Source: Poseidonia sp. (GTDB lineage Archaea; Thermoplasmatota; Poseidoniia; Poseidoniales; Poseidoniaceae). Taken from it: a stretch of 64,000 nt of DNA. The translations under genes and the position numbers were made by a program. Position 1 is the stretch's first letter, and each line of letters opens with the position of its first letter. Shown one piece after another: positions 1 to 64,000 of the stretch. The notes below the pieces were generated by a model. The model worked only from the letters and a program-made list of their open reading frames with translations. It made no database searches and was not told the DNA's origin. The stretch lies in the NCBI GenBank assembly GCA_016779705.1, contig JADHNB010000001.1, positions 1,434 to 65,433 on the forward strand. The letters are read 5' to 3'.

Positions 1-153
1 TTCGGGTTGGCAAAATCACCGTGACCGACACGGGAAGCACTTCGCCCATGACCAACCGAGCCGGAGGTTGCGCTTCAAAGGTTTGGGTTCCAGCATGGCG
101 TCTTCTCGCCTCTCGCTTCAATGACCTTCAAATGTCAACGCCGAGTGGTCTGC

Positions 154-1419
154 ATGATGCACATCGCCATGGTCTCGGGCGAGTATCCACCTCGATGGGG
201 CGGCATCGGTTCCGTGGTGTTTCATTTGGCCGGGCATTTGGCCTCGAGGGGTCACGATGTCACGGTCATCACGAGAAGTCACCAGCACGCCACGCCCCAG
301 CAACCGGGGGTCAGCGTGCTGCACGTCCCGTGGCTCAAGGCACCGATGATGTTCACCCGTTCCTACGGCAAGCACGCCTTGACCGAACTGCGTCGTTTGC
401 ATCAGGTCAAACCCGTTGATGTCGTCCACACGCTCCTCCCGTTGGTCAGCTGGACCGCCAAGGAATACCGTTGGGTTGAGGAGACCATCGCTCCGGTGAT
501 TTCGGCCCTCAACGGCAGTTGGGTGGGTGAAAAGGAAGGCATGAAATTGGCCGCCAAACACAAGGAGGCCGCGACGTGGAAGAATCCCAACGATTTGGCC
601 ATCCTGCTCACCGGTGGCTGGTACGCCCGTTACGAACAGGCGGGGGTGGAAGCCTCCGCCATGTGCGTGGCCATCTCGGATTCAACGAAGGAGGAGTTCA
701 ATCGATGGTACCGACCTCCCGCCGATTGGGATTGCCGAACCGTGCTTTACGGGGTGGACCACAAGGTGTTTCGCCCGGTTGACCACGACCATGAAGAGGA
801 ACAATTGGCGTACGAAGCGCTTCGCAAAACCTACGGCGCTGCCGACGAAGCGGCCCTGATCGGCGATGCCAATACCGAAACTCCGTTGTTGTTGGCGGTG
901 GGACGATTGGTGGCTCGGAAGGGCCACCGGACCTTGTTGCGAGCGATGCCGAGCATCCTCAAGGAGCATCCCGGCGCCCGCTTGGTCATCGTGGGCCGGG
1001 GCCACATGCGTCGAACGCTCATGAAGCAGGCCAAACGTTTGGGGGTGGCGCACGCCGTGACGATTCAACCGGGGATGAGTTTTGACCGGCTCGCCCTGCA
1101 CTTCCGCTCAGCGGACCTGGTGATTTACCCGTCGTATTACGAAGGCCAAGGCCTGATTCCCCTCGAAGCCTTGGCCAGCGGCACCCCGGTGGTGACGGTT
1201 GACCAACCGCCCTTGACCGAGATGATCGACGAGACGGTGGGCGGCTTGTTCCGTTGCGGCGACGCTGAAGACCTCGCACGGGCGGTCAATCATAGCCTTT
1301 CCAAGCCTGACCAGCGCAGGGAACAAACGGTGCTTGGTCGCCAACGGGTGTTGGACCATTACACCTACGAACACAACGCCGAGGCGTACGAAGCGTTGTA
1401 CGCCGAACTGGTGGACTGA
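154..1419 (+). CDS. Glycosyltransferase family 4 (group 1). Start is probably the internal Met of MMHIAMVSGEYPP.
   Basis: N-terminal GT4 Rossmann signature EYPPRWGGIGSVVFHLAGHLASRGHDVTVIT and C-terminal YEGQGLIPLEALASGTPVV motif (E-x7-E region of retaining GT-B enzymes). Confidence 0.8.
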   Translation: MMHIAMVSGEYPPRWGGIGSVVFHLAGHLASRGHDVTVITRSHQHATPQQPGVSVLHVPWLKAPMMFTRSYGKHALTELRRLHQVKPVDVVHTLLPLVSWTAKEYRWVEETIAPVISALNGSWVGEKEGMKLAAKHKEAATWKNPNDLAILLTGGWYARYEQAGVEASAMCVAISDSTKEEFNRWYRPPADWDCRTVLYGVDHKVFRPVDHDHEEEQLAYEALRKTYGAADEAALIGDANTETPLLLAVGRLVARKGHRTLLRAMPSILKEHPGARLVIVGRGHMRRTLMKQAKRLGVAHAVTIQPGMSFDRLALHFRSADLVIYPSYYEGQGLIPLEALASGTPVVTVDQPPLTEMIDETVGGLFRCGDAEDLARAVNHSLSKPDQRREQTVLGRQRVLDHYTYEHNAEAYEALYAELVD

Positions 1420-1470
1420 GGCAGAACCGTAAATCGGAAGGTCATTATCCCTCTTGACGGTGGGCGTGGC

Positions 1471-2952
1471 ATGAAAGGCAACGCCCTGTTTCTGTCGCTC
1501 ATCGTTGTTACGATGTCGCTTTCGGGATGCTTCGGCGAGGACGAGGTCGTTCAGGATACCGTTGAAGAGGAGCCCGAACTCCGCCGAACGTTCGTGACGG
1601 ACAAGTTCGGTCAACTCCTTGACATGGACGTCGAGCCGATGACCTTCCAGTTCAGTGACGTGGGCGAAACGGGCAAGGAGCCGAGCATCGGCATCACCTC
1701 AAGCGGTTGCATCTTTTTCATCGCCATGGAGAAGGTCATGCGTTCGTGCGATTACGGCGCCTCGTGGGAAGAGAGCCAGGACCCGGTGGCCTGTTCGCCC
1801 ACCACCAGCGACCCGTACGGTTGGGTGGACCCCATCACCGACCGCGTCTTCGGCGTCCAAATGATCGGGCTTGAAACGTCGTGGATCTGCTGGAGCGACG
1901 ACGACGGCGAAACTTGGATGGGCAACCCTCACGATTCGGGGACCACGCCCATCAACGACCACATCAAATTGGCCAGCGGTCCGTGGACGGACAGCGGTTA
2001 CGGTGCTTTGGGGCAAATCACCACCAACTTCTACGAAACGGCCGTCTATTACTGCTACAACAAACTCGCTGGGATTTTCTGCTTCACCAGCGTTGACGGC
2101 GGCGCTACCTTTGAGCTGGGCGGCCAAATCATTGGCCTCGCCACCACCAACGGCGGTTTGCACGGCGCCATCTCCACCGCTCCCGACGGCACCGTCTACG
2201 TGACGCCCCGTGTGGCCACCCCCACGGTCATCGTCTCAAAAGACAACGGTTTCTCATGGTTTGAGCGCACCATGGGCGAGGACACGGGCACCCCCAACCC
2301 TCGCAAGAACTCGGAGGTCTCGGCCGATTCGGATTCCAACGCCTATCACGTCTGGACGGGCGGGGACGAGGGCGTCTACATGTCCCGTTCCTTTGATTCG
2401 GGTGAAACTTGGGACCAAGAGAGCATCCGCATCTCTCCGGTGAACGTGATTTCCTCGGTCTTCCCGCAAACGGATGCGGGTGATGCAGGTCGGATTGCCA
2501 TCACGTACTTGGGCAGCGAAAACGCAGCGATGCTCAACCAATCCGACATCGATGGCAACCCGTGGAACGGCAACGCTCACTACGCTCCGAACAACGCCAC
2601 TTACCACCTTTACATCACCTACTCCCTCAACGCCTTGGACGAGAATCCCATCTTCCACACCTACCGGGTGACCGACGACCCCGTTCAAGTGGGCTCCATC
2701 TGCCTGAACTCCGGCGACTGCCGTGACATCGGTGGGTCGAACCGCAACCTGCTCGACTTCAACGACCTGCACATCGACCGCGAAGGACGGGTTTACGTCG
2801 CCTTTGCCGACGGTTGCACCGGAGACTGCGCCACCAACGAGAACGCCACGGCTCAGGACTCTCGGGACGGGCGCGGTTCGGTCTACTATCTGGCCAGCGG
2901 CCCCAGCCTCTACGCCGAGTTTGGAACGCTGATTCCGTTGCTCGACGATTGA
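1471..2952 (+). CDS. Secreted BNR/Asp-box repeat protein, a sialidase-like beta-propeller, with a lipobox-like signal peptide.
   Basis: Signal peptide MKGNALFLSLIVVTMSLSGC followed by an acidic stretch. Repeated S-x-D-x-G-x-T-W/F motifs (SDDDGETW, SVDGGATF, SKDNGFSW, SFDSGETW). Confidence 0.6.
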   Translation: MKGNALFLSLIVVTMSLSGCFGEDEVVQDTVEEEPELRRTFVTDKFGQLLDMDVEPMTFQFSDVGETGKEPSIGITSSGCIFFIAMEKVMRSCDYGASWEESQDPVACSPTTSDPYGWVDPITDRVFGVQMIGLETSWICWSDDDGETWMGNPHDSGTTPINDHIKLASGPWTDSGYGALGQITTNFYETAVYYCYNKLAGIFCFTSVDGGATFELGGQIIGLATTNGGLHGAISTAPDGTVYVTPRVATPTVIVSKDNGFSWFERTMGEDTGTPNPRKNSEVSADSDSNAYHVWTGGDEGVYMSRSFDSGETWDQESIRISPVNVISSVFPQTDAGDAGRIAITYLGSENAAMLNQSDIDGNPWNGNAHYAPNNATYHLYITYSLNALDENPIFHTYRVTDDPVQVGSICLNSGDCRDIGGSNRNLLDFNDLHIDREGRVYVAFADGCTGDCATNENATAQDSRDGRGSVYYLASGPSLYAEFGTLIPLLDD

Positions 2953-3034
2953 GGTGGCAACCGACGGTTTTCCCTCCGAAAAAGCCCCTCTGGACATGGT
3001 GAAGGGTTCAAAACGATGACGCCGTCCGGATATC

Positions 3035-3991
3035 GTGGACGTCGCTTCGTTGTACAGGAATGCCGCAAGCGGCCTTCCGTTTTCGTTAGAAATCCTCCCC
3101 CCCGACCGAGGGCTGGGTCTTGAAACCATTCACGATTTTTTCAACAGCCTTGATGGATGGCTACCTGCCTTTGTTAGCGTCACCTACCACCAAGCCCACA
3201 AAATCGACCGAATGAATGAACACGGCCAGATGGAGCAGATTTGGAACCGAAAAAAACCGGGCACGCTGGGTGTCTGCGCCATGCTGAAGTTTCAGTACGG
3301 TCTTGATGTCATACCGCACGTCATTTGCGGTGGTTTTTCGAAATTTGAATCCGAGGATTTCTTGGTTGACTTGGACTACCTCGGTTTCAACCACGTGTTG
3401 GCCCTTCGCGGCGACCCAAACAAGACCGAACCCCATTTCATTCCCCACCCCAACGGGAACACCTACGCCAACGAGTTGGTCGAGCAAATCGTTGACATGA
3501 ACGCCGGAATATACCTTGAAGACGTGAGCGAAGCGAGAGCCACGAACTTTGAAATTGGCGTGGGCGGATACCCCGAGGTCCATTCGGAAGCCCGCGATTT
3601 GGCAGAAGAAATCACCAACGTTAAGCGGAAAATCGACGCTGGAGCATCGTTTGTGATCACCCAGATGTTCTTTGATAACGACTGCTTCTATCGGTTTGAG
3701 GAAGCCTGCCGTGAGGAAGGCATTGATGCCCCCCTTATTCCGGGAATCAAGGTTATCACCTCAAAACAACAACTCACGGTCTTACCCGAAATTTTCGGCA
3801 CGAGCATCCCCCAGAACCTCATGGACGAGGTCAATGCTTGCGAAACCGATGAGGAAGTGCGTCAGGTTGGGATTGACCATGCGGTCCAGCAAGCACGAGC
3901 CTTGCTCCAACATGGCGCGATTGGTGTGCACTTTTTCACGATGAACAACAGCCGTGTGTTCAACCAAATTCTCCGAGCGTTCAGAGGGTGA
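3035..3991 (+). CDS. metF: 5,10-methylenetetrahydrofolate reductase
   Basis: Collinear similarity to E. coli MetF: FVSVTY, ALRGD, YPEVHxEA, LKRKxDAGA, ITQxFFD..YRF, IPGI, HFxTxN. Lies directly upstream of metH. GTG start. Confidence 0.8.
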   Translation: MDVASLYRNAASGLPFSLEILPPDRGLGLETIHDFFNSLDGWLPAFVSVTYHQAHKIDRMNEHGQMEQIWNRKKPGTLGVCAMLKFQYGLDVIPHVICGGFSKFESEDFLVDLDYLGFNHVLALRGDPNKTEPHFIPHPNGNTYANELVEQIVDMNAGIYLEDVSEARATNFEIGVGGYPEVHSEARDLAEEITNVKRKIDAGASFVITQMFFDNDCFYRFEEACREEGIDAPLIPGIKVITSKQQLTVLPEIFGTSIPQNLMDEVNACETDEEVRQVGIDHAVQQARALLQHGAIGVHFFTMNNSRVFNQILRAFRG

Positions 3992-3997
3992 ACCACC

Positions 3998-6900
3998 ATG
4001 TCTCCGAAGGATGAACTGGAGCGGATGGCTCGGGAGCGGATGCTCATCATCGACGGTGCCATGGGTACCATGATTCAGCAGCATCGCTTGCAAGAAGAAG
4101 ACTTTCGTGACGCGCGCTTAAAGGACCATTCCATCGACCTGAAAGGCAACAACGAGATGCTCAACATCACCCAACCCCATCTCATCGAAACCATCCATAC
4201 GCAATACCTCCAGGCTGGCGCCGACATCATCGAAACAAACACGTTCGGTGCCACCAGCATTGCTCAATCGGAATACGGCTTGAGCGACCGTGTGGTTGAG
4301 ATGAACGAGCGAGCGGCGAACATTGCAAAGGAAGCTGTACGCAAACATCAGGAAAAAACGGGCAAGCGTTGTTGGGTGGCGGGAGCCATTGGTCCGACCA
4401 ACGTCACGCTTTCGGCCTCTTCGGATGTGGAAGATCCCGCTGCTCGAGCGGCGACTTGGGATGAGGTGTACCACGCCTATCTTGAACAACTGCTCGCCCT
4501 CATCGATGGCGGCTGTGACATCATCCTCATCGAGACGATTTTTGACGTCCTTAACGCCAAAGCCGCCATCAAGGCAACCCTGGATGCCTTTGAGTTGAAA
4601 CAGGTTGAATTGCCCATCATCATCTCGGTGACGTTCATTCAAGAAGAAGGGGACCGGACCGTCTTTGGACAGAGCGTTGAAGCCTTTTGGACCACGGTCA
4701 AGCATGCACAACCGTTCAGTGTTGGCATCAATTGCGGATTGGGAGCCACCGGCTTGAGAAGCAAGTTATCCACTCTCGCCAACATCTGCGACACCCGGAC
4801 CCACATCTATCCAAACGCAGGATTACCCAATCCCCTCTCTCCCTCGGGATTTGATGAAACGCCCCACATCACCGCCGCCCACATCACCTCGCTGGTTCGA
4901 GACGGCTTGCTCAATCTCGTAGGGGGATGTTGCGGCACCACCCCCGAACACATCCAAGCCATCCACGATTCGGTTCAAGGATTGCCTCCTCGTGTCCCGG
5001 GCCAACCAAGTGAGGTTCCGACCTACGCCGGTTTGGATGTTTGCAGCGTTCTTCCCGACTCCAACCTCATCATGGTTGGGGAGCGAACCAACGTCACGGG
5101 TTCGGCTCAATTTCGCAGGCTCGTTACGGCGTTGGACTTTGAAAACGCCGTGGAAGTCGCACGGGACCAAGTGCAAAACGGCGCCAACATCATCGATGTC
5201 AACATGGACGAGGGCTTGATCGAAAGCGAAGCGGTCATGACCCGTTTCCTCAACATGATCGCCACCGAGCCCGAAATTGCCTCGGTTCCCGTCATGATCG
5301 ATTCCTCAAAATGGAGCGTGCTCGAGGCTGGGCTCAAGTGCGTTCAAGGCAAGCCCATTGTCAACTCCATCTCCCTCAAAGAAGGCGAAGCGGTTTTCCT
5401 CGAGCAGGCGAAGACGATTCATCGCTACGGTGCGGCCGTGGTCGTGATGGGGTTTGACGAGACCGGTCAGGCCGAAAGCGTGGAACGGAAAGTGGAAATC
5501 GCCCTCAGGGCTCAACGTCTCCTGGTTGAACAGGTGGGTTTTCACCCCTCCGACATCATCCATGACCCCAACGTCCTCGCCGTCGCCACGGGCATGGGGG
5601 AGCACGATAACTTCGCAAAAAACTACATTGAGGCCACGAAGATCATCCGAGAAACGTGTCCACAATCAATGGTCAGCGGCGGCATCAGCAACCTCTCCTT
5701 TTCCTTTCGGGGTAACGAAACGGTTCGCCAAGCCATGCATGCCGTCTTCTTGCATCACGCCATCGGCGCAGGTCTCACGATGGGCATCGTGAATCCTTCC
5801 CATCTGACCATCTACGAGGACATTGAAGATGCCTTGTTGGAGATGGTTGAGGACGTGATTCTCAACCGCCGCCCCGATGCAACGGAACGCTTGGTGTCGA
5901 TGGCGGACCGTTTTTCAACACAACGGAGCCTTCAGGAAGATGCAAAGGAATGGAGAGAACACGACGTCGCCAAACGATTGGCCCATGCCTTGATTCACGG
6001 CATCACCGAATACATCGAGCAGGATGTCGCTGAAGCCTACGACGACGTTGGTGATGCCTTGAGCATCATTGAGGGCCCGCTCATGGACGGGATGAACATC
6101 GTTGGAGAGTTGTTTGGTTCGGGCAAAATGTTTCTTCCCCAAGTCGTCAAAAGTGCCCGAGTGATGAAGAAAGCCGTTGCATGGTTGGAACCCCACATGC
6201 ATCAGGCTGAAACCGAGCAGAAAAAACGAGCCGAAGTCGTGCTTGCAACCGTCAAGGGAGACGTGCATGACATTGGAAAAAACATCGTGGGGATCGTGCT
6301 GCAATGCAACGACTACGCCGTCCATGACCTTGGCGTCATGGTGCCGCTGTCCACCATTTTGGACAAGGTCGAAGAGGTGCAGGCCGATGTTCTCGGCCTG
6401 TCCGGCCTCATCACGCCCTCCCTTGATGAAATGATTGAAGTGGCCAAGGAAATGCAACGAAGGGGCATGACCATCCCGTTGTTGATCGGTGGCGCCACCA
6501 CCTCGCGCCAGCACACGGCGGTGAGAATCAACCCCGCCTACGGAGCAGAGGTGGTGCACGTGAAGGACGCCTCGCTCATTTCAGGGGTGCTCAATCAATT
6601 GCTGGATGAAGAAAAGCGGTTGGAATTCAGAAAGACACTCGACGAGGAAAACCAACGATTGACGGCGCTGTACGAGCGAAAAATCAACCAGCCCTTACTC
6701 ACGTTGGAAAAAGCACGACAACGAAAACCGGATTTCGAGTTTAACGAACAGACGTGCTCCAAGCCCCCGTTCACCGGTGTGAGAGCGTACTCGCTCAGCC
6801 TTGAAGCGGTCGAGCCGTACATTGACTGGAACTTCTTTTTCACCGCTTGGAACATGAAAGGCACCTACCCCGCCATCCTTGCCCATCCCGAAAAAGGCGA

Positions 6901-7642
6901 AGCGGCGAGGGATGTGTTTGAAAACGGGAAGAAGATGCTGGCGGAGGTCATGCACAACCGGTCGCTTTACATCAAGGCCATCGCTGGTTTTTGGCCAGCT
7001 CATTCAGAAGGCGATGATGTTGTGATTCAAGGCGAGGAAGAGCACCGATTTGCCTTCTTGAGGCAACAACGGAGTGTGGGAGAACGGAACCTTTGCCTCG
7101 CCGACTTTGTGGCCCCCAGCGACGAGATTCAAGATCATGTGGGCGCCTTTGCCGTCGCCGTTCACGGAACCGAGGCGCTCGCACACGCCTTTGAAGCCGA
7201 GCAAGACGATTACAACGCCATCATGATCAAAGCAATCTCAGACCGACTTGCTGAAGCAAGCGCCGAAAAATTGCATCAAATGGTCCGAGCAGAATGGGGC
7301 TTCCCCGATGGTGAAGACATGACGCATGAACGCTTGATGAAGGCCGATTACCGCTCCATCCGCCCGGCCTTTGGATACCCCGCTTGTCCCGACCACAGCG
7401 ACAAACGCTCGCTTTTTGCGCTCTTGGACGCTGAAACGCACGGGTTCCAACTCACCGAGTCCTGTGCTACATCACCCGCTTCAAGCGTGTCAGGGTTGTA
7501 CTTTGGCCATCCCGAAGCCACCTATTTCGGCGTCAATCGAATCGACGAAGGCCAGGTGATGGATTTGGCGCAACGCAAACGAATTCCCCGAAGGGAAGTC
7601 GAGTATTGGCTCGCCTCCATCATTGATTACGACCCAAACTGA
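3998..7642 (+). CDS. metH: Cobalamin-dependent methionine synthase, full length four-module enzyme (1214 aa).
   Basis: Hcy-binding, pterin-binding, B12-binding ([20 protein letters not shown]) and AdoMet-activation regions in canonical order. Length is typical for MetH. Confidence 0.9.
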
Positions 7643-7654
7643 CCGGATTCCCAA

Positions 7655-7669
7655 CGAGAGCGGTGCTCT
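7655..7669. terminator. Perfect hairpin GAGAGC-GGT-GCTCTC between convergent metH and crtB; candidate bidirectional terminator.
   Basis: 6-bp inverted repeat with 3-nt loop read directly; followed by a T-containing stretch. Confidence 0.3.
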
Positions 7670-7679
7670 CTGTGCTTGT

Positions 7680-8672
7680 TCAAGCGAAATAGCGGGCTCG
7701 CAACTTTCGCAGGCTGAGCCGCACACCAAACAGCAGTTTCCGCCACGACGACAAGGTCACCGGCTGACTGAACACGTCGCCCGAGCGGCGTACGATTTCG
7801 TTCAAAATGGAAGCATAAGCGTCGGCCATGATCTCCGGTTGAACCCGTGCTCGTGCGTCGAGGTAACCGAACAGGTGGCTGGCCGAGGCCTGATGGCGCT
7901 TGACGACGTCCATGTATTCAACGATGAAGCCACGCCAGGCGAGGGATTGAGCGACGTTCCCACCCTTGAGCATCTCAAGGCTGATGTTGTGAGAGGCCAG
8001 CACCTCTTGCGGGAGATAGATGCGCCCCCGCTCCATGTCCTCGTTGATGTCACGAAGCACGTTGATGAGTTGCATTTGGATGCCGAGGTCGATGGCGTGA
8101 AGGCGAGCGGCGCGGTCTTCGTAGCCGTAGATCTCAATGAGGATCAGGCCAACGGCAGAGGCGACCTTGTAGCAATAGGAGCGCAGTTCGTCCCACGTTT
8201 GGTTTTGGACGGGGTAGAGGTCGTCTTCCATGCCTTCGATGACCGTTTCAAAGTCGTTGAGTTTGATGGGGTAACGAGCGAACACGTCTTGGAGAGCGAT
8301 GAAGATGGGATGGTCGTTGGCCGTGATGGTTTGGTCAAAGGCTTGCCCGATTTTCATTCGGATTTCGGTGAGGGCCATCAAGCGGCGACGGTGCTCTTCC
8401 GGGGGGAGAACCGGCACTTTTCCGGCGTGAATCTCGTCAACCAAACGCTGTCGTTGATTCGTGGCCACCCGAAGCGCTTCCGTTTCGGTCACGTTGGGTT
8501 CTTCGTCGCCATCAACGATGTCATCCACCCATCGACACAAGGCATAGACGGCATGAACGGCTTTCCGTTTCTCGAGTTGAAGGGCGCTAAACGACGAGTA
8601 GAACGTGGTTGAGGCCTCTCGGCACACCGCTTCACAATAGTCGTAAGCGTTGGCGAGGAGAAGCGACTTCAT
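7680..8672 (-). CDS. crtB: Phytoene/squalene synthase family (phytoene synthase).
   Basis: Trans-isoprenyl diphosphate synthase head-to-head motifs (YCYKVASAVGLI, RDINEDMERGRIYLPQEV, Asp-rich VDDIVDGDEE). Start moved to the internal Met so it does not overlap crtI. Confidence 0.8.
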   Translation of the reverse strand: MKSLLLANAYDYCEAVCREASTTFYSSFSALQLEKRKAVHAVYALCRWVDDIVDGDEEPNVTETEALRVATNQRQRLVDEIHAGKVPVLPPEEHRRRLMALTEIRMKIGQAFDQTITANDHPIFIALQDVFARYPIKLNDFETVIEGMEDDLYPVQNQTWDELRSYCYKVASAVGLILIEIYGYEDRAARLHAIDLGIQMQLINVLRDINEDMERGRIYLPQEVLASHNISLEMLKGGNVAQSLAWRGFIVEYMDVVKRHQASASHLFGYLDARARVQPEIMADAYASILNEIVRRSGDVFSQPVTLSSWRKLLFGVRLSLRKLRARYFA

Positions 8673-8683
8673 GGCGGGACACC

Positions 8684-10297
8684 TCAGGCAGATGTTGGGG
8701 TTCCGCTGGAGGGTTCTTTTGAGGTTTTGTTGACCGCCGCACGGCCTTGCTTGGACCGCTTTCGGCTTTCGAACCACGTGTCAACCCCGTTCCAATCCGG
8801 GATGATGCCCAAACTGTCCAACAAGAGTTTGCTGCTGATGCGTGCCGACTCGTAGATGACCGGCAAACCGCTGCCGGGGTGGGTGCCGCCGCCGACGAGG
8901 TAGAGGTTGTTGATCTCGTCAAACTGGTTCTTTGGTCGTCGCCACAGCATCTGGTCGAGGCCGTGGGCGAGGTTGAAGACGGCACCGCGGTAGCAGTGGT
9001 CGCCCCAATCCTCGGGGGTGATGATCATCTCCGTCACGATGTGGTCACGGATGTTTTCGAAGCCCAGTTTGGATTCGATTTGGTCCAAGATTCGGTCTCG
9101 ATAGGCGTCCTTTTCTTTGGACCAGTCAATGTTCTCGTGGACGTGGGACACCGGGACGAGGGCGTAAACGGTTGAGCACCCTTCTGGGGCGAGTTGCGGG
9201 TCGGTCACGCATGCATTCTGGACGTAGACCGACGGGTCGTCCCAGGTGATTTGGTGGTGTTTTTCGATGTCTTCGAGGTTTTTCTCGTAGGTGGCGGACG
9301 CGTAAATTTGGTGGTGTGGCAGGTGGTCGTAGGTGCGGTCAACGCCGAGGTAAAGCATGAACGTTGAACAGGAATACTTCTTCTTGTCCAGCTTCTTGTT
9401 GTTCCACTTCTTTCGAACGTTATCGGGGAAGAGTTGGGTCATGCCGTTAGCGAAATCAGCGTTCATGATGACGCGGTCGGCGAAAAATTCCCCTTCTTTG
9501 GTCCGCAAGCCTTTGATGGTCTTGCCCTCCATGATGACCGATTCCACGGCTTCGTTCATGCGGAAGGTGACGCCCAACTCCTTGGCGATGCTCGCCATTT
9601 TTTCGCTCACGCTGCCCAAACCACCCATGGGGTGGAAGATGCCGTATTCGTACTCAAGGAACGCCAGCATGGTGAACAAACTGGGGCAGTTGAACGGCGA
9701 CATGCCGAGGTACTTCGTCTGGAAGGACATGGCCAACATCAACCGGTCGTCATCAAAGAGTTTCATCAAATCGCCCGCCACCGAGCGCTGTGGACGCAAC
9801 ACACCGGCCACGCGCATGGCTCGCTTCGAGAGAAGGTCGCTTGGTCCGTACCACGGTTCTTGCAAGCATGCCTTGGATTTCTCGAGTTTGATCCGGTTGT
9901 CGACCACATAGCGTCGGAAAGCATCGGCGTTTTTTGGGCCGGACAACGCACCGATACGCTCGGTCATTTCGTCGAGGTCGCTGGTGCAATCCAATTGGCC
10001 ACCTTGACCGAAGATGAGGCGGTAGTTCATGTCCAGTTTGTGGAGGTTCAACGCCTCGTGAGCGTCGTGGCCAACCGCTTTGAAGATGTCTTCAATCACT
10101 TCGGGGTAGTGGAAAAAGGTGGGCCCAAGGTCAAACTTGAAGCCGTCTCGGTCGAACACTTTGTTGCGCCCACCCACCGCTGAGGAGCGTTCGAAAACGG
10201 TTACTTGAACGCCGGCTTTGGCGAGGAGAAGGGCTGAGGCGAGACCACCGGGGCCTGCTCCGATGATGGCGACGGACGGTGCAGTGCTGCTGGGCAT
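8684..10297 (-). CDS. crtI: Phytoene desaturase family FAD-dependent oxidoreductase
   Basis: N-terminal FAD dinucleotide-binding fold VAIIGAGPGGLASALLLAKAGVQVTVFERSSAVGGR. Size about 535 aa. Immediately upstream of crtB. Start chosen at the Met about 27 nt downstream of a TATA box. Confidence 0.8.
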   Translation of the reverse strand: MPSSTAPSVAIIGAGPGGLASALLLAKAGVQVTVFERSSAVGGRNKVFDRDGFKFDLGPTFFHYPEVIEDIFKAVGHDAHEALNLHKLDMNYRLIFGQGGQLDCTSDLDEMTERIGALSGPKNADAFRRYVVDNRIKLEKSKACLQEPWYGPSDLLSKRAMRVAGVLRPQRSVAGDLMKLFDDDRLMLAMSFQTKYLGMSPFNCPSLFTMLAFLEYEYGIFHPMGGLGSVSEKMASIAKELGVTFRMNEAVESVIMEGKTIKGLRTKEGEFFADRVIMNADFANGMTQLFPDNVRKKWNNKKLDKKKYSCSTFMLYLGVDRTYDHLPHHQIYASATYEKNLEDIEKHHQITWDDPSVYVQNACVTDPQLAPEGCSTVYALVPVSHVHENIDWSKEKDAYRDRILDQIESKLGFENIRDHIVTEMIITPEDWGDHCYRGAVFNLAHGLDQMLWRRPKNQFDEINNLYLVGGGTHPGSGLPVIYESARISSKLLLDSLGIIPDWNGVDTWFESRKRSKQGRAAVNKTSKEPSSGTPTSA

Positions 10298-10318
10298 GCT
10301 TCGCATGGGAGGTCAAGA

Positions 10319-10330
10319 GCATATAAAGGG
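10319..10330 (-). promoter_or_regulatory. TATA-box-like element (ATATAAA) about 25-30 nt upstream of the crtI start; candidate archaeal promoter for crtI-crtB.
   Basis: Sequence ATATAAAGGGGGG read directly. The adjacent oligo-T/A run (10333-10360) could serve as a terminator for upstream ubiB. Confidence 0.3.
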
Positions 10331-10372
10331 GGGTTTTTGTCCTAAAAAAAACTGAAAAAATAACAGTGGAAC

Positions 10373-11605
10373 TCACCCGTTGATGATGGCGTGGGGGTCA
10401 ATGAGAACCGAGAATTCATCCAAATACGGTCCCATGGAACTGATCAAATCCACCTCAGGATGACCCTTGAGGACCATCCCGTCCATGTACATGAGCGAGC
10501 GGATGATGGGAAAGGCCTCTTCACCAAAGGCGCAACCGGCCAGCACGGCGGCCTTCACCGTCTTCATCATCTGTTCCGTCAGCGAGACTTCGCTGACCGA
10601 GGTACCGACAAAACCGTCGTACAGTTCGTTCATCGAATCGTAGTACGTTTGAAGGGTTTTTCCGGTGGGTCGCACCGCCGCCATGGTCAGCATGGCGTCG
10701 AAGGCGTTCCGCAATTCGCCCTTGGCCAGGAAATAAAAGAAACCAAACAAGGCGTTGCGCACGTGCTCGGGTGCGTGGCAAATAGCGCCGGTATCAATGA
10801 AATAGAAGTCTCCGGACTCATCCATCATGGCGTTGCCGGGGTGCAAGTCACCGTGGAAGGTGCCAAGGCCGAACATGAACGCGCCGTGAATTCGGAACAA
10901 CTCGAGCATGTCCGTCCAAGCCATCGTGCCCGATTCGAGGTGGTCTTCAAGTGTGGGCGCCGTAATCTCCTCCATCACGAGAACGTGTTCATTGGACAAC
11001 GCCTCCCACATCTTGGGGAAACGGAGCTTGGGCATGGGGAAATGGGCTTCCACCTCAACGGCTTTGGCCATGAGGTCGTTTCGGCCCACGATTTCGTTGG
11101 TCAGGTTGAGTTCGCGCAACGTGTAGTCTTCGATGTGAGCCAACAAACCGATGGGGTTGCCCACCTTCCGAAGTCGAGGATTGAAAAACAACCCTATGCG
11201 AATCCACCGCTTCATGCGTCGTACATCACGACGAAACGACGCTTCAAAATCGGCTTTGATGATCTTGACGACCACCTTTGTGCCGTCCTTGAGAACCGCT
11301 CGGTGGATTTGCCCAATGCTTGCCGCAGCGAACGGCTTGGGTTCAATCGATTGGAAGTGGTCGGCGAATCCTTCGGGGGCAAAACGGTCCAAGAGCGCCT
11401 GAGAGTTCTCTTCGGGAATGGTGGCTGCACGGCTGTACAACCGTTGGAGTTCAATGCAACGTTCGGGCTCGATCAAGTCGGGTCGAAGAGCAAAGATTTG
11501 CCCCAACTTCACCGCCAACAATCCCATCGATTGAATCGCATCGATGTTCACCGGTTTCTTCCCTTTGAGTTGGCGAAAGAAACGGATGAAGGTCAGCAAC
11601 TTCAT
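10373..11605 (-). CDS. ubiB: ABC1/UbiB family atypical kinase
   Basis: ABC1 domain motifs LGQIFALRPDLIPE, AAASIGQIHRAVLKDGTKVVVKI, HGDLHPGN. Confidence 0.8.
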   Translation of the reverse strand: MKLLTFIRFFRQLKGKKPVNIDAIQSMGLLAVKLGQIFALRPDLIEPERCIELQRLYSRAATIPEENSQALLDRFAPEGFADHFQSIEPKPFAAASIGQIHRAVLKDGTKVVVKIIKADFEASFRRDVRRMKRWIRIGLFFNPRLRKVGNPIGLLAHIEDYTLRELNLTNEIVGRNDLMAKAVEVEAHFPMPKLRFPKMWEALSNEHVLVMEEITAPTLEDHLESGTMAWTDMLELFRIHGAFMFGLGTFHGDLHPGNAMMDESGDFYFIDTGAICHAPEHVRNALFGFFYFLAKGELRNAFDAMLTMAAVRPTGKTLQTYYDSMNELYDGFVGTSVSEVSLTEQMMKTVKAAVLAGCAFGEEAFPIIRSLMYMDGMVLKGHPEVDLISSMGPYLDEFSVLIDPHAIING

Positions 11606-11618
11606 GCCGGTCACGTCC

Positions 11619-13019
11619 TCAATCGTTGAGTTCAATGGTGTTCATTTCATGCCGGTGAATGAGGTAACGCCACAGGTCGTCGTTGGTGCCGCTGCCTTCG
11701 ACCCGTTGAATCACGACGTTGGCGTCCTTCGCAAATCTCGTTGACAAGGCCCCTTCGATGATGCCGTCGTCCATCTGCCACATGGGCAGGGCGTCGGGGT
11801 CGTCTACCGGCGGGTGATTGAGGCCGACGACCACCTGAAATTGGGGGTCGACGTCGTATTGCAACATGCCCAGGCCAGCGTGTTCCCACCAGTCCATCAT
11901 CTCTTCAAGGAATTCAATATCGTGTTCTATAGAACGCAAGGAAAAGGCGATTTCCTGGCCAACACGATTACCGATTTGGCGCAACATTCGACCGATATCG
12001 ATGCCCAACACCTTGAGGTTGGACAACTTTCCTTCGGTCAGTCGCATTCGGGCTTCGTTCACTTCTTTGCCAGCGGCGAAGAAGGCCTCAGGGTCAAACG
12101 GCGTGTCTTCCTCGGGGAATTCTCCGTCAAAGCCGAGGGCAACGGAGACGTTCTTCAGGAACGAACCTTCGCCGATGGTCAATCGGAGCGGGTCGTTGAT
12201 TTGGTTCTCCGTAAAGCGAGCCCGAGCGGTGTCCAACGATACGGCTCCCTCCCAAATCGCATCGATGAGGTGGAGGTGAGCTTGCGAGAACGGTCCCGAC
12301 TCGATGATGAGGGCGGCGTCCTCTTTTCCACGGCCCACCGGATTGTCTTCGATGTTGAGGTATTGAATCACTTCCGACTGGTCTTGGACAAAACCCAACG
12401 AATCGAGTTCATCGGAGTGTCGCACCTCAATGCTGGAGTCGAGTTGGTCAAAGAAGCGAAGGGTACGACCGTCCAGGTGGGTGATGATCTGAACCACGAC
12501 GCCGCGCACGGCGGCGGTGTTCACCGCTTCGAGGGCTTCGGGGTTGCGGCACAGATGCAAGATGCCGAACTGGCCCAACAGGAGAATGAGCCGCTCTTCG
12601 GCTTCGTTGGCCATTTTCTGCAGACGGTTGTAGATATGAGACCGCTCCTTCAACACGGCGAAACGAGGGTCGTCGATGTCCCGTCGTTGTTTCTCGTAGG
12701 AAGCGTCGGTTTCCGTGATGCCTTTGGACAGGTCTTCGAACCCTTCAACGAGCCGGTCAAGTTGTTGCTTGCGGGATTGAATGATATGTTCCATGGCCTC
12801 GTTGATTCGAAGGCTTGAGAAGAGCATCGGTCGGTCGGCCGTGGCGGTCACAATGCCCATTTCTTGGAGGCGAGAAAGGCTGTTGTAGGCGTCGAGTCGG
12901 GTCGTGTTCAATTCCTTGGCCAATTCAGAGGCTTTCATTTTCGGGCGCGAGCCCAGAATCATGATCGAGCGAACCTCACGTTCGTTGAGGCCAGCCTCAA
13001 GGAGCAGTTCGTCCCACAT
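11619..13019 (-). CDS. TrmB-family transcriptional regulator, long form (466 aa).
   Basis: N-terminal winged HTH resembling TrmB (ILGSRPKMKASELAKELNTTRLDAYNSLSRLQEMGIV) followed by a large C-terminal domain. Start codon overlaps the bcp stop by 1 nt (ATGA). Confidence 0.65.
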   Translation of the reverse strand: MWDELLLEAGLNEREVRSIMILGSRPKMKASELAKELNTTRLDAYNSLSRLQEMGIVTATADRPMLFSSLRINEAMEHIIQSRKQQLDRLVEGFEDLSKGITETDASYEKQRRDIDDPRFAVLKERSHIYNRLQKMANEAEERLILLLGQFGILHLCRNPEALEAVNTAAVRGVVVQIITHLDGRTLRFFDQLDSSIEVRHSDELDSLGFVQDQSEVIQYLNIEDNPVGRGKEDAALIIESGPFSQAHLHLIDAIWEGAVSLDTARARFTENQINDPLRLTIGEGSFLKNVSVALGFDGEFPEEDTPFDPEAFFAAGKEVNEARMRLTEGKLSNLKVLGIDIGRMLRQIGNRVGQEIAFSLRSIEHDIEFLEEMMDWWEHAGLGMLQYDVDPQFQVVVGLNHPPVDDPDALPMWQMDDGIIEGALSTRFAKDANVVIQRVEGSGTNDDLWRYLIHRHEMNTIELND

Positions 13020-13486
13020 CAGGCATCCCCCGTGACGCTGGAGATGTCTGAAAGAATCCGAGCGACATGGCGCCGTGGACGGAACAGCCAGTCATAGACG
13101 TAGCGAATGGTGTTGTCTGGGCCGATGAGGAAGGAGGACTTGGCTGGGAATTGGCCGACATGCATGGGGACGTTGAATTGCTGGCCAACCACGCGTTCAG
13201 GGTCGGCGAGCAGGGGGAACGGCAGGTCGCCCAAGGTCGCCTTGAACGAGGCGAGGCCTTCAGCTGACCCGGGACCGATGCCCACGATGGAGCAACCGGC
13301 GGAAGCGAACAGGTCGTGTTGTTCTTTGAACGTCAAACACCCGCGCTTGCAGGTGGGTGAGCCGTGTCTTGAATAAAAGAAGATGATGCGCCAGGTGCCG
13401 TGCAGCGTTTTGCTGTCAAACACGGCTCCTTGGTCATCCTGGAGCATGAAATCCGGAGCTTTTTGTCCGACGAGGTTGGCTTTCAT
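13019..13486 (-). CDS. bcp: Peroxiredoxin, Bcp/AhpC-TSA family
   Basis: GQKAPDF...FFYSRHGSPTCKRGC..FPLLADPERVV, the typical Bcp thioredoxin-fold signature with peroxidatic Cys in the xPxC context. Start taken at the internal Met (MKANLVGQKAPDF). Confidence 0.8.
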   Translation of the reverse strand: MKANLVGQKAPDFMLQDDQGAVFDSKTLHGTWRIIFFYSRHGSPTCKRGCLTFKEQHDLFASAGCSIVGIGPGSAEGLASFKATLGDLPFPLLADPERVVGQQFNVPMHVGQFPAKSSFLIGPDNTIRYVYDWLFRPRRHVARILSDISSVTGDA

Positions 13487-13496
13487 GGGGGTGGCC

Positions 13497-14108
13497 TCAG
13501 ACGGGAAGGATGTGGCCCATGCGGGAGGCTTTGGTCGACATGTAGGACCGGTTGTGCGAGCATTGGCCCACGATGATGGGCACTCGGTTGGCGACCCCAA
13601 TCCCGTTGTCAATGAGTTGCTGACGCTTGTCAGGATTGTTGGTCACGAGTTCGACTTGATTGACCCCCATCGCGTACAACATCTCGGCGGCGAAGTCGTA
13701 TCGTCGGGCGTCGCCAGGTAGGCCGAGCGCGAGATTGGCGTCCAAGGTGTCCAAACCGTCGTCTTGGAGGGCGTAGGCCTGCATTTTGGCGAAGAGGCCG
13801 ATGCCACGGCCTTCTTGCCGGAGGTACACAACGGCGCCGTGTCCGGATTCCTGGATGGCCTTGAGCGAGGCGTCGAGTTGTGGCCCGCAATCACAGCGTT
13901 GAGAGCCGAAAGCGTCGCCGGTGAGGCATTCAGAGTGGAGGCGAACGAGCGGCGTGCCCTGAGAAAGATCGCCCACGTAGACGATGCAGTGTTCCTTGCC
14001 GTTGTTGGGGTCCCGGAATGCACGGATGCGGAATTCGCCGTGTTTAGTGGGCAAAACCGCATCGGCTTCTGGAGCTTGTGTGATGGTTGGTTGTGGGGCT
14101 CCTAGCAT
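13497..14108 (-). CDS. ribA: GTP cyclohydrolase II (bacterial-type RibA)
   Basis: RLHSECLTGDAFGSQRCDCGPQLDASL and YLRQEGRGIGL match the GCH-II zinc-binding and catalytic motifs. Start taken at the Met 26 nt downstream of the TATA box. Confidence 0.8.
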   Translation of the reverse strand: MLGAPQPTITQAPEADAVLPTKHGEFRIRAFRDPNNGKEHCIVYVGDLSQGTPLVRLHSECLTGDAFGSQRCDCGPQLDASLKAIQESGHGAVVYLRQEGRGIGLFAKMQAYALQDDGLDTLDANLALGLPGDARRYDFAAEMLYAMGVNQVELVTNNPDKRQQLIDNGIGVANRVPIIVGQCSHNRSYMSTKASRMGHILPV

Positions 14109-14127
14109 GTTAGAAAATTTGCTCAAT

Positions 14128-14188
14128 TTGTATATAAACACTCGTCTTTTTCCTTTGCTGGGTTGAAACCGTTCTTGATATACTCATC
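14128..14188. promoter_or_regulatory. Divergent promoter region with two TATA-like boxes: TTTGTATATAAAC serving ribA (minus) and CTTGATATACT serving nudix (plus). Both are about 24-26 nt from leaderless start codons.
   Basis: AT-rich 60-nt island in a 60% GC background, read directly. Spacing is consistent with archaeal TATA-to-TSS distances. Confidence 0.35.
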
Positions 14189-14204
14189 CGTTGAAAAAAT
14201 AACG

Positions 14205-14696
14205 ATGTCCCAACTGCTCTGCGACCTCGGCGTGGCTACCCGAGTGGTTCGGGACGGCCACATTCTCCTCGTCCAAGAAGCCAAGGGGCGCCATGCAGGC
14301 CGATGGGGCCTGCCCAAGGGCAACGTTGACGACAACGAGAGTCCCGAGAACGCCGCCCTACGAGAGCTTCGAGAAGAAACGGGCTTGGAAGGGCAACTGG
14401 TGGGATTGGCCGGCGTACGGACGGCGTTGCAAAGCAACGGCCCTGCCGTATTCCTGTGTTACGAAGCCACGGTGACCGATGACCAGCTCCAAACCGACGG
14501 CGACGAAATTGCCTCAGCCAGGTGGTTTTCGCTGGACGGGTTGAAGTCTCTTGAGTGGGTTTCTGAAACGATGCATCAACTCGCCGTTGACGGCTTTTGC
14601 CGGTCGACCGTCCTGGTCAACCAACGGGGCTTGACGCCCCGAACCAACCCGTATGCGGTGTACCGTGCCGCTGGTGCCCACGGTAGGGGGCGGTGA
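14205..14696 (+). CDS. NUDIX hydrolase
   Basis: Nudix box GRWGLPKGNVDDNESPENAALRELREETGL (GX5EX7REUXEEXGU). Confidence 0.75.
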   Translation: MSQLLCDLGVATRVVRDGHILLVQEAKGRHAGRWGLPKGNVDDNESPENAALRELREETGLEGQLVGLAGVRTALQSNGPAVFLCYEATVTDDQLQTDGDEIASARWFSLDGLKSLEWVSETMHQLAVDGFCRSTVLVNQRGLTPRTNPYAVYRAAGAHGRGR

Positions 14697-16246
14697 GACC
14701 CATGATTCCCCCTGCCCGCCTCCAAATTCACGGCGAAACCAACCCGGAAGGCGAGGTGGTTGTGTACTGGATGACGGCCGCCCGTCGCCCGTACTGGAAC
14801 CACGCCTTGCAGCATGCCATTGACCTCGCCAAGGAACACCACCTTCCGTTGGTGGTGATCGAGTGCTTGGCCCTCCACCACCGCTGGGCCAACGACCGCA
14901 TTTCCACCTTCGTGCTTCAAGGCATGGTGGACAACCGGGAGAGTTTTGCCAATTCAGGCGTGACCTACATCCCCTACGCTGAAACCAAGCGAAAGGAGGC
15001 TTCCGGGCTGCTTCAAGGCTGGCTCAAAAACGCCCGAGCCTGTGTGATCGATGACTACCCGACCTATTACCCAAAGCACGTCCTCAACACGGCGATCACC
15101 GTCAAGCCGTGTGAAGTTCACGTGGTGGACTCCAACGGATTCATGGCCATGAGGGCCCAAGGTCGGGACTTCTCAACGGCCTACTCGCTTCGTCGGCACC
15201 TCCACAAAACCATCCGCGAACACATGCACGAATTTCCAGAAGCGAAACCGTTGGCCAACGCCGCCGGCCTGCCGTGTGTGGATGCCTCGTTGGTGCAACG
15301 GGTTTTTGACGAAACCAACACCCCCATGACCCCGTATGAGTTTATTTGGCGCGTCGCTGAAGGTGGCGACGTGGGCCTTCAAGCCCTCTCGACGCTCAGC
15401 ATTGACCACGATGTGCCGCCGGTGGTCGGCAAACGAGGAGGCCATCTCGAAGGCCGACGCCGTTGGAAGGAGTTCTTCTCGAACCGGTTGGCCTTGTATC
15501 ACGAAAAGCGTAACGAACCGCAAGAGCGTGGCGCAAGCGGGTTGTCACCGTGGCTGCATTTTGGCCATTTGAGCGTCCACAACATCCTCCACGAAATCTT
15601 TGCCCATCACGGTTGGGACGTGAGTCTGGTCAATGCCCCCAACGACGGCCGCCGACAAGGTTGGTGGGGGTTGCCTGAACCGGTCGAAGCCTTCCTCGAC
15701 CAAATCATCACGTGGCGTGATATCGGCTTTATCCACTGCGCCATGATCGAGAACCACACCGATTACGAATCCTTGCCGGCTTGGGCCATCACCACGCTGG
15801 GCGAGCACGAGAACGACGAACGGCCCTACCTCTACACCTTCGAGGAATTTGAAAACGCCCAAACTCACGACCCGTTGTGGAACGCTGCCCAACTCCAACT
15901 TCGACAAGAAGGCATTATTCACAATTACCTCCGCATGCTGTGGGGCAAGAAAATCCTCGAATGGACGCCAAATGCCGAAATCGCCATGGAATGGATGATC
16001 GCCCTCAACGACCGATGGGCATTGGACGGTCGGGACCCCAACTCCTACACCGGCATCGGTTGGGTGCTCGGCAAGTTTGACCGAGGCTGGACCGAACGGG
16101 CGGTCTACGGGAAAATCCGTTGCATGACAAGTGACTCAACGGCTCGAAAATTCAAAACCAAAGGCTACGTTGCAAAATACACCAGCGGCACATCCCAGGC
16201 CGCGTTGCTCGGCTCGGGACCCAACTTCTACTCAACCCACCAGTGA
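14693..16246 (+). CDS. phr: Deoxyribodipyrimidine photolyase, class II CPD photolyase type
   Basis: Class II signatures GLSPWLHFGHLS, LWNAAQLQLRQEGIIHNYLRMLWGKKILEW, LDGRDPNSYTGIGWVLGKFDRGWTERAVYGKIR. GTG start overlapping the nudix stop. Confidence 0.85.
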   Translation: MRPMIPPARLQIHGETNPEGEVVVYWMTAARRPYWNHALQHAIDLAKEHHLPLVVIECLALHHRWANDRISTFVLQGMVDNRESFANSGVTYIPYAETKRKEASGLLQGWLKNARACVIDDYPTYYPKHVLNTAITVKPCEVHVVDSNGFMAMRAQGRDFSTAYSLRRHLHKTIREHMHEFPEAKPLANAAGLPCVDASLVQRVFDETNTPMTPYEFIWRVAEGGDVGLQALSTLSIDHDVPPVVGKRGGHLEGRRRWKEFFSNRLALYHEKRNEPQERGASGLSPWLHFGHLSVHNILHEIFAHHGWDVSLVNAPNDGRRQGWWGLPEPVEAFLDQIITWRDIGFIHCAMIENHTDYESLPAWAITTLGEHENDERPYLYTFEEFENAQTHDPLWNAAQLQLRQEGIIHNYLRMLWGKKILEWTPNAEIAMEWMIALNDRWALDGRDPNSYTGIGWVLGKFDRGWTERAVYGKIRCMTSDSTARKFKTKGYVAKYTSGTSQAALLGSGPNFYSTHQ

Positions 16247-16255
16247 GGAACCTCC

Positions 16256-17650
16256 ATGCCCGTCTACCAACACACCGCCCGTTTTGACGTCCCCGTTGAC
16301 CGACTTTGGTCGTGGTACGACAGTTCGGGGGCGTTTCGACGCATCATGCCGGAATGGGAAGGCATCGAGCCGGTCGAAGCCGGTAAATTGGTTGATGGCG
16401 AGCAAACGCGTTTCAAAATCCGTCTTGGCCCTCTGCGCCCCATGTGGGTGGCTCGCCATCACGGTGTTCAATCCGGCGAGGTCTTCAACGACGTCATGGA
16501 AAAAGGGCCGTTTGGGGCATGGGACCACGAACATCGGTTTGTGCCCGTTACCACCACGACGTGCGAATTGGTTGACACCGTCAATTGGCGGCTTCCTTTC
16601 CATCCGCTGACGTTTTGGACCGCACCAATCACCGTGAAAGGTCGCTTGAATCAGATGTTTGCCTATCGAACCGCACGGGTGGAAAGCGATTTGAACCGCA
16701 TCATGAAAACGGCTCACCTCCCTCGCCAGCGTATCCTCATCAGCGGTTCCACCGGGCTCATCGGTATGCAATTGTGCGCCTATCTTGCCGCCGCCGGTCA
16801 TCACATCACGCGGCTGGTACGTCCGACCACCGTGCTTCCCTCGGACGCCCAAGGGGACGATACCGTGGTTTGGAACGACCGGACGGGCGAAATCATCAGC
16901 GGGGACTTGAACGGCTTTGACACCGTCATCCATCTGGCCGGAGCCGGCATCGGGGACCGCCGTTGGAACGCCAAACGCAAAGACGAGATCGTTTCCAGTC
17001 GGACCGTTCCCACAGCAAACTTGGTTGCGAAGTTGGTGTCCCTCGACCGGCCTCCAAAGGCGTTTTTGTGCGGTTCAGCCATCGGATTTTATGGCAATCG
17101 TGGTGACGAACGGCTCGACGAGGCCTCGGCACCGGGGACCAATTTCCTCGCGGAAACCTGCGTTGCGTGGGAGGCCGCCGCTCAACCCGCCCTTGACGCA
17201 GGGATTCGGACCGTGTTTATGCGGACCGGCATCGTGACCACGCCCATGGGAGGTGCGCTTCAGAAGCTGCTGCTGCCAAGCAAGTTTGGAGCCGGTGGTC
17301 CGGCTGGAGGAGGGAAGCAATTCTATTCGTGGATTTCGTTGGCCGACCAGGTCTACGCCATCGACCACCTGATGATGACGGAAACCTGCGAGGGCGTGTA
17401 CAACCTGACGGCCCCCGAGCCCGTCACGCAAAAGGTGTACGCCAAAACCTTGGGCCGCGTGTTGCGCCGTCCAGCCTTCGCACCGGCTCCCGGCTTCGCT
17501 CTCCGTTTGTTGCTCGGAGAGATGGCCCAAGCTTTGGTGTTGGACGGCCAGCGAGTTCTCCCCCGCCGTCTCTTGGAGAGCGGATATGAATTCGAACACG
17601 CGGACTTGGAAACCTGCCTGCGCCAATGTCTAGGTCGACAACGGGTCTGA
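16256..17650 (+). CDS. Fusion protein: N-terminal SRPBCC (START/polyketide-cyclase-like) domain plus C-terminal NAD-dependent epimerase/dehydratase (YfcH/SDR39U1-like, DUF1731).
   Basis: SRPBCC-like N-terminus (MPVYQHTARFDVPVDRLWSWY...). Rossmann ILISGSTGLIGMQLCAYLAAAGHHITRLVR and a YfcH-like C-terminus. Confidence 0.6.
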   Translation: MPVYQHTARFDVPVDRLWSWYDSSGAFRRIMPEWEGIEPVEAGKLVDGEQTRFKIRLGPLRPMWVARHHGVQSGEVFNDVMEKGPFGAWDHEHRFVPVTTTTCELVDTVNWRLPFHPLTFWTAPITVKGRLNQMFAYRTARVESDLNRIMKTAHLPRQRILISGSTGLIGMQLCAYLAAAGHHITRLVRPTTVLPSDAQGDDTVVWNDRTGEIISGDLNGFDTVIHLAGAGIGDRRWNAKRKDEIVSSRTVPTANLVAKLVSLDRPPKAFLCGSAIGFYGNRGDERLDEASAPGTNFLAETCVAWEAAAQPALDAGIRTVFMRTGIVTTPMGGALQKLLLPSKFGAGGPAGGGKQFYSWISLADQVYAIDHLMMTETCEGVYNLTAPEPVTQKVYAKTLGRVLRRPAFAPAPGFALRLLLGEMAQALVLDGQRVLPRRLLESGYEFEHADLETCLRQCLGRQRV

Positions 17651-17707
17651 AGGTCACGGAAGAATCTGCAGGCGTGGTTTTGATAATCCGTTTGCCCATC
17701 AGCGGCC

Positions 17708-20224
17708 ATGCGTCGCGCGGTGCTGCTGGGCCTCATCGCGTCGCTTCTCCTTATCCATCTCCCCAGTTCAGCCGCTGACAACACCCCCACCAGCGCCAAC
17801 GGTTTGACCGACGGTGTTTCTTCAAACGGCTATGTTTGCGACCCCGACGGCTGTTCGCCCAACGACAAAACGGACTATTGGAAAATTCAAGGCAAGCGAG
17901 GGGACATCGTTCGCGTTTCGTTCTCCGGCAGCATGAGCAACCCCGCCTGGTGGTGTCCTGGTGACGGTTGGATCGGGACCTTCACCATGGGCAGCGTGAC
18001 CTCCAACGTCGACGACGGTAACCCCTCCGCCCAGTTGTCAACCACGTTGGCCACGGCCGGCGAGGTTCTCATCAAGGTCGAGGCAGCGGATTCGTGGTGC
18101 AACGACGGGTTTGACTACACGCTCACGCCGGCCATTGACAAAACCAACCGTGACACCGACGAAGACGGGTTCATCGACACGGAAGATGACTGTGTTTTCT
18201 TGGTCGGGACCTCCACCAACGACCGAAACGGTTGCACCGATTCCGACGGCGATGGATGGTCGGACCCTGACAGCGGCTGGGGCGTTCAAAACGGCGCAGA
18301 TGCCTTTGCAAGTGAATCCTCACAATGGTTAGACTCCGACAACGACGGTTACGGTGACAACATCGAAGGGTTCCAAGGCGACCACTGCACGTACAGTCGT
18401 GGGTATTCCGATGCTGACCGCTTTGGATGCCTTGATACGGACGGCGACGGATACTCCGACCCCGACCCCGGTGGCTTGAACGGGTTTGTGCCGTGGTACG
18501 CTCATCCCGTGGGGGCGGCGGACGCCTTCTCCTTCGATAACTCGCAGTGGAACGACACGGACGAAGACGGCTACGGCGATAATTGGGCCGACCCCTCCAT
18601 CAATCAAACCCGATGGTTGTGGGGCATCGGCCAATTTGTGGACAACGCCACCAAACCCGACGCTTGCCCCTTTGTGCGTGGCGGTTCCTCTGCTGACCGC
18701 TTTGGGTGTGTGGACACGGACGGCGATTCGTATTCGGACGGTGACGAAAACTGGACGGTGAACAACGGCTCGGATGCGTTTCCCGTCGAGCCGACCCAAT
18801 GGCTTGATTCTGACCGTGACGGGTGGGGCGATAACCAAAGCGTTGGGGCGCAACTGATTGACGATTTCCCGTACAACCCCACCCAATGGCGGGACACCGA
18901 TGGAGACGGCTGGGGCGATAACCAAACCTACGGTGCCACCCAGATCGATGATTTCCCGTTCGTGCCTTCCCAATATCGGGACACCGATGGTGATGGGTAT
19001 GGCGATAATTTGACGGGGTTCGAGGGCGATGTTTGCCCTCAATCCACGCCTGAAGAGGTGGACTCCGGTTGGATCAGCCGTTACGATCGGTTGGGATGCC
19101 GTGACGTGGACAGCGACGGGTATTCCGACCCCACCGAGTTTTGGAACGCTCATCCTGACGGCTTTGCCGATGCCTTCCCGAACGACCCGTCCCAATGGCA
19201 CGACACCGACGATGATGGCTACGGCGACAACGCCGAATACTTCGACGGCCAAACTTGGCGAGCCTCCTACCGACCGGACGGCTGCCGCACCACGCCTGGC
19301 AATTCCACCTTTGACCGATGGGGCTGTCCCGACGGTGACGGCGACGGTTGGTCCGACCCCACGGCCTCGTGGTTGGCCAGTCCTGGTGGTAGCGGTGATG
19401 CGTGGCCTGAGGACCCAACGCAGTGGCACGACAGCGACGGGGACGGCCGAGGCGACAATCCACGCGGCACCACGGCGGACGTCTGTCCCGAGGTGGCCGG
19501 GACCTCCGTTGGACCTTCCTCGGGCGGGGACCGGTGGGGCTGCAAAGACACCGATGGGGACGGCTGGTCCGACCTTGGCGATGCGTTCATCCACGAACCG
19601 ACTCAATGGCGGGACTCCGACGGTGACGGCTACGGCGACCGCATGGAAGGTCACCAAGGCGATGCCTGTCCAGAGACTCGTGGCACCTCGTTGCTGGACC
19701 GACTCGGTTGTCGAGACACGGACGGCGACGGTTGGTCCGACCCAACGCCTGCTTGGCCCGCTCATCCGTTCGGGGCGGCCGATGCGTTCCCCACCGAAGC
19801 CTTGCAGTGGATGGACAGCGACCAAGACGGCTTCGGTGACCTTCCCCTTGGGGCGTTGCGAGACGACTGTCCCGAGGTTGCGGGGACGTCGACCCGAGAT
19901 GTTCAGGGCTGTCCCGATGGCAATCAAGACGGTTGGTCCGATGCGTACGGCGAATTGGCGGCGGCCATCGCCATCATGGGCGAAGACCCCGCCGCCTCAT
20001 GGCTCACCTACGCCGTCATCGGCGGCGGCTTCCTGTTGGGAGCCCTTGCCGCCTTGGTCGTGCGTGCATCACGACAACGGTCGCAGTTGATGGAACAACT
20101 CGTCGCCGACAAGGACCTGGAACTGATGATGGGGAACAACGAGCCTTCGGCGACCCCCCGATTGATTCCGTTGGACGAACTTCCGCCGTTGCCAGGCATG
20201 CCAGGGGGTGAAGAAGGTGCGTGA
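17708..20224 (+). CDS. Cell-surface protein (838 aa) with signal peptide, N-terminal beta-sandwich domain, about 11 thrombospondin-type-3-like Ca-binding repeats and a C-terminal TM anchor.
   Basis: Signal peptide MRRAVLLGLIASLLLIHLPSSAA. A reiterated unit about 60-70 aa long: CP..GTS..DRxGCxDTDGDGWSDP...AFP.DPTQWxDSDGDGYGDN. TM WLTYAVIGGGFLLGALAALVV plus charged tail. Confidence 0.7.
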   Translation: MRRAVLLGLIASLLLIHLPSSAADNTPTSANGLTDGVSSNGYVCDPDGCSPNDKTDYWKIQGKRGDIVRVSFSGSMSNPAWWCPGDGWIGTFTMGSVTSNVDDGNPSAQLSTTLATAGEVLIKVEAADSWCNDGFDYTLTPAIDKTNRDTDEDGFIDTEDDCVFLVGTSTNDRNGCTDSDGDGWSDPDSGWGVQNGADAFASESSQWLDSDNDGYGDNIEGFQGDHCTYSRGYSDADRFGCLDTDGDGYSDPDPGGLNGFVPWYAHPVGAADAFSFDNSQWNDTDEDGYGDNWADPSINQTRWLWGIGQFVDNATKPDACPFVRGGSSADRFGCVDTDGDSYSDGDENWTVNNGSDAFPVEPTQWLDSDRDGWGDNQSVGAQLIDDFPYNPTQWRDTDGDGWGDNQTYGATQIDDFPFVPSQYRDTDGDGYGDNLTGFEGDVCPQSTPEEVDSGWISRYDRLGCRDVDSDGYSDPTEFWNAHPDGFADAFPNDPSQWHDTDDDGYGDNAEYFDGQTWRASYRPDGCRTTPGNSTFDRWGCPDGDGDGWSDPTASWLASPGGSGDAWPEDPTQWHDSDGDGRGDNPRGTTADVCPEVAGTSVGPSSGGDRWGCKDTDGDGWSDLGDAFIHEPTQWRDSDGDGYGDRMEGHQGDACPETRGTSLLDRLGCRDTDGDGWSDPTPAWPAHPFGAADAFPTEALQWMDSDQDGFGDLPLGALRDDCPEVAGTSTRDVQGCPDGNQDGWSDAYGELAAAIAIMGEDPAASWLTYAVIGGGFLLGALAALVVRASRQRSQLMEQLVADKDLELMMGNNEPSATPRLIPLDELPPLPGMPGGEEGA

Positions 20225-21521
20225 AGGCCATCGTTCTTTCTCGACGTCGGTGCTTGTGTTGCTGCTTTTGACGACGGCGGCTCCCTTGGTTTCCGTTTCG
20301 GGGGAGCTGACCGCCGAGGAACGCCTTGCGGAGCGAGGCCTGACCGTTCTTGCCCTTCGAAACGACACCATCGACACCGACCAAGACGGCGACATCGATG
20401 CGGTCCGCGTCGTGGTGGTGCTCAACTCAACGGCGTCCCAAAACGACCTCATCGTGAAACTCCGCGGTCTTCACAAGGAACGAGAGGTGCTTGAGGTCAC
20501 CGAAGTTTCGTTTTCCATCCAAACCAACATCACGCTCGTTTACGATGCCTGGTCAAGAGGCGAACATCGCCTTCGCTTGGATTTCTTTGACGACGACGGC
20601 GAATTCATCGCTTCGTATCCGCTGCCAAACTTTGTCTTAGTGCCCGCCCTTCAGGTGCCGACGGTTCAACTCAACTTGAACGCCGGCGCCACCTTGCAAA
20701 CCGGTGAGGCGTGTGAGGTCGTTCGTGTGTTTAGCGACGAAACCGGTCCACGTTACGGGGAAAGCGGGACACGAACCTTCACTGGAGCCCCCTTCAGCGT
20801 CCTTGATGCGCATGGAACGCTGGATTGTTCGTCGTGGCCTGCCGGCGACTATGCCCTGCGAGAAACGTACCGCAACGGGCTTGGGCAAACCGCCGAAGCC
20901 ACCCTGAATTTCACCATCACCAACCGCCCGGCCCCCCAATTCACCATCGCTGTTTCCGGTCACGGTAACACCACCAACACACCCTGCAGTCTTGCGATGA
21001 AAACGGCCGGAGTCGATGCGGGATGGACCAAGGTTTGGCGAGTCAAAGGGGCGGTTGTTGAAGGCGCTAACACGTCCACGCTGGATTGTTCACAACTACC
21101 AGCTGGAGCCTACCTCGTCACGTTGGAGGTCATCAACGACAAGATGATCACCTCAACGGAGGGCGTCAATCTCATTCGCATGCCTTCTCCAGAGGCGACG
21201 CTCAACCGTACTCAAACGGGCCCCTCGGCCTCCTTGGGCGAAGACACGCCAACCGAATCCGTCGGTTGGCTGTCCATTGGGGTGCTGGCCTTGCTGGTCA
21301 CGTTGGTGGTCTTCGTGGCGATGGCTCGAGACCGTCGCCTCGAACCCCTTGAACTCCCGGCCTTGGGCCCGATTGCACAAGTGTTGCCTGATGGGAGTCC
21401 TGACACCATGGGCCTGCCCACCATCACGGATGACCAAGGCGTGTTGTGGCGCAAGCACCCCGACGGTCGGTTGGACTGGTGGGACAGCGAGTGGCAAGTT
21501 TGGCACGGGTGGGACGCATGA
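20208..21521 (+). CDS. Secreted/surface glycoprotein-like protein with N-terminal signal peptide, many N-x-S/T sequons, C-terminal TM helix and a Trp-rich tail.
   Basis: Signal MKKVREGHRSFSTSVLVLLLLTTAAPLVSVSG. Sequons NDT, NST, NIT, NFT, NTT, NTS, NRT. TM WLSIGVLALLVTLVVFVAMA. Overlaps the upstream gene by 17 nt. Confidence 0.5.
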   Translation: MKKVREGHRSFSTSVLVLLLLTTAAPLVSVSGELTAEERLAERGLTVLALRNDTIDTDQDGDIDAVRVVVVLNSTASQNDLIVKLRGLHKEREVLEVTEVSFSIQTNITLVYDAWSRGEHRLRLDFFDDDGEFIASYPLPNFVLVPALQVPTVQLNLNAGATLQTGEACEVVRVFSDETGPRYGESGTRTFTGAPFSVLDAHGTLDCSSWPAGDYALRETYRNGLGQTAEATLNFTITNRPAPQFTIAVSGHGNTTNTPCSLAMKTAGVDAGWTKVWRVKGAVVEGANTSTLDCSQLPAGAYLVTLEVINDKMITSTEGVNLIRMPSPEATLNRTQTGPSASLGEDTPTESVGWLSIGVLALLVTLVVFVAMARDRRLEPLELPALGPIAQVLPDGSPDTMGLPTITDDQGVLWRKHPDGRLDWWDSEWQVWHGWDA

Positions 21522-22396
21522 GTCCGTTGGAAGCGTTGGGTGTGGGCTTTGGCGCCTTGGGGTTGCTCGTTGGCATGCGCCTTTTCTACGTCTGGCGAAC
21601 CCGCATCCGACCCCTTCAACCCTCCTTGGATTTGGAGTGGGCGGTGGATTGCGAGCACCTCACCACCGCCACGGTCGACGGCAACGACATCACGTTTCAC
21701 ATGGTACGAGATTTCACGTGGCGGACCACGCGTGACCGTGACGAAAACTGGGCCGAGTCGGTCCATGTCCGCCTTGATGAATTGAAGGACGTGTGGTTCA
21801 TCGTCGACCACTTTCATGCGTTGAAAGGCCTCGCTCACACCTACCTCACCTTTGAATTCGAAGACGGAACTTGCTTGTCCTTCTCCTTCGAGACCCGGCG
21901 TGAAAAAGGCGAGCGATACCATCCTTGGGACGGGTTGTGGCGAGCCTACGAACTCTACTTGCTGGTCGGCTTCGAGCGCGACGTCACCGGTTTGCGGACC
22001 CACGGTCGCAGAAACAAGGATTACATGTTCAGGGCCATCACCCCTCCTGGCAAGGACAAGGACTTGCTCATGGGGCTGATCGGCAAGCTGAATCAACTCG
22101 CCGTCGAGCCCGAGTGGTACCATTCCTTGCTGACGACTTGCAACACCTCCATTGTTCGCATTGTCAATCAGGTCACCCCGGGACGCATCCCGTTCCTCTG
22201 GCGAAATTTCTTACCGGGCTACACCCCAAAAGCGGCGTTCAAACTGAAACTGATCGAGGATTGGGGCGGTCTTGAACAAACCCTCGCTTCAGCCAGAATC
22301 GACGAACGCGCTCAGGCATGGGACGGGGAAGAGGATTACTCCGCTATGCTTCGCTCCTTCCTTCCGTCATCGCCGAAGAGCGAGGATGCACCATAA
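21518..22396 (+). CDS. Membrane-anchored DUF4105-like protein
   Basis: N-terminal TM (LGVGFGALGLLVGMRLFYVW), then a region resembling DUF4105 (LTFEFEDGTCLSFSFETRREKGERYHPWDGLWRAYELYLLVGFERDV). ATGA overlap with the upstream gene. Family assignment is from memory, not a search. Confidence 0.4.
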   Translation: MSPLEALGVGFGALGLLVGMRLFYVWRTRIRPLQPSLDLEWAVDCEHLTTATVDGNDITFHMVRDFTWRTTRDRDENWAESVHVRLDELKDVWFIVDHFHALKGLAHTYLTFEFEDGTCLSFSFETRREKGERYHPWDGLWRAYELYLLVGFERDVTGLRTHGRRNKDYMFRAITPPGKDKDLLMGLIGKLNQLAVEPEWYHSLLTTCNTSIVRIVNQVTPGRIPFLWRNFLPGYTPKAAFKLKLIEDWGGLEQTLASARIDERAQAWDGEEDYSAMLRSFLPSSPKSEDAP

Positions 22397-23003
22397 GCAA
22401 ACGGCCTTCGGAGAACTCAACTTCAACCCTGGAGCCCAATGAACGGTTGTGAAGACCGTGCGACCCTGTCTCCAAGGCGGTCTTGTCCATCGGATAGGCA
22501 CACCCCGTGAGGGTGATGTTGTTGGCAAACGGGACGGCGAACAGGGAGAACGTTTGGTGCGGCTCCATCTCTATAGAATAGGCCTCTCCGGGACGAAAAA
22601 ACCGGAAAACATGGGTTGAGGTCAGCGATTGGAGGTCCATCTCCTGTTCTGCGCACACCAGCATGTTAGCCCAAGCGTGTTGCGGGTCACCGTCGTGAAC
22701 ACCGACCAAAACGCCTTTCGAGGCGCCTCTCGCCTTCGCCAGCTTGAGGGCTTTGGAGAGGTCGTTGGTGTTTGGGTCCCTGACCTCCACCACCTCACCC
22801 CCTCCTCGAGCGAAGGTCGCAAGGATCTCGGGCTCCACACTGTCCAGGTCCCCGACCACGGCATCAACGTGAATGCCAAGCTCAACGCACCGGTTGAGGG
22901 CACCGTCGCAAGCCAACGTGAAATCCACCTGGTTTTGCAGTTCTCGAATCGTCGCTGGCTCGCACCATGGGCCGTTGGCGAGGATGAGCCCAACGCGCCC
23001 GGT
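22344..23003 (-). CDS. Thiamine pyrophosphokinase
   Basis: TPK catalytic motifs VVGDLDSV (GDxDS) and DPNTNDLSKAL (DxxxTDxxKAL). Start chosen at the internal Met (MTGRVGLILANG). Confidence 0.6.
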   Translation of the reverse strand, partial: TGRVGLILANGPWCEPATIRELQNQVDFTLACDGALNRCVELGIHVDAVVGDLDSVEPEILATFARGGGEVVEVRDPNTNDLSKALKLAKARGASKGVLVGVHDGDPQHAWANMLVCAEQEMDLQSLTSTHVFRFFRPGEAYSIEMEPHQTFSLFAVPFANNITLTGCAYPMDKTALETGSHGLHNRSLGSRVEVEFSEGRLLMVHPRSSAMTEGRSEA

Positions 23004-23054
23004 CATGCTGAGGCCTAGCCGCACGTCTTTCTCAAGGCAACGGTGAACGCGTCC

Positions 23055-23073
23055 TGACCCCCGTAGGGGGTCA
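23055..23073. promoter_or_regulatory. Perfect GC-rich hairpin/palindrome TGACCCCC-GTA-GGGGGTCA in the divergent region, about 50 nt upstream of the giant gene start.
   Basis: 8-bp inverted repeat with 3-nt loop, read directly. Confidence 0.3.
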
Positions 23074-23121
23074 ACGCCTGAATCAACAATGATTTTCAAG
23101 GTCGGAGGCTGTGAGGCGTCC

Positions 23122-26100
23122 ATGTCGGACGCCGATACGCAATCGTTTCACATCAAAAGCGTTCTGCTGGTGCTTCTGTTTCTGCTGTCCATCGCCAGCC
23201 CAATCGTCCCTGCATACGGGCCGTCTGAGGTCCTCGAGCAAGCCTCTCCATCGGCTCGCATGGCGCCGTTTAACCTCGCTTCTGGCTACGGCCATGAACT
23301 GGCCGGGACGACGGTGACCGTTGACGGCCTCGACAACGCCTTGGTGAGGGAGGAATCGATGTTTGACTACTGGATCACCACCGAACTCAACAACTCCAGC
23401 ACCGAGCATCACGGCACTCCCGACATGAAACTCACCCGGGCTGACATGGAGCACTACTGCTGGTCGACCGAAGAAGGGTCCATCCGAACCGCCATTCACC
23501 GCCCGAATGGGGCATGGAGCACGACCTTGGTTGACACCGTTGCCGCCACGAATACCTCATCGTTGGTTGATTGCGCCATTGCCGTGACGGGGAACGAGCT
23601 TCCTCGGGTGCTTTATGCAGACGGTGCTGACCTGAAAATGGGGCGGTACGCACGCGAGAGCGCCACGTATTACGACGGGCCACGTTGGCACACTCGGACC
23701 ATCATGGAGAATGTTGAGCCAACCCACCTTGAACTTGAAATCACGCCTGAAGGCGTGGAGTGGGGCTTGATGCGCACGGTGGACGGTGCCTTGCACCAAG
23801 TGAACTTCAGCGGGGCGTACTGGACCTCCTTCCTGCTGGATGTTGGCCCCATAGGGGACGATTTCGAATTGGCCATGGATGACAACGGCACCGCTCACGT
23901 TCTCTACACGCGTTCCAACGCCCAAGAAGTCGTGCTCCTGCGCGTCAGCGGCATGGAACGTGACGTCCGGATTCTCGAGCGAAACAGCGACCTGGTGGAC
24001 GCTTTGGGCATGGACCTTGATGCCAATGCCGTCGAGCAAATCGCCACCGCCACGCAAACCGGGCCGTCGTTTTCCATCAACCTCATTCGTTCGCTCGCTG
24101 GGCAAGACGCCGGACGTGTTGACCCCGTCCCCCTGGATGGACGAGAAGGCGTTGAAGATGAAGAAGAAGGTTCGTTGTTGATGGCGGATTTCAACAACGA
24201 CGGCTTTGATGATTTGGCCATCGCCACCCCCACCGCTGACCTCGTTGGTTTTACCGACAACGGCCGAGTGGACGTTTACTTCGGTTCTTCCGCAGGGCTG
24301 AGTGCGACGCCCGATGCCATCCTCGCCGGCGCCAACGACAACGCCCGATTCGGTCAAGGCTTGGATGCCGGGGATTACAACCACGACGGCATCGTTGATT
24401 TGGCCGTTGGCTCCCCTGGTTGGCAACCAACCGGTCAAACCGATCTTCACAACGGCCAGGTGAGCGTTCATCTTGGCGGGCCCTCTGGCCTTCAATCCAC
24501 ACCATGGTGGACCGCGAACGGTTCGGAAAACGAATCGCTAGGGGCTGTCCTGACCACCTTGGAGCGAACCTCAGAAGCCGACGGATTGGCTGCGGCGGCC
24601 CACGGCTACACGCTCGAAGTGAGCGAATCTCAAACCAACGTCGGCAAGGTGGTGCTGTACGGCGGTGGAACCGATGCGATGGCCATGGAGCGAAACCTCA
24701 CTCAATCCAAGTCCGGACCGATGTTTGGCCGCTCGTTGGAAGGCTGCGATATCAACGGTGACGGTTTGGATGAGTTGATCGTGGGCAACACGGGAACTTT
24801 TGCCAGTTCCCTGGGCTATTCGTCGATCGAGTACTACTACGGCAACGCCTCCGGCTACGCAGGAACCCCCGAGCACACGCTTGAATCGCTCTCCCAGGGT
24901 CGTCTGTTTGGCCACAACATCGTCTGCGCTGGCGACCTCAACGGTGACGGGTACAACGAACACCTGTTGACCGAACCGTTCAACAGCACGCAAACCGTGT
25001 TTGGCACCGGTGTCTTGTGGCTCTACAACGGCACCTCCGGTTCGCTCCCTTCCGAAGCGGACTGGAAATACTTCCCCAGCATCGGCAATCAAAAAATCGG
25101 CGAAGCCATTTCACCTGCAGGCGACATCAACGAGGATGGGTACGATGACCTCTACATGAGCAGCCAAATGGGGTCGAAAGCCGGCCGATTGGAGATTTTC
25201 CTCGGTTCAGCTAACGGATTGCGGTCCGACAAACAGTTGCTGGCCGATGGAAACGGGTCCGAACAACTCGGCTTCCGCCTCGCCAGCAACGGCGACCTCA
25301 ACGGCGACGGTTTGAGTGAAGTGGTCTTTTCCCAGAGGACCTTCGAACGAGGCGACGCCTTTGCGCTCAATTACGTGATCCTCTCCGAGCGAGATTGGGA
25401 ATCCATTTCGTTTGAGTACACCGGGTCCATCTCCGCCCTGGACCTCGCCACGGCGGCACGAGGCGAGACCAGCATGGCGTTCGTTCATCAGGACAGCCTC
25501 CGTTCGTACGTTGGAAAACTGGAGCACATGAACGACGGCACTCCCTCCGGTCAATGGGTTCATCAAACCGTTGAACGCACCACCACGTCGAACGTCACCG
25601 TTGAATTTGGCGTTCGTTCCTCGGGCCAACCCTTGGTGGTCGTTGAGGACGACGCTTCGATCCGTTTGCATTCAACCACTTCCATGACCGCCGTCCAACA
25701 AGAGGTGGCGACCACCGGGACCATGGGTCAATTTATCGGTTCGAACGTCAACCAAGATAACGAACAAGTTCTTGCTTACACTTCGGGGGCCGGCAATCAA
25801 ATCTTTGCAACCGAGCAATCTTCAACGGGCTGGTCGACCGATTTGGTGCGGACCAACGCCGCGTTGGCCAACGGCATTGAAGTGCTCTTTGACAGCGCCG
25901 ACGTCCCTCGTTTGGTTTACCGCCACAACACCACGAGCCAACTTGAGATGGCGGTCGGTGGGAGCAGTTGGTCCCTGACGCCCTTGGGCAATGCAGGGGA
26001 CGCCGTTTCGTTGCAACACCCCGCGGTGATGCTTGCCAACGACACCCTCGCCGTGGCCCTCCTCTCCTCCAACGGAAGCGCCACCAACCTTGCCCTGTGG

Positions 26101-29100
26101 ATGCATGACGGCACCGCACTCAGCGAACAAATCATCGCCAACGCCAGCGATGTCGAGGCTGAACTCGGTCTCGCGGTGCTGGCCAACGGCTCATTGCTCG
26201 TGGCTTCGCTGAATCAGTCAGGCGCACTCCGGTTGTATGAACAGTGGCCCGGTGACACCGCTTGGCAAACCCACACCCTCGTTCAGCCCAGCGGCACCAA
26301 CGGGGAGTATCGTCTCGATCTTGAGGGCGGCACAACGCCCGTCTTGGCGGTTCGTGCCAACGCCGTCTCCTCCATCTTGATGCCCAACGGCACCGGCGAG
26401 TGGAAGGCCGTTGCGGAGCGTCCAGCGGCGGCTCACGACGGGGCGTGGGACGTTTTGGTGGTCAACGACCATCTCTTGTTGTTGACCAGTGATGAAAGCA
26501 CCCATCAACTGACCGTGAACACGCTTGAACTCAGCAGCGTTCAGCAAAGTTACTCTCCTTGGATGTCGGCCAAGTTTGGTGACGTCCTCGTCACTCACAA
26601 AGTGGATGCTGCATTCGACACGAACGGCACGGTGCACATGGGGTACTGGGACGAGGTTGACAACGACGCTCTTTTGTTGCGACTTTACGTTGACCAAGAC
26701 CGGGACCTCGTGTTTGACCTGATGGACGACCTGCCCACGGTGGGCAACCAATGGGCGAACAGTGACGGCGACAATTTCGGTGACAACCCGCTGGGGCCGC
26801 TGCCGGACCAATGCCCCACCGTGGCTGGGCTTTCGTCCTACATCATCTTTGGATGCGTTGATTACGACACCGATGGTTTCACCGACAGCATTGACGGATG
26901 CGATTCCCAAGGCGGGACGTCATGGATTGACCGATTTGGATGCGAAGACCTCGACCAAGACGGATGGTCCGACAACGGCGCCACCTACTACGGAGGTGAC
27001 GTGTACAAAGGAAACTGGAAGCAGGCCCTTGATACCGACGGCGACGGCTTCGGCGATAATCACGGCGTTGATTGCTGTTCAACGGTTCTCGACCCCAACG
27101 CTGGACCCGGTGACCTGTTCCCGTACTTGGCCTCCCAATACGCCGATTACGACGGTGACGGGTTCGGTGACAACGACACCGACGCCGTGCACGGAGACTT
27201 CTGTCCCTGGGATTACGGTGAATCGTGGCGAGACCGAAACGGATGTTTGGACTCGGACGGCGACGGTGCAAGCGATCCGTCTGCTGAAGGGACCTTCTTC
27301 GAGTGGAACACCAGCCGAGGGGCGGATGTTTGGCCCTTTGACGCCACACAGTGGAAGGACACGGACGGCGACGGCTACGGTGACAACCAATCGGAGAATG
27401 CGACGTCTCCCGACCGCTTCCCGCAACGCATTGTGGCGGCCAACGACACCGACGGCGACGGCTTCCCGGACAATTGGACCGCCTTTGCCTCGCTCGACGA
27501 TGACGGGGACGGGGTGCAAAACCTCGACGACCGTTGCGTGGATTCCGACGCCGCCTTGGCCATCGACGCCGAGGGCTGCGACACGGACCAAGTGGCCAAC
27601 ACCACGTTCCCGAGAACCTCATACAAAGCCGGGCTTGAACTTGACCAATGCCCCGAAGAATGGGGCAACTCCAGCCTCCCGGTCAAAGGCTGTCTTGATT
27701 CCGACGGTGACGGCTACACCGACCAATACACCTACACGGTGAACGAGACGACGGGGCTGCGAGAAGGCCAAACCGGCGATGCCTTCCCCTTCATCAAATC
27801 GCAAGTTCAAGACACCGACGGTGACGGATTTGGCGACAATCCCGCCGGCGAACAAGGCGACCAGTGTCCCTTTGAACCCGGTGTACTCAACGGCACCGAA
27901 GGGGTCGGCTGCCGCCTCATCGATGTCAACGACGACGATGGCGACGGGGTCATCAACGACGTGGATGTCCTGTGCCCGAACAGTCCGTTGGGCGAGCCGG
28001 TGAACGAGGAGGGTTGTGCTCAATCCGAACTTGACGATGACGATGACGGCGTCAAGAACAACGCCGACCTCTGTGCAAATTCCCCGGTCGCAACAGCCGT
28101 GGACGAGGATGGATGCACCAACGAACAGCGAACCTCCGACTCTGACGGGGACGGATTGAACGACCCTCAAGACCGCTGTCCTGGAACCGAGGCGGGTGCT
28201 GATGTTGATGAGAACGGTTGCTCTCAAGGGCAACGAGACAGCGACGGGGACGGTCTCTCCGACCTTGACGATGCCTGCGACGATACCCCGCCTGGTTTCC
28301 CCATTCTCGCCAACGGTTGCACCGACGAGAGCGCTCTCACCGTCGATCTTGACGGTGATGGATATGCAGGCCTCTACACCTACGACCTCGACCCGGACAC
28401 GGGGCTTCACGTCAATCAAACGGGCGATGCCTTCCCCAGTGACCCCACCCAATGGTTTGACCGGGACGGCGACGGCTACGGTGACAACAGCGATGGTACC
28501 AATGCAGACCATTGCCCCGACGAAAACGGGACGTCCTACATCGATTTCCTGGGTTGTTACGACGACGGTGACGGTTGGAGCGATGCCAATGAACCCGAAG
28601 CCTTGCGAGGCAATCCAACCCAATGGAAAGACACGGATTTCGATGGTTTCGGGGACAATTGGGGCGACCCCGCATGGACGGCCCTGCGAGATCCGTCATG
28701 GCCCGGAGAGTTTGTTGAAGGGGCCACCAACGCCGACTTTTGTCCCAAAACGACCTTTGGCTTGCAAGTCGATGACGAAGGTTGCCATCCCTCCGAACGA
28801 GATTCGGATTTGGACGGCGTGATGGACGATTCCGACAACTGCCCCGACGACCCCAAAGGCGTGGACGGTTACGAAGACGGTTGCCCCTACATTCCTTTAT
28901 CCGGCGACGGCGATGAGGGCCTGTTCGGCGTTGATGCTGGCACGCTCATGGTCATCGCTGGCGGCGGCGTCTTGGGCATCTTGGTCTTGATGTTGGTGGT
29001 GCGCCTTGCGCGGAGGGGAGGTGGTGACGACGAGGACGACGACGATTACGACGACTTTTTCGACGAAGACAACGAAGAAGAGAGTTTCCTCGACACGTTG

Positions 29101-29595
29101 GACGCCAAGCGGGCTGCACCAACCCGGGCTCGTCCATCGGCCAATCAACGGGCTTCTGCCCCCTCCGGTCGCGGCCCCAGCGCCGGGCCCTCAACCCCCG
29201 GACCCGGGGGTCCTCCAAAGCGAAGCGGTGCCGGTCCTCCTCAACGCGGAGCAGGCGGTCCGCCCCAACGTGGCCCCGGAGGCCCACCTCGTTCTTCGGA
29301 TGAACCGCCCCGTCAATCCTCGTCGGCCTCCGCACAAAAAGTTGCGAAGAAGAAGTCCGTGACGGCGGTCGACGAGAGCCCTTCAGCCAAGGTTCGTAAA
29401 GCGAAGATCCAAGTTGACCTCTCCATCTTTGAAGACTGGCAAGCTGACGACCGTGAGTCGGCCGTTGATTGGGTCGTGGGCGCCTTCGGCGACGGTGACG
29501 AAGAGCGTACCGTGCTCATGCAATTGCAAGAAACAGGGTGGACCGCTGAACAATCTCGGGCCATTTGCAACCTTGCGAAGAACAAAGGGGCTTGA
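23122..29595 (+). CDS. Giant cell-surface protein (about 2157 aa). Order of parts: signal peptide, N-terminal region, FG-GAP/integrin-alpha-like beta-propeller repeats, long beta-rich middle, about 25 TSP3-like Ca-binding repeats, TM anchor, acidic plus Pro/Gly-rich cytoplasmic tail.
   Basis: Signal MSDADTQSFHIKSVLLVLLFLLSIASPIVPAYG. FG-GAP motifs (DFNNDGFDDLAIATP, GDYNHDGIVDLAVGSP, CDINGDGLDELIVGN, GDLNGDGYNEHLL, GDINEDGYDDLYMSS, NGDLNGDGLSEVVFSQ). TSP3-like units (DTDGDGFGDN, DSDGDGLNDPQDRCP, etc.). TM LMVIAGGGVLGILVLMLVV. Tail DDEDDDDYDDFFDEDNEEE and PGPGGPPKRSGAGPPQRGAGGPPQRGPGGPP. Confidence 0.8.
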   Translation: MSDADTQSFHIKSVLLVLLFLLSIASPIVPAYGPSEVLEQASPSARMAPFNLASGYGHELAGTTVTVDGLDNALVREESMFDYWITTELNNSSTEHHGTPDMKLTRADMEHYCWSTEEGSIRTAIHRPNGAWSTTLVDTVAATNTSSLVDCAIAVTGNELPRVLYADGADLKMGRYARESATYYDGPRWHTRTIMENVEPTHLELEITPEGVEWGLMRTVDGALHQVNFSGAYWTSFLLDVGPIGDDFELAMDDNGTAHVLYTRSNAQEVVLLRVSGMERDVRILERNSDLVDALGMDLDANAVEQIATATQTGPSFSINLIRSLAGQDAGRVDPVPLDGREGVEDEEEGSLLMADFNNDGFDDLAIATPTADLVGFTDNGRVDVYFGSSAGLSATPDAILAGANDNARFGQGLDAGDYNHDGIVDLAVGSPGWQPTGQTDLHNGQVSVHLGGPSGLQSTPWWTANGSENESLGAVLTTLERTSEADGLAAAAHGYTLEVSESQTNVGKVVLYGGGTDAMAMERNLTQSKSGPMFGRSLEGCDINGDGLDELIVGNTGTFASSLGYSSIEYYYGNASGYAGTPEHTLESLSQGRLFGHNIVCAGDLNGDGYNEHLLTEPFNSTQTVFGTGVLWLYNGTSGSLPSEADWKYFPSIGNQKIGEAISPAGDINEDGYDDLYMSSQMGSKAGRLEIFLGSANGLRSDKQLLADGNGSEQLGFRLASNGDLNGDGLSEVVFSQRTFERGDAFALNYVILSERDWESISFEYTGSISALDLATAARGETSMAFVHQDSLRSYVGKLEHMNDGTPSGQWVHQTVERTTTSNVTVEFGVRSSGQPLVVVEDDASIRLHSTTSMTAVQQEVATTGTMGQFIGSNVNQDNEQVLAYTSGAGNQIFATEQSSTGWSTDLVRTNAALANGIEVLFDSADVPRLVYRHNTTSQLEMAVGGSSWSLTPLGNAGDAVSLQHPAVMLANDTLAVALLSSNGSATNLALWMHDGTALSEQIIANASDVEAELGLAVLANGSLLVASLNQSGALRLYEQWPGDTAWQTHTLVQPSGTNGEYRLDLEGGTTPVLAVRANAVSSILMPNGTGEWKAVAERPAAAHDGAWDVLVVNDHLLLLTSDESTHQLTVNTLELSSVQQSYSPWMSAKFGDVLVTHKVDAAFDTNGTVHMGYWDEVDNDALLLRLYVDQDRDLVFDLMDDLPTVGNQWANSDGDNFGDNPLGPLPDQCPTVAGLSSYIIFGCVDYDTDGFTDSIDGCDSQGGTSWIDRFGCEDLDQDGWSDNGATYYGGDVYKGNWKQALDTDGDGFGDNHGVDCCSTVLDPNAGPGDLFPYLASQYADYDGDGFGDNDTDAVHGDFCPWDYGESWRDRNGCLDSDGDGASDPSAEGTFFEWNTSRGADVWPFDATQWKDTDGDGYGDNQSENATSPDRFPQRIVAANDTDGDGFPDNWTAFASLDDDGDGVQNLDDRCVDSDAALAIDAEGCDTDQVANTTFPRTSYKAGLELDQCPEEWGNSSLPVKGCLDSDGDGYTDQYTYTVNETTGLREGQTGDAFPFIKSQVQDTDGDGFGDNPAGEQGDQCPFEPGVLNGTEGVGCRLIDVNDDDGDGVINDVDVLCPNSPLGEPVNEEGCAQSELDDDDDGVKNNADLCANSPVATAVDEDGCTNEQRTSDSDGDGLNDPQDRCPGTEAGADVDENGCSQGQRDSDGDGLSDLDDACDDTPPGFPILANGCTDESALTVDLDGDGYAGLYTYDLDPDTGLHVNQTGDAFPSDPTQWFDRDGDGYGDNSDGTNADHCPDENGTSYIDFLGCYDDGDGWSDANEPEALRGNPTQWKDTDFDGFGDNWGDPAWTALRDPSWPGEFVEGATNADFCPKTTFGLQVDDEGCHPSERDSDLDGVMDDSDNCPDDPKGVDGYEDGCPYIPLSGDGDEGLFGVDAGTLMVIAGGGVLGILVLMLVVRLARRGGGDDEDDDDYDDFFDEDNEEESFLDTLDAKRAAPTRARPSANQRASAPSGRGPSAGPSTPGPGGPPKRSGAGPPQRGAGGPPQRGPGGPPRSSDEPPRQSSSASAQKVAKKKSVTAVDESPSAKVRKAKIQVDLSIFEDWQADDRESAVDWVVGAFGDGDEERTVLMQLQETGWTAEQSRAICNLAKNKGA

Positions 29596-29652
29596 CAACC
29601 GTCGTGAGGGCTTAAATGACGAGCAGGTTTGGGCGGAAGAGGAGAGAGATGC

Positions 29653-31158
29653 ATGGTGGATGAACCCTCATCAAATTCTCCCACCATTGAAGTCGATGAA
29701 GCCGCGGCTTACTTCGGCGTTACCGAATCCTCCGACGTGCTTCACGCCATGATGGCCATGCCAAGGGAACAAGCCATGATTCAGTTCTTTGAGTTGCTCT
29801 CCGACATCGTTCTTCGCCCCGGTGACTTTGACTTTGAAGCGGCCAGCGAGCGGATGCAATGCGAAGGCGGCGAGATCTACTATCTCGTTGCCGGTCACCT
29901 CGGTCTGATGAGCATGCCCGACCCGATTCTGCAAGCCTTGGGCATGCCCGATTCGAATGGAGAGGCCTCCGGTTCAGCCGTCGGTTCCATGGATGAACAG
30001 CAACGGGAAGCGTTGACGTCGATGGCCGACCCCATGCGGATGATGAAACTCTTCGCCGTGGCCCAGCAAACGGGTGGAAGTGCGGAAGTGCAAACCTACC
30101 TCTCAACCCTTGAAGGCCTCCTTGCCGATGTCGGCTCGTCCATCCCTGCGTTGGCCACGGTCCATCGGGAGTTGGACGCGGCGCTCGATGTCGCCGGTCA
30201 TGTGCTGCCCATCGCTTCGCTGGCCAGCGGTGCAGCTTCCGCAGCTTCGGTTGACGTCCCTGAGACCGTGGCCCTCCCCGAAGCGCCTCCCGAACCTGAA
30301 CCGGAACCTGCGGCAGCGCTGGAAACCACGCCTTCCCCTTCACCGGCCCAAGACCGCGTACCGTTGCCAGGGCAGGCAGCGGTCGCAGCGCCTCCGTCCG
30401 AGGAACCCACGGAATCAATCCCCCTACCCTCCGCTTTGGTGGCCTTACCCGACGTTGCCAAAGAAGCCGAATCCGAACCCGTGATCAACGTGGAGAACGA
30501 CCGGGAAGTGGCCAGAGCCACCCAAGATGCCTTCGCTGGAGCCTTCAGTTCTCAACTTGAACCCAAGCCCGTGGTCCAACCACCTGAACCCCCCGCCGAA
30601 CCCCCTGAAGAGGAAGAGTTCGTCAGCGCCGCCGAGCACTTCATCGCCGCCGATGAAGACGGCAGCGGTGCCTTGGACGTTGAAGAACTCGCCCGTGCGA
30701 CCGGGACCTCCATTGAAGAGGCCACCGAACTCCATGCTCAAGCCGACATCGACGGTGACGGAGTGGTCTCCCTCTCCGAGTTTATCGCCTCACCAGCGGC
30801 GGAGAAGACCGCTGGTCTGCCCAAACCCGTCGCCCCCGTCCGCCGCCCCTTGGGCCAGCCCGGCCAGGCCGCTGCACCACCCAATCCAGTGCAGCAGCGC
30901 CCGCAACCGCTTCAACCGTCATCGCACCCTCCAATGGGTCAGCAACCCATGCAGCCTCAAGGCTGGCAACAACAACCTCTGCAGGATCCTCAAAGCTGGC
31001 AACAACAGCCCATGCAACCCCAGGGTTGGCAGCAACCCCAACGACCGTTGGTCCAGCCCACCATTCGTTCAGGTATCCACTGTCGGGGTTGCGGCATCGG
31101 TTTGGACCCGTATTGGAGATTTTGTCCCGTTTGCGGGCAGCAAAACCTCGGATACTGA
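29653..31158 (+). CDS. Acidic protein with an EF-hand pair, a Pro/Gln-rich low-complexity repeat and a C-terminal zinc ribbon.
   Basis: Canonical EF loops DEDGSGALDVEE and DIDGDGVVSLSE. Repeat QQPMQPQGWQQQPLQDPQSWQQQPMQPQGWQQPQ. Zn ribbon CRGCGIGLDPYWRFCPVCGQ. Start ambiguous (29629 or 29653). Confidence 0.6.
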   Translation: MVDEPSSNSPTIEVDEAAAYFGVTESSDVLHAMMAMPREQAMIQFFELLSDIVLRPGDFDFEAASERMQCEGGEIYYLVAGHLGLMSMPDPILQALGMPDSNGEASGSAVGSMDEQQREALTSMADPMRMMKLFAVAQQTGGSAEVQTYLSTLEGLLADVGSSIPALATVHRELDAALDVAGHVLPIASLASGAASAASVDVPETVALPEAPPEPEPEPAAALETTPSPSPAQDRVPLPGQAAVAAPPSEEPTESIPLPSALVALPDVAKEAESEPVINVENDREVARATQDAFAGAFSSQLEPKPVVQPPEPPAEPPEEEEFVSAAEHFIAADEDGSGALDVEELARATGTSIEEATELHAQADIDGDGVVSLSEFIASPAAEKTAGLPKPVAPVRRPLGQPGQAAAPPNPVQQRPQPLQPSSHPPMGQQPMQPQGWQQQPLQDPQSWQQQPMQPQGWQQPQRPLVQPTIRSGIHCRGCGIGLDPYWRFCPVCGQQNLGY

Positions 31159-32382
31159 TCAATCAACGGCGAACTTCCCGTCTTCAAGCAAGAGTGATTC
31201 ATCAAGCCAAATGCTCGGTGTGGCCAAAACACCCGAAATTTGGATACCCACGGCCGCCGTCCCTCCAAGGGTGGTGTTGTCGCCGATGGAGAAGTACGCC
31301 GTACCGAGTCGCTTTTCGTCTTCGAGGACGTTGCCAAGGAGTCGAGCGTTGGGGTTCATGCCGAACCCGAACTCGGCCACGGTCCACACGTTTTCCTGTT
31401 CTTTGCTCTTCAGCCGCTTCGCCGCTTCTCCGAAGGTTTGTCGGATTTGAGCGGCGGCCGTACCGCCTTTGACATCAACGACCAGCCCCTTCTCGACCTG
31501 CAGAAGAACGGGCTCATCCACGAGAGCCGAATCCCATGAGCCGTCGATGACGATGGTCCCGTTCATGGTCCCTTCTCGGGGCAAGGTGAAAATTTTGCCC
31601 GCAGGGAGGTTGGTCAACATGCGGGGCCGGTTGCACACACCGTTGTCATCAAGTTTCCATTCCCTCCAGTTGACTTCAAAGGTCACGTTGGTGCCTGACT
31701 CGGATTTGACGTTCACAATCCGCTTTCGCCGAAGCATGCTGTTCATTTCGCCGATGTTTTTCTTGATGATGTTGAAGTCTGCGGACATGCCACCTTCGGT
31801 GAACATCTCCAAGGTCATTCCGGGCATGGTAGCCACCCTTGCTCCGTCCTTGATGGCCTGGCGAACGGCACGGGTGTGGGTGAGCGAATACTTCGTCGGG
31901 GCGATGACCACCTGCTGTTGACGCATCAAGTTCGACACCGGGGCTGGGGGTTCTTCGCCGTGGTGACGTCCCTTGGGCATCACGATGAGCAACACCCGGT
32001 CAGAGCGAAGGCTCGCAGCATCGTGAAGCGCTTGGCCGATTTCGGTGGTCGTGGGGTCACAAACGATGAGAATGTTTTCTCCACGACGAAGGTCCATGCA
32101 AGTGTCGATGACGGTGAGGGCGCTCTTGGCCATTTTTTCCTCATGACCAACCTCAAGTTCCTCCCCGTCCGATTCCTGGTCCAGTTCTCGGTCCATCGTC
32201 ACCGGTTCTGGCTCCCCCTCGGCGAGGTCGACCACCTGTTCAATGTCCGCATCAACGAGGTCTTCATCCTCGCCGTCTGAGCCTTTTCGGCGAAACGGGA
32301 GGACCATGGTAGCGGTAGAGTTCAACCGTTCTTCAATGTGTGCTTTTTTGTCTTGAAATCCGTTCAGTTTACGCCGAACCAA
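31159..32382 (-). CDS. Aminopeptidase, M29 (thermophilic metalloprotease/AmpS-like) family; the acidic N-terminal region may be a mis-called extension.
   Basis: C-terminal AEFGFGMNPNARLLGNVLEDEKRLGTAYFSIGDN resembles the M29 metal-binding core. N-terminal 70 aa are strongly acidic, so the true start is uncertain. Confidence 0.55.
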   Translation of the reverse strand: MVRRKLNGFQDKKAHIEERLNSTATMVLPFRRKGSDGEDEDLVDADIEQVVDLAEGEPEPVTMDRELDQESDGEELEVGHEEKMAKSALTVIDTCMDLRRGENILIVCDPTTTEIGQALHDAASLRSDRVLLIVMPKGRHHGEEPPAPVSNLMRQQQVVIAPTKYSLTHTRAVRQAIKDGARVATMPGMTLEMFTEGGMSADFNIIKKNIGEMNSMLRRKRIVNVKSESGTNVTFEVNWREWKLDDNGVCNRPRMLTNLPAGKIFTLPREGTMNGTIVIDGSWDSALVDEPVLLQVEKGLVVDVKGGTAAAQIRQTFGEAAKRLKSKEQENVWTVAEFGFGMNPNARLLGNVLEDEKRLGTAYFSIGDNTTLGGTAAVGIQISGVLATPSIWLDESLLLEDGKFAVD

Positions 32383-32424
32383 CCGGATGGGAGCGTTGAA
32401 GAAGGCCCGTCACCTGTTCCGTTC

Positions 32425-33921
32425 ATGGAAGCCTACGACGAGTTCATTCAACGCGTGCAAGACATCCACCGACTCGGCGCCCTCCAGGGACACTTGGGAT
32501 GGGACCAAGAGGTGTTGATGCCGTCAAAGGGTGCCCAATCCCGTGGAGAAATGATGGCGTGGCTGGCCGGTCAACGCCATCAACAACTCACCGATGAGCG
32601 AATGGGATCCCTACTCCTTGCCCTCGAAACGCATGAGCTGGACAACGACCAGCGAGCCAACGTTCGTGAGATGCGAAGAATGTACGACCAGGCGGTGAAA
32701 TTGCCCAAATCCTTCGTTGAAAATTTCGCTCAAGCCCGCTCGGAAGCGTTGGTCGCGTGGCAAGAAGCCAGAGCCGCTTCGGATTTCGAAGCGTTCAAGC
32801 CCACCCTTGAACGACTCATCGCACTGACACGGGAAAAAATTGAGCGGCTTGGCGTGGTGACCACGCCCTACGATGTTTTGCTGGATGAGTACGAAGTCGG
32901 GATGACCGTCAGCGATTACGATCCGTTGTTCGCCGGTATGAAGGAGCGCTTGGTGCCGCTGCTTCAGGCCATTACCGAAGCCCAGCAGCGGACTCCTGAA
33001 CCTTCGATGCCAGCGGACCTTCGGTTTCCAGTTGAGGCCCAAAAGGCGTTTTGCAAGGCGGTTTCCACCAACATGGGGTTTGATTTCGAAGCTGGACGCA
33101 TGGACGCTTCCACTCACCCGTTCTCGGCCGGTTTGTGGCCTGGGGACACGCGATTCACCACGCGATTTGATGAGCAAGACCCGTTTTCTTGCCTTTACGC
33201 CGTGATGCACGAAACCGGGCACGCGCTCTATGAGCAGGGACTTGACCACCACCACCGATACACGCCTCGTGGCGGGGCCGTCTCGTTGGGGGTTCACGAA
33301 TCGCAAAGCCGATTTTGGGAGAATCAAATTGGGCGAACCGCCGCCTTCTGGAAGGTGGCGCTGCCGTGGTTCACAAAGGCGTTTCCCGACGCTCCAACGT
33401 GGGACGAGGCTTCCCTGAATCGGCTGGCCAATCGCGTTGAGAAAGGCTTCATTCGAGTTGAAGCCGATGAAGTGACATACAACTTACATGTGATGATACG
33501 CTACGAAATCGAGAAACGATTGTTCAACGAAGGCCTGGAGGTGGACCACATTCCAGCGATCTGGAATTCAATGTTCAAGGAATGGTTTGACATTGACGTT
33601 CCCGAAGACCGCTTGGGTTGTTTGCAAGACATTCACTGGTCCATGGGGGCCTTCGGCTATTTCCCCACCTATACGCTGGGCAACCTCTACGCCGCCCAAC
33701 TGCTTGAAGCGATGGCCGAATCGTTGGGCGACGTGACCGAATTGGTTGCCTCAGGTAATTGGGAACCGCTGTTGTCGTGGTTGCGCCCTCGCATCCATGA
33801 ACGCGGAAGTCAGGTGACGCCGGCTCAGCTCATCGAGGAAGCCACGGGTTCCCCTCCAAGTCCGGAACCCTTCCTTCGCTACGTGGAAGAAAAATACGGG
33901 GCGCTGTACGGGCTGTCCTAA
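32425..33921 (+). CDS. Carboxypeptidase Taq (M32) family metallocarboxypeptidase
   Basis: HExxH zinc motif in the M32 context (AVMHETGHALYEQG), IRVEADEVTYNLH and DIHWSMGAFGYFPTYTLG signatures. Start at internal Met MEAYDEF. Confidence 0.8.
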   Translation: MEAYDEFIQRVQDIHRLGALQGHLGWDQEVLMPSKGAQSRGEMMAWLAGQRHQQLTDERMGSLLLALETHELDNDQRANVREMRRMYDQAVKLPKSFVENFAQARSEALVAWQEARAASDFEAFKPTLERLIALTREKIERLGVVTTPYDVLLDEYEVGMTVSDYDPLFAGMKERLVPLLQAITEAQQRTPEPSMPADLRFPVEAQKAFCKAVSTNMGFDFEAGRMDASTHPFSAGLWPGDTRFTTRFDEQDPFSCLYAVMHETGHALYEQGLDHHHRYTPRGGAVSLGVHESQSRFWENQIGRTAAFWKVALPWFTKAFPDAPTWDEASLNRLANRVEKGFIRVEADEVTYNLHVMIRYEIEKRLFNEGLEVDHIPAIWNSMFKEWFDIDVPEDRLGCLQDIHWSMGAFGYFPTYTLGNLYAAQLLEAMAESLGDVTELVASGNWEPLLSWLRPRIHERGSQVTPAQLIEEATGSPPSPEPFLRYVEEKYGALYGLS

Positions 33922-35342
33922 GACCACGGCATCATGACGATGGGTTGACCCACGCTGCCGGGCTCAACCAACAAGCGGCCTTTTGGCCCCGTGGCCTCGG
34001 TTCGTTCAAACACCGGTGTACCGTTCACCACCGTGACTTGCGTCCAGCCAACCAGCTCGTGCCCGTGGAACGGACTCCAGCCAACTCGACTCCACACGTG
34101 AGCGTCGTCAACGGTGACCGAGGTGTCCATGTCAACCAGAATCACGTCTCCGTCCGCACCCTCCTCCAGGCGTCCTTTTCCAATCATGTTGTAGCATTCA
34201 GCCACGTTGGTTGACATCCAGCGGACCACGTCTTCGATCGAACACGCGCCGTTTTTGGCGTGGGTCAACATCACGGCAAGCGAGGTTTCAACACCCGGCA
34301 TCCCGCTGGGTGCCGTTGGGAAACCCGCTGCTTTGGCTTCAAGGGTGTGGGGGGCGTGGTCGGTGGCGATGCATTGGATGGTCCCCTGCTTGAGGTGATG
34401 CCACAACGTGTCTCGGTCCTTGGCATACCGGATGGGTGGATTCATTTTGAGTCGAGTGCCAACGCGCTCAACATCGGTCTCGTCAAACGTCAGGTGTTGC
34501 GGGAGGGTTTCGGTGGTGATGATCGCCGCATCCTCGCTCGTGACATCGCTGGGGAGCGAGGTGATGCCTTCCAACCAATCGGCCTCCAAGCCGCTGGTAA
34601 GGTGAAGTACGTGCAGGCGGTGGCCTGAGGCTTGCGCCAATTCCACGGCGAGTTGCGTGGCCAGCAAGGCGGTGACATCGTCTCGCCATTCTGCATGCGC
34701 TGCCATGTCGGTCCGATCCTTGACCGCTTCGAAGCGTTCGATGAGCCGTTGTTCATCCTCAGCGTGGACGGCGATGAGCCCACCCGTTTCGTTGAAAATT
34801 CGTTCAAGCGCTTCTCGCTCGTTCACCAACAACGTGCCCGTTGAGGAACCCATGAACACCTTGATGCCGCAAATGCCCGGAATGCTGACCGGTTCTTCAG
34901 GCGTCCCCACGGCTTCCTGGAGGTCGGTCACGTTCTCGGGCGTGGCTCCAATGAAAAATCCGTAGTTGTTGACGCACTTCGCAGCCGCCGTGGCCAACTT
35001 CATGTTCATGCCGTCCATATCGGTGATGGACGGTTTGTTGTTGGGCATGTCCAGAAACGACGTCACGCCCCCGCTCACGGCGGCGGCCGAACCCGAACCC
35101 AAGTCTTCCTTTTCGGGTTGGCCAGGGTCGCGAAAGTGACATTGCGGGTCAATCATGCCCGGCATCAGGTGCAAGCCCCGTGCATCGATGTACAATTCGT
35201 CCTCCATCGGTTCCAAGACGTTTCCTACCGATACGGTGTGAATCACCCCGTCTCGAATACGAAGGTCTCCTTGAGCGGTCGTGTTGGGCAGGACCATCGT
35301 TGCGCCGTGAATCAAGACGTTGCCATCCATGGTGTTCACCAA
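33918..35342 (-). CDS. pyrC: Cyclic amidohydrolase, dihydroorotase-like (PyrC/dihydropyrimidinase/allantoinase superfamily)
   Basis: Metal-binding motif GMIDPQCHFRDPG (DxHxH-R-PG) and GGVTSFLDMPNNKP. Exact subfamily not resolvable by eye. Confidence 0.55.
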   Translation of the reverse strand: MVNTMDGNVLIHGATMVLPNTTAQGDLRIRDGVIHTVSVGNVLEPMEDELYIDARGLHLMPGMIDPQCHFRDPGQPEKEDLGSGSAAAVSGGVTSFLDMPNNKPSITDMDGMNMKLATAAAKCVNNYGFFIGATPENVTDLQEAVGTPEEPVSIPGICGIKVFMGSSTGTLLVNEREALERIFNETGGLIAVHAEDEQRLIERFEAVKDRTDMAAHAEWRDDVTALLATQLAVELAQASGHRLHVLHLTSGLEADWLEGITSLPSDVTSEDAAIITTETLPQHLTFDETDVERVGTRLKMNPPIRYAKDRDTLWHHLKQGTIQCIATDHAPHTLEAKAAGFPTAPSGMPGVETSLAVMLTHAKNGACSIEDVVRWMSTNVAECYNMIGKGRLEEGADGDVILVDMDTSVTVDDAHVWSRVGWSPFHGHELVGWTQVTVVNGTPVFERTEATGPKGRLLVEPGSVGQPIVMMPWS

Positions 35343-35384
35343 AGGTAGGGTGAAGCCGTCGGCTCATCAACATGATGCAGCGGT

Positions 35385-35981
35385 TTAAGGAAGCCGTCGT
35401 GCACTCTTTGGGCGAAAGGCATCGCAGATCGCTTCGTCCATGTCCATGTACGGGCCACCCATCAAGTCCACGCAGTAGGGGACGGCTTTCCAAATCTCAT
35501 CGATGGTCTCTCGAATCGCCTTGGGCCTTCCGGGCAAGTTGAACAGCAAGGAGGCGCCTCGTAGGCCACCGACCTGCCGAGAGAGAATCGCCGTGGGCAC
35601 GAAGGCCAACGAAATGGCTCGCATTTGCTCGCCAAAGCCCGGCATCATGCGGTCGCACACCGCTTCCGTGGCTTCCGGGGTGATGTCGCGGGCCGCCGGT
35701 CCGGTACCGCCCGTGGTCACGACCACGTGGCACCCCACTTCGTCGGTCAACTCGATCAGGGCCTGCTCAACGGCGTCCCGTTCGTCAGGGACGCATCGGT
35801 AATGAGCGGTCCAAGGGCTTTTGATGGCTTCTTCGAAGAATCCGCAGATCGCCGGCCCGCCTTCGTCCTCGTAGGTGCCTTGGCTGGCACGGTCGCTGAC
35901 GGTGACGATGCCCAACACCACGAGGTCGCCGAGATGACCGTCCTTACCGCTGCCTTGAGTGACGGGATTCATGCCCATCAC
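35385..35981 (-). CDS. moaB: Molybdenum cofactor biosynthesis protein MoaB/MogA family
   Basis: LVVLGIVTVSDRASQGTYEDEGGPAI and GGTG motifs of the MoCF-biosynthesis domain. Confidence 0.75.
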   Translation of the reverse strand: MMGMNPVTQGSGKDGHLGDLVVLGIVTVSDRASQGTYEDEGGPAICGFFEEAIKSPWTAHYRCVPDERDAVEQALIELTDEVGCHVVVTTGGTGPAARDITPEATEAVCDRMMPGFGEQMRAISLAFVPTAILSRQVGGLRGASLLFNLPGRPKAIRETIDEIWKAVPYCVDLMGGPYMDMDEAICDAFRPKSARRLP

Positions 35982-38105
35982 CTACTGGTCGCCGTATTTT
36001 GCCACGATGTCGGCGTGGAAGTTGTCGAGCAGGGTGTCTTCAAACAATTCGGTTTGGCGGCGCATTTTGGTCGAGCGGATGTGGAGGACGGCCATCAAGA
36101 TGAAGACGCCGATCACGAGAGGGATGAAAACCTCGAGCTTGTACTGGTGCATGAACTTCACGATGCCTTCGGCGGTGTAGGCCCAAGTGATGGAGGCGAT
36201 GGAACCGCCGATCAACGTCGCCAGCAACACGCGCATGAACTGCATTCGGGAAAGCAAGCCCAACATGGCACCCACGAGCACTCCTGAGGCCATGAACGGA
36301 ATCCAAACGAAGAAAATCAACCCCCAGAATCCCCACTTGTTGATCATTTCACGCTTTTCGTTGGCCATGTATTCCACGGTCGACAGCGTGTCACCGAGGA
36401 ACTTGGTTTGCAACATGCGTCCGCCGAGCCCGTCCTGGCGAGCCACCGCCACGATCCGCTCGTCGTCTTCTTGGGAGCGACGCTCAACCCTTCCAGCGCC
36501 CGAACGGTCGGCCAACGTCGAGACTTCGTTTCGTGTCTTGACGATGAGTTCTTGCGACCCAAGAATCTCCTCGTTACGGTCGTGGATGAATCGGAACAGT
36601 TCGTCCTTCATCTGCGTTGACGTCTTTCGAAATCGGAAGAACGCAAAGCGCTGGGTGGGGCGGTAAATCACGGAAACAAAGACGACACGGTCATCACTGG
36701 TCACGACCGCTCCTTTCATTTCCACGTCGTTTCGACGGGTGAAGAAGAGATCGAGGCTGTCCCGTACATCGTCTTCAATGCGAGAGAGCGAGTGCAGTTC
36801 GGAGAAGAAGGAGGAGTAATCCTGCTGTTCCTTGAGCGCATCCTCCTCGGATTCAGCACGGGTTCCGATGCCGACGCCCGAATCGAAGTCAATGCTTTGG
36901 CCCGCCCCAATCACCCGAACGTTGAGTTGGACGGGCTTGAAGACACGGAAAATCGCAAACTCTTCGAGAAGGTGACGCAACAATTCCGCCCGTACTTCCT
37001 TTGAATCCGAGAGGGTGTTTTCGGTGTTCTGGTAGGCCACCATGATGTCGATGGACAAATCTCTCACTTCGGTTTTGAAGAGTTCATCGTCGATGTCAAT
37101 GCCCAATTGACCGCCCACGCCGTACACCGTGTCCTCAACCAGTCGTGTGATGTGGGTTCGGGATAAGATGTCGTCAGTGTCTTGGTGGTACACTTTGTAC
37201 ATCACGGGATAGATGATGAGCAGGGAGATGATGGAGAGGGAGAGCGAAATGAACGCCATCCACCAAGCGGGAATGCCGGCGGCGCCGCCCGTGAGCATGG
37301 CGGTCTCTCGACCCCCGCCCAATTCGGCGCCCATGAGCAAATAGCCCCAATCCCCGAGGTCCTGGACCGTCCAACAGGTGCGTGGCCCGGAGTCCTCAAT
37401 GCGGACGTCCGAGTGTTCGTCGTCATCGACGAACGGCAAGAAGGCCAAGGCTTCCTTGGAAATCGTGTGTTCGAACAAAACGGAGGTGCTTAGTGGGCCA
37501 ACAACCAGCGAGGCGTTGGGATCTTTGCTCTCCTTGACCGTGACTTCGAAGAGCAATTCAAAGTGGCCCTCAGGCAACGCTGCGTAGGGCGCTCGGAAGT
37601 AGGCTCGGCCGTGGTTTTGGTCGGCTTTGTTGATCTCTCGCGTCGTGCCGTTGGAGCCGTGCTCACCCTCAACGATGGATTTCGTTTGTTCGTTGTGAAT
37701 CTCAAAGAAGCTGTAATTGAGGTAGGCAATACCGTTGGGCAGGTTGTGTCCGGCGATGGAAAACAACTCCCGGTCGGGGTCAGGGAAGATGTTGAGCCAC
37801 GGCTCATCGGTGATTTCTTCGCATTCTTCGCCGATGTCGAGGAAGGTTTCGGAAGCGGCGTGGTCCAGTGCGGTGGAATCACCGAGCATCCCAGAGGACA
37901 TCGAAAACAACAGCAGGGCGAAGAGGATGCCGTAAACGACGCCGCCCATCAGAACATAATCCTCGATCTTTGAAAGGAACATGCGGCCGCCGCCCATGCG
38001 CCGTTGCCGAATTTCTTGCAATTCCTTGGCTTCTCTGTCTCGAGAGCGACCATGGTCGTCGGTCCCTTCATTGGTGACGGGATCCGCATCAAGCCCCCTC
38101 GCCAT
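35982..38105 (-). CDS. Large polytopic membrane protein (707 aa) of unknown function
   Basis: Multiple hydrophobic helices at both ends and a large hydrophilic central region. Possibly a DUF2070-type archaeal membrane protein, but not verifiable here. Confidence 0.45.
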   Translation of the reverse strand: MARGLDADPVTNEGTDDHGRSRDREAKELQEIRQRRMGGGRMFLSKIEDYVLMGGVVYGILFALLLFSMSSGMLGDSTALDHAASETFLDIGEECEEITDEPWLNIFPDPDRELFSIAGHNLPNGIAYLNYSFFEIHNEQTKSIVEGEHGSNGTTREINKADQNHGRAYFRAPYAALPEGHFELLFEVTVKESKDPNASLVVGPLSTSVLFEHTISKEALAFLPFVDDDEHSDVRIEDSGPRTCWTVQDLGDWGYLLMGAELGGGRETAMLTGGAAGIPAWWMAFISLSLSIISLLIIYPVMYKVYHQDTDDILSRTHITRLVEDTVYGVGGQLGIDIDDELFKTEVRDLSIDIMVAYQNTENTLSDSKEVRAELLRHLLEEFAIFRVFKPVQLNVRVIGAGQSIDFDSGVGIGTRAESEEDALKEQQDYSSFFSELHSLSRIEDDVRDSLDLFFTRRNDVEMKGAVVTSDDRVVFVSVIYRPTQRFAFFRFRKTSTQMKDELFRFIHDRNEEILGSQELIVKTRNEVSTLADRSGAGRVERRSQEDDERIVAVARQDGLGGRMLQTKFLGDTLSTVEYMANEKREMINKWGFWGLIFFVWIPFMASGVLVGAMLGLLSRMQFMRVLLATLIGGSIASITWAYTAEGIVKFMHQYKLEVFIPLVIGVFILMAVLHIRSTKMRRQTELFEDTLLDNFHADIVAKYGDQ

Positions 38106-38225
38106 GATGTTGCATGGAAGGTCCAGTTCAAGAAACCTTTTCCTTTTCTTGGATGGGTCTCAAGCAAAGACTATCGTTCTATAGAAAATAAGGGGCGAGA
38201 CAGCGTCCGCGGAATACGAGGGAGT

Positions 38226-38301
38226 TGGTGGGTCAGGCCGGACTTGAACCAGCGACCTCGGCATCTTCAGTGCCGCGCTCTCCCAACTAAGCTACTGACC
38301 C
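38226..38301 (-). tRNA. tRNA-Phe (anticodon GAA), CCA encoded, G37 in anticodon loop
   Basis: Reverse complement folds as GGGTCAG-T-A-GCTT-AGTTGGGA-GAGC-G-CGGCA-CTGAAGA-TGCCG-AGGTC-GCTGG-TTCAAGT-CCGGC-CTGACCC-A-CCA. Seven-bp acceptor, GTTC-like T-loop. Confidence 0.9.
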
Positions 38302-38377
38302 GTGCAACGCTGGCGAGACCCCTCGCCATATCAAGGCTTCCGATGAGGTTGGTTCGCCCGATTTTCGGGCCGGTGCT

Positions 38378-39202
38378 TCACTGGGCGGCATCAAGCGTCG
38401 CTGCCTGGAAGGCGAACAACGCCTCCAAACCAGCATCGGCGCCCTTGAGCAGAGCGGTCAACTCCTCGGCGGAGAAGGTAGATTCTTCCCCGGTCCCCTG
38501 CACCTCGACGTACTTCCCGTCGCTGGTCTTGATGACGTTCATGTCCACATCAGCGTTTGAATCGAGGACATAGTCGAGGTCGAGGTAGACGTCGCCGTCG
38601 ATGAGGCCCACCGAGACCGCCGCCAAATCATGCGGCAGCACGGCCTGTTCGTGATTGGCACATTCCACCTCGCTCAAGGTGGGCGGCGTCCACCCGTCCT
38701 TGCGTTGTTCGAAGGTGGGTCGAAGGTCAACCGGAAGACAGTCGCCTGAACTGATCAAGCGACGAACGGCCAAGCGAAGCGCGATGTTGGCGGCCGTGAT
38801 GGAAGCGCATCGCGTGCCGCCGTCAGCGTTGAGCACATCGCAATCCACGTTCAAAGCGATGGGGCCGAGGGCTTCAAGGTTCACCGCTGCTCGAAGCGAA
38901 CGGGCGATGAGCCGCTCAATTTCTTGGGTGCGGCCCTTGGCTCCGTTTCGCTCACGGCGGAAACGAGAGTCGGTGGAACCGGGAAGAAGGGAATATTCTG
39001 CATGCACCCAGCCCTTGGTGGCGTCTCGGGGGAACCAGCGTGGCAGTGAAGCTTCTTTGGTGCAGCACGCCAACACGACGGTGTTCCCTTGCTTGTAGAG
39101 CACCGACGCTAAGGCATTGGGTGTAAAATCGAGGGTGACTTCCGGTGTCCGCATTTCATCGGAGGCTCGAGAGAGGTTGAGGTCGGTTTTGAATTTCGCC
39201 AT
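38378..39202 (-). CDS. rph: Ribonuclease PH (bacterial Rph-like) with C-terminal extension
   Basis: Near-collinear with E. coli Rph: GRTQEIERLIARSLRAAV versus GRTMEIQRLIARALRAAV; LDCDVLNADGGTRCASITAANIALRLA versus [24 protein letters not shown]. Confidence 0.8.
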   Translation of the reverse strand: MAKFKTDLNLSRASDEMRTPEVTLDFTPNALASVLYKQGNTVVLACCTKEASLPRWFPRDATKGWVHAEYSLLPGSTDSRFRRERNGAKGRTQEIERLIARSLRAAVNLEALGPIALNVDCDVLNADGGTRCASITAANIALRLAVRRLISSGDCLPVDLRPTFEQRKDGWTPPTLSEVECANHEQAVLPHDLAAVSVGLIDGDVYLDLDYVLDSNADVDMNVIKTSDGKYVEVQGTGEESTFSAEELTALLKGADAGLEALFAFQAATLDAAQ

Positions 39203-39293
39203 GCCACGGCCAGTGCATGGGACTCATCAAGGCTTCTCAACCGCTTTGTGGCGCCGTGGGCATGTTCAAAGCATGCCATGAGGTGGCAAGGGC

Positions 39294-40487
39294 ATGAGCC
39301 AACCAAAGGCTGTGATTTGCGCCGTTGCCCGAACGCCCATTGGCAAATTCATGGGAACGCTTTCCTCGTTGAAAGCCGTTGATTTGGGCGTCCTTGCCGT
39401 GAAGGAACTGCTTCAACGGGCAGGGATTGACCCCGCCTCCGGCGTGGTCGATGAGGTGCTGTTTGGCCAAGTGCTCCAAGCGGGGGCAGGACAAAACCCC
39501 GCCCGTCAAGTAGCGTTGGGAGCCGGCATGCCGGTATCAACGCCCTGCACCACCATCAACAAGGTGTGCGGTTCCTCGCTCAAGGCCGCCATGATGGCCG
39601 CCAACAGCATCCGTGCGGGCGAGTACAAGGTCATCGTGGCCGGTGGCATGGAGAGCATGAGCAACGCACCTCAACTGCTGATGGGGCAACGCACGGGCAC
39701 GAAAATGGGCGATTCCAAATTGGTTGACTCCATGATCCACGACGGATTGTGGGACGTCTACAACGACGTTCACATGGGCACGACCGGTGAAACGGTGGCC
39801 GACGAATGCAACATCAGTCGAGAGGCCATGGACGCCTTTGCGGCACGCAGCCAACAGCGAGCGGCTGAAGCTTGGGCCAACGGTTGGTTTGATTGGGAAA
39901 CGTTCCCGGTGGAAATCCCGCAGCGTCGGGGCGACCCCGTGGTCCTCAGCAACGACGAAGGGGTGCGAGGCGGCACCACCGCAGAATCCTTGGCGGGTCT
40001 TCGCCCCGTGTTCAACCGAGAAGGCGCCGTGACGGCCGGCAACGCCAGCACCCTCAACGACGGTGCCAGTGCGGTGTTGGTCGCTGAGGCTGAATTCGCC
40101 CAAGCTCAAGGCTGGGACATCATCGCCACCATCGAGGACTACTGCACCTCGGGCGTTGAACCCGCTCGGGTGATGAGCGCCCCGATTCCTGCGGTCAAGA
40201 CGCTGCTTGAGCGCAACGGCTTGGATGTCTTGGATGTGGACGTCTACGAGCACAACGAAGCCTTCGCTTCCGCCTCGTGTGCGGTGGCACAGGAAGTCGG
40301 CATTCCAGACGACCGGTTCAACCTTCATGGCGGAGCGGTGAGCTTGGGCCACCCCCTTGGGGCGAGCGGCACCCGCTGCCTCATCACCATGCTCGGGGTC
40401 ATGCGACGTCTCGAGGCCACCTCAGGAATCGTGACGTTGTGCTTGGGCGGTGGAAACGCCGTGGCCATGTACGTCAAGCGGTCTTGA
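39294..40487 (+). CDS. Acetyl-CoA C-acetyltransferase (thiolase II, bacterial type)
   Basis: Thiolase signatures NKVCGSSLKA (active Cys), GGMESMSN, NEAFA, HGGAVSLGHPLGASG, CLGGG. Confidence 0.85.
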   Translation: MSQPKAVICAVARTPIGKFMGTLSSLKAVDLGVLAVKELLQRAGIDPASGVVDEVLFGQVLQAGAGQNPARQVALGAGMPVSTPCTTINKVCGSSLKAAMMAANSIRAGEYKVIVAGGMESMSNAPQLLMGQRTGTKMGDSKLVDSMIHDGLWDVYNDVHMGTTGETVADECNISREAMDAFAARSQQRAAEAWANGWFDWETFPVEIPQRRGDPVVLSNDEGVRGGTTAESLAGLRPVFNREGAVTAGNASTLNDGASAVLVAEAEFAQAQGWDIIATIEDYCTSGVEPARVMSAPIPAVKTLLERNGLDVLDVDVYEHNEAFASASCAVAQEVGIPDDRFNLHGGAVSLGHPLGASGTRCLITMLGVMRRLEATSGIVTLCLGGGNAVAMYVKRS

Positions 40488-40683
40488 ACACCATGGCACG
40501 CAGAGCGTGTTCACGTGGGTAGGCTATGACAAAGCCCACTGCGAGCCCTTTGATTGGGTCAAAACGTATCAGTGGGTTTGTGCATTGACTCTTTGGTTCG
40601 TTCGAATAACGATTGAATCAAGGCCTCGTTTTCTCAAAATCGGAACGTGGTAATGAGGATTGATTTGAGAGTCAATTTCAGAC

Positions 40684-40899
40684 CTACCGAGAGAACGACG
40701 ATATGAACCAGGACAAGTAAAGACCGCCGATCACCAGAGCGAGAAGGGCGATGATGGCAAAGATAGTGCGGACCTTCCATTCCATGCTGCGAACTTCTTC
40801 CTCACGCCCGCTTTCCTTCACCCTTTTCTGAACATAGAAATATGCGAGTATAAGGACGGCAGCCAGGGCTAACCTTCCACCGATCGAAATTTCAACCAT
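40684..40899 (-). CDS. Small two-TM membrane protein (71 aa), hypothetical
   Basis: Two hydrophobic helices. Sits in an AT-rich 600-nt intergenic island with a TATA-like GATATATTTT 18 nt upstream. Confidence 0.3.
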   Translation of the reverse strand: MVEISIGGRLALAAVLILAYFYVQKRVKESGREEEVRSMEWKVRTIFAIIALLALVIGGLYLSWFISSFSR

Positions 40900-41097
40900 G
40901 CTGTTTCTCTGGAGAATACTAGGATATATTTTGTCCCTCCATGTTGCGATGGTCCAATGATATCGTCAATCAACATTTTTCAAAGCGCGTCAAAACAGAG
41001 GGTCCCCTCTGACCAGACGGGTCATCAGACCGTACGGTTGGGTTCACGGGCGTACACAAGGGCTCCCTTCGTGAACGGCTTGGTGTTCGCCGAAGAC

Positions 41098-41418
41098 CTA
41101 ATCCAGCATCTGGAGAATATCCTCAGGCGGGCGTCCAATGATCGCCCTGCCGTCGGCAACGAGCACCGGTCGCTCAAGCAACTTGGGTTGGTTGCTCAAG
41201 AGCGCTTTGACGTCTTCGGGAGTGATAAGCGTGTCCATCACGGCCTTACCCGCGTCTTTTTTGCGCACAATGCCCTCCAAGCCGGAGAGCACATCGAGGT
41301 CTTCCAAGGCGATTCCCTCCTCGAGGTAACGGTGCACCTCCACCTCAACGCCACGTTCGGTTAACAGGGCCAGAGCCTGTCGGGATTTGGAACAGCGAGG
41401 GTTGTGGTACAGGCGCAT
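41098..41418 (-). CDS. ArsC/Spx/YffB family thioredoxin-fold protein
   Basis: MRLYHNPRCSKSRQALALL (Cys-x-x-Ser/Cys active-site context of the ArsC family). Start at internal Met. Confidence 0.65.
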   Translation of the reverse strand: MRLYHNPRCSKSRQALALLTERGVEVEVHRYLEEGIALEDLDVLSGLEGIVRKKDAGKAVMDTLITPEDVKALLSNQPKLLERPVLVADGRAIIGRPPEDILQMLD

Positions 41419-41465
41419 GGTCGGTGGACGCATGAGCCCCCCATCAAGGCATGCCTTGTCCGGCT

Positions 41466-42110
41466 TCAATCCGTTCGCATCAAGTGAAAGCGGATCACGG
41501 CGGCCGGTCCGCGGTGCAAATCGGATTCATCAAGCACCGTCTCCTCCACCGCTGCGTGGATCACGTCCATTGACGGTGCTTCGGGTCCGGTGAGTTCAGC
41601 GAGCACTTCATCGAGGTCAAACAGCAGGTCGAACGACTTTGGTCCACCGCTGGAGAAGTTGAGCTGGGTTTTGTGGTAGCCCTCCATCACGAAATGGCCG
41701 CCGGGCGCAAGGGCGTGGAGCATGCGGGGCATGTGCTTCTTGCGCACGGCGGGCGGGGTGTGAAACCAGGAGCAAGCGATGAGAGCGTAGTGGTTGGTGG
41801 CGAAGTCCCGCAGGACCAAATCGTCCACTTCGTACGCCACCTTGACGCCGTGTTCGGCAGCAAGACGGTGACATTTCTTCTCCCCCTCGGCTGAGAGGTC
41901 AAACACGGTGGCTTGCCACCCTTCCCTGGCGGCCCACACCGCATTGCGCCCCTCTCCGTCGGCCGGAAACAAGGCGGCTGGGTTCGGTTCGGGGGACAGG
42001 GTCTCGACCACCGATTTGAGCCACACGTTTGGTTCCTTTCCGTAAGCGAAGTGGTCGTGAGCGAAGCGTTGGTCCCACATGGAACCGTCGGATGGTTGGT
42101 CGGGGTTCAT
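41466..42110 (-). CDS. Class I SAM-dependent methyltransferase
   Basis: Rossmann-like methyltransferase region (VFDLSAEGEKKCHRLAAEHGV...). ATGA overlap with upstream rqcH-like gene. Confidence 0.6.
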   Translation of the reverse strand: MNPDQPSDGSMWDQRFAHDHFAYGKEPNVWLKSVVETLSPEPNPAALFPADGEGRNAVWAAREGWQATVFDLSAEGEKKCHRLAAEHGVKVAYEVDDLVLRDFATNHYALIACSWFHTPPAVRKKHMPRMLHALAPGGHFVMEGYHKTQLNFSSGGPKSFDLLFDLDEVLAELTGPEAPSMDVIHAAVEETVLDESDLHRGPAAVIRFHLMRTD

Positions 42111-44269
42111 TCTTCTTCCTCCGAAGGGGGTGGGGTGAGCATGCCGTGCTCGTCGACCACGTCGCAAGAACCCGGCAACACGGCGAGCAAGTCATCGGTT
42201 GAGAGACCGGTTGTTTTGTAGATGGTGTTGGCCAACTGCTCTTTCTTCGTCATGCCGGGGGCCAGGACCGCATACCTCGGGCAGCGTTCAGCGATGAACG
42301 CCGGTGTTCCCGTCACGACGAGCGGGACACCGTTGACGGCGATGACGCCAATGGCGAGACGCACGTCCATGTCCTTGTACCAGGTCCGTTGTCCACGGAT
42401 GACGAAGGCACCCTTGCCAACGAACTCACCGGTCTGAGCGGATTTGGAAACCTGGGCCGGTTTGACGCTATAGACCGTGCCATGGGCGCCGCCTCCGTTC
42501 CACGCTCGACTCCAACAAAGGGCCAAGGTGGCCGCTTGCTCAAGCGCCTGCTCGCTGGCGTTTCCGTCGGGCAATTTGTCCACCAAGCGGTATGCCGGAA
42601 TGTCCGGAGGAAGGTGAGGCGGCCGTCGGTCATCAAGCACGAACCCTTGGCTGGCTCGCCAACTGCACGAAGGGGCCCCGTGAAGGTCAGCGTGGAAGTA
42701 CAGGTCGTCGCCCGAAAGGTGCTTCTTGACCACGGCATCGTTGCCTTTGGCGTCTTTTCCACCGATGAGCAAATGGCCGCCTTCGGTCATGCCCCATCGG
42801 TGTTGCTCGAACCACATGCGCTTGCTTCGCTTCAGGCGTTTGAGTTTCCCGCTCGCCTTTTGTTTCTCTTCGTTTTTCCTGGCTCGCTTCAATTTCCGTT
42901 CGGTTTCTTCCAAGGCTGAAACGGCCCCTGAGGTTTTGCTCTTCTGTTTGCGAGCCGCTTCGAAGTAGCGCTGAGCGTTTTGGTGGACGGTGGCATCAAG
43001 CTCGAGGAGGATTTGAGGGCCGTTGGGGGCGTTGTTCTCGTCGGGCAGCACGGCGGTGATGGTGCGCTCTGCTGGAGAGGCGTTCACGATCCAAGGAATC
43101 GCTTTCACCGCCTTCTTCACGGCGTCCCAGCCGTCCTTGGCCACGGCTTCGTTGGTTTGCTGAAGCAAGCCTTCGACGTGGTTCCAATGCTCTTGAATCA
43201 AGTGGCCAAGGCGCTGTTGCCGCTCAATTTTCTCGCCAAAACCCTCCAGGGCTTGTTCTTGCTGAGCCTTTCGTCGCTCAAGCCGTTCAACCTCGGTTGA
43301 TTGACCTCGGCCGGGGGCAACTTGGTCCATGCGTTCCTCTTCTCGTCGTTGGAGGGCGTGAGCGTCGTGAGAACCCTTCCAAACATCGATGACCTCGCAT
43401 AGTGAAGAAAAACTCACTCGCGGCATGCCGTGGTGAACAGGGAGGAGAATGGGCGTGGCTTCCACCCCTCGCATCGACAGCCAATGGTGCTGAGCAGCGT
43501 GGTCCATCGAGGCCAAAACCTTGGCCCAATCCTCGCCGTCCTCGGCCGTCAAGGCCAACATCAGATGCGCCTGGGAAGGGGCTTCGAGGTCCTCAAGGAG
43601 TTGGCGTAGCGCGGCGAACAAAGCGTTCACGTCGGCCTCGGAAGGCTCCGAGTTCGGCTCGTGGTCGGCCAGTTCACACACGGCGTTGGCGTGCGTCGCT
43701 CCAAGGTTGATCTTCCCACCGAGCGTTGAGACCAAGTCTCGGTCGGACTCGGCAAAAATGGCGGTCAGGCCTTCAAGGGTGAGGTCGTAGGGGTCAACGG
43801 CGGGCGGGGGGGGCGCGTAAGCGACGCCTTTCTTCAACGTCCGACCAGCATAGGACGCGTGGGTCAGGGGTTGGATGATGATGCCCTCCTCGTCGACGAG
43901 GATGATGTTCCCGTCTCGAAACACCTCGACATACAACGTTCGGGCGCCCCCTTTGGTGTCGAACGAAAACGCCAGCACACGGTCAAAACCGAGTTGTTCC
44001 ACCTTCGTCAATCGAGCGTTTCGCAGGTGCTTGCGGAGCACCATGGCAAACGGGGGAGGCGTCATGGGCATGGGTCGGTCGCGTTGCGAGGTGTAGATCC
44101 GCTCGCCTCGAACGAAGACCAAATCCCGTTGGTCGGCTTCTTTTGGGTTGACGCGCAGCACGATTTGCTCGTAGTGGGGCATGTAGGCTTTCTTGACGTA
44201 CGCCCCGCTCAAAGCGTCCAGTTCCCGGGCCATGGCGCGAAGGTCAAACCCCGACATGGCCTTCTTCAT
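42107..44269 (-). CDS. rqcH: NFACT-family protein (Rqc2/NEMF/RqcH/FbpA homolog, ribosome quality control)
   Basis: NFACT-N conserved block (FDLRAMARELDA..KAYMPHYEQIVLRV..PPPFAMVLRKHLRNARL) and DUF814-like C-terminal block (DLYFHADLHGAPS). Confidence 0.8.
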   Translation of the reverse strand: MKKAMSGFDLRAMARELDALSGAYVKKAYMPHYEQIVLRVNPKEADQRDLVFVRGERIYTSQRDRPMPMTPPPFAMVLRKHLRNARLTKVEQLGFDRVLAFSFDTKGGARTLYVEVFRDGNIILVDEEGIIIQPLTHASYAGRTLKKGVAYAPPPPAVDPYDLTLEGLTAIFAESDRDLVSTLGGKINLGATHANAVCELADHEPNSEPSEADVNALFAALRQLLEDLEAPSQAHLMLALTAEDGEDWAKVLASMDHAAQHHWLSMRGVEATPILLPVHHGMPRVSFSSLCEVIDVWKGSHDAHALQRREEERMDQVAPGRGQSTEVERLERRKAQQEQALEGFGEKIERQQRLGHLIQEHWNHVEGLLQQTNEAVAKDGWDAVKKAVKAIPWIVNASPAERTITAVLPDENNAPNGPQILLELDATVHQNAQRYFEAARKQKSKTSGAVSALEETERKLKRARKNEEKQKASGKLKRLKRSKRMWFEQHRWGMTEGGHLLIGGKDAKGNDAVVKKHLSGDDLYFHADLHGAPSCSWRASQGFVLDDRRPPHLPPDIPAYRLVDKLPDGNASEQALEQAATLALCWSRAWNGGGAHGTVYSVKPAQVSKSAQTGEFVGKGAFVIRGQRTWYKDMDVRLAIGVIAVNGVPLVVTGTPAFIAERCPRYAVLAPGMTKKEQLANTIYKTTGLSTDDLLAVLPGSCDVVDEHGMLTPPPSEEEE

Positions 44270-44345
44270 GCGTCCACCCGGTCAATTCCAATCGGTGAGG
44301 TGTGATGAAGGTTTCATGGTCTCGGAACCGAGACCGAACCCGGCA

Positions 44346-45389
44346 TCACGGACGGGCTTCATCCTCGTCCTCGTTGAATTGGAGCAGGACTTTACCGATG
44401 TTCTTGGCGTCGTGCAGGTGCTGATGGGCTTCTTGCACGGCTTCGGCAGGGAACACTCGGTCCACGATGGGTTCGAGATGACCGGTCTGGATGCCTTCTA
44501 CGATTCGAGAGAGTTGAGCGTGCATCACCGCTTCGTCCGACCAGGTGCCCATGTGCACTCCGAACACGGCACGATTTCGCGTCATCAATCGAAGGGCGTC
44601 AAACTTGGGCGTTTTCCTCAAAGCGAACATGGCTCTGAGCAACGAGCGTTTGCCGGACGGGGCGGCGGCTGACAATCCGTAGGTGTACAAACGACCGCCT
44701 TCCGCCAAGCTTGACAAGCTTCGCTTCAGGTGTTCGCCACCGATGGGGTCAAGGATGTGGTCAACGCCTCGCCCATCGGTTTCGGAGCGAACGATGCTTG
44801 CAAAATCTTCACGGTGACGGTCGATGGGTCGGGCGCCGTACTGTTCCAAAATGTGGTGCTTGGGTTTGGAGGAGGTGGCCCATACCTTGCTGACGCCGGC
44901 CCAGCGGCACAACTGCAGGGCCGCCGTACCCACCCCTCCGGCTCCGCCATGAATCAAGACCGAATCGTCGGCTTTCAGGTGGCCCAGATGGTGCAGCATG
45001 TGGTGGGCCGTGAGGTAGGTGACGGGGGTGGCGGCGGCCGTTTTCAAGGCGATGTCGTCGGGCAAGGAGATCACGCGGTCTTGTGAAACCACCACGTGGC
45101 TGGCCTGTCCGCCGTTGCGCATCGCAGCCACCACGCGCTGGCCTGGCGAGAAACCGGTGACGCCTTCACCCAACGCTTCAACGATTCCGCTTACCTCGTA
45201 GCCGGGTGTGAACGGGTAGGGTGGCCGGGGTTGGTAGAACCCCATCCTCATCAGCAGGTCGGCGAAATTGATACCGGCGTAGACCACGCGGACCCTCACT
45301 TCATGGCTTCCCGGCTGAGGAACCTCCATGGCTTCCGTACCAATGCAGTCCACGCCTCCGGCTTTTCGAATCACCACGCGTTGTCCCAT
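44346..45389 (-). CDS. qor: Zinc-binding/NADPH quinone oxidoreductase (MDR superfamily)
   Basis: MDR GroES-like region (VRVRVVYAGINFADLLMRMGFY) plus Rossmann (VLIHGGAGGVGTAALQL). Start overlaps the upstream stop (ATGA). Confidence 0.75.
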   Translation of the reverse strand: MGQRVVIRKAGGVDCIGTEAMEVPQPGSHEVRVRVVYAGINFADLLMRMGFYQPRPPYPFTPGYEVSGIVEALGEGVTGFSPGQRVVAAMRNGGQASHVVVSQDRVISLPDDIALKTAAATPVTYLTAHHMLHHLGHLKADDSVLIHGGAGGVGTAALQLCRWAGVSKVWATSSKPKHHILEQYGARPIDRHREDFASIVRSETDGRGVDHILDPIGGEHLKRSLSSLAEGGRLYTYGLSAAAPSGKRSLLRAMFALRKTPKFDALRLMTRNRAVFGVHMGTWSDEAVMHAQLSRIVEGIQTGHLEPIVDRVFPAEAVQEAHQHLHDAKNIGKVLLQFNEDEDEARP

Positions 45390-46903
45390 CACACGACCTC
45401 CTTGAGGAACCATTCACCGTTCTTGCTGGCGAGGTTGCCTGAGGCTTCGTGCGCCAACAAGTGCGAAAGCGTTTGGTCAACCGCCAACCCAGGATGCGCA
45501 TCAGGGGAGTCGGCATAGGCTTGCTTGGCGATGGATTCAACCGTGGTCAACCCTCCTTGAACCGCTGCGAACACGCGGGCGTGGCGGGCCTTCCGGTGGT
45601 CAATGTAATGTTGAATCAAGCGTTCGGGAATCGCCACGACCGGGCCATGACTGGGGAACACGAGGTGCGGCTGGAGGGCTTTGAGACGTTCCAATTGCTC
45701 GAGGTACGTGTTCATGTCGCCGCTTCCCGGTGGGATGAGGATGGTACCGATTCCGGCGACCATGTCGCCGGCCACCAAGCCGGCTTCGCCCAAGAGACAG
45801 ACATGGCCGGGGTGATGGCCGGGCGTGATCAGCACCGTCCAGGCTTGTTCACCAAGTTGCAGGATATCGCCATCCTCAAGAATCCGGTCACACGGCACGC
45901 TGCGGGCGGTGTGTTCGCTGCCCCAAATCGGCACATCAAACGCTTCTCGCAGCAACGACATGTCCGCTAGATGGTCGCCGTGACTGTGCGTGAACACCAC
46001 GGCTTCCAACCGGCCTCGATGGCGTTCAACCGCCGTGGCCAGGGCTTCCATGTCTTCTCGCATGCGGATGGCCGGGTCGACCAACACAAAGGCCCCCTCG
46101 GGGTCGCCCACCAGGTAGCAGTTCGTGTGGTCGGCCGGGGGAAGCGTGGCCGTTTTGATGGGCACCACTTCGACGCCGTGAGCGAACAGGATGGAACGTC
46201 GTCCCGGGAGTCGGGCGGCGATGTCGTCGGCGGCCTGGCCCATGTCTCGGTCAAATCGGTCCAGCGTTCGTTCGATTTCCATCAGAAGCGTGACCACGGG
46301 AGGAGCGACCTTGATTTCATGGGCCCGCCAGCGAGCAAGAATCTCAGCCGGTGGCGACCACATGACCTCGGTAAATTCAGTTTGAGGTTCCAAATCAATG
46401 TCGGGCACCGTTTCCCAAGGCCCTGCATGAACGTGGAGGAAGGCGTTGTCGAATTGAACGGGACCGAAGGGTGGTGTGATGCGGTGGCTGAGCGTTTTGA
46501 TTTGACGGCGGTCAACCGGAAACGCCCCGGCTTTGGCGAGCGGAAGCCATTGCGTCTTGTCATCCACGATGCTACGTCGTACATCGTCGGGTAGGGCAGC
46601 GACGCCGTTTCCATAGGGATACAACCCCAATTCCTCGCTCATCTCCCGCAAAATGCACGCTATTGATGCGGCTTCTTGTCCCTCAAGTTCGGGTAGGTTC
46701 TCAACCGCAGCACGGTCCACTGAGGAAACCCCGCCTCCTGGGAACGCCCAGTAACTTGGGAAGGCCCGCATCGTTGGGGAGCGCAGGCCCAACAGGACCT
46801 CCACGCCTTTCGGACCGTCCCTGGTTATGGTCATGGTCGCCGTTGGGCGAGGTTGGCCGCGCTGGGGAGCAGGTAATTGAACCCCGGCCGGCACTTCACT
46901 CAT
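45389..46903 (-). CDS. Two-domain protein: N-terminal NUDIX hydrolase fused to C-terminal MBL-fold metallo-hydrolase
   Basis: Nudix box GGGVSSVDRAAVENLPELEGQEAASIACILREMSEELGL. MBL motif VFTHSHGDHLAD (HxHxDH) with downstream His/Asp ligands. Confidence 0.7.
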   Translation of the reverse strand: MSEVPAGVQLPAPQRGQPRPTATMTITRDGPKGVEVLLGLRSPTMRAFPSYWAFPGGGVSSVDRAAVENLPELEGQEAASIACILREMSEELGLYPYGNGVAALPDDVRRSIVDDKTQWLPLAKAGAFPVDRRQIKTLSHRITPPFGPVQFDNAFLHVHAGPWETVPDIDLEPQTEFTEVMWSPPAEILARWRAHEIKVAPPVVTLLMEIERTLDRFDRDMGQAADDIAARLPGRRSILFAHGVEVVPIKTATLPPADHTNCYLVGDPEGAFVLVDPAIRMREDMEALATAVERHRGRLEAVVFTHSHGDHLADMSLLREAFDVPIWGSEHTARSVPCDRILEDGDILQLGEQAWTVLITPGHHPGHVCLLGEAGLVAGDMVAGIGTILIPPGSGDMNTYLEQLERLKALQPHLVFPSHGPVVAIPERLIQHYIDHRKARHARVFAAVQGGLTTVESIAKQAYADSPDAHPGLAVDQTLSHLLAHEASGNLASKNGEWFLKEVV

Positions 46904-47024
46904 GCATCGGCGTTGCCCACGGGGCTTTCAAAGGCTTGTGAGGTTGGTCTTAGGAGAGAATGTGCTGGGCGGACATGGGCTTGGACGGCGTGTGCTTGAA
47001 ATATCTTGCAACCCAGCCAACACC

Positions 47025-47219
47025 ATGACTCACGATTCGGTGGAGGAGCACCTCGCCGAATTGGCGGATTTGGTCGCCCAAGCCGAGGCCATGGGCATTG
47101 ATTTGTGGCCGGACCCCAAACCCGCCCGGCCGTGGGCAAAATACGCCTTGGCTTCGTTCATGATCATCATGATGCTCTCGTGGGTCTCGAAGGTGCTGTT
47201 TCGATTTGCATCGGTGTGA
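47025..47219 (+). CDS. Small hypothetical protein (64 aa) with C-terminal hydrophobic helix
   Basis: ORF preceded by TTGAAATATCTTG about 25 nt upstream. No recognisable family. Confidence 0.25.
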   Translation: MTHDSVEEHLAELADLVAQAEAMGIDLWPDPKPARPWAKYALASFMIIMMLSWVSKVLFRFASV

Positions 47220-47273
47220 GTCGGAAGGAGCACCGTTGATTTCAAGAAGGCGACGCGCTTCGCACGGTCACAC

Positions 47274-47346
47274 AGTCCCTTAGTGTAGCGGTCCATCATG
47301 GAGGATTCTGGTTCCTCCGACCTCGGTTCGAATCCGGGAGGGACTA
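47274..47346 (+). tRNA. tRNA-Gln (anticodon CUG), no encoded CCA
   Basis: AGTCCCT-T-A-GTGT-AGCGGTCCA-TCAT-G-GAGGA-TTCTGGT-TCCTC-CGAC-CTCGG-TTCGAAT-CCGGG-AGGGACT-A. Cloverleaf with 7-bp acceptor and anticodon loop UUCUGGU. Confidence 0.9.
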
Positions 47347-47453
47347 CTTTCAGACCGTCGCATCATCATCATTCCATGCCGCAGCCCGTTGGTTTAGGGA
47401 GCCCTAAACATTATATCACGCAGAGTTTTCGGGTGACCTAAATCCACCTTGAG

Positions 47454-48494
47454 GTGTCCATGGTGCTGTCATCTTCTCGCCTCCTACCGGTCCTCTTTTC
47501 CCTGTTGATGGTCGTCAGCGGCATGAGCGGTTGCTTGGGCAACGACGACGACGACGTCCTTCGCATCGCCTTTGCTATCCAAGACGATTACGCCTCGTTC
47601 GATGATAACCCGCAGCGCTTAGCGGATTACTTGACCGAGGCTACGGGGATGAAGGTTGAGCTCTACCCGATCACTTCTGACGCTTTGGCCCTTGAAGCGC
47701 TTCGATTTGGCAGCGCCGACATGGCGTTTCTTGACAGCGGAGCGGCGTGGATGGGCTGGCAAGCCTACGGACTTGAGGCCATGGCTGCCAGCACCAACAG
47801 CGACGGCCGGACCTATTACAACGCTCAAGCCTGGGTGCTGAACGACAGCGAGGCAGGCCGTGCAGCCACCGACGGCGATGATGCTACCGACCCGTTCGAG
47901 GCGCTTGCGGGATCCGTCACCTGTCACACCGGCTGGCTCAAGTCGGCGGGCATGCTGATTCCGATGGGCTACTTCATCGGTCAAGGCTACGCTGAGGTGG
48001 TGGGGGACGAGGAGGACATCGAATCGCTTCGTTCCACCATCTTCAATCATTTTTCCGAAGACGCCGTTATCCCTGAATCAGGTTCGCTGTATTACGGCTA
48101 CGGGGGGGCGCTTCGTTGTTTGTCGGAGGGCGAAGGCGACGTGGCGTTTGTCAAGGATTCCAGCCTGGATGCGTATTGCCCAGCGGAGGGTTCCGCTGAG
48201 GCGTGGTGTCTTGAACGCGACCGGTATGTTCCTCTTCCAGCGTTTGGACAAGCTCCCTCGCACCCGTTGATGTTCCAACCAGATTCTATAGATGAAGAGA
48301 TGCAAACGAAGATTGCTGACGCTTTGTTGGCGCTAAATAAAAGCGAGGACGGGCAATCCATTCTCGCCTCGATCTTGAACACGAACAGCGTGGTGAAGGT
48401 TGACACGGTTTCCCATCTCGGCTCCTATGCCTCGCTGATCGAACACGTGCCCGGCATCGAGACTTACCTTGACGAACGCTATTCTTCGGAGTGA
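47454..48494 (+). CDS. phnD: ABC transporter substrate-binding lipoprotein, PhnD-like (phosphonate/phosphite/phosphate family)
   Basis: Signal peptide with lipobox-like SGMSGC followed by DDDD. Periplasmic-binding-protein fold. First gene of a binding protein-ATPase-permease operon. Confidence 0.55.
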   Translation: MSMVLSSSRLLPVLFSLLMVVSGMSGCLGNDDDDVLRIAFAIQDDYASFDDNPQRLADYLTEATGMKVELYPITSDALALEALRFGSADMAFLDSGAAWMGWQAYGLEAMAASTNSDGRTYYNAQAWVLNDSEAGRAATDGDDATDPFEALAGSVTCHTGWLKSAGMLIPMGYFIGQGYAEVVGDEEDIESLRSTIFNHFSEDAVIPESGSLYYGYGGALRCLSEGEGDVAFVKDSSLDAYCPAEGSAEAWCLERDRYVPLPAFGQAPSHPLMFQPDSIDEEMQTKIADALLALNKSEDGQSILASILNTNSVVKVDTVSHLGSYASLIEHVPGIETYLDERYSSE

Positions 48495-49162
48495 GTGGAA
48501 TGAAGGAAGTCCTCGTCCACCTTCACGACGTGAGCGTGGGCTACGACATGCCGCTCATTCGAGACATCAACCTCGAGATTGAATCGGGCGATGTCATTGC
48601 GGTCCTTGGGCCGTCAGGGATTGGAAAAACCACCCTCCTGAGAACCATTGCGGGTCTTGTGCGGCCGCTTGAAGGGGAGGTTGAATTGGGCGTTCCGCCT
48701 CGAGGAGGCTTGGGCTACATTCCTCAGCGCTTGGGCTTGGTTGGCAACAGCACGGTTCGGTCCAACGTTGAGATGGGCACTCGCGTTGGCCTGTCTCGAT
48801 GGTACCTTCCGTTTTTGCCGGTGCCTGAACAACAACGTCGTTACGCTGAACGGGCGATGGAAGACCTCGGCATCGCTCATCTGGCCGACCAACCCGTTCG
48901 AATTTTATCGGGTGGACAGCAGCGCAGGGTAGCCACGGCGAAAACCTTGGCCCAACGGCCAAAATTGGTCCTTGCAGACGAGTTTCTGGGTGAATTGGAC
49001 GACGACAACGTTGACATCGTGATGAAAACGGTGCGGTCGGCCATCGAGGCTCAAAATTCGGCCATGGTCATGGTTGAACACCACGAGGAGTTGGCCAAAC
49101 TCGTCGCGAACCGGGTGTGGCGAATCACCGAGGGTCGTTTGGTTGAAGAGGTGATGGAATGA
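48491..49162 (+). CDS. phnC: ABC transporter ATP-binding protein (PhnC-like)
   Basis: Walker A GPSGIGKTTLL, signature LSGGQQRRV, Walker B LVLADE. ATGA overlap with phnD. Confidence 0.8.
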   Translation: MSGMKEVLVHLHDVSVGYDMPLIRDINLEIESGDVIAVLGPSGIGKTTLLRTIAGLVRPLEGEVELGVPPRGGLGYIPQRLGLVGNSTVRSNVEMGTRVGLSRWYLPFLPVPEQQRRYAERAMEDLGIAHLADQPVRILSGGQQRRVATAKTLAQRPKLVLADEFLGELDDDNVDIVMKTVRSAIEAQNSAMVMVEHHEELAKLVANRVWRITEGRLVEEVME

Positions 49163-50073
49163 ACAAGCGCCTCGCTGCCTGGGGAGCGATTCTCTTGGGC
49201 TTGGCCGCCTATTTTTTCGTTGACATGGCGGGTGATTGGGGTCGGCTAAGTGGTGGCTGGGGTAACCTCCAACGGTTCTTCGCCGAGAGTCTTTGGCCGC
49301 CCAATTGGTCCGTGCTCGAAGCCCAATCGTATCCGGTGTGCGATGCGACCTTCGAATTCACCTGTTCCGTCGCTTGGATCGGAATGTGGGAAACCATCAA
49401 AATCGCCTTCGTCGCTACGGTGATTGGATTCTTGGTGGCGTTGCCGCTCTCGGTCTTGGCGGCCAGCAACCTCTCGCCCATCGAGGTCGCCCTCCCCGTC
49501 CGCATTCTCCTCGCCGGTATGCGAAGCCTTCCTTCCATCATCTGGGCGGTGCTGTTCATGATCATCTTCGACATCGGCGCTTTAGCTGGTATTTTCGCCA
49601 TGTCGTTCTACACCGTAGGGTACCTTGGGAAACTTCAGTTTGAGTCGATGGAGGGCATCAAAAACGCCCCCCTTGAAGCGGCCAAGGCCATGGGCATGAG
49701 TCGCTCCGAAACGGCTTGGTTGGTGGCCATTCCCGAATCGGCCAACAACCTCGTCAGCCACGTTCTGTTCATGTTCGAGTACAATGTTCGCCACGGTACG
49801 GTGATTGGATTGGTCGGTGCCGGTGGCATCGGCTTGTACATCAACACCTACCTGAAACTCGCTCAGTACGACAAGGTGGTCGCCCTGTTGTTGGTGGTGT
49901 TCGTGGTGGTGGTGCTCATCGATGCCCTTTCGATGATCGTCCGTTCAGCGGTGACCGAGGAAGGTGACGTCGAGCGCCCCTCGTGGTCCTCCTTGTTCTT
50001 ACCTGCCTCGATTTCATCGGCCATGCATCCAACGCCGATGCGCAAGGATGCCGATGTTCATGAAAGCGAATGA
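49159..50073 (+). CDS. phnE: ABC transporter permease (PhnE-like)
   Basis: Six hydrophobic helices, EAA-like loop region. ATGA overlap with the ATPase gene. Confidence 0.65.
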   Translation: MNKRLAAWGAILLGLAAYFFVDMAGDWGRLSGGWGNLQRFFAESLWPPNWSVLEAQSYPVCDATFEFTCSVAWIGMWETIKIAFVATVIGFLVALPLSVLAASNLSPIEVALPVRILLAGMRSLPSIIWAVLFMIIFDIGALAGIFAMSFYTVGYLGKLQFESMEGIKNAPLEAAKAMGMSRSETAWLVAIPESANNLVSHVLFMFEYNVRHGTVIGLVGAGGIGLYINTYLKLAQYDKVVALLLVVFVVVVLIDALSMIVRSAVTEEGDVERPSWSSLFLPASISSAMHPTPMRKDADVHESE

Positions 50074-50075
50074 AT

Positions 50076-50297
50076 TCAATCCGCTGCGATGTGAAGGGCG
50101 CCTTCTTTATAGAAAATTTGGATGCGGTCGGCGGCTTTCTTGGACAGGGCCGCCACGGCTTCGTACACTTCGTCTTCCGTGACCTTGAACGCCTTGGCGG
50201 CGTTTTTGGTTGACCATGGCTGCAAGTGGAAGTCGCTTTTGACCAGCCACTTCAACAATTTTGCCTCAAACTCGGTTAACTCGTCGGCCATGTTCAT
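50076..50297 (-). CDS. Small hypothetical protein (73 aa), possibly helix-turn-helix like
   Basis: MNMADELTEFEAKLLKWLVKSDFHLQPWSTKNAAKAFKVTEDEVYEAVAALSKKA. No recognisable family. Confidence 0.35.
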   Translation of the reverse strand: MNMADELTEFEAKLLKWLVKSDFHLQPWSTKNAAKAFKVTEDEVYEAVAALSKKAADRIQIFYKEGALHIAAD

Positions 50298-50334
50298 CCA
50301 TGGCGCCGTCCCTCAAAATAGCACCGATGGGCGC

Positions 50335-51333
50335 TCATCCAAGGGCGACCATTCGGCGACAGCATTCTTCAGCGTCAATGTCGCCGTTGAGCAAGGTGTT
50401 GAGGGCTTTCGTGAACGGAATGTTCAGGTTGGCGTCCTCGGCGCGTTCAACAAACATTCGCGTGGCTCGAACGCCTTCCGCCACCATGTGCATCTCGCCG
50501 AGCGCTTCGTCCAGGGTCAAACCCGTCCCGAGTTTCTCGCCCATCGTCCGGTTTCGGCCGTGCGGCGAGGTCGCCGTGACATACATGTCGCCCAAGCCAG
50601 CAGGGCCGAAGGCGACCTCAGCCCGAGCACCCAATTCCGCTAGCAACAAGCACCCTTCCTTGAATCCCGACATGAAAATGGCGGCTTTCAGATTGTCACC
50701 GCCCAAATCGCCGACCTGCTTGAGCCCATCAACCAAGCCGCAGGCCAAGGCGACGACGTTTTTGTACGCCCCCCAAAGTTCCGCCCCCACCGGGTCGCTG
50801 GCTGGATGCAGGATGAAACTCGGTGTGCTCAAGGTTTGTGCAAGTCGTTGAGCGATGGCCTGGTCTTCACTGGCGACCAAGGCGGTCGTCATCACGCCTC
50901 CAGCGGCTTCAGGAGCGATGGTGGGGCCGGTCAGCACGGCCAGGGGGTTCGTCTTCCCCTCTTCTTTGAGCCGAGTGTGGATGGCTTCGGAGATCAACCG
51001 CTTCCCAGGCGCAAGACCTTTGGCGAGGTCGAGGAGCACGTGCCGTGGTTGAAGGTGGGGAAGAACATCTTCCAAGACGTCCAAAATGACCGATGAAGGG
51101 ACGGCCAACACCACAATTTCGCTGCCTTCAATGGCTTCCTCCAGACGCATGGTCACGTCAAGTCCTGGGACGGGATGATGGGGGAGGTACTTTTCGTTGA
51201 CCTCGTTCATGGTGATGGTTTCGTACACTTCTTGCTCAATGGTCCAACCTTTGACCTTGTGGCCTTCCAACAACCACAATCGCGCAATGGCAGTCCCCCA
51301 ATTGCCCAAACCAAGAACTGCCACGTGTGCCAT
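50335..51333 (-). CDS. gpsA: NAD(P)H-dependent glycerol-3-phosphate dehydrogenase
   Basis: MAHVAVLGLGNWGTAIARLW (N-terminal Rossmann), GpsA-family core, 332 aa. TATAAA box about 33 nt upstream (51362-51371). Confidence 0.85.
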   Translation of the reverse strand: MAHVAVLGLGNWGTAIARLWLLEGHKVKGWTIEQEVYETITMNEVNEKYLPHHPVPGLDVTMRLEEAIEGSEIVVLAVPSSVILDVLEDVLPHLQPRHVLLDLAKGLAPGKRLISEAIHTRLKEEGKTNPLAVLTGPTIAPEAAGGVMTTALVASEDQAIAQRLAQTLSTPSFILHPASDPVGAELWGAYKNVVALACGLVDGLKQVGDLGGDNLKAAIFMSGFKEGCLLLAELGARAEVAFGPAGLGDMYVTATSPHGRNRTMGEKLGTGLTLDEALGEMHMVAEGVRATRMFVERAEDANLNIPFTKALNTLLNGDIDAEECCRRMVALG

Positions 51334-51427
51334 GTCAATCGTCGGTTTCGCCCCTTCGTTGGTTTATACCATTTCGGGAACAAATTCGGTGGTGAAGCCC
51401 GTTTGTGAACGGTTCAAGCGGCGCCAA

Positions 51428-52576
51428 TCAGAACAGGTCGTCGTCGTCGTCTTCGAAATCGAAGATGTCGTCGCCTTCGTTGGAAGCCGCTTCAGCCTGC
51501 TTGGGAGGCGTCTCCACCGTTTCTTCGGGGGCCGTCGCCTCGAGCGCCGCTTCCGGGACCTCGGGAACGACCTCTTCGGCGGCCCCTCGTTCTTGGGCGA
51601 TGGCGGTTTCTTTGGAGCGAAGCTCTTCTTCGCTTTTGCCGGTCTGCAGCGACAGCGCACGACGACGGTCTTCTCGGGCTTTTCGTTCGAGTTGCTTGTG
51701 GCGTGATTTCTCGATGTTTTGCATCATGTACATGGCATCGTGCTCCAAAAGGGGCGAATCCGAGATCAAGGTGATGTCCAGCCAGCCGCCATCTTCGACG
51801 ATAAATTCAGCCAACGGCTCAAAGTTGAGGTCGGATTTCTTGATTTGCGTGTAATGCATGGCGTTACCGGTGCGGTGTTCAACACCGGAGAAATGGCAGT
51901 AAAACTCCTTGGTACCGATGGATTCACGGACCGTATCGAAGAGTTCTCCATAGTCTTCAGAGGTTCGCATTTGGCCGTGGCCTCGAGCGTGGATGTGGGC
52001 AATGTTCAGGACAGGGACCGCCCCTTCAACGTGGTTGACGACTTCCAGAACTTCCTCAAGGCTGCCCCAGAGTTCCTGTCGACCTGAGGTCTCGACCCCG
52101 ATCTTGGAAGGCGTCCCGTTTTTGATCCAAGGGAACACCGGAAATTCATCTTCATCGTCGTGCCAGATGTCGTGAATTCGGTCAACGATTCCGCTGATGA
52201 CGTTGGCCACTTGCTCGTTGGCGGCTTGGCCACGCCCAAATCCGCCGTAGTGGCCGGTGTGGAGCGTGATGTGTCGGGCGTTGATGGTGCGCGCCGCTTG
52301 GAGGGTGGCTTCGATTTTCGCCAAGGAACGACCCCGTTCCACTCGATCACCGAGCAACTCCGAGTAATAGGGGCCGTGAATGTTCATCTCGAAATCGGTT
52401 TTGTTGGCCAAAACCCCCGCTTGCCAGTACTGTTCAAAGTGCTGAGGGGCCACCATGCGGACGGTCTGAACCTCCATTGTTTCCAAGCCGAGGGAGATGA
52501 TGTCGTCCATGCCTTCGACGATGGTTCGTCCTTTGCAGGACAACGGAACCCCCGCTGGACCGAGTTTCACCGACAT
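51428..52576 (-). CDS. TIM-barrel AP endonuclease family 2 protein (endonuclease IV-like) with Lys/Glu-rich and acidic C-terminal tail
   Basis: Order of blocks resembles Nfo: KLGPAGVP, HGPYYSELLG, ITLHTGHYGG, VGVETSGRQE, NIAHIHARGHG, FYCHFSGVEH. Tail ...EEVVPEVPEAALEATAPEETVETPP...DDIFDFEDDDDDLF. Confidence 0.5.
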   Translation of the reverse strand: MSVKLGPAGVPLSCKGRTIVEGMDDIISLGLETMEVQTVRMVAPQHFEQYWQAGVLANKTDFEMNIHGPYYSELLGDRVERGRSLAKIEATLQAARTINARHITLHTGHYGGFGRGQAANEQVANVISGIVDRIHDIWHDDEDEFPVFPWIKNGTPSKIGVETSGRQELWGSLEEVLEVVNHVEGAVPVLNIAHIHARGHGQMRTSEDYGELFDTVRESIGTKEFYCHFSGVEHRTGNAMHYTQIKKSDLNFEPLAEFIVEDGGWLDITLISDSPLLEHDAMYMMQNIEKSRHKQLERKAREDRRRALSLQTGKSEEELRSKETAIAQERGAAEEVVPEVPEAALEATAPEETVETPPKQAEAASNEGDDIFDFEDDDDDLF

Positions 52577-52719
52577 TCGTACCCCTCCCCCGAAACCTAC
52601 CCAAGGGGCATCACATGATAATCCCTTTCTGTTGGCTGTCCCCTTTAGACGGCCCTCGGGGTTGTTTTCGAGAATGAACGCATACGACTCTTCATGAAGG
52701 TGAGGCTTCAGGGTATTCC

Positions 52720-53448
52720 ATGGAGGCCCACGTGAAACGAGCGGTGGACGCGTTCAAGCAAGGGCTCCCCGTCTGCTTGTTTGATTCGGAAAAACGGGAA
52801 GGTGAAACCGACCTGTTGTTTCCTGCTTCCACGGCCTCGCCCGCTACCATGCGCCAACTTCGAAAGGACTGTGGCGGACTACTCTTTCTCGCCATCGGCG
52901 ACGAGGTGGGAGAGTGTTTCGGGTTGCCGTTTCTTCAAGACCTTCACACCACCGATGACGCCGTTGACCGCCATCCCGTCCTGCATCATTTGGTGACCAA
53001 TGACCTGCGTTACGACGCTCGTTCGGCCTTCACGTTGTCCCTGAATCATCGAGACACCTACACAGGAATCACCGACCACGACCGAGCCCTGACGACCCGA
53101 AGGTTTGCTGAGTTAGCCTCTGCTTGCTTAAGCGAAGGCGTGGCCGGCGAGCCGGCGATGAAACGGCTAGGTGAAGAGTTTCGAACCCCCGGCCACATTC
53201 CCGTGTGCCGCGAGGCCAAAGGCGGTCTTGCGGTCCGGCAAGGCCATACTGAACTGGCCGTGGGGCTGGCTCGCTTGGCCCAAACGACGCCCGTCGTGAT
53301 CGGTGCCGAAATGTTGCAGCCCGATGGCGACCACGCCTTGGCCGTCGCCGAGGCGCGTGCATGGGCTGCACAACGCAACATTCCGTTTTTGGAAGGTGCC
53401 GATGTGGTGGCCGCCCTGCAAGGCGAAGCGGCACCGTCATCCTCTTGA
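52720..53448 (+). CDS. ribB: 3,4-dihydroxy-2-butanone 4-phosphate synthase
   Basis: VCLFDSEKREGETDLLFPA and GHIPVCREAKGGLAVRQGHTELAVGL are collinear with E. coli RibB motifs ([42 protein letters not shown]). Confidence 0.85.
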   Translation: MEAHVKRAVDAFKQGLPVCLFDSEKREGETDLLFPASTASPATMRQLRKDCGGLLFLAIGDEVGECFGLPFLQDLHTTDDAVDRHPVLHHLVTNDLRYDARSAFTLSLNHRDTYTGITDHDRALTTRRFAELASACLSEGVAGEPAMKRLGEEFRTPGHIPVCREAKGGLAVRQGHTELAVGLARLAQTTPVVIGAEMLQPDGDHALAVAEARAWAAQRNIPFLEGADVVAALQGEAAPSSS

Positions 53449-53481
53449 AGCGACGCCCCAACCCCTCAAACAGGTGCTTGC

Positions 53482-53922
53482 ATGAAACGAATCATGGCGG
53501 TTGGCGTGTTTGACCTGCTGCACGCTGGGCACCTTCACTATCTCGAACAAGCCAAAGCTCTCGGCGAACACCTCACCGTTGTCGTGGCTCACGATGACAC
53601 GGTTCGCCAGCGGAAGCATGAACCCGTCACCAACCAAGACCTCCGACGACGCATGGTGGCGGGCCTCAAACCCGTTGACGAGGTGGTCATTGGAAACCCA
53701 CCTGACGTCCCGATTTTCGATATTCTCCCTGTTATTCAACCGGATGTGATCGCCTTGGGCTATGACCAAGAACATGCGGAAGAGAACATTCGACAGGCGC
53801 TCACCCAACGCGGTTTTGCTTCCATCGAGGTGGTTCGTGTTGAAGGCCTGAGCGACGATTTGGACGGAACTCGGAAAATTATTGCCCGTATTTTGGAACG
53901 GGCTGAAAAGCAGGGGGCGTGA
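53482..53922 (+). CDS. ribL: Cytidylyltransferase-fold FAD synthase (archaeal RibL-like)
   Basis: MAVGVFDLLHAGHLHYLEQAKALG (HxGH nucleotidyltransferase motif), 146 aa, embedded in the riboflavin operon. Confidence 0.7.
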   Translation: MKRIMAVGVFDLLHAGHLHYLEQAKALGEHLTVVVAHDDTVRQRKHEPVTNQDLRRRMVAGLKPVDEVVIGNPPDVPIFDILPVIQPDVIALGYDQEHAEENIRQALTQRGFASIEVVRVEGLSDDLDGTRKIIARILERAEKQGA

Positions 53923-54527
53923 AGGTGTTTACGGGCATTGTTCAAGGCACGGGACGGGTGCTTTCCGTGGTCACGACCCCGGCGGTGTGGACGTTCGGCA
54001 TTGAGCTGCCCGATGCAGAAGGATTGCTTCGAGGGGCGAGCGTGGCCGTCAACGGCGTGTGTTTGACGGCCACCACCATTAACGGCAACCAAGTCTCGTT
54101 TGACGTGATTCCCGAAACCCTCCAGCGCACCAATCTGGGTTCACTTGAGGTGGGTTCACCCGTTAACATCGAACGGTCGCTCAAGATGGGGGACGAATTG
54201 GGAGGCCATCTGCTCTCAGGGCACGTCATGGACGTGGGCGTGGTGACCCGTGCTGTGCCGGTTGGTGATGGGCGGGACCTGACGATCAAATGTCCTGAAA
54301 ACCTGCTCAAATACATTCACGAAAAGGGCTACATCGGCCTGAACGGGGCTTCGCTCACCGTCGGTCAATGCATCGGCGCCGAACTCAACGTGCATCTCAT
54401 TCCAGAAACCCTTCGCCTCACCACGTTTGAGGAGGTCGCGGTGGGCGACCAAGTGAACATTGAAATCGACGCCATGACCCAAACGGTGGTTGCCACCGTT
54501 GAGCGAATGATGAAACAGGAGAACTGA
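53919..54527 (+). CDS. ribE: Riboflavin synthase, bacterial/eukaryotic type (alpha chain)
   Basis: MFTGIVQGTGRV N-terminus and two lumazine-binding repeats (GASVAVNGVCLT / GASLTVGQCIGAELNVHLIPETL) collinear with E. coli riboflavin synthase. Confidence 0.85.
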   Translation: MKVFTGIVQGTGRVLSVVTTPAVWTFGIELPDAEGLLRGASVAVNGVCLTATTINGNQVSFDVIPETLQRTNLGSLEVGSPVNIERSLKMGDELGGHLLSGHVMDVGVVTRAVPVGDGRDLTIKCPENLLKYIHEKGYIGLNGASLTVGQCIGAELNVHLIPETLRLTTFEEVAVGDQVNIEIDAMTQTVVATVERMMKQEN

Positions 54528-54538
54528 GAGGGACCACC

Positions 54539-54928
54539 ATGGGCAAGCGGGTTGGCTTTGTTTGCGGTTCGTTTCACCGCGATGAAGTGGAACGCATGCT
54601 GGCCTTTGCCACGGAAGAAGCGGGGCTTCTTGAGTTGACCGTTGGCGAAGTCGTCTGGGTGCCAGGCTCGATGGAAGTGCCGCTGGCCTTGGACCGTATG
54701 TTGGCAACGCACGACGCAGCTGCCTGCTTGGGGATCATCGAAAAAGGTGAGACGCAGCATGGTTTAGCGATGGGCCAAGCGGTGATCAAGACCGTGTTGG
54801 ACCTTCAACTCAAACACGACAAACCCATCGGGCTCGGCATCATCGGCCCCGGTGCAGAACCCCACCACATCGAACCTCGACTTGAGCCCCACGCCCGTGC
54901 GGCCGTACGGGCGGTGCTTCACGGTTGA
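54539..54928 (+). CDS. ribH: 6,7-dimethyl-8-ribityllumazine synthase (short archaeal-like form)
   Basis: VGFVCGSFHRDEVERM, VPGSMEVPLA, GIIEKGETQHG, KPIGLGIIGPG match lumazine synthase core motifs; 129 aa. Confidence 0.8.
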   Translation: MGKRVGFVCGSFHRDEVERMLAFATEEAGLLELTVGEVVWVPGSMEVPLALDRMLATHDAAACLGIIEKGETQHGLAMGQAVIKTVLDLQLKHDKPIGLGIIGPGAEPHHIEPRLEPHARAAVRAVLHG

Positions 54929-55031
54929 AGACAAGCCGGTGGGCCGGTTCTGAATTCGCTATCTCGTACGGAAGGGTTGCTTGTCCGTCAGCATGGCTAT
55001 AAACACCCTTCAACCGCCGAGGCCGAAGGCC

Positions 55032-55604
55032 ATGATTGATGTTCAACCCCCTGGCGGCCTTTTGGAGGTCAAGGAATCAACCGAGACCACGCAAGAAGGG
55101 TTGAATCAAATCCTCCTCGGCCGCAACCTTGACCGTATCATCACCTACGTCCAGATGAAAATGAACACGGCGATTGCGGTGAACTCAGAACTGTCCGCCA
55201 TCCGAACCCAGGTCATCCAAATGGGCTGGTTTTTGACCGTCGCTTTGGTGTTGGGGACGGGCGGTTTGAATTCATTTTTTGATTGGAATCAAAGCGCCTT
55301 GGTCATCTCCATCAGCGTCACGCTCCTTGTGGGCGTGATCGCCGCCGACTCGATTCGAACCTTGACCCAATACACGGACCTCATCATGGAGGAGCACCGA
55401 GCGTTCGAAACGCTCTACAGCGTCATCATTTGGAACGGCTTTGCCGATCTGGCGGCCATCACCAGCGAAGTTGGACGCATTGAGTTGGAGACCCGGCAAA
55501 AAGTGGACGACATGAACCGAAAGCATCGCTTGTTGACGGGCACCATTCTCCATTCGATGATTCATTTTGAGCGCCAAGCCGTGGAATTGAACTTGAATCG
55601 CTGA
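55032..55604 (+). CDS. Hypothetical two-TM membrane protein
   Basis: Two adjacent hydrophobic helices (WFLTVALVLGTGGL; LVISISVTLLVGVIAA). No recognisable family. Start may be 54981. Confidence 0.35.
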   Translation: MIDVQPPGGLLEVKESTETTQEGLNQILLGRNLDRIITYVQMKMNTAIAVNSELSAIRTQVIQMGWFLTVALVLGTGGLNSFFDWNQSALVISISVTLLVGVIAADSIRTLTQYTDLIMEEHRAFETLYSVIIWNGFADLAAITSEVGRIELETRQKVDDMNRKHRLLTGTILHSMIHFERQAVELNLNR

Positions 55605-55630
55605 AGCGAAACAATTGGACGGTCCCGGCC

Positions 55631-56641
55631 TCAAGAGGAGGCTTGCAAGTTTGCCGAAGTTGAATCGCACGAGATGCGGACGCCCGCCTCGCGCAAGGTG
55701 GTGAGGACGTTGGATACCGTGTGCGTGTCAAGGTCTTCCGGTGGGTGCACACCACGTTCAAACAAGGGATTCGATGCCCATGCCTTGACGCAGGCGTAGG
55801 TCACCAAGCCGGTGGTTCTCGCCATGCTGGAGTCACCGTCCTTCCCGTGGTCTTCCACCGTCCACCGTGCATGGTGTTCGCCCGCTTCAACGGCGACCTC
55901 CATCCACGTGAACTCTTCAACATCGGGGTCAAATCGCCACGCTTCGACCAATTCCTCGGGCGAGGCCGTGCTGGCTTGATACCGCTGAATGTGGCCGGGC
56001 CAGCGCACGGTGTATTCGCCCATGTTGTTGACCGGCATGTCGATGAGCGAACGCAAACCGTCGGTCAGGAACGCCTCCATCGTGCGCCCGTTCGCTTGAA
56101 TGCGGTGCAAATCGCTCATGGCGGGCACCACCGTCGGTTGACTGTCCTTGACCACACGGGCAGGGCGCGTGTATTCGGCGATGACATCGTGAGGCGAAAA
56201 CGGTGCCATGTAGGACCATTCGCTATCGGGAAGGGACGGGTTTCCTCCGACTTTGATGGTCACGTTGTCCAAGCGGCCGAATTCACGGTGGGCCAACGCC
56301 ACGAGCATGTTCGACAATCCCGGGGCAACCCCTACGTCCCACAAAATCACGGCCGAACATCCTTCGAGGGCATCGGGGGTGGTCTCGGCGAACGACAGGT
56401 CAACGATTCGATAGGGGTGGGTGGCGAGGGAGGCGAGCAACTCGTGGCCAATGCTTCCAGGCACCATGTTCACGATGATGTCGGCGGAGGTGTGGTCGGC
56501 TTCGAAGGCGCTTTGGTGATGAAAATTGGCCGGTGTTTGGCGTGGGATCACGTCGTAGAGGTGAACCTCAAACCCCGCTTCAACCAATCTTCGGGTGACG
56601 AACGATCCCACCAATCCCCCGCCGAGGCAATGGATGCGCAT
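55631..56641 (-). CDS. Saccharopine dehydrogenase-like NAD(P)-binding oxidoreductase
   Basis: MRIHCLGGGLVGSFVTRRLVEAGFEVHLYDV Rossmann N-terminus; overall Sacchrp_dh_NADP-like organisation. Confidence 0.6.
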   Translation of the reverse strand: MRIHCLGGGLVGSFVTRRLVEAGFEVHLYDVIPRQTPANFHHQSAFEADHTSADIIVNMVPGSIGHELLASLATHPYRIVDLSFAETTPDALEGCSAVILWDVGVAPGLSNMLVALAHREFGRLDNVTIKVGGNPSLPDSEWSYMAPFSPHDVIAEYTRPARVVKDSQPTVVPAMSDLHRIQANGRTMEAFLTDGLRSLIDMPVNNMGEYTVRWPGHIQRYQASTASPEELVEAWRFDPDVEEFTWMEVAVEAGEHHARWTVEDHGKDGDSSMARTTGLVTYACVKAWASNPLFERGVHPPEDLDTHTVSNVLTTLREAGVRISCDSTSANLQASS

Positions 56642-56727
56642 GGGTTTCGCTGAGTAAACGAGGCCTCAAACCTTCCTCCATGAAATCGGTAGGGAGAACT
56701 TATGTTGGTTGGTCAGCATTGCGGTTC

Positions 56728-57072
56728 ATGAGCATCCTTGCGAACTACGAAACGGCCTTTCAATCCGGCGACACCGACCTCCTCAACGAACTCATCCACG
56801 ATGACTGCAAGTTTTACCCTCATGTGGGCGGTGCGGTGATGACCAAGAGCGACATCATGGGTTTCGCTGGTAGCGGTGCAGTTCGAACCGAAAGCCATCG
56901 AATCTTGTACGAGAACGACGAGGTTGGCGTGGACCATTCCATCGCTCACTTTGCCAACGGTTCAACTTCAGAGGCCGTTCTCGTGTTCTATCGATTCAAG
57001 GACGGGCAAATCATCCATGTTGAAACCGGGGCCACGCCGCTCAGCGATGATTACATGCTGGTCGGTCAGTGA
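56728..57072 (+). CDS. NTF2-like/SnoaL-like small protein
   Basis: Cone-shaped alpha+beta fold pattern (ANYETAFQSGDTDLLNELIHDDCKFY...). Weak. Confidence 0.4.
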   Translation: MSILANYETAFQSGDTDLLNELIHDDCKFYPHVGGAVMTKSDIMGFAGSGAVRTESHRILYENDEVGVDHSIAHFANGSTSEAVLVFYRFKDGQIIHVETGATPLSDDYMLVGQ

Positions 57073-57084
57073 AGGGTTGAGCCA

Positions 57085-57780
57085 TCACAACAACGGGCCA
57101 ACCTGGACCCCAACAAGCAACACAAGCGTGGCGCAGACGGTGATGAGGATGTTGTCGTCGATGGGTCCGAATTCGTAGCGCTCAACAAAGGTCGCCACCG
57201 TGGCCGAGAGCAAGCCCCACACCGGAATGCTTGGGTCGCCGGCCTTCGCTGCGAACCAACCCATGGGGGCACTGACGATGAACATGAACACGTTCCCGAT
57301 GGGACTTTTGGACCGTTGCCGGACAACGGCGTTTCGCACAACGCCGGTGACGCCGTCCCCAAAGGCCATGAAGAGGGAGGGGACGATGGCCAACCAAGGG
57401 TCGCCCACCAACCACCATATGAGGGAAATGGACATCCACCACATCAACCCGAATTTGACATCGTTTTGGTTTTGTTCGGTTTGAAACCAGTGCATCACGA
57501 TACCGGCGCGATGGGAAGCGTACAGCAGGCTTGTCAGCAAGATGCCGCACACCATCGGGTACCATACATCGGTGAACAGGAAGGGAACGCTGAGTGAACC
57601 CACGCCGCCCGCAAACATGTGGACGATCTTACGGTTATAGTACACCGCCCGAATGTGCTCCATGCCCCTGTTCACCATCATGGCGTAGGGGATTTTGGTG
57701 GCGTAAAGCACCGCCATCACGTACACGCCCATGCCAAGCGCAGCCCCCAGTTGCGGGTCCATGGTGCCCACAACACCCAC
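57085..57780 (-). CDS. Integral membrane protein, possibly CTP-dependent polyprenol/dolichol kinase or DUF92 superfamily
   Basis: Six to seven hydrophobic helices. AFGDGVTGVVR resembles the cytidylyltransferase-like motif of Sec59/VTE5/DUF92 proteins. Tentative. Confidence 0.45.
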   Translation of the reverse strand: MGVVGTMDPQLGAALGMGVYVMAVLYATKIPYAMMVNRGMEHIRAVYYNRKIVHMFAGGVGSLSVPFLFTDVWYPMVCGILLTSLLYASHRAGIVMHWFQTEQNQNDVKFGLMWWMSISLIWWLVGDPWLAIVPSLFMAFGDGVTGVVRNAVVRQRSKSPIGNVFMFIVSAPMGWFAAKAGDPSIPVWGLLSATVATFVERYEFGPIDDNILITVCATLVLLVGVQVGPLL

Positions 57781-57791
57781 CGACTTCTATG

Positions 57792-57841
57792 GCTTTTGCA
57801 GCAAAAGCAGAGCGGGGGCGAATCTTCAAACACCCCCGCTC
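57792..57841. promoter_or_regulatory. Two inverted repeats in the divergent region upstream of trxB: a 17-bp palindrome GCTTTTGCAGCAAAAGC and GAGCGGGGG-N14-CCCCCGCTC.
   Basis: Read directly; both lie between divergent start codons (57780 minus, 57865 plus). Confidence 0.35.
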
Positions 57842-57864
57842 GTCACGAGCGAATGGGAAGCACC

Positions 57865-58794
57865 ATGTCCGAAGTTCGCAACGTCATCATCATCGGTTCA
57901 GGCCCTGCTGGATACACCGCTGGCCTCTACACCGGTCGTGCCATGCTCAATCCACTGATGTTTGCCGGCTACATGTCTGGAGGTCAGTTGATGCTGACCA
58001 GCGATATTGAGAATTTCCCAGGCTACCCTGAAGGCATCGGCGGGCCTGAGATGATGATGCAACTCCGTGAACAAGCCGAACGCTTCGGTTTGGAAGTTCA
58101 AGACCGGAACGTGGACGAGGTGGACCTCTCCCAACGGCCGTTCAAGGTGATGGTCGAAGGTGAAACCTTCCTGACCCACAGCATCATCGTGTGCACCGGG
58201 GCTGAATCCCTGTGGTTGAATGCGCCGGGTGAAGCGGAGCAAAAAGGCCGTGGGATCTCCACCTGCGCAACCTGCGATGGGGCCTTCTTCCGCAACGAGC
58301 ATGTCATGGTAATCGGCGGGGGCGACTCGGCCTGTGAAGAGGCGACGTTCCTCACCCGATTTGCCAGCAAGGTCACCCTCATTCACCGGCGGGATGTCTT
58401 CAAGGCCTCAACCATCATGTACGAGCGTGCAGCCAACCATCCGAAAATTGAGATTCGTACCTTCCGTCAGGTCAAGGAATGGCTCTCCAACGACCAAGGG
58501 TTGACGGGGGCCGTGCTCGAAAACATCGAGGACGGAACCACCGAGATCATTGAAGCGACCGGGGCGTTCATCGCCATCGGCCACACCCCCATCACCGATT
58601 TCCTCGGCGGGCAAGTGGAAACCGACGAGAACGGGTACCTCGTTCACAAGGAGCACACCATGACCTCGGTGCCAGGCGTCTTTGCCGCAGGCGATGTCGT
58701 TGACACGCGCTACAAACAAGCCATCACCGCCGCTGGCATGGGTTGTTCGGCGGCCATCGACGTTGAAAAGTGGCTGGAAAACAACGTCCATTGA
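57865..58794 (+). CDS. trxB: Thioredoxin-disulfide reductase
   Basis: VIIIGSGPAGYTAGLY (FAD), redox-active CATCDGAFF, VIGGGDSACEEA (NADPH), GVFAAGDV. Confidence 0.85.
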   Translation: MSEVRNVIIIGSGPAGYTAGLYTGRAMLNPLMFAGYMSGGQLMLTSDIENFPGYPEGIGGPEMMMQLREQAERFGLEVQDRNVDEVDLSQRPFKVMVEGETFLTHSIIVCTGAESLWLNAPGEAEQKGRGISTCATCDGAFFRNEHVMVIGGGDSACEEATFLTRFASKVTLIHRRDVFKASTIMYERAANHPKIEIRTFRQVKEWLSNDQGLTGAVLENIEDGTTEIIEATGAFIAIGHTPITDFLGGQVETDENGYLVHKEHTMTSVPGVFAAGDVVDTRYKQAITAAGMGCSAAIDVEKWLENNVH

Positions 58795-58833
58795 TGCCGT
58801 TCCCTTGATGATGGGGCGGTTCATCGGCCGACC

Positions 58834-60003
58834 ATGGTGGATGTGGCTCGTCACGCCCGACACATCTCGCTGCCCGAGGTGGGGGTTGAGGGGCAGCAGC
58901 GCCTCCAAGCGGCGAGCGTCCTCATCGTCGGAGCCGGCGGGCTGGGGTCGCCCGCTGCCCTCTACCTCGCCGCAGCCGGCGTCGGGCGCCTTGGTTTGGT
59001 GGACAACGACGCCGTGGAGTTGAGCAACCTTCAGCGTCAAATTCTACACACGACCAACGATGTTGGAACGCCCAAGGTCGATTCCGCCAAAGCGACGCTA
59101 GCCGCCCTCGATGATTCGGTTGAAGTGGTGACCTACGCCACCCGATTGCACCCCGGAAACGCCATGCAGCTCATGAAGGGATGGGACCTCGTCATCGACG
59201 GAACCGACAACCTTCCCACCCGTTACCTCGTGGACGATGCGTGTTCCCTTCTCGGCTTGCCTTGGGTCTACGGGTCGGTCTTTCGCTTCGAAGGTCAAGT
59301 GAGCCTGTTCAATCATCAAGGTGGACCGTGCTATCGGGATTTGTTTCCCGAACCCCCTCCGCCTGAAGCCGTTCCTTCGTGTTCGGAGGCGGGTGTGTTT
59401 GGCGTTCTGCCCGGATTGGTAGGGGTCCTGCAGGCAACGGAAGCGATCAAAGTTCTGCTTGGGTTTGAGGCGTCCTTGAGCGGTGTGCTGTTGCTGTACG
59501 ACGCAAAAACCATGGCGTTCGACCGGCTCAGGTTTGAAGCCGACCCCGCTCGCCCGCCGGTGACGTCCCTCGATCACGCTGCTGGGTTGCTCAGCGACGA
59601 GGCTTGGTGCATGACGGGCGATGGCGTGGGCATTCCATCGGAACAACAAAAATCCCCGGACCAACGCCTTCCAACCATGTTTCACCAGATTTCCATGACC
59701 GAAGTCCTCCAGCGCCGCAACGAAGGATGGGCTCCGTTCATTCTTGACGTGCGCGGCGATCACGAATACGCTCAGGTTCGATTGCGAGATTGCAACCTCC
59801 AAATCCCTCACAGCGAGGTCCTAGCGGTGCTTGAGGAACTGCCCAAGGACACGGACATCCTCCTGCATTGCAAAGGAGGGATGCGCTCGCAAATGGCCGC
59901 CATGACCTTGATGAACGCGGGTTGGGACGCTGACCGCCTGTACAACTTGCAAGGTGGCCTCATGGCGTGGCACGCAGCGAGTCCCGAAGACCTCGTCAAC
60001 TAG
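58834..60003 (+). CDS. moeB: E1-like adenylyltransferase (MoeB/ThiF/MoeZ/UbaA family) fused to C-terminal rhodanese domain
   Basis: LIVGAGGLGSPAALYLAAAGVGRLGLVDNDAVELSNLQRQ, CxxC pair region, and rhodanese active-site loop LLHCKGGMRSQ. Confidence 0.8.
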   Translation: MVDVARHARHISLPEVGVEGQQRLQAASVLIVGAGGLGSPAALYLAAAGVGRLGLVDNDAVELSNLQRQILHTTNDVGTPKVDSAKATLAALDDSVEVVTYATRLHPGNAMQLMKGWDLVIDGTDNLPTRYLVDDACSLLGLPWVYGSVFRFEGQVSLFNHQGGPCYRDLFPEPPPPEAVPSCSEAGVFGVLPGLVGVLQATEAIKVLLGFEASLSGVLLLYDAKTMAFDRLRFEADPARPPVTSLDHAAGLLSDEAWCMTGDGVGIPSEQQKSPDQRLPTMFHQISMTEVLQRRNEGWAPFILDVRGDHEYAQVRLRDCNLQIPHSEVLAVLEELPKDTDILLHCKGGMRSQMAAMTLMNAGWDADRLYNLQGGLMAWHAASPEDLVN

Positions 60004-60138
60004 TTGCAGACGTTCGAAGGCGAGGACACAGAAACAGGAGCCATCGCCCCCTTGCCTTTGTCCTGAAACCCCGTCGCGTCTCGTGGGTTGCAGGGTGAGG
60101 TTGATAGCGATTCACACCCTGCTGGGTCCGCGGAGGGG

Positions 60139-61233
60139 ATGAAGACGGCCAGCATCATCATCGCCGACGAAAACGAAGGGCGGCGAAATCTCCTCGCCAA
60201 CACCTTCGAGCGTGAGGGCTTCGAGGTCACCCGCCTCAGCACGCTTGGTCAAGCCGAAGCCACCGCCGTGGCCGTTCGCCCCGATGTGCTCTTGATGGAG
60301 GGTGAGTGGAGTCAAGGCAGTGTATTGGACAGTTGCCAGTCCATGTCGAGCCAACCTAACTTCCGTTCTGCGACTCGCGTGGTCGTGCTTTCCCGAACCA
60401 CAGCCCCTGATTTTTTGGCCTCCGCAGCCATGGCGGGGATTGCCGAAGTCATCGGAAAACCCGTTGACATGAACCAGTTGGTGGCGCAGGTCCAACGCCA
60501 TGCGTCCAAGCAATTTGTACCTCCGCCTGCGGATGTCAGTGCTCCGGCATCGGGCGGCTTCTCAGGCCAACGGTTTGATGTTGGGATGACCATGAACGAC
60601 AGCCAATGGGCGCTGCCGATGCTCCGCCGACTGGTTGAGTCGGGCAACGTTGACGATGATTTTGTGGCATCAATTCTGGACGACATGCCGTCCTCCGAAG
60701 GCGAGGACGAGGGCCTTGCCTTCGTCTCGTCGTCCTCCATGGCGGAGATGCTCCGATTGGCCCTCAACCGATTGGTGGGCGCCACGCCTGGCGACGGGAC
60801 ACACGTGCCGTCGGGAAATCCACCGGATGGTGGAGGGCCCTCAAGCGCCCCGTCGTTCAAGAATTTGAACAAAGGGGCGACGCTCGGCGAAGGGGCGACC
60901 TCCTCGCTTTCTGGTGGCATGAAAAGTTCCATGGAAGACATCTTGGAACGCCAAGCCGAGGACATCGCCAACCAAGTCGAGCGTGAGATGGACGATATCC
61001 TCTCGGAAGAACCCGACTACGTCTCGCTGTTGGAGCGTGAAGACCAGGTCCCGGTCGACCCGGAAACCCTGACCTTGACACGACTTTCGACCCAACTGTT
61101 TCTCGAATTGATGGAGGCGCTTCAGCGTCCAGGAGCGCTCTCCGATTTGACGTTGCTGACCCAAATTGAGGACGCCAACCGTATGGCCATTGATGTCCTT
61201 GAGGCCCTCCCTGCTGTGGAGGAAGAGGAGTGA
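60139..61233 (+). CDS. Receiver-domain-like protein with Glu in place of the phospho-accepting Asp, plus long acidic disordered C-terminus
   Basis: IIIADENEG (acidic pocket), PDVLLMEGEW (D->E at phosphorylation position), VVVLS, IGKPVD (conserved Lys-Pro). Remainder low-complexity acidic. Confidence 0.5.
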   Translation: MKTASIIIADENEGRRNLLANTFEREGFEVTRLSTLGQAEATAVAVRPDVLLMEGEWSQGSVLDSCQSMSSQPNFRSATRVVVLSRTTAPDFLASAAMAGIAEVIGKPVDMNQLVAQVQRHASKQFVPPPADVSAPASGGFSGQRFDVGMTMNDSQWALPMLRRLVESGNVDDDFVASILDDMPSSEGEDEGLAFVSSSSMAEMLRLALNRLVGATPGDGTHVPSGNPPDGGGPSSAPSFKNLNKGATLGEGATSSLSGGMKSSMEDILERQAEDIANQVEREMDDILSEEPDYVSLLEREDQVPVDPETLTLTRLSTQLFLELMEALQRPGALSDLTLLTQIEDANRMAIDVLEALPAVEEEE

Positions 61234-62522
61234 GCGATTCGCCTCAACCCCATCAACGCGTCTTTTTCGCCCTCGTGTTCGCCTTCTTTGTCAATTTCTT
61301 GGGCTATGCGTTCATCGTCCCCATCCTTCCTTCTTGGCAAACTCAATTTGCGTTGAACGCCACACAAGCCACCCTCCTCGTCTCCCTTTGGGCTGTGCCC
61401 CTGTTTTTCTTTGGACCGCTGACCGGTCGCATCACCGATCGCTTCGGGGCGGGCAGAACCGTTTTGGTCAGTTTGGTGTTGCTGACCGGCTCAAGTTGCC
61501 TGTACATCGTGGCCACCAACGAATGGTTTTCTCGGCCGTTCCTCTTGCTCGCTGTGGCTCGCTTGATTCACGGGGCGTCAGGAGCGACCATCATGACCGC
61601 GGGGTTGGCGGCCGCTTCACAACGCTGGCCGACTCGGTTTGGGGAGCAAGCTGGGAAATTGTTGGGCGTGGCGGCCATCGGTGGGTTGTTCGGGCCCGTC
61701 CTCGGAGGGCTGCTGTTCACGTGGGGTGAGGGCATGGCGTTCATGGTGTTGGCTGGAGTGACCTTCGCGGTCGTTCCCGTCGTCTTTTTCGCCGCCAACG
61801 AAATTGGCGGCCCTTCGAAAGGCATCTCAGGCACGGTGTCCATCGGGGTGTTTTTCACCGACCCCATTCTCTTCCGTGTGGGCGTGTTGCTTGCCATCAC
61901 CACGGTGGCAACGGGGGCTTTGGAAGCCGGTGTTCCGTTGTTTTTGGCCGATACGCTGGGCTTCAGTTCGGCCCAGATTGGGGGTGTGTTGTTGGTGATG
62001 GTCTTGATGCAGGGCATTGGCTCGGTGGTCTGGGGGCGGCTGGTCGACCGAAAAGGACCGACCCGATACATGCTCGTCGGCTGGAGCGTGGTTGTCCTCT
62101 CCCTCATGGGCGTAGGGGCTTCAGGGGCTTTGTTTTCCGGGGATGTGGCGGTTTTGGTGATGATTTGCTTGCTCGGAGCGTTCCAGTTCTCCATCGCTGC
62201 GGCGCAGATTCCAATGTTGCCCATGATCGACACGGCGACCACTCGGGCCCTGGGCGAAGGGAACCCCGGGCTGGCGTTCGGCGCCTTTGGTGCCGCTTGG
62301 GCAGCGGGGACAATTCTGGGGCCGCTGTTGGTTGGTCCCGTGTTTGACCTGTTTGACTCGTGGTCCATTGCGCTCGGGGGTTTGGCCGTTCCGGCGCTGG
62401 CTGCATTGATTCTCACGTGGTCCAACCGGGACGACCTCAGGGAGTGTTACGATGAGGAAATCTCGAAACGTCACGGTGGCTCCTCCTCAGCCACCTCCCT
62501 CTTCGAACGAGAAGAGCATTGA
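61230..62522 (+). CDS. Major facilitator superfamily transporter
   Basis: Twelve hydrophobic helices in 6+6 arrangement, GxLxDRxGxxR-like motif (GPLTGRITDRFGAGR) between TM2 and TM3. Confidence 0.75.
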   Translation: MSDSPQPHQRVFFALVFAFFVNFLGYAFIVPILPSWQTQFALNATQATLLVSLWAVPLFFFGPLTGRITDRFGAGRTVLVSLVLLTGSSCLYIVATNEWFSRPFLLLAVARLIHGASGATIMTAGLAAASQRWPTRFGEQAGKLLGVAAIGGLFGPVLGGLLFTWGEGMAFMVLAGVTFAVVPVVFFAANEIGGPSKGISGTVSIGVFFTDPILFRVGVLLAITTVATGALEAGVPLFLADTLGFSSAQIGGVLLVMVLMQGIGSVVWGRLVDRKGPTRYMLVGWSVVVLSLMGVGASGALFSGDVAVLVMICLLGAFQFSIAAAQIPMLPMIDTATTRALGEGNPGLAFGAFGAAWAAGTILGPLLVGPVFDLFDSWSIALGGLAVPALAALILTWSNRDDLRECYDEEISKRHGGSSSATSLFEREEH

Positions 62523-62557
62523 AACCACCCATCTCCTGCGGGAGGCGAGGGCAGACC

Positions 62558-64000
62558 ATGACGCAGGGTGACCTTCCGAGAATTTTTGGAGAACATTGGC
62601 GTCCTCAACAACCGTTGAACTTTGTTCAGCCGCTCCCTCAAGACGCCGCCCGAAGCGAAGTGCTCTCCTTTGTTGCCCAACGGCACGACGCCCATTTGTT
62701 TCTCGTGGCCAACGTTTGGGACCACATGGTGGATTCCGAACCGGAAACGTTCGAAGGGCCTTCGTGGTTGGCCTTCTCCACAAGGTTTGTTGAGGGATTG
62801 GAACGGGGTCTCAAGAAACAAATGGAAACCACAATGGGGGAGGCGTTGGAACACGAAGTGATTCCTCGACGGAGCATGGCGTTGTTGTTGGAACGGCGTC
62901 GTGCACATTTTCTCATCGATATGCGCCTCATGATGCGTCGCTTGGCCCACTACATGGCCATCACCATGAACCAGCGTATGGAATGGCAGCGGACCATGAC
63001 TCGCACACGGTGTCTTGATTCCGCCTTGAAGGACCTGTTCATCGAGGGCGTTGAAACACCCGATGGGAGCCGTTTTGGCGGCAAAGGGTTCCGTTCAACC
63101 TGGCAGGAAGGCGTCGTTGCCGTCGCCACGGCGCTCCAACGACAACCCGGCGCTCCACGAGACGCTCGTCCGGGCGCGGGGTACGAGGGCGATTTGGTGG
63201 CCCCGATGATTCGAGACATTGGTTTGGGGTTGGCCATGGGCGATACGCCGCTGGACGTGATGGCGGCCAACCTCGGCAAGGTTGGCTCCAATCAAAACGG
63301 CGGTTGGGAGGATGCAGGCGGTCGAGATTTGCACGTGGGTGCTTGGCACGTGGGCGTCTTGCCACCCACGGCTCCGCTCCCCATCGCCAGTGCCACGATG
63401 ACGGGGCTTGCCTTTGCTGCTTGGCGTCAAGGGCTCAAGCGATTCCACGTGGCCTGCATCGGCGAGGGCTCGTCATCCAGCGGTGAATTTTGGGAAGCCA
63501 TGAATTTCGCCGGCGTTCGTGGACTGCCCATCACCTACATTCTCCAAAACAACCAAATCGCGCTTGATACGCCGCCGGTCAATCAATCGGGCGTTGAACT
63601 TTGGGCCGACAAGGCGCAGGCCATGGGCTTCCCCTCGTGGACCATCGATGGGTCAGATCCGGCGGCATGGCACGCCTCCACCGCCGTCGCTCGAGAATTT
63701 GCCATGAACGGTGGTGGGCCCACCCTCATTCATGTTGAAACGATGCGCGGCTGCGGTCACGCCCACCATCACGACGACCTGTACCTCGGTAACCCGAGCG
63801 GCACCCCAGCGGGTTACGTGGACCGTGACTTGCTCGCGTATTGGGAAGCAAAAGATCCTCTCCCCACCCACCGGTCCTTGTTGATTGAGCTGGGTGCCGA
63901 TGCATCGGCGTTGGCGGCCATGGAGGCCGAAGAGCAAACCTTGGTTGATGAGGCCCGGGCCGAGGTGTTGGCCATGGCGTGGCCTGAGCCGGAAACCGTG
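62558..64000 (+). CDS. Thiamine-diphosphate-dependent 2-oxoacid dehydrogenase E1 component alpha subunit, 3'-partial (runs off the window). Not in the supplied ORF track because no stop is reached. N-terminal about 140 aa may be an extension or a mis-set start.
   Basis: Own translation of frame 2: ...CIGEGSSSSGEFWEAMNFAGVRGLPITYILQNNQIALDTP (TPP motif GDG-x25-NN), upstream RDIG..AMGDTPLDVMAANLGKVGSNQNGGWEDAGGRDLHVG. No stop codon from 62558 to 64000. Confidence 0.6.
   Translation, partial: MTQGDLPRIFGEHWRPQQPLNFVQPLPQDAARSEVLSFVAQRHDAHLFLVANVWDHMVDSEPETFEGPSWLAFSTRFVEGLERGLKKQMETTMGEALEHEVIPRRSMALLLERRRAHFLIDMRLMMRRLAHYMAITMNQRMEWQRTMTRTRCLDSALKDLFIEGVETPDGSRFGGKGFRSTWQEGVVAVATALQRQPGAPRDARPGAGYEGDLVAPMIRDIGLGLAMGDTPLDVMAANLGKVGSNQNGGWEDAGGRDLHVGAWHVGVLPPTAPLPIASATMTGLAFAAWRQGLKRFHVACIGEGSSSSGEFWEAMNFAGVRGLPITYILQNNQIALDTPPVNQSGVELWADKAQAMGFPSWTIDGSDPAAWHASTAVAREFAMNGGGPTLIHVETMRGCGHAHHHDDLYLGNPSGTPAGYVDRDLLAYWEAKDPLPTHRSLLIELGADASALAAMEAEEQTLVDEARAEVLAMAWPEPETV

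Follow-up and report, generated by a model that had tools for sequence, protein, structure and literature searches.

A conserved gene cluster of Poseidoniales with one shared promoter type and an embedded TrmB-V4R protein: a possible defence against sunlight damage

In Poseidoniales (Marine Group II), archaea that are abundant in the ocean, nine genes stay together in a cluster which, at about even chances in our judgment, is a conserved supra-operon directed against sunlight damage, composed of three transcription units with one promoter type and with an embedded TrmB-V4R protein as the likeliest dedicated regulator. Here, the cluster is described in a 64 kb stretch of DNA from an archaeon of this order (below, the window) and compared with loci from 289 related stretches found in GTDB species genomes. 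In the proposed mechanism the class II photolyase would repair cyclobutane dimers, while RibA would open the flavin/deazaflavin pathway that leads to FAD for the photolyase and CrtI and probably also to the photolyase's 8-HDF antenna. The peroxiredoxin would remove peroxide, CrtB and CrtI would produce a carotenoid, and the ABC1 kinase, the SRPBCC-epimerase fusion and the Nudix enzyme would act in prenyl-lipid or cofactor metabolism.

Gene families were assigned by Pfam and NCBIfam profile searches, which upheld the gene identities of the original prediction and refined the coordinates. On the minus strand, ribA, which encodes a monofunctional GTP cyclohydrolase II (13497-14108; PF00925, E 6e-61; TIGR00505 and NF001591 above their cutoffs), is followed by a gene for a bcp/PrxQ-type peroxiredoxin of 155 aa (13019-13486; PF00578, AhpC-TSA, 84.5 bits) with a CKRGC cysteine pair in its translation. 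Next are the regulator of 466 aa (11619-13019) and an ABC1/UbiB atypical kinase (10373-11605; PF03109, ABC1, E 1e-36) with the start MKLLTF, i.e., the same N-terminus as in its orthologues. The strand continues with a crtI-family phytoene desaturase starting with MPSSTAPS (8684-10297; TIGR02734, crtI_fam, 491 bits, cutoff 238) and a crtB-like squalene/phytoene synthase of 330 aa (7680-8672, from the ATG of MKSLLL; PF00494, SQS_PSY, E 3e-64, above cutoff), which falls short of the NCBIfam CrtB and HpnD equivalog cutoffs and may be of the C40, C30 or squalene type. Two long antisense ORFs on the plus strand, at 7623-8612 and 10391-11629, appear to be mirror ORFs of real genes, as judged from a Pfam run on the minus-strand frames only, which match families.

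The plus strand harbors a Nudix hydrolase gene (14205-14696; PF00293, E 1e-23) whose product attains no NCBIfam equivalog cutoff, a gene for a class II CPD photolyase family protein (14693-16246) and a gene for a fusion protein (16256-17650). The photolyase matches TIGR00591 (phr2) over its full length (E 9e-100), with 335 bits under the curated cutoff of 550 and with weak DNA_photolyase and FAD_binding_7 matches. The fusion had been described as SRPBCC/epimerase, of which the NAD-dependent epimerase-family part is firm (TIGR01777, yfcH, 306 bits, cutoff 207; DUF1731, E 7e-21) and the N-terminal part is at most SRPBCC-like: residues 1-155, scanned alone, match Polyketide_cyc at E 0.0096 and 16.6 bits, under the 23.4 cutoff, and the same family was recorded for the orthologues in loci L083 and L090. 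The region thus counts nine genes where ten had been claimed, and it holds one Nudix gene, not two; the sole other Nudix domain among the scanned window ORFs is that of a Nudix/metallo-beta-lactamase fusion at 45389-46903. ribA is found 38 kb from the remaining rib genes of the window at 52720-54527, i.e., ribB, a cytidylyltransferase-like gene that we take to be possibly the archaeal FAD synthetase RibL, and riboflavin synthase, a distance in keeping with the first step of the pathway being controlled separately.

The predicted conservation of gene order holds across the Poseidoniaceae. The nine genes are colinear in all 62 complete related loci (79 of 80 with truncated loci included), with the crtB-like gene after crtI in each of the 62, while the metH flank is missing from all 80 loci and the opposite flank is retained in only 45, such that the arrangement is beyond what chance would produce. 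Inherited synteny without functional coupling, i.e., three unrelated units that lie side by side by chance, is disfavored and in our estimate very improbable. The 80 compared loci all come from a single family-level group (regulator identity 71-96%), as such inheritance would have it, but the nine genes stay together where the flanks are replaced, and in the more distant relatives sampled (regulator identity 56-65%) the cluster persists with its members rearranged and still adjacent. In distant lineages crtB is found at the opposite end of the cluster, yet still attached, and one of them is without abc1. Functionally related genes have also been gained, encoding ybgA-like, thioredoxin-like and ABA4-like proteins and a Ni-SOD with its peptidase, and these additions strengthen the photo-oxidative theme that had been proposed for the region. 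A promoter signature common to the units also speaks against synteny by descent alone.

The minus-strand genes had been described as a single operon, but the DNA points to two transcription units. After the abc1 stop codon there are T6 and T8 tracts (10360-10355 and 10351-10344, minus strand), kept in Poseidonia-level loci, which, as archaeal terminators are commonly oligo-T runs, are a probable terminator (10344-10360). They are followed by a separate crtI promoter on the same strand (P_crtI, 10320-10342), composed of GG at 10342-10341, AAAC at 10336-10333 and the TATA box TTTATATG at 10327-10320. This promoter is conserved in 77 loci. From the position of its TATA box, crtI begins at the second ATG (10297), and orthologues keep the distance of 29-30 nt between TATA box and ATG. 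The other two promoters lie back to back between ribA and nudix, in the AT-rich divergent region that had been noted before (14109-14204; 33% GC compared to 58% for the window); this region and that upstream of crtI are the two lowest-GC 60-nt stretches of the 64 kb. P_ribA (14131-14153, minus strand) has GG at 14153-14152, AGAC at 14147-14144 and the TATA box TTTATATA at 14138-14131, and is conserved in alignments of 63 loci. P_nudix (14160-14182, plus strand) has GG at 14160-14161, AAAC at 14166-14169 and the TATA box TTGATATA at 14175-14182, and is conserved in 53 loci; in both cases the ATG is found 30 nt downstream. The cluster would be read as three leaderless units, ribA-bcp-trmBV4R-abc1, nudix-phr-yfcH and crtI-crtB, and as four or five in some genera.

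The motif that the original prediction supposed to be shared upstream of 14141 and 10306 is indeed present there, and upstream of nudix as well: the three leaderless promoters have GG-N4-RAAC-N5-TATA in common (consensus GG-N4-AAAC-N5-TTtATATa), with RAAC at -9 to -6 and GG at -15/-14 counted from the start of the TATA box, and with a TATA-to-ATG spacing of about 29-32 nt at all units across loci (30 nt in the window). A scan of the 64 kb window with a position weight matrix (PWM) yielded exactly three matches, at 34.8 bits (P_crtI, the best of the window), 31.0 bits (P_ribA) and 30.5 bits (P_nudix), compared to 10.8 bits for the next site and to a highest score of 17.4 bits in 20 shuffles. 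The related loci, about 1.8 Mb in total, contain 243 matches of at least 18 bits, nearly all upstream of cluster genes; about 29 of these, from loci other than that of the window, lie in front of an ORF the size of abc1, which indicates that abc1 is often served by a separate promoter of this type. As the PWM was trained on cluster promoters, this specificity involves some circularity, from which the accessory genes and the hit-free flanks are exempt: the element is missing from the flanking genes, both in the window and in the ~1.8 Mb, and is found at genes outside the training set, i.e., at crtB in its new position in L083 and L091 and at the ybgA-like gene of L091 (23.6 bits). Lower scores were obtained for the ybgA-like genes of L072 and L090 (15.4 and 16.6 bits), and the region upstream of the Ni-SOD gene in L081 is without an obvious copy. 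These data suggest that one distinctive promoter type would drive all units, from which we infer their co-regulation.

The same element could instead be merely basal, either as a strong or atypical BRE/TATA of highly expressed leaderless genes or as the sequence that a paralogous TFB/TBP recognizes, with TrmB-V4R regulating something else or merely fine-tuning its own operon. Counted from the ATG, RAAC occupies about -41 to -36, where it overlaps or abuts the canonical BRE position, the element is non-palindromic, unlike the sites that TrmB-family dimers are known to bind, and the stretch from the TATA box to the ATG revealed no dyad conserved across genera. Furthermore, the highly transcribed genes of Thalassarchaeaceae include one for transcription factor IIB (PMC9723583). 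A basal role is nevertheless rather unlikely in our assessment: the tRNA-Phe, tRNA-Gln and nine tRNA-Asn promoters of the same genomes carry GGAAG instead, two to three nt nearer the TATA box (a small generic-promoter control set of about 12 sites, mostly tRNA promoters), and the element is missing from flanking genes and present on newly recruited cluster genes. In the preferred interpretation, TrmB-V4R would bind GG-N4-RAAC just upstream of a weak BRE and aid the recruitment of TFB/TBP, i.e., it would be an activator rather than a repressor, and it would control its own synthesis too. The protein would be tuned by a small ligand, hydrophobic or flavin-like, in its V4R-like domain, with light as the presumed signal.

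The regulator gene is embedded as predicted, with its ATG overlapping the bcp stop codon by one shared base (TGATG, 13017-13021). The assignment of its product to the TrmB family stands for the TrmB/TrmBL2-like N-terminal part (PF01978, 33.7 bits, cutoff 25.6), but the protein is not a plain TrmB: a PLD-like middle domain is followed by a fused V4R-like C-terminal domain. Foldseek gave matches to TrmBL2 (E 1e-13), TrmB (3qph, 4e-10) and the PLD-like NucT; an AF2 model of the protein has a pLDDT of 83. The C-terminal part matches the MsvR V4R region (NF053755) at E 5e-8 and 32.8 bits, with an equivalog cutoff of 220, and positions 353-453 gave a profile match to the 2osd chain "Hypothetical protein MJ1460" at E 4e-4. 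Close homologues are found in sequences labelled Poseidonia or Poseidoniales.

This homology with MsvR opens the possibility, to which we give somewhat less than one chance in three, of a redox or oxidative-stress regulon in which an MsvR-like sensor responds to redox or flavin state and not to light, with ribA and bcp as the core of its targets, to which the arms with photolyase and crt would have been added later. ribA and bcp are the oldest gene partners of the regulator: in a relative with 43% regulator identity they alone adjoin it, and photolyase and crt genes are missing. Paralogues of the regulator with several conserved cysteines in the V4R domain adjoin Fe-S assembly genes, in L086 with an FMN reductase gene and an ArsC-family gene nearby; together with the relative that has only ribA and bcp, this context points to redox, not light, as the ancestral signal. 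Thioredoxin-like and Ni-SOD genes, which enter the cluster in some lineages, fit the same picture. Against it, the V4R-like domain of the cluster's own regulator is without cysteines, and C157 in the middle domain is the only nearly invariant one in the protein. In addition, photolyase works only with light, and its ybgA-like partner was recruited repeatedly. Published surveys report that photolyase follows rhodopsin and is missing from deep-water lineages (PMC6461757, PMC10480650).

The crt genes might alternatively serve light harvesting by providing a retinal precursor for proteorhodopsin, such that the cluster would be a support module for photoheterotrophy. Marine Group II harbors rhodopsins but no blh homologue, with an unknown route to retinal (PMC7734400), and Damashek et al. 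read crtI/crtD as retinal-synthesis genes. We regard this explanation as improbable. The neighbors of the crt genes are repair and antioxidant genes, and a tblastn search with one proteorhodopsin sequence as query revealed no rhodopsin-like sequence, either in the window or at up to 10 kb from the cluster in any of 91 loci. Lycopene cyclase and carotenoid-cleaving oxygenase families were also not detected among the cluster proteins scanned or with recorded Pfam hits. Field data bear on the sunlight-damage interpretation in both directions: in a Thalassarchaeaceae MAG, dark incubation depleted transcripts of FO synthase (cofH), of UV repair and of a crtD, which we count in its favor, but this crtD lies in a different locus, which we count against it, and the MAG keeps only ubiB-crtB-crtI together (PMC9723583).

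Among known regulators, the protein resembles TrmB, TrmBL1 and TrmBL2 of Thermococcales and Halobacterium TrmB in that its PF01978 winged helix, long helix and PLD-like domain superpose on TrmBL2/TrmB. Members such as TrmBL1 can act as activators from sites upstream of BRE/TATA and as repressors from sites downstream of it. In contrast to this family, a V4R-like domain occupies the position of the sugar-binding C-terminal subdomain, which was not detected, the neighboring genes are not those of sugar metabolism, and no TACT/AGTA or TGM-type palindrome is evident in the cluster promoters. MsvR, the V4R redox regulator of methanogens, has a homologous V4R domain and is likewise encoded alongside oxidative-stress genes presumably under its control. 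The cluster regulator differs in its score far below the equivalog cutoff, its TrmB-type DNA-binding domain, its missing V4R cysteines, which its paralogues retain, and its gene embedded in an operon, whereas msvR is transcribed divergently from its target operon.

Light-induced photolyase/carotenoid regulons are controlled by LitR/CarH in Thermus, Bacillus, Streptomyces and Pseudomonas and by sigmaE-ChrR in Rhodobacter. They too combine photolyase, crtB/crtI, cofactor-supply and antioxidant genes with one dedicated regulator, and the E. coli ybgA-phr operon resembles the ybgA-like gene beside phr in the clusters of relatives. The Poseidoniales cluster is different in that no MerR/B12 photoreceptor or ECF sigma/anti-sigma pair was found in it, its promoters are archaeal and leaderless, and its regulator is from an unrelated family. 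CrtR of Corynebacterium, a divergently encoded repressor of carotenogenesis that senses isoprenoid pyrophosphates (PMC5401885), belongs to yet another protein family (MarR), but, being encoded next to crt genes and responsive to an intermediate of the pathway, it illustrates how a V4R ("hydrocarbon-binding") sensor might plausibly work.

The gene cluster at 7680-17650 and the promoter signature shared by its transcription units are strongly supported. Scanning of the candidate ORFs of this region against Pfam and NCBIfam identified nine genes. On the minus strand these are ribA (GTP cyclohydrolase II, 13497-14108), bcp (a Bcp/PrxQ peroxiredoxin, 13019-13486), trmB (a 466-residue regulator with a TrmB helix-turn-helix, 11619-13019), abc1 (an ABC1/UbiB kinase, 10373-11605), crtI (a CrtI-family desaturase, 8684-10297) and crtB (a CrtB-like SQS_PSY synthase, 7680-8672). 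The plus strand encodes a Nudix hydrolase (14205-14696), a class II photolyase family protein (phr, 14693-16246) and a fusion of an SRPBCC-like N-terminus, for which the match is weak (E 0.0096), to a TIGR01777/DUF1731 epimerase (16256-17650). The original prediction had counted ten genes, two of them of the Nudix type, and both numbers are too high by one; the only other Nudix domain among the scanned window ORFs is found at 45389-46903 on the minus strand, 28 kb from the cluster, in a 504-residue fusion with a metallo-beta-lactamase domain, which may be the second Nudix enzyme that was meant. The same prediction correctly noted that the ATG of trmB overlaps the stop codon of bcp; the overlap is one base. 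Opposite crtB and abc1 there are long antisense ORFs, which we infer to be mirror ORFs, because the minus-strand frames, the only ones scanned, match protein families.

The assignments differ in precision. The photolyase matches TIGR00591 (phr2, a "superfamily" model) with E 9e-100 and residues 20-496 aligned to model positions 21-453 of 453, at 335 bits against a curated cutoff of 550. The crtI product scores well above the TIGR02734 cutoff (491.5 vs 238.1 bits). The crtB product is accepted into SQS_PSY by the Pfam criterion (217 bits), and in NCBIfam it falls below the cutoffs of the CrtB equivalogs (92-147 vs 480-550 bits) and of HpnD (203 vs 279). Judged from its sequence, this protein is best described as a member of the SQS_PSY superfamily, for which a C40 and a C30 product are both possible.

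Homologues of the regulator are found in sequences labelled Poseidonia or Candidatus Poseidoniales, i.e., Marine Group II archaea. In a scan that covered each GTDB species with one genome, 289 stretches were seen to encode a relative of the regulator. The best 80 of these (71-96% regulator identity) were analyzed with 10 kb flanks. The nine genes are colinear and identically oriented in all of the 62 loci among them that are long enough, and in 79 of the 80 when truncated loci are counted, the exception (L072) being without nudix. The cluster contigs of L072 and of another locus, L028, were deposited as bacterial MAGs (Salinimicrobium sp. and Verrucomicrobiales bacterium, respectively), names that are probably binning errors. 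The genes for MTHFR and the 1214-residue cobalamin-dependent methionine synthase MetH (3035-7642), which adjoin crtB in the window, are found in none of the 80 loci, not even in those with a 96%-identical regulator. This flank is specific to the genome of the window, with the cluster ending right after crtB. On the other side, an 838-residue protein rich in DTDGDGY/W.D Asp-rich repeats (17708-20224, plus strand), for which there is no Pfam match, is retained next to the cluster in 45 of the 80 loci; a 2168-residue protein with FG-GAP repeats is encoded at 23089-29595 on the same strand.

At lower regulator identity the cluster is kept but remodelled. In L081 (65%) there is an extra small ORF, crtI is followed by thioredoxin-like and ABA4-like genes, crtB is inverted, and Ni-SOD and its peptidase adjoin the cluster. 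In L083 (56%) crtB has been relocated to the opposite end of the cluster, where it adjoins the epimerase fusion and lies behind an aldehyde dehydrogenase gene. L091 displays crtI followed by ABA4-like, crtB and ybgA-like genes. L090 is devoid of abc1 and has gained a ybgA-like gene, and in L072 such a gene (2-thiouracil desulfurase plus DUF1722) is inserted between phr and the epimerase fusion; in E. coli, YbgA is encoded in one operon with photolyase. Because the members stay together after rearrangement and related genes are recruited, the pattern points to selection on proximity rather than mere inherited order.

The cluster is composed of three transcription units, not two. Beyond the stop codon of abc1 there are tracts of six and eight T, followed by a TATA box, TTTATATG, at 10327-10320. 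In orthologues the crtI TATA box begins 29-30 nt upstream of the ATG, and this conserved spacing indicates that the true crtI start is the second ATG, at 10297. The TATA boxes of ribA (14138-14131) and nudix (14175-14182) likewise begin 30 nt upstream of the respective ATG. Given the established geometry of archaeal promoters, this is the spacing that would be expected of leaderless transcripts. Across the 64 kb, a scan for a canonical TATA box with an ORF at such a distance returned these three sites alone, and all three promoters fall within the two 60-nt stretches of lowest GC content in the window. No riboswitch, for FMN or otherwise, was found upstream of ribA in an Rfam search of the whole window, which returned two tRNAs only.

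For ribA, crtI, nudix and, in loci where it has one, abc1, promoters were aligned with the TATA box as anchor (50-72 distinct sequences each), which gave a consensus of GG at -15/-14 and AAAC (RAAC) at -9 to -6, followed by TTtATATa. A weight matrix built from the same cluster promoters that it scores gives the three promoters of the window scores of 34.8, 31.0 and 30.5 bits, compared to 10.8 bits at the next-best window site and a maximum of 17.4 across 20 shuffles. In about 1.8 Mb of related loci there are 243 hits of at least 18 bits, nearly all upstream of cluster genes. Hits before genes outside the training set are those at the relocated crtB of L083 and L091 and at the ybgA-like gene of L091 (23.6 bits); in L072 and L090 the ybgA-like genes stay under the 18-bit threshold, with 15.4 and 16.6 bits, respectively. 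In a GC-rich, distant locus (L085), GAAC-N5-TTCATAAG is found upstream of ribA with the ATG 30 nt downstream, i.e., in the same layout. Thus the motif check that the original prediction proposed gives a positive result: one motif is common to the regions upstream of 14141 and 10306. Gene order is conserved in related genomes, and the ribA/nudix spacer is AT-rich (33% GC vs 58% for the window).

Generic promoters differ from this signature. Those of tRNA-Phe and tRNA-Gln in the window and of tRNA-Asn in nine loci, which together make up a comparison set of only about a dozen, have GGAAG positioned 2-3 nt nearer the TATA box; the tRNA-Asn promoter, GATGGAAGCCG-TCATATAG, served as the generic control. 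In several genera the tRNA-Asn gene lies on the epimerase-fusion side of the cluster (L050, L055, L056, L058, L059, L066, L070, L073 and L076, at about 2350-5360), and in six of these nine loci it adjoins the end of the fusion gene. The motif is not matched by the Ni-SOD promoter of L081 or by the ribB promoter of the window, the latter having a TATA-like box 29 nt before the ATG and a score of 6.9 bits.

The GG-N4-RAAC element is non-palindromic, overlaps the expected BRE position and is the sole element conserved across genera. Such an element might serve as the operator of an activator, as an unusual basal element or as a site for a paralogous TFB. In the divergent region, copies at 14144-14153 and 14160-14169 face each other six bp apart, such that the 52-bp control region is dyad-symmetric overall. 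A palindromic operator of the TrmB type (TACT-N-AGTA, TGM) was not found when the promoters of 50-77 loci each were read by eye between the TATA boxes and between TATA box and ATG. Additional elements are restricted to particular genera: ACAAA-N10-TTTGT in the ribA promoter of Poseidonia, GTGAAAA 4-12 nt before the ATG of both crtI and ribA in the L054-L071 group of genera, and, in another group, CACGTGAT at the same position before crtI. These GTGA/CACGTG elements, which lie close to some crtI start sites, could be genus-specific operator or initiator elements. GTGAAAA and CACGTGAT are absent from the genus of the window, and because no such element is conserved across the order, they were rejected as an order-wide operator.

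The candidate regulator is encoded within the cluster. Its residues 8-68 match the TrmB winged helix-turn-helix (PF01978, 33.7 bits vs a gathering cutoff of 25.6), and in the predicted model the first 270 residues adopt the fold of TrmBL2 and TrmB, with a winged helix, the long dimerisation helix and the PLD-like effector-domain lobe of those structures. Foldseek returned 5bpd (TrmBL2, E 1e-13), 3qph (TrmB, E 4e-10) and 2f5t (E 5e-6), as well as the PLD folds of NucT and Zucchini. Built on an alignment of 43 sequences, a second AF2 model reaches a pLDDT of 83, and about 90 over residues 120-270. No match to the C-terminal, sugar-binding regulator domain of TrmB was reported by Pfam, NCBIfam or profile searches; residues 300-460 instead match V4R-type proteins. 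The MsvR model NF053755 aligns with E 5e-8 at positions 119-228 of 236 only, which we take to be the V4R part of MsvR, and a profile match over positions 353-453 (E 4e-4) was obtained to PDB chain 2osd, "Hypothetical protein MJ1460", presumably a V4R protein. JGI labels homologues "TrmB / predicted hydrocarbon binding protein". The C-terminal fragment has no Pfam match at E up to 1, and in Foldseek its fold matches are swamped by N-terminal ones. On these matches the regulator is a predicted TrmB-V4R fusion. Two other identities were rejected: that of a sugar-sensing TrmB, because the V4R-type match takes the place of the sugar-binding subdomain, and that of MsvR, because the score (32.8 bits) is far below the equivalog cutoff of 220.

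Among the Poseidoniales proteins, residues 300-466 contain no conserved cysteine, unlike the V4R domain of MsvR, where such cysteines serve redox sensing. A paralogous branch (32-38% identity) does have several conserved V4R cysteines, seen in P0124, P0128 and P0129. Paralogue genes at L086 (10001-11389), L087 (1735-3114) and L088 (10001-11368) are flanked by a large upstream gene (with TPR in L086 and L088) and a gene for HesB/IscA-type Fe-S assembly; genes for an FMN reductase and an ArsC-family protein are also found nearby in L086. The cysteine-bearing paralogue is possibly a redox or Fe-S sensor. A 43%-identical relative retains only ribA-bcp-regulator, without photolyase or crt genes. 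This core, together with the neighbours of the paralogues, suggests that the oldest association of the family is with flavin and redox genes, with the photolyase and carotenoid arms either added in sunlit lineages or lost in others.

RibA catalyzes the first committed step to both the flavins and FO, a deazaflavin. Photolyase and CrtI use FAD as their cofactor, and in archaeal class II photolyases FO (8-HDF) acts as the antenna. The remaining riboflavin genes of the window are found at 52720-54527 (ribB, a cytidylyltransferase-like gene that may encode the archaeal FAD synthetase RibL, and riboflavin synthase), such that the first step of flavin synthesis is split from the rib operon and tied to photolyase. 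The stretch 52720-54928 resembles a riboflavin operon (DHBP synthase, the cytidylyltransferase-like gene, Lum_binding riboflavin synthase and a 129-residue ORF) without ribA. With ribA placed behind a cluster promoter, the supply of cofactors would be tied to repair and to the synthesis of pigment, while the peroxiredoxin would remove peroxide, and CrtB and CrtI would produce a C40 or C30 carotenoid. In plastids and cyanobacteria exposed to high light, ABC1 kinases are linked to the homeostasis of prenyl lipids. The "sanitising" role assigned to the Nudix enzyme is a guess, and one in flavin nucleotide metabolism is equally possible.

Several published observations relate to light. In Marine Group II, photolyase tracks rhodopsin and is absent from deep-water members (PMC6461757, PMC10480650), and FO synthase transcripts of one MAG dropped in the dark (PMC9723583). 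In that MAG the dark-depleted crtD lies at another locus and the cluster is dispersed (PMC9723583), for which reasons the supplement was rejected as direct expression evidence for the cluster. Elsewhere in the window, a gene at 60088-61233 (plus strand) encodes a 381-residue protein with a response-regulator receiver domain, the rest of which has no assigned family, and is preceded by ThiF/rhodanese and pyridine nucleotide-disulphide oxidoreductase genes. As to the purpose of the carotenoid, it is possible that the crt genes supply a retinal precursor: rhodopsins are present in Marine Group II, where a blh homologue is absent (PMC7734400). A more speculative and rather unlikely reading places the SRPBCC-epimerase fusion and the ABC1 kinase, as well as the ABA4-like gene and aldehyde dehydrogenase of some lineages, in the retinal route of these archaea; if these unassigned genes do act on carotenoids, the cluster bears on retinal supply without blh. 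No lycopene cyclase or cleavage oxygenase was found among the cluster proteins examined, and a search with an approximate proteorhodopsin query gave no rhodopsin-like sequence in the window, nor in any of 91 loci at distances of up to 10 kb from the cluster. The neighbours of the crt genes favour protection.

Putative control of the cluster by the embedded TrmB-V4R protein, with light as the presumed signal, is a reasonable reading. A more far-reaching proposal, which we consider rather unlikely, is that TrmB-V4R proteins are a hitherto uncharacterised class of archaeal sensor-activators, which would read a light-dependent small molecule with the cysteine-free V4R-like domain and switch on a dedicated sunlight regulon via the upstream GG-N4-RAAC; candidates for the molecule are photoproducts of a flavin or deazaflavin and intermediates of the carotenoid or prenyl type.

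In sunlit ocean water, Poseidoniales belong to the most abundant archaea. To our knowledge they have no cultured member, and their light sensing and survival have been inferred from gene lists only. Full-text searches of the accessible literature found no published description of the cluster, the promoter type or the TrmB-V4R regulator, although surveys do record photolyase, rhodopsin and crt genes in Marine Group II archaea. The cluster offers a compact, testable unit, in which an expressible candidate regulator is combined with three or four promoters of known position and specific signature. It also leads to a clear prediction about the diel and light/dark metatranscriptomes that already exist, and would rank among the few predicted regulons of uncultured archaea with defined cis elements. 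A LitR/CarH-type photoreceptor, i.e., a B12-binding protein of the MerR family that controls crt and phr genes, was not found in the nine genes of the cluster or in those next to it. The cluster is alike in kind to bacterial light and photo-oxidative regulons, but differs from them in having archaeal leaderless promoters and an uncharacterised regulator architecture.

Follow-up and report, generated by a model that had tools for sequence, protein, structure and literature searches.

The window analysed here (64 kb) derives from Poseidonia, an uncultured marine archaeon of Marine Group IIa (MGIIa), and contains a block of five plus-strand genes and one minus-strand gene, the latter encoding thiamine pyrophosphokinase (TPK). 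A 'Candidatus Poseidonia sp.' protein matching at 100% supports this origin. The open reading frames named in the original prediction are borne out, while its count of six plus-strand genes becomes five plus TPK. The genes and their features, with the evidence used, are as follows.

17708..20224, plus: 838-aa type I membrane protein (ORF, translation, hydropathy, homologues, AF2 model)
17822..18139, plus: its head domain, aa 39-144, a collagen-binding/pre-peptidase C-terminal-like beta-sandwich (AF2 strands E39-E144, Foldseek)
18152..19942, plus: its stalk, aa 149-745, in which about 9 long units (56-130 aa each) carry 17 DxDxDGxxD loops and paired cysteines (motif and unit analysis, orthologue alignment, AF2, Foldseek)
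20006..20062, plus: its membrane helix, followed by RASRQR (hydropathy, AF2 model)
20208..21521, plus: type I membrane protein of 437 aa, probably 434 aa with start GTG 20217 (ORF, hydropathy, MGIIb alignment)
21518..22396, plus: 292-aa DUF4105/Lnb_N (permuted NlpC/P60) protein with one N-terminal membrane helix (Pfam Lnb_N)
21836, 21890 and 22139, plus: its triad His107, Glu125 and Cys208 (orthologue alignment)
22344..23006, minus: TPK (TIGR01378, 103.2 bits, cut-off 76.4; Pfam TPK_catalytic)
23122..29595, plus: 2157-aa giant type I membrane protein (ORF, hydropathy, conserved start)
24172..25326, plus: its integrin-alpha-like FG-GAP beta-propeller, aa 362-746 in the 2168-aa numbering (Pfam FG-GAP, phmmer)
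26761..28884, plus: its stalk, aa 1225-1932, with 17 calcium loops in a mixture of long and short (33-35-aa) units (motif and unit analysis)
27913..28320, plus: four short units in a row, aa 1609-1744, classed as thrombospondin (TSP) type 3 repeats (Pfam TSP_3, profile search)
28945..29001, plus: its membrane helix, followed by RLARR (hydropathy)
29416..29592, plus: the conserved C-terminal end of its cytoplasmic tail, about the last 59 aa (tblastn)
29653..31158, plus: 501-aa soluble protein, sequon-free (ORF, orthologues, model)
29692..30252, plus: its helical N-terminal domain, aa 14-200, without recognisable relatives
30652..30780, plus: its two canonical EF-hand loops, aa 334-345 and 365-376 (Pfam, superposition, loop sequences)
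31081..31137, plus: its CxxC-x10-CxxC zinc ribbon (invariant Cys)

Surface proteins and their calcium-loop stalks

The 838-aa, ~434-aa and 2157-aa products each carry a signal peptide and a single C-terminal membrane helix, as judged by hydropathy, with Arg clusters after the helix. Their ectodomains are very acidic (net charges of -115, -18 and -251) and about twofold enriched in N-x-S/T sequons (9 versus 4.6, 7 versus 2.4 and 33 versus 14.9, respectively). These three type I products uphold the earlier description of a cell-surface locus, and the proteins are most likely N-glycosylated and surface-exposed. The 838-aa protein and the giant had been said to end in a membrane anchor; the helix is present, and tails of 53 and 197 aa extend beyond it.

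From the N-terminus, the 838-aa protein consists of a signal peptide, a beta-sandwich head, a calcium-loop stalk, the membrane helix, and the 53-aa cytoplasmic tail. It has 2862 homologues, all of which, among the matches listed, are unnamed or 'hypothetical' and lack a Pfam domain. In the AF2 model (mean pLDDT 83.8), the head resembles the collagen-binding domain of ColG (1nqj; Foldseek E=8e-6, TM 0.71), sharing the beta-sandwich fold of the clostridial collagenase collagen-binding/pre-peptidase C-terminal domain, but sequence identity is only 12-15% and the head has no Pfam match. The stalk shows next to no secondary structure at a pLDDT of about 90; its loop Asp residues, Cys residues and unit number are all invariant among 67 orthologues of 49-84% identity. 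Such strong conservation of the protein would be unusual for, and counts against, an adhesin meeting variable targets.

Counted from the first ATG, the giant comprises 2168 aa, but only the second Met (23122) is kept across orthologues, in support of the 2157 aa given originally. A signal is followed by a beta-rich domain, the FG-GAP propeller, a second beta-rich domain, the calcium-loop stalk, the membrane helix, and the 197-aa cytoplasmic tail. The propeller, for which a profile check had been proposed, matches Pfam FG-GAP at 68.2 bits over 5 stretches, as well as the propellers of integrin alpha-IIb, alpha-5, alpha-4 and alpha-V (phmmer, E about 1e-8). The giant has FG-GAP blades with DxNxDGxxD calcium loops, type I topology and a cytoplasmic tail in common with integrin alpha subunits. 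In contrast to these, its propeller lies between two beta-rich domains and is carried on a TSP3-like stalk, thigh and calf domains are not detected in it, and the locus has no beta-subunit gene. By tblastn, the tail end is 43-81% identical in MGIIa and 37% in MGIIb, and the Pro/Gly-rich part before it is not alignable; the conserved end has no Pfam match.

Besides an Ig/E-set-like ectodomain, the 437-aa protein has a membrane helix and, on the cytoplasmic side, a conserved motif rich in Trp; its Pfam matches, of the TcfC/PKD type, are weak and below cut-off. MGIIb orthologues align with it over the full length, and the motifs DCS.WPAG and D..G..WR...DG..DWWD...W are invariant. The label 'glyco' that it had received has to be dropped, given that a glycosyl enzyme domain is absent and only sequons are enriched. 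As for the predicted overlaps, the 4-nt ATGA (21518-21521) stands, whereas the 17-nt one holds for GTG 20208 only; an 8-nt overlap of the 838/437 genes is more likely because the orthologue Met aligns with codon GTG 20217. Both junctions are conserved: the 838 and 437 genes overlap, and the 437-to-DUF4105 spacing ranges from -7 to +13 nt in 64 of 67 loci.

That the 838-aa protein and the giant are built of reiterated DxDxDGxxD-type units is confirmed: the motif occurs 17 and 20 times, respectively, against 0.13 +/- 0.36 in shuffles, and 37 of the 38 six-frame matches in the whole window fall in these two genes. Assignment to Pfam TSP_3 succeeds in part. Within the giant, only the short units (33-35 aa) pass the cut-off of 25, with 28.5 bits when searched as a fragment, and the 838-aa protein yields nothing at E<=0.01, a single unit scoring 12.7 bits. 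A profile of the short units hits the TSP3 repeats of OmpA (5wtl) in five stretches (E=2.8e-15) and COMP (3fby) weakly (E=0.28), and the long unit is homologous in its second half to the short one (hhalign 92%, E=6e-7). In the structural check, the 838-aa model matches 5wtl at E=2e-4 (Foldseek, 35% identity over 178 columns) and has a stalk devoid of secondary structure.

Thrombospondin and COMP type 3 repeats (TSP_3, PF02412) likewise have DxDxDGxxDxxD loops alternating with Cys-containing segments in a chain that lacks regular secondary structure. The locus proteins differ from them in being archaeal, in being anchored by a membrane helix, in lacking the thrombospondin C-terminal lectin-like domain, and in their dominant unit, a double loop of 56-72 aa joined by a DAFPxDPxQW linker, which Pfam misses and for which no solved relative was found by sequence. 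The closest solved relative of the stalk is the set of TSP3-like repeats in Capnocytophaga gingivalis OmpA (5wtl). In comparison with the OmpA family, the locus proteins have no peptidoglycan-binding domain, their binding heads sit on a stalk of 600-700 aa, and the host has no outer membrane.

The DUF4105 protein, TPK and the EF-hand protein

The DUF4105 call is well founded, with Pfam Lnb_N at 66.4 bits (cut-off 22.2). The protein keeps the His-Glu-Cys triad of Lnb-type NlpC/P60 enzymes, by the reasoning applied to permuted NlpC/P60 enzymes (PMC11573676, PMC12994826); H107, E125 and C208 do not vary among 38 members, whose identity goes down to 28%. The corresponding triads are H49-N66-C148 in Lnb, the Bacteroides lipoprotein N-acyltransferase, and H64-E81-C172 in TseH (PMC11573676), both with the same order of His, polar residue and Cys at similar spacing. 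Unlike Lnb, the locus protein has a single N-terminal helix instead of five C-terminal ones, and its archaeal host has ether lipids and is not known to make triacylated lipoproteins. Arginines (RTRIR) stand after the helix, so by the positive-inside rule the putative enzyme domain would be cytoplasmic, whereas that of Lnb is periplasmic. Its substrate may be a membrane lipid or a lipid-linked molecule. The TPK gene, whose start is Met40 by orthologue alignment, overlaps the DUF4105 gene by 53 nt at its 3' end and is probably a passenger inside the block.

The 501-aa protein starts at ATG 29653, not TTG 29629, and comprises a helical N-domain, disordered linkers, the EF-hand pair, a Gln/Trp-rich segment and the zinc ribbon. 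Both EF-hands foreseen in it are recovered (Pfam EF-hand_5, 31.5 bits, cut-off 25.9; EF-hand_1, 26.5 bits, cut-off 25.4); their loops, DEDGSGALDVEE and DIDGDGVVSLSE, are canonical, and the modelled pair can be overlaid on the C-lobe of calmodulin at 1.6 A (36-37% identity). While the two 12-residue loops are common to calmodulin, the 501-aa protein has one pair only, set between disordered linkers, plus the helical domain and zinc ribbon. The ribbon, also foreseen, has four Cys invariant in 51 orthologues and kept in MGIIb, and scores only 17.1 bits against Pfam DZR (cut-off 27.3). The MGIIb orthologues of loci L086 and L089 lack EF-hands; therefore, the conserved core of the protein is not calcium-binding. 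With TSP3-like loops, FG-GAP loops and EF-hands all detected, the three calcium-binding architectures do lie next to one another as claimed.

Conservation and interpretation of the locus

Loci were sampled from both families of Poseidoniales, the order of the Marine Group II archaea: Poseidoniaceae (MGIIa) and Thalassarchaeaceae (MGIIb). Across the order, these cell-envelope genes form a neighbourhood that is old and conserved. The original prediction was to fall if the repeat units did not match TSP3/FG-GAP models and the neighbouring genes were not conserved together in relatives. Gene order speaks for it: of 42 full-length Poseidoniaceae loci, 41 have the same order and strands, and MGIIb retains the order at just 24-45% protein identity. 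However, the TPK gene and the M29 peptidase gene after the block hold their positions equally well, so order alone does not show one functional system, and part of the conservation is plain synteny. The downstream M32 peptidase gene also keeps its position, as do the upstream photolyase-like and epimerase genes in 45-47 loci. These neighbours favour an explanation that we regard as unlikely but worth weighing, namely that unrelated surface and housekeeping genes are together via broad Poseidoniales synteny, with any functional link limited to the overlapping genes. The independent loss of sub-blocks points the same way: the 838+437 pair is absent at this position in three loci (L043, L044 and L046), the DUF4105 gene is absent in L085 and L086 (one MGIIb lineage), and with the EF-hands also missing in places, the parts are not mutually obligatory. 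Synteny alone sits poorly with an order that outlasts such divergence while the upstream flank changes completely between the two families. It also leaves aside the conserved reading-frame overlaps of the first three genes, the joint loss of the 838 and 437 genes, and the pairing of the giant with the 501-aa gene, which were never apart in the loci examined (13 to about 120 nt between them in those sampled loci that allowed measurement).

The reading that we favour, with a probability of roughly 60%, is that two operon-like units encode calcium-stiffened, stalked surface proteins, with TPK as a passenger between them. Unit 1 would consist of the 838-aa, about 434-aa and 292-aa genes, whose reading frames overlap or abut, and would provide a surface protein with a collagen-binding-like head on a ~600-aa stalk whose calcium loops are braced by disulfides, an Ig-like partner in the membrane, and a membrane-tethered DUF4105 putative enzyme of the permuted NlpC/P60 type. 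Unit 2 would pair the 2157-aa and 501-aa genes: a giant whose head includes the integrin-alpha-like propeller, on a ~700-aa stalk of the same loop type, and a presumably cytoplasmic protein that combines a conserved helical domain with a zinc ribbon and, in MGIIa, also with the calmodulin-like EF-hand pair. In line with this reading, MGIIb and a divergent MGIIa clade carry genes for GT2 and GT4 glycosyltransferases and for a PKD surface protein upstream. Seawater contains about 10 mM calcium, which would permanently fill the external loops; outside the cell, calcium would thus be structural and no signal. Filled loops and cysteine pairs may stiffen the stalks and hold the binding heads off the membrane, where they could attach to particles, to polymers or to other cells. 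A link to the cell interior is suggested by the conservation of the cytoplasmic tails and by the soluble 501-aa protein, whose gene adjoins that of the giant. The surface proteins are likely cell-surface or adhesion parts; a single machine is not proven.

Such a machine was the possibility raised in the original prediction, of which gene order and surface nature hold, whereas one calcium-dependent system is unproven and its parts are lost independently. It would join all plus-strand genes in one adhesion or envelope system in which external sites and the internal EF-hand protein act jointly, for example by outside-in coupling via the membrane-spanning proteins. We consider this doubtful: order common to both families, three calcium-motif types side by side, conserved cytoplasmic tail ends in the giant and the 437-aa protein, and a 501-aa gene always after the giant all fit it, but in some lineages the EF-hands, the 838+437 pair or the DUF4105 gene are dispensable, the minus-strand TPK gene splits the block, and seawater would saturate the external sites. 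That the two repeat proteins form the main wall-like coat of Marine Group II (an S-layer equivalent, its lattice held by calcium bridges) rather than adhesins is improbable, since the 838-aa model is elongated, lacks secondary structure (pTM 0.38) and shows no hint of a lattice-forming domain, and the 838-aa gene is missing here from three loci, even though the proteins occur in nearly every sampled genome, apparently from a single locus, with strictly conserved repeat number and calcium ligands, very acidic, sequon-rich ectodomains, and glycosyltransferase genes adjoining in several lineages. As to the stalks of the favoured two-unit reading, another MGII protein has the same stalk type after a Peptidase_S8 domain, which fits a general spacer role.

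Gene content and conservation of the block

In the block, five genes lie on the plus strand and one, that for thiamine pyrophosphokinase (TPK), on the minus strand, where the original prediction had counted six plus-strand genes besides TPK:

17708-20224, plus strand, 838-aa protein
20208-21521, plus strand, 437-aa protein (434 aa with a start at 20217)
21518-22396, plus strand, 292-aa DUF4105 protein
22344-23006, minus strand, TPK (TIGR01378, 103 bits; start placed at Met40 by alignment)
23122-29595, plus strand, 2157-aa giant protein (only the second Met is conserved in orthologues)
29653-31158, plus strand, 501-aa protein (near-identical database proteins are 501 aa long)

The 292-aa product has a 100% identical counterpart in a 'Candidatus Poseidonia sp.' assembly, which places the window in Marine Group IIa (Poseidoniaceae). 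The plus-strand genes form two tightly packed units, 838-437-DUF4105 and giant-501, each of which is likely to be co-transcribed, and TPK is identified by the TIGR01378 equivalog model (103.2 bits against a cut-off of 76.4). A scan for sigma-70 promoters and terminators gave counts no higher than shuffle expectation, these models being bacterial and not meaningful for an archaeon, and an Rfam scan of the window returned two tRNAs, both outside the block, and nothing else.

For comparison, 80 species-level genome loci were collected with the DUF4105 protein as anchor (63-95% identity); by title they come from Poseidoniales, euryarchaeotal or unclassified archaeal MAGs, with two labelled bacterial. 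Gene order is conserved: 11 block probes keep the same order and strands in 41 of the 42 Poseidoniaceae (MGIIa) loci that have full 10-kb flanks. The exception is L043, where the 838 and 437 genes are both missing at this position; two shorter loci, L044 and L046, lack the pair there too. The junctions of the first unit are conserved as well, including the 838/437 overlap and a 437-DUF4105 spacing of -7 to +13 nt (64 of 67 loci). In Thalassarchaeaceae (MGIIb), the block has the same order at 24-45% identity, with a permease of the AI-2E family inserted after the 437-aa orthologue (L083, 13762-14805; L084; L085, 13772-14890); the DUF4105 gene is absent from one lineage of this family (L085, L086). 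TPK inside the block and a convergent M29 peptidase gene after it are equally conserved in position in both families. Conserved order by itself thus does not establish a single functional module: the surface genes are no more fixed than their neighbours TPK and M29, and some loci lack the 838-437 pair, some DUF4105 and some the EF-hands.

The upstream flank varies between lineages. In MGIIb and a divergent MGIIa clade, genes for GT2 and GT4 glycosyltransferases and a PKD surface protein lie upstream of the 838-aa orthologue (L048, 2097-4244; L083, 7802-9933), an arrangement that would fit an envelope context, and in the window these positions are taken by photolyase-like and epimerase genes. 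The photolyase-like ORF (window 14693-16246) has weak Pfam photolyase and FAD-binding matches (E ~1e-4, below cut-off), and could be a diverged photolyase-family protein. In L043 and L044, photolyase-like and epimerase genes directly precede the DUF4105 gene. TPK diverges much faster than the rest, with a median orthologue identity of 37% vs 54-89% for all other probes; in L004, another of the homologous loci, TPK is 38% and the DUF4105 protein 86% identical.

Calcium-loop repeats and the stalked surface proteins

The original prediction that two products are built from reiterated aspartate-rich units holds, since DxDxDGxxD occurs 17 times in the 838-aa protein and 20 times in the giant, compared with 0.13 ± 0.36 after shuffling of the residues; a six-frame search of the whole window gives 38 matches, of which 37 lie within these two genes. 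Delimiting the repeats at a recurrent 'GC' gave two unit types. The long unit, which spans 56-79 aa in most copies, some compound ones being longer, has the consensus xDxDGDGWSDP...DAFPxxPxQWxDxDxDGYGDN...DxCPxxxGxS..DRxGC and makes up nearly the whole stalk of the 838-aa protein and part of that of the giant. The short unit, 33-35 aa (DxDGDGVxDxxDxC...GC), is repeated in tandem at aa 1609-1744 of the giant (numbered from its first ATG, 2168 aa) and occurs in single copies elsewhere.

The proposed thrombospondin type 3 (TSP3) nature of the repeats is only partly recognized by the Pfam TSP_3 model (gathering cut-off 25 bits): the short units of the giant pass, with 28.5 bits (E=1.2e-6) for the four units at aa 1609-1744 alone vs 16.5 bits for the whole protein, whereas the 838-aa protein has no match at E<=0.01, a single long unit scoring 12.7 bits and a triple unit giving no match. 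Against solved structures, the short-unit profile finds 5wtl, with the TSP3 repeats of Capnocytophaga OmpA, at E=2.8e-15, and COMP more weakly, at E=0.28; neither the long-unit profile nor the whole 838-aa protein matches any sequence of a solved structure. A profile-profile comparison with hhalign shows homology between the short unit and the latter half of the long one (92%, E=6e-7), and therefore the long unit consists of an extra cysteine-free loop, a DAFPxDPxQW linker and a TSP3-like unit. TSP3 hallmarks are present, namely repeated DxDxDGxxDxxD loops, conserved Cys pairs and a predicted lack of regular secondary structure. Judged from these profiles, the short units of the giant are TSP3 repeats, with predicted calcium binding and disulfides, and the long unit is a variant of the known repeat. 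A profile of this long double-loop repeat, which Pfam misses, could annotate many 'hypothetical' archaeal surface proteins. The OmpA-family TSP3 proteins share repeats like those of 5wtl with the block proteins (profile E=2.8e-15; Foldseek E=2e-4) but carry a C-terminal peptidoglycan-binding domain, and Pfam and NCBIfam scans found no OmpA domain in the latter. NCBIfam matches to MtsD, TraB, the PA1041 anchor, XopAW and lanmodulin are at repeat or loop level and far below cut-offs, and these memberships were rejected.

The AlphaFold2 model of the 838-aa protein, built from 67 orthologues (mean pLDDT 83.8), shows a β-sandwich at aa 39-144, a stalk of about 600 residues and a membrane helix. The stalk has almost no secondary structure at a pLDDT near 90 and is matched by Foldseek to 5wtl (E=2e-4, 35% identity), while the head is matched to a ColG collagen-binding/pre-peptidase C-terminal domain (E=8e-6, TM 0.71). 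All loop Asp, all Cys and the number of units are kept in the 67 orthologues (49-84% identity, one of them named as Thalassarchaeaceae); the named orthologues among the matches listed are annotated as hypothetical. In P0210, a partial MGII protein, this type of long calcium-loop stalk comes after a Peptidase_S8 (subtilase) domain. Such stalks are thus reused for the display of other heads, which fits a putative role as a general spacer displaying a head domain.

In the giant, FG-GAP repeats are found at aa 362-746, where five stretches match the Pfam model (68.2 bits against a cut-off of 22.1), and the propeller shows direct similarity to integrin alpha propellers (E ~1e-8). Integrin alpha chains have leg domains and integrins a beta-subunit partner; in contrast, the giant has no leg domain, Pfam giving only FG-GAP, FG-GAP_3 and TSP_3, and no beta-subunit-like gene was found in the block. 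The beta-rich flanks of the propeller (aa 41-350 and 760-1225) match no family, and a search for internal duplication gave only a weak mutual match between them (E=0.005). C-terminal to the stalk (aa 1225-1932) come a membrane helix and then a tail of 197 aa, acidic first and Pro/Gly/Arg-rich after, the last ~60 aa of which are conserved even in MGIIb (37% identity) and have no match in Pfam. In L006, another of the homologous loci, the reading frame of the giant is broken 10 codons past the first Met (~11517-11549), which reflects either misassembly or a frameshift or pseudogene in this genome.

The 437-aa protein has Pfam Ig/E-set-like matches, all sub-threshold, and a sequence search against solved structures returned no match. 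It aligns end to end with its MGIIb orthologues, with conserved Cys motifs and a Trp-rich motif, GVLWRKHPDGRLDWWDSEWQVW, that ends the cytoplasmic tail (window 21438-21518) and is invariant in both MGII families. To our eye this motif recalls WW or DUF2510 motifs; Pfam gave nothing for either identity even at E<=10, which leaves only a resemblance. The earlier 'glyco' label was dropped, since Pfam found no glycosyl hydrolase or transferase domain.

A hydrophobic segment at the N-terminus and a single C-terminal helix with arginines after it are seen in each of the 838-aa, 437-aa and 2157-aa proteins, and their ectodomains are strongly acidic, with N-x-S/T sequons at about twice the expected number; the 501-aa protein has no such sequon. 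Together, the hydrophobic segments, the acidic ectodomains and the sequon pattern suggest that the three are glycosylated type I surface proteins and that the 501-aa protein is cytoplasmic.

The DUF4105 and 501-aa proteins

The DUF4105 assignment of the 292-aa protein is confirmed by the Pfam model Lnb_N (66.4 bits against a cut-off of 22.2, profile positions 3-173 of 175), in a family of 1977 representative clusters. DUF4105 belongs to the permuted NlpC/P60 superfamily, in which Lnb, the Bacteroides lipoprotein N-acyltransferase, uses the triad Asn66-His49-Cys148 and TseH the triad Glu81-His64-Cys172 (PMC11573676, PMC12994826). In the 292-aa protein, His107, Glu125 and Cys208 are invariant across 38 diverse members, down to 28% identity, and match the triads of both enzymes in order and spacing (residues per PMC11573676). 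Lnb has a periplasmic domain followed by five C-terminal membrane helices, whereas the only hydrophobic segment of the 292-aa protein is a single N-terminal helix, followed by arginines that, by the positive-inside rule, may put the enzyme domain in the cytoplasm. The protein is thus, as far as its sequence tells, a predicted enzyme of permuted NlpC/P60 type with an intact catalytic triad, and one may ask which lipid chemistry such an enzyme performs in an archaeon.

The model of the 501-aa protein contains a confident helical domain (aa 14-200), for which sequence, profile and structure searches detected no relative, and beyond it disordered linkers, the EF-hand pair, a segment rich in Gln and Trp, and the zinc ribbon. 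The EF-hands are as predicted, with two canonical 12-residue loops (EF-hand_5, 31.5 bits, cut-off 25.9; EF-hand_1, 26.5 bits, cut-off 25.4); the pair is calmodulin-like, with a fold match at 1.6 Å and profile matches to a calcium-dependent protein kinase (E=2.7e-9) and calmodulin (1.6e-8). The candidate zinc ribbon has two CxxC motifs with four invariant Cys, a Pfam DZR score of 17.1 against a cut-off of 27.3 and a pLDDT of 61-68. MGIIb orthologues retain both the helical domain and the ribbon (L086, 11584-13221; L089, 12904-14187; L087, 1510-2838). An EF-hand pair with a degenerate second loop (DTNKDEVLQYEE) occurs in L087 and L088, whereas L086 and L089 have no EF-hands; the function conserved in this protein is therefore calcium-independent. 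The name 'septum formation inhibitor MinC', given by one source to P0485, a homologue of the 501-aa protein, was supported by none of the searches.

Implications for the cell surface of Marine Group II

The block is real and strongly conserved, and presents known repeat and domain types in a variant form that is new, in an archaeon of ecological importance. We infer that both units code for stalked surface proteins, which calcium and disulfides would stiffen, along with membrane and cytoplasmic associates, their function being predicted. Given that seawater contains about 10 mM calcium, the external sites are probably best viewed as structural. Of the calcium-dependent adhesion or envelope system originally proposed, the conserved surface locus stands, but a single calcium-dependent system is not established, as the parts are separable, the EF-hands optional and the passenger genes equally conserved in position. 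A more ambitious reading, which we consider quite unlikely, is an integrin-like archaeal transmembrane linkage, in which stalked, calcium-stiffened receptors (the giant, and the 838-aa protein with its Ig-like partner) would be coupled through their conserved cytoplasmic tails to the soluble 501-aa zinc-ribbon protein, EF-hand-bearing in MGIIa, and relay surface binding to the inside, the remodelling of a membrane lipid, or of a lipid anchor for these proteins, would fall to the DUF4105 enzyme, and all together would form the main envelope scaffold.

Few archaea in surface seawater are as abundant as Marine Group II; to our knowledge, this group has never been cultured and its cell envelope is uncharacterised. 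The nearly universal, strongly conserved and exposed protein pair could provide antibody or probe targets for sorting and enriching MGII cells, candidate virus receptors and a testable model of cell attachment to particles. Earlier genome surveys mentioned 'thrombospondin genes' in Poseidoniales, taken to hint at adhesion (PMC6461757), and calcium-binding families specific to lineages (PMC9258230); in the papers searched, neither the conserved locus nor the architecture of its products was described. In the surroundings of the block, there are a gene for a TrmB-type regulator nearby and, at window 3998-7642, one for a complete five-domain cobalamin-dependent methionine synthase (MetH).

Follow-up and report, generated by a model that had tools for sequence, protein, structure and literature searches.

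The 64-kb window analysed, from Poseidonia (MGIIa), carries on its plus strand a giant gene for a surface protein. Its open reading frame, listed at 23089-29595 (2168 aa), is real. On sequence grounds, ATG 23122 is a better start than ATG 23089, because the N-termini of orthologues align from that methionine and because an AT-rich box, GATTTTCAAGG, is conserved in the 33 nt that precede it. From ATG 23122, the start also used in the first-pass annotation, the coding sequence spans 23122-29595, stop codon included, and encodes 2157 aa. Full-length orthologues form at least 88 clusters of 35-96% identity and 2050-2190 aa. A search for homologous architectures in archaea, as had been suggested, found relatives in 200 species-level genomes, Poseidoniales without exception. 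The hosts are uncultured, abundant marine archaea. Codon bias of the gene is ordinary (ENC 45.8, window range 40.5-55.2), a value compatible with very high expression and equally with its absence.

The computed layout comprises a Sec-type N-terminal signal, a three-propeller head, a stalk of ~700 aa, one TM helix and a 193-aa tail. The features described in the first-pass annotation lie at, or a few codons from, the positions given there and are far above chance, but several details of its domain list were wrong, including the unit count, the TSP3 label and the domains it missed. The putative signal peptide or uncleaved signal anchor (23122-23220, plus strand) coincides with a Kyte-Doolittle peak. 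Its h-region is SVLLVLLFLLSIAS (23158-23199), and the pattern KS.LL..LFL..L.SP is kept in orthologues, which agrees with the signal peptide proposed earlier, whether cleaved or not.

The head consists of three propeller-type domains, all encoded on the plus strand. The N-terminal one (23311-24093), which lies in 300 residues previously left unannotated, is all-β with ~22 strands in the AlphaFold model (pLDDT mostly 80-95) and gave no match in a Pfam scan. It is followed by an integrin-alpha-like, seven-bladed FG-GAP β-propeller (24118-25356) with six DxNxDGxx[DE] loops, predicted to bind Ca2+. Pfam FG-GAP matches at 68.2 bits (cut-off 22.1) over 5 stretches, and FG-GAP_3 at 37 bits. The six D-x-[ND]-x-D-G-x-x-[DE] loops are spaced by ~60 aa (0.008 expected from shuffles), and their Asp and Gly are invariant in 85 sequences. 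The propeller had been placed at about 24180-25330; both the Pfam score and AlphaFold, which found a 7-bladed integrin-like fold, confirm it. What had been called a long β-rich region is real and corresponds to the third propeller-type domain (25363-26694), modelled as all-β with ~36 strands; it contains a ~45-54-aa internal repeat and has no Pfam family above threshold. The N-terminal and third domains are weakly related (hhalign probability 82%, E 1e-5).

The predicted Ca2+-binding repeat stalk (26749-28887, plus strand) comprises 705 aa, of which 137 are Asp, and has a net charge of -141. It contains 20 DxDxDG units, 18 exact (D.D.DG) and 2 degenerate; shuffled sequences give a mean of 0.74 exact motifs and a maximum of 5. 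Three unit types can be distinguished: QWxDTDGDGYGDN, CP..G..GC-DSDGDGWSDP and the TSP3 C-type DxDxDGxxNxxDxCP. The 28 Cys form 14 pairs, 14-15 residues apart, that alternate with the Asp-rich loops. The stalk model has a pLDDT of 70-90 and almost no regular secondary structure. Of the ~25 TSP3 repeats initially claimed, the DxDxDG units are real, but they number 20 and only ~7 of these clearly resemble bacterial TSP3-type repeats. Whereas FG-GAP scored above its Pfam cut-off, TSP_3 reached only 16.5-18.3 bits on the stalk, under the cut-off of 25, and the label is therefore limited to 'TSP3-like'. The sole near-significant fold match from Foldseek was 5wtl_C (E 2.7e-3, 29% identity), and no eukaryotic thrombospondin was matched by Foldseek or PDB sequence comparison. 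By NCBIfam, the giant protein partially matches the TSP3-repeat parts of the models anchor_PA1041 (E 1.3e-10) and TraB; MtsD is matched instead by the 838-aa protein encoded upstream.

A single TM helix (28936-29013, plus strand), followed by RLARRG (positive-inside), has its hydrophobic core at aa 1953-1971 and is modelled as a helix at 1950-1975 (numbering from the ORF start at 23089), in agreement with the earlier placement at ~28921-29010. The ectodomain is enriched in N-glycosylation sequons, with 33 against 15 +/- 3.4 expected, and the tail has none; a check of sequon density had been proposed. The assignment as a type-I surface protein with an FG-GAP propeller, a Ca-binding stalk, one TM helix and a 193-aa tail is supported.

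The tail consists of an acidic/aromatic patch, a variable basic Pro/Gly linker and a three-helix end domain, all on the plus strand. The juxtamembrane patch, DDEDDDDYDDFFDEDNEEESFLDTLD (29026-29103), is conserved in kind in all orthologues. The Pro/Gly/Ser/Ala-rich linker (29104-29400, ~100 aa) is disordered (pLDDT ~30) and basic (19 K+R versus 4 D+E), and harbors GPP[KQ]R repeats at 29206-29298. It varies in sequence and length across orthologues, with gaps and a mean identity to the query of 0.31-0.35. The first-pass annotation correctly reported the acidic patch and the repeats, but the weight it put on the PPQRG repeats was misplaced, as these vary freely among orthologues; the conserved parts are the patch and the end domain, which it overlooked. 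This 64-aa domain (29401-29592) is preceded by a basic KVRKAKI and has the consensus …DLSIFEDWQ..DR.SAVDWV…ER..LMQLQETGW.A.QSRAI…. Mean identity to the query over the last ~70 aa is 0.70-0.75, and the model shows three helices with a pLDDT of 82-94. No Pfam or PDB match was obtained, PEX14 N-domain appearing only at E > 2. Of 1.84 billion representatives, only 66 proteins matched the domain profile, namely orthologues of ~2000-2145 aa and shorter entries, nearly all apparent C-terminal fragments of orthologues. By these searches, the domain is specific to the Poseidoniales surface-protein family and previously undescribed. Judged by its conservation, the tail is under selection. Since the end domain is conserved and confidently folded in the model, a cytoplasmic binding partner is likely. 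The transmembrane coupling suggested earlier is plausible but unproven, the partner being a candidate only. Such coupling had also been called unusual for prokaryotic adhesins; two neighbouring surface proteins likewise have conserved cytoplasmic tails, which therefore represent a local habit of the lineage and not an isolated peculiarity.

The giant gene belongs to a cluster of genes for TM-anchored surface proteins, and this arrangement persists even in the locus of the most distant orthologue examined. Glycosyltransferase genes adjoin this cluster in three of the four loci compared, and in more distant loci it adjoins GT2/GT4 glycosyltransferases and a 1600-aa beta-helix/PKD protein. The giant gene is immediately followed, in the same orientation and in 74 of 74 loci, by an EF-hand/zinc-ribbon gene (29653-31158, plus strand), identified by Pfam EF-hand and the locus alignment. 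Its 501-aa product has no signal peptide. The N-terminal ~190 aa form a conserved domain, which a Pro-rich linker joins to an EF-hand pair; a Gln-rich linker then leads to a CxxC…CxxC zinc ribbon at the C-terminus. The spacer of 41-98 nt contains a conserved GCTTAAATGA and GGAGG, and a T5 run is absent from all 77 loci. Co-transcription of the two genes is not established because the spacer has its own conserved TATA-like box. We infer the EF-hand/zinc-ribbon protein as a candidate cytoplasmic partner of the tail. Adjacency is weak evidence for this, because gene order is also conserved for unrelated neighbours (TPK, M29, M32), and hhalign detected no relation between the tail and this protein.

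We compared the giant protein with several known systems. With the integrin alpha head it shares seven FG-GAP blades and DxDxDGxxD-type Ca2+ hairpins, and with integrin alpha as a whole the type-I topology, one TM helix and a cytoplasmic tail. However, its FG-GAP propeller is not N-terminal but flanked by two other propeller-type domains and has six Ca2+ loops, whereas integrins have three or four. The Ca2+-repeat stalk replaces the thigh/calf Ig-like legs, the GFFKR motif is missing, and the 193-aa tail has its own folded domain. Without leg domains, GFFKR or a beta-subunit-like gene nearby, membership in the integrin family was rejected. Bacterial TSP3-like proteins (Capnocytophaga OmpA-like 5wtl, PA1041 anchor lipoprotein, Myxococcus TraB, MtsD) share with it DxDxDGxxDxxDxCP runs of Ca2+-binding units that lack regular secondary structure. 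In the giant protein, which is archaeal, anchored by a TM helix and devoid of an OmpA or peptidoglycan-binding domain, this pattern occurs in only ~7 of 20 units, and the QWxDTDGDGYGDN and CP..GC-DSDGDGWSDP types are unmodelled by Pfam. The eukaryotic thrombospondin/COMP signature domain has Asp-rich Ca2+ loops, disulfides and the C-type motif DxDxDGxxDxxDxCP in common with it, but EGF repeats and the TSP_C lectin domain are absent and no PDB sequence or fold match was found. With Pfam TSP_3 also below threshold, the thrombospondin family was likewise rejected. Of the integrin/thrombospondin-like combination originally described, the integrin-alpha-like propeller and the Ca-binding stalk stand, but the protein belongs to neither family. 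Full-length Foldseek ranked DDB1/CPSF160-type proteins first (E 1e-13 to 1e-15), which also have three consecutive propellers within ~1150 residues. TM-scores of merely 0.14-0.28 indicate a different mutual arrangement, and these are cytosolic or nuclear scaffolds with WD40-like blades; homology is not implied. The Haloferax S-layer glycoprotein and Staphylothermus tetrabrachion hold, as the giant protein would, a large N-glycosylated ectodomain off the membrane by a C-terminal anchor, but no sequence or fold relation to them was detected. To our knowledge, neither has a folded cytoplasmic domain, unlike the giant protein.

The most likely reading of the giant surface protein is that of a stalked, Ca2+-dependent adhesin or envelope protein whose cytoplasmic end serves for docking. 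With moderate confidence, we take this Poseidoniales-specific, probably N-glycosylated type-I membrane protein to work at the cell surface in that Ca2+-dependent, stalked form, either as an adhesin or as part of the envelope. Seawater contains ~10 mM Ca2+. The stalk would there be Ca2+-loaded and disulfide cross-linked, a semi-rigid rod that may keep the propeller head away from the membrane. The head would bind an external ligand, which is probably a glycan or a particle or cell surface if the FG-GAP propellers of other prokaryotes and of fungi are a guide. On the inside, the three-helix domain on its flexible linker might dock the protein to a cytoplasmic partner, for which the invariably adjacent EF-hand/zinc-ribbon protein seems the best candidate; by docking, the surface protein would be fixed in place or clustered, or its state reported. 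Thrombospondin-annotated genes in Poseidoniales have previously been read as adhesion markers (PMC6461757).

A structural, S-layer-like role instead of adhesion is a less probable alternative. As a core, apparently single-copy glycoprotein, the protein would build or support the outer canopy of the cell, its Ca2+ stalk setting the width of a pseudo-periplasm and its tail serving merely as an anchor. Order-wide conservation, as expected for an envelope component, and constant length fit this role, as do the C-terminal TM anchor and sequon enrichment also seen in archaeal S-layer glycoproteins, the position beside two further TM-anchored surface proteins in a conserved cluster, and the glycosyltransferases and beta-helix/PKD protein that adjoin this cluster in more distant loci. 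Full-text literature searches, moreover, found no S-layer protein described for Poseidoniales. However, codon bias is ordinary, a conserved folded cytoplasmic domain is needless for a simple anchor, and lattice formation is unreadable from sequence; the structural and adhesive roles are also not mutually exclusive.

It is rather unlikely that the protein acts as an integrin analogue, a receptor for transmembrane signalling or mechanical coupling. In that case, binding of ligand or Ca2+ by the ectodomain would alter the state of the tail, whose three-helix domain would engage the adjacent cytoplasmic EF-hand/zinc-ribbon protein, and the acidic/aromatic patch might be an intramolecular or competing ligand. 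The tail anatomy conserved in all orthologues, its family-specific domain and a neighbour that is conserved end to end, lacks a signal peptide and is invariably separated by a short spacer without oligo-T are consistent with such a receptor. Against it stand the negative hhalign comparison, the TATA-like box of the spacer and the general conservation of synteny, and one TM helix with a disordered linker of ~130 residues is ill suited to pass on conformational signals. A surface-tethered enzyme, with a catalytic site in a propeller (e.g. of a polysaccharide lyase or another propeller enzyme) for the extracellular polymer degradation by which MGII are known to live, appears very improbable: although proteins and saccharides are broken down by the heterotrophic MGII (PMC9258230), Pfam and NCBIfam match no enzyme family anywhere in the protein, and non-enzymatic integrin heads clearly outrank all its other structural neighbours.

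Upstream of the giant gene, the AT-rich box GATTTTCAAGG (23091-23101, plus strand) lies ~20 nt from the start codon, and orthologous loci whose proteins are 36-64% identical have a TTTTCAAGG/TTTTCAACC box equally far from the ATG. The box is a putative TATA-like promoter element, which is read as 'MIFKVG' by gene callers that place the start at ATG 23089. The thiamin pyrophosphokinase gene and the giant gene are divergent, and the intergenic region that separates them also harbors a perfect palindrome, TGACCCCC-GTA-GGGGGTCA (23055-23073), a candidate operator that occurs only once in the window. It is found once per locus, at the same relative place, in five of the six loci compared, and an exact copy lies upstream of the giant gene in 44 of 59 species loci.

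The giant surface protein is encoded by one long open reading frame on the + strand of the window, listed at 23089-29595 (2168 aa; residues are numbered here from this ATG). The first-pass annotation had placed the start at ATG 23122 (2157 aa), and this start is preferred because the N-termini of the orthologues line up from that Met, with the consensus MA………KS.LL..LFL..L.SP. The start at ATG 23089 was rejected since its 11 added codons cover a promoter-like box and are missing in most orthologues. This AT-rich box, GATTTTCAAGG (23091-23101), is conserved within the 33 nt 5' of ATG 23122, and orthologous loci with a protein identity of just 36-64% also have it ~20 nt 5' of their start codon; we read it as the putative promoter of the gene. 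Gene callers that start at 23089 render the box as 'MIFKVG'. The codons of 23089-23121 ('MIFKVGGCEAS'), which cover the AT-rich box TTTTCAAGG and stand at the N-terminus in many database gene calls, are probably not translated, and public orthologue models beginning with MIFKVG are thus probably too long at their N-terminus. A gene-call artefact or chimera was rejected on the basis of 88 full-length orthologues.

The intergenic region that separates the giant gene from the divergent thiamin pyrophosphokinase gene contains a perfect 8+3+8 palindrome, TGACCCCCGTAGGGGGTCA (23055-23073). The palindrome occurs once in the 64-kb window, an exact copy is found in 44 of the 59 species loci, and its position is the same in loci whose proteins share only 36-64% identity; it is likely a transcription-factor operator. 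Taken as listed (22344-23123, - strand, 259 aa), the kinase reading frame would run into the 5' end of the giant gene. Kinase orthologues comprise only 207-220 residues, so translation probably begins at an ATG at ~23006, which would give a divergent intergenic region of ~115 nt.

The protein begins with a hydrophobic segment typical of a signal peptide. The predicted transmembrane (TM) segment was recovered as one further hydrophobic segment, modelled as a helix at aa 1950-1975 and followed by RLARRG. The ectodomain is enriched in N-X-S/T sequons (33 versus 15 ± 3.4 in shuffled sequences), the tail contains none, and each orthologue has 21-44. The helix, the RLARRG sequence and the sequon distribution together fit a protein whose N-terminal part is outside the cell and N-glycosylated and whose C-terminus is cytoplasmic. 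A PGF-CTERM sorting signal was also considered: the 'GLFG' preceding the TM helix is superficially alike, and the candidate was rejected because 193 residues follow the helix. No PGF-CTERM match was obtained for the protein with NCBIfam.

All six FG-GAP motifs listed in the first-pass annotation were found in the translation, and the Pfam matches are significant (FG-GAP, 68.2 bits for a cut-off of 22.1; FG-GAP_3, 37 bits). An AlphaFold2 model of the head, covering aa 45-1240 and computed with 85 sequences, is beta throughout, with a mean pLDDT of 87.5 and a pTM of 0.71. Foldseek superposes the head on isolated integrin alpha heads with TM scores of 0.68-0.70; over the full head, the best matches are the triple-propeller proteins DDB1 and CPSF160, with E-values of about 1e-13 to 1e-15 and TM scores of merely 0.14-0.28. 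From the model and these matches, the head thus consists of three propeller-type domains: an N-terminal one (~aa 75-335), a seven-bladed FG-GAP propeller (~aa 344-756), and a third (~aa 759-1202). The first and third domains have no Pfam family; they are related to one another (hhalign probability 82%, E 1e-5) and show no relation to the FG-GAP part by hhalign. Strand counts in the model suggest ~6 blades for the first and ~8-9 for the third. Six blades of the FG-GAP propeller carry a D-x-[ND]-x-D-G-x-x-[DE] loop, where 0.008 are expected from shuffling, and the Asp and Gly of these loops are invariant across the 85 sequences, while the seventh blade, at ~aa 495, is degenerate. The seven-bladed FG-GAP propeller that had been proposed as integrin-alpha-like is confirmed.

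The stalk (aa 1221-1933) harbors 18 exact D.D.DG motifs, for a shuffle mean of 0.74 and a maximum of 5, plus two degenerate ones; the DxDxDG units described earlier are therefore present, their number being 20 and not about 25. With 137 Asp, the stalk has a net charge of -141, and its 28 Cys form 14 pairs at a spacing of 14-15 residues. Three unit types alternate along it: '…DAFP.DPTQW.DTDGDGYGDN', 'CP…G.S…GC.DSDGDGWSDP', and a thrombospondin C-type unit, 'DxDxDGxxNxxDxCP…VDxxGC', of which there are approximately seven. Pfam TSP_3 remains under its gathering score of 25, with 16.5 bits when the whole protein is searched and 18.3 bits when only the stalk is, precomputed PF02412 matches exist for only 5 of the 92 orthologue clusters, and a phmmer search of the stalk against PDB sequences found nothing. 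The stalk model (pLDDT 70-90) has hardly any regular secondary structure. Its single near-significant fold neighbour is 5wtl_C, the periplasmic part of Capnocytophaga OmpA (Foldseek E 2.7e-3, 29% identity), which we take to carry TSP3-like repeats. Among NCBIfam models, anchor_PA1041 (E 1.3e-10) and TraB (E 7.7e-5) were matched in their TSP3-repeat parts, both partially and far under the full-length cut-offs. The label TSP3-like is thus fair for part of the stalk, clearly so only for the ~7 units of the third type, and the remaining units are a repeat type that is not modelled in domain libraries.

The anatomy of the cytoplasmic tail was derived from an alignment of 89 sequences. A conserved juxtamembrane acidic/aromatic patch, composed of D/E runs with Y/F/W and then SFLD.LD, precedes a basic linker (19 K+R versus 4 D+E) of ~100 residues with a high content of Pro, Gly, Ser and Ala. 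The acidic run and the GPP[KQ]R repeats noted from the sequence were both found; the PPQRG repeats belong to the linker, which is free to vary in sequence and length (identity 0.31-0.35, many gaps). A basic stretch, KVRKAKI, connects the linker to a terminal domain of ~64 residues with a mean identity to the query of 0.70-0.75. AlphaFold pLDDT is ~30 for the linker and 82-94 for the terminal domain, which is predicted as three helices.

We performed a search with a profile of the terminal domain against 1.84 billion representative proteins, which retrieved only 66 proteins. The full-length ones are all orthologues of 2000-2145 aa with the domain at the extreme C-terminus, and nearly all the shorter entries look like C-terminal fragments of the same family, containing the TM helix, the acidic patch or stalk repeats. 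The domain has no relative in Pfam or the PDB. Given this range and its conservation, it is a new, family-specific cytoplasmic domain under purifying selection, which provides the strongest argument for a cytoplasmic binding partner. Resemblance to PEX14 was discarded, as the PEX14 N-domain and other small helical bundles appear at Foldseek E > 2, which is not significant. A DNA-binding HTH or Myb domain is not supported either, with E-values of only 0.11-0.16 for 2 of 25 members and more acidic than basic residues, and a relationship with the EF-hand protein encoded downstream was rejected (hhalign probability 1.3%).

A full-length search returned 92 clusters with 87-100% query coverage and 35-96% identity, 88 of which are 2050-2190 aa long. 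Where clusters are named, the label is 'VCBS repeat-containing' or 'FG-GAP-like repeat-containing protein' and the source is Candidatus Poseidoniales or Poseidonia, and public records label the orthologues only 'FG-GAP-like/VCBS repeat-containing' or 'hypothetical'. Outside these clusters, matches are limited to the FG-GAP fifth of the query and belong to bacterial multidomain proteins. With the C-terminal-domain profile and one genome per species, relatives were detected in 200 genomes, the best match being 97% identical and from a Poseidonia sp., which places the window in Poseidonia (MGIIa); among the 80 of 200 matches listed, all are Poseidoniales MAGs except three contigs binned into bacterial MAGs, which bear the same archaeal locus. 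The gene is widespread across Poseidoniales and apparently single-copy. Its codon bias (ENC 45.8) is ordinary for the window and uninformative on expression.

The giant gene belongs to a conserved cluster of surface-protein genes, and no other surface protein encoded there is as large. The genes are ordered as follows: an 838-aa Ca-repeat TM protein, a 437-aa TM protein, an Lnb_N-domain protein, thiamin pyrophosphokinase (opposite strand), the giant protein, an EF-hand protein, an M29 peptidase (opposite strand) and an M32 peptidase. This order is kept in loci where the giant protein is 64%, 43% and 36% identical, and the portion upstream of the giant gene is also kept for an orthologue that is more distant again and whose contig stops shortly downstream of that gene. 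In more distant loci, the genes directly upstream encode a 1600-aa beta-helix/PKD protein and glycosyltransferases of the GT4 and GT2 types. A divergent kinase gene precedes the giant gene in 58 of 59 species loci, and the EF-hand gene lies directly downstream on the same strand in all 74 of the 74 loci whose sequence extends far enough.

Translation of the EF-hand gene from ATG 29653 (29653-31158, + strand) gives a 501-aa protein without a signal peptide. Its ~190-aa N-domain (CEGGEIYYLVAGHLGL) is joined by a Pro-rich linker to an EF-hand pair, which a Gln-rich linker connects to a C-terminal CxxC…CxxC zinc ribbon, and all these parts are conserved; comparison of the N-domain with PDB sequences gave nothing meaningful. 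ATG 29653 is preceded by GGAGG, and the listed start at TTG 29629 is probably wrong. The spacer between the giant and EF-hand genes measures 41-98 nt, never contains a T5 run, and includes a conserved GCTTAAATGA box and GGAGG. Co-transcription is thus possible, and a promoter of its own is equally possible for the EF-hand gene.

The 838-aa protein (17708-20224) is built nearly throughout from the Ca2+-repeat units that also form the stalk of the giant protein, as a stalk without a head. It starts with a signal peptide, and its C-terminal TM helix is followed by a short cytoplasmic tail containing a conserved IPL(D/S)(E/Q)LPP(L/V)P motif. It has no Pfam family, and its only NCBIfam match is a weak, partial one to the MtsD cell-cohesion protein. 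The TM-anchored 437-aa protein (20208-21521) bears a strongly conserved Trp-rich motif of ~45 residues in its cytoplasmic C-terminus, G.LWRQHPDG..DWWD….W..W. The motif bears a superficial resemblance to a WW domain, which might bind the Pro-rich tails; neither Pfam nor PDB profiles support this, and it is retained as no more than a lead. The Trp-rich motif and the PPLP and GPPxR motifs of the neighbouring tails hint at a possible cytoplasmic interaction network.

The likeness to integrin alpha that had been proposed holds for one domain. Both proteins have a seven-bladed FG-GAP propeller, and the six D.[ND].DG..[DE] loops of the giant protein, predicted to bind Ca2+, correspond to the Ca2+-binding DxDxDGxxD hairpins of integrin blades. 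The Ig-like thigh, calf-1 and calf-2 legs of integrin alpha are absent from the Pfam matches of the giant protein, which has a propeller-type domain and a Ca-repeat stalk instead, and whereas integrin alpha ends in a short tail with GFFKR, here RLARRGGGDDEDD… follows the TM helix in a tail of 193 residues. GFFKR is absent from the protein and every orthologue shown, and no VWA or integrin-beta family occurs among the annotated neighbours in the window or the orthologous loci. The protein does not qualify as a thrombospondin: Pfam TSP_3 is under threshold, neither EGF-like repeats nor TSP_C are matched in Pfam, and no thrombospondin appears among the Foldseek matches. Tandem DxDxDGxxDxxDxCP units, ~7 in the giant protein, are shared with bacterial TSP3-like proteins (OmpA-like, PA1041, TraB), but the architecture is not: there is no match to an OmpA-type peptidoglycan-binding domain, and a TM helix in an archaeal host replaces a lipoprotein anchor. 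Substrates of archaeosortases (PGF-CTERM) terminate in a PGF motif followed by a TM helix and a few basic residues, unlike a protein with 193 residues after its helix. The giant protein is a lineage-specific variant of FG-GAP/Ca-repeat surface proteins and would work like a stalked adhesin.

Based on the computed domain order, folds, Ca-loop motifs and their invariance, topology indicators, tail conservation, taxonomic range and synteny, we favour, with some reserve, a stalked Ca2+-dependent surface protein with a ligand-binding head and a partner-binding tail. In seawater, the 20 stalk loops and the six propeller loops would be Ca2+-loaded and the Cys pairs oxidised, resulting in a semi-rigid stalk that would present the three-propeller head. 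Analogy with integrins and with lectin-type FG-GAP propellers suggests that the head may bind a ligand outside the cell, probably a surface or a glycan, and the terminal three-helix domain would bind a cytoplasmic partner at the end of its flexible tether. The other readings overlap with this one and are not exclusive alternatives. A structural, S-layer-like envelope role is a minority possibility to be taken seriously: the giant protein shares a C-terminal membrane anchor and dense N-glycosylation sequons with the functional class of archaeal S-layer glycoproteins, and a full-text literature search found no S-layer described for Poseidoniales. A surface-tethered enzyme seems highly improbable.

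True outside-in coupling through the EF-hand/zinc-ribbon protein is unlikely, more so than an envelope role. Here, the giant protein would be the outer half of a coupling device of separate origin from integrins: its Ca2+-loaded ectodomain would bind particles or cells and the three-helix domain would recruit the EF-hand/zinc-ribbon protein, and perhaps also the conserved cytoplasmic tails of the two neighbouring surface proteins; we regard this scheme as speculative. The invariable adjacency of the two genes agrees with it, but adjacency alone is weak evidence for a functional pair, since unrelated neighbours are equally syntenic. If true, attachment at the surface would be tied to a Ca2+-responsive factor inside the cell, in the archaea that are most abundant in surface-ocean plankton. 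The tail domain and the EF-hand/zinc-ribbon protein form a concrete, testable pair with which to address a possible link between adhesion at the archaeal surface and the cytoplasm.

Among the planktonic archaea of the surface ocean, Poseidoniales (Marine Group II) have been described as the most abundant, with widespread 'thrombospondin genes' taken as evidence for adhesion (PMC6461757). Protein-family modules specific to the order include calcium-binding domains (PMC9258230), and archaeal propeller proteins with an integrin-alpha-like architecture exist (bioRxiv 10.1101/2020.04.29.069435). Prior literature touches the topic only generically; in the literature searched, we found no description of the giant protein, its triple-propeller head or its cytoplasmic domain, and no report of cultured Poseidoniales representatives. 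The protein recognized in the first-pass annotation is real and was largely correctly described. What is new are the two unmodelled propeller-type domains, the Ca-repeat types unmodelled by current domain libraries, and the conserved cytoplasmic domain with an EF-hand/zinc-ribbon gene invariably adjoining. Owing to its presence in 200 species genomes, its constant length among orthologues and its size within the cluster, the giant protein is a prime candidate for a main envelope component, a structure for attachment to particles or phytoplankton, or a virus receptor. As a kind of protein it is no surprise, and it offers a well-defined lead into the cell surface of a globally dominant uncultured archaeal order.

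Several observations concern related proteins and public assemblies. P0120 is a further Poseidoniales protein, 2331 aa in length, to which Pfam assigns RCC1 and laminin-G-like domains. It aligns with ~22% of the query at 28% identity, likely in the stalk, and the tail-domain profile search did not find that domain in P0120. If the stalk is what matches, the Ca-repeat stalk and its TM anchor would serve Poseidoniales as a reusable chassis for different heads. The orthologue P0038 (L001/L015, JAYQOB010000004.1) as called ends in unrelated basic sequence (…LRKRNPERRFAKRK…), and tblastn located the conserved tail domain on its contig at 88% identity, which points to a frameshift in the assembly or gene call. 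Poseidoniales locus contigs L038, L075 and L081 are found in MAGs labelled Verrucomicrobiales, Salipiger bermudensis and Rhodobiaceae, most likely through binning contamination of the public assemblies. Finally, GT4 is directly 5' of the surface-protein cluster in the distant loci L002 and L006, with one small ORF between in L004, and in the window ~16 kb separate GT4 (121-1419) from the 838-aa gene. This stretch (within 121-17650), as judged by comparison of the loci, is a lineage-specific insertion or rearrangement; it includes a 1214-aa ORF resembling methionine synthase by its translation, and Pfam matches to amine oxidase, ABC1 kinase, a TrmB-like regulator, epimerase and photolyase (weak, below cut-off).
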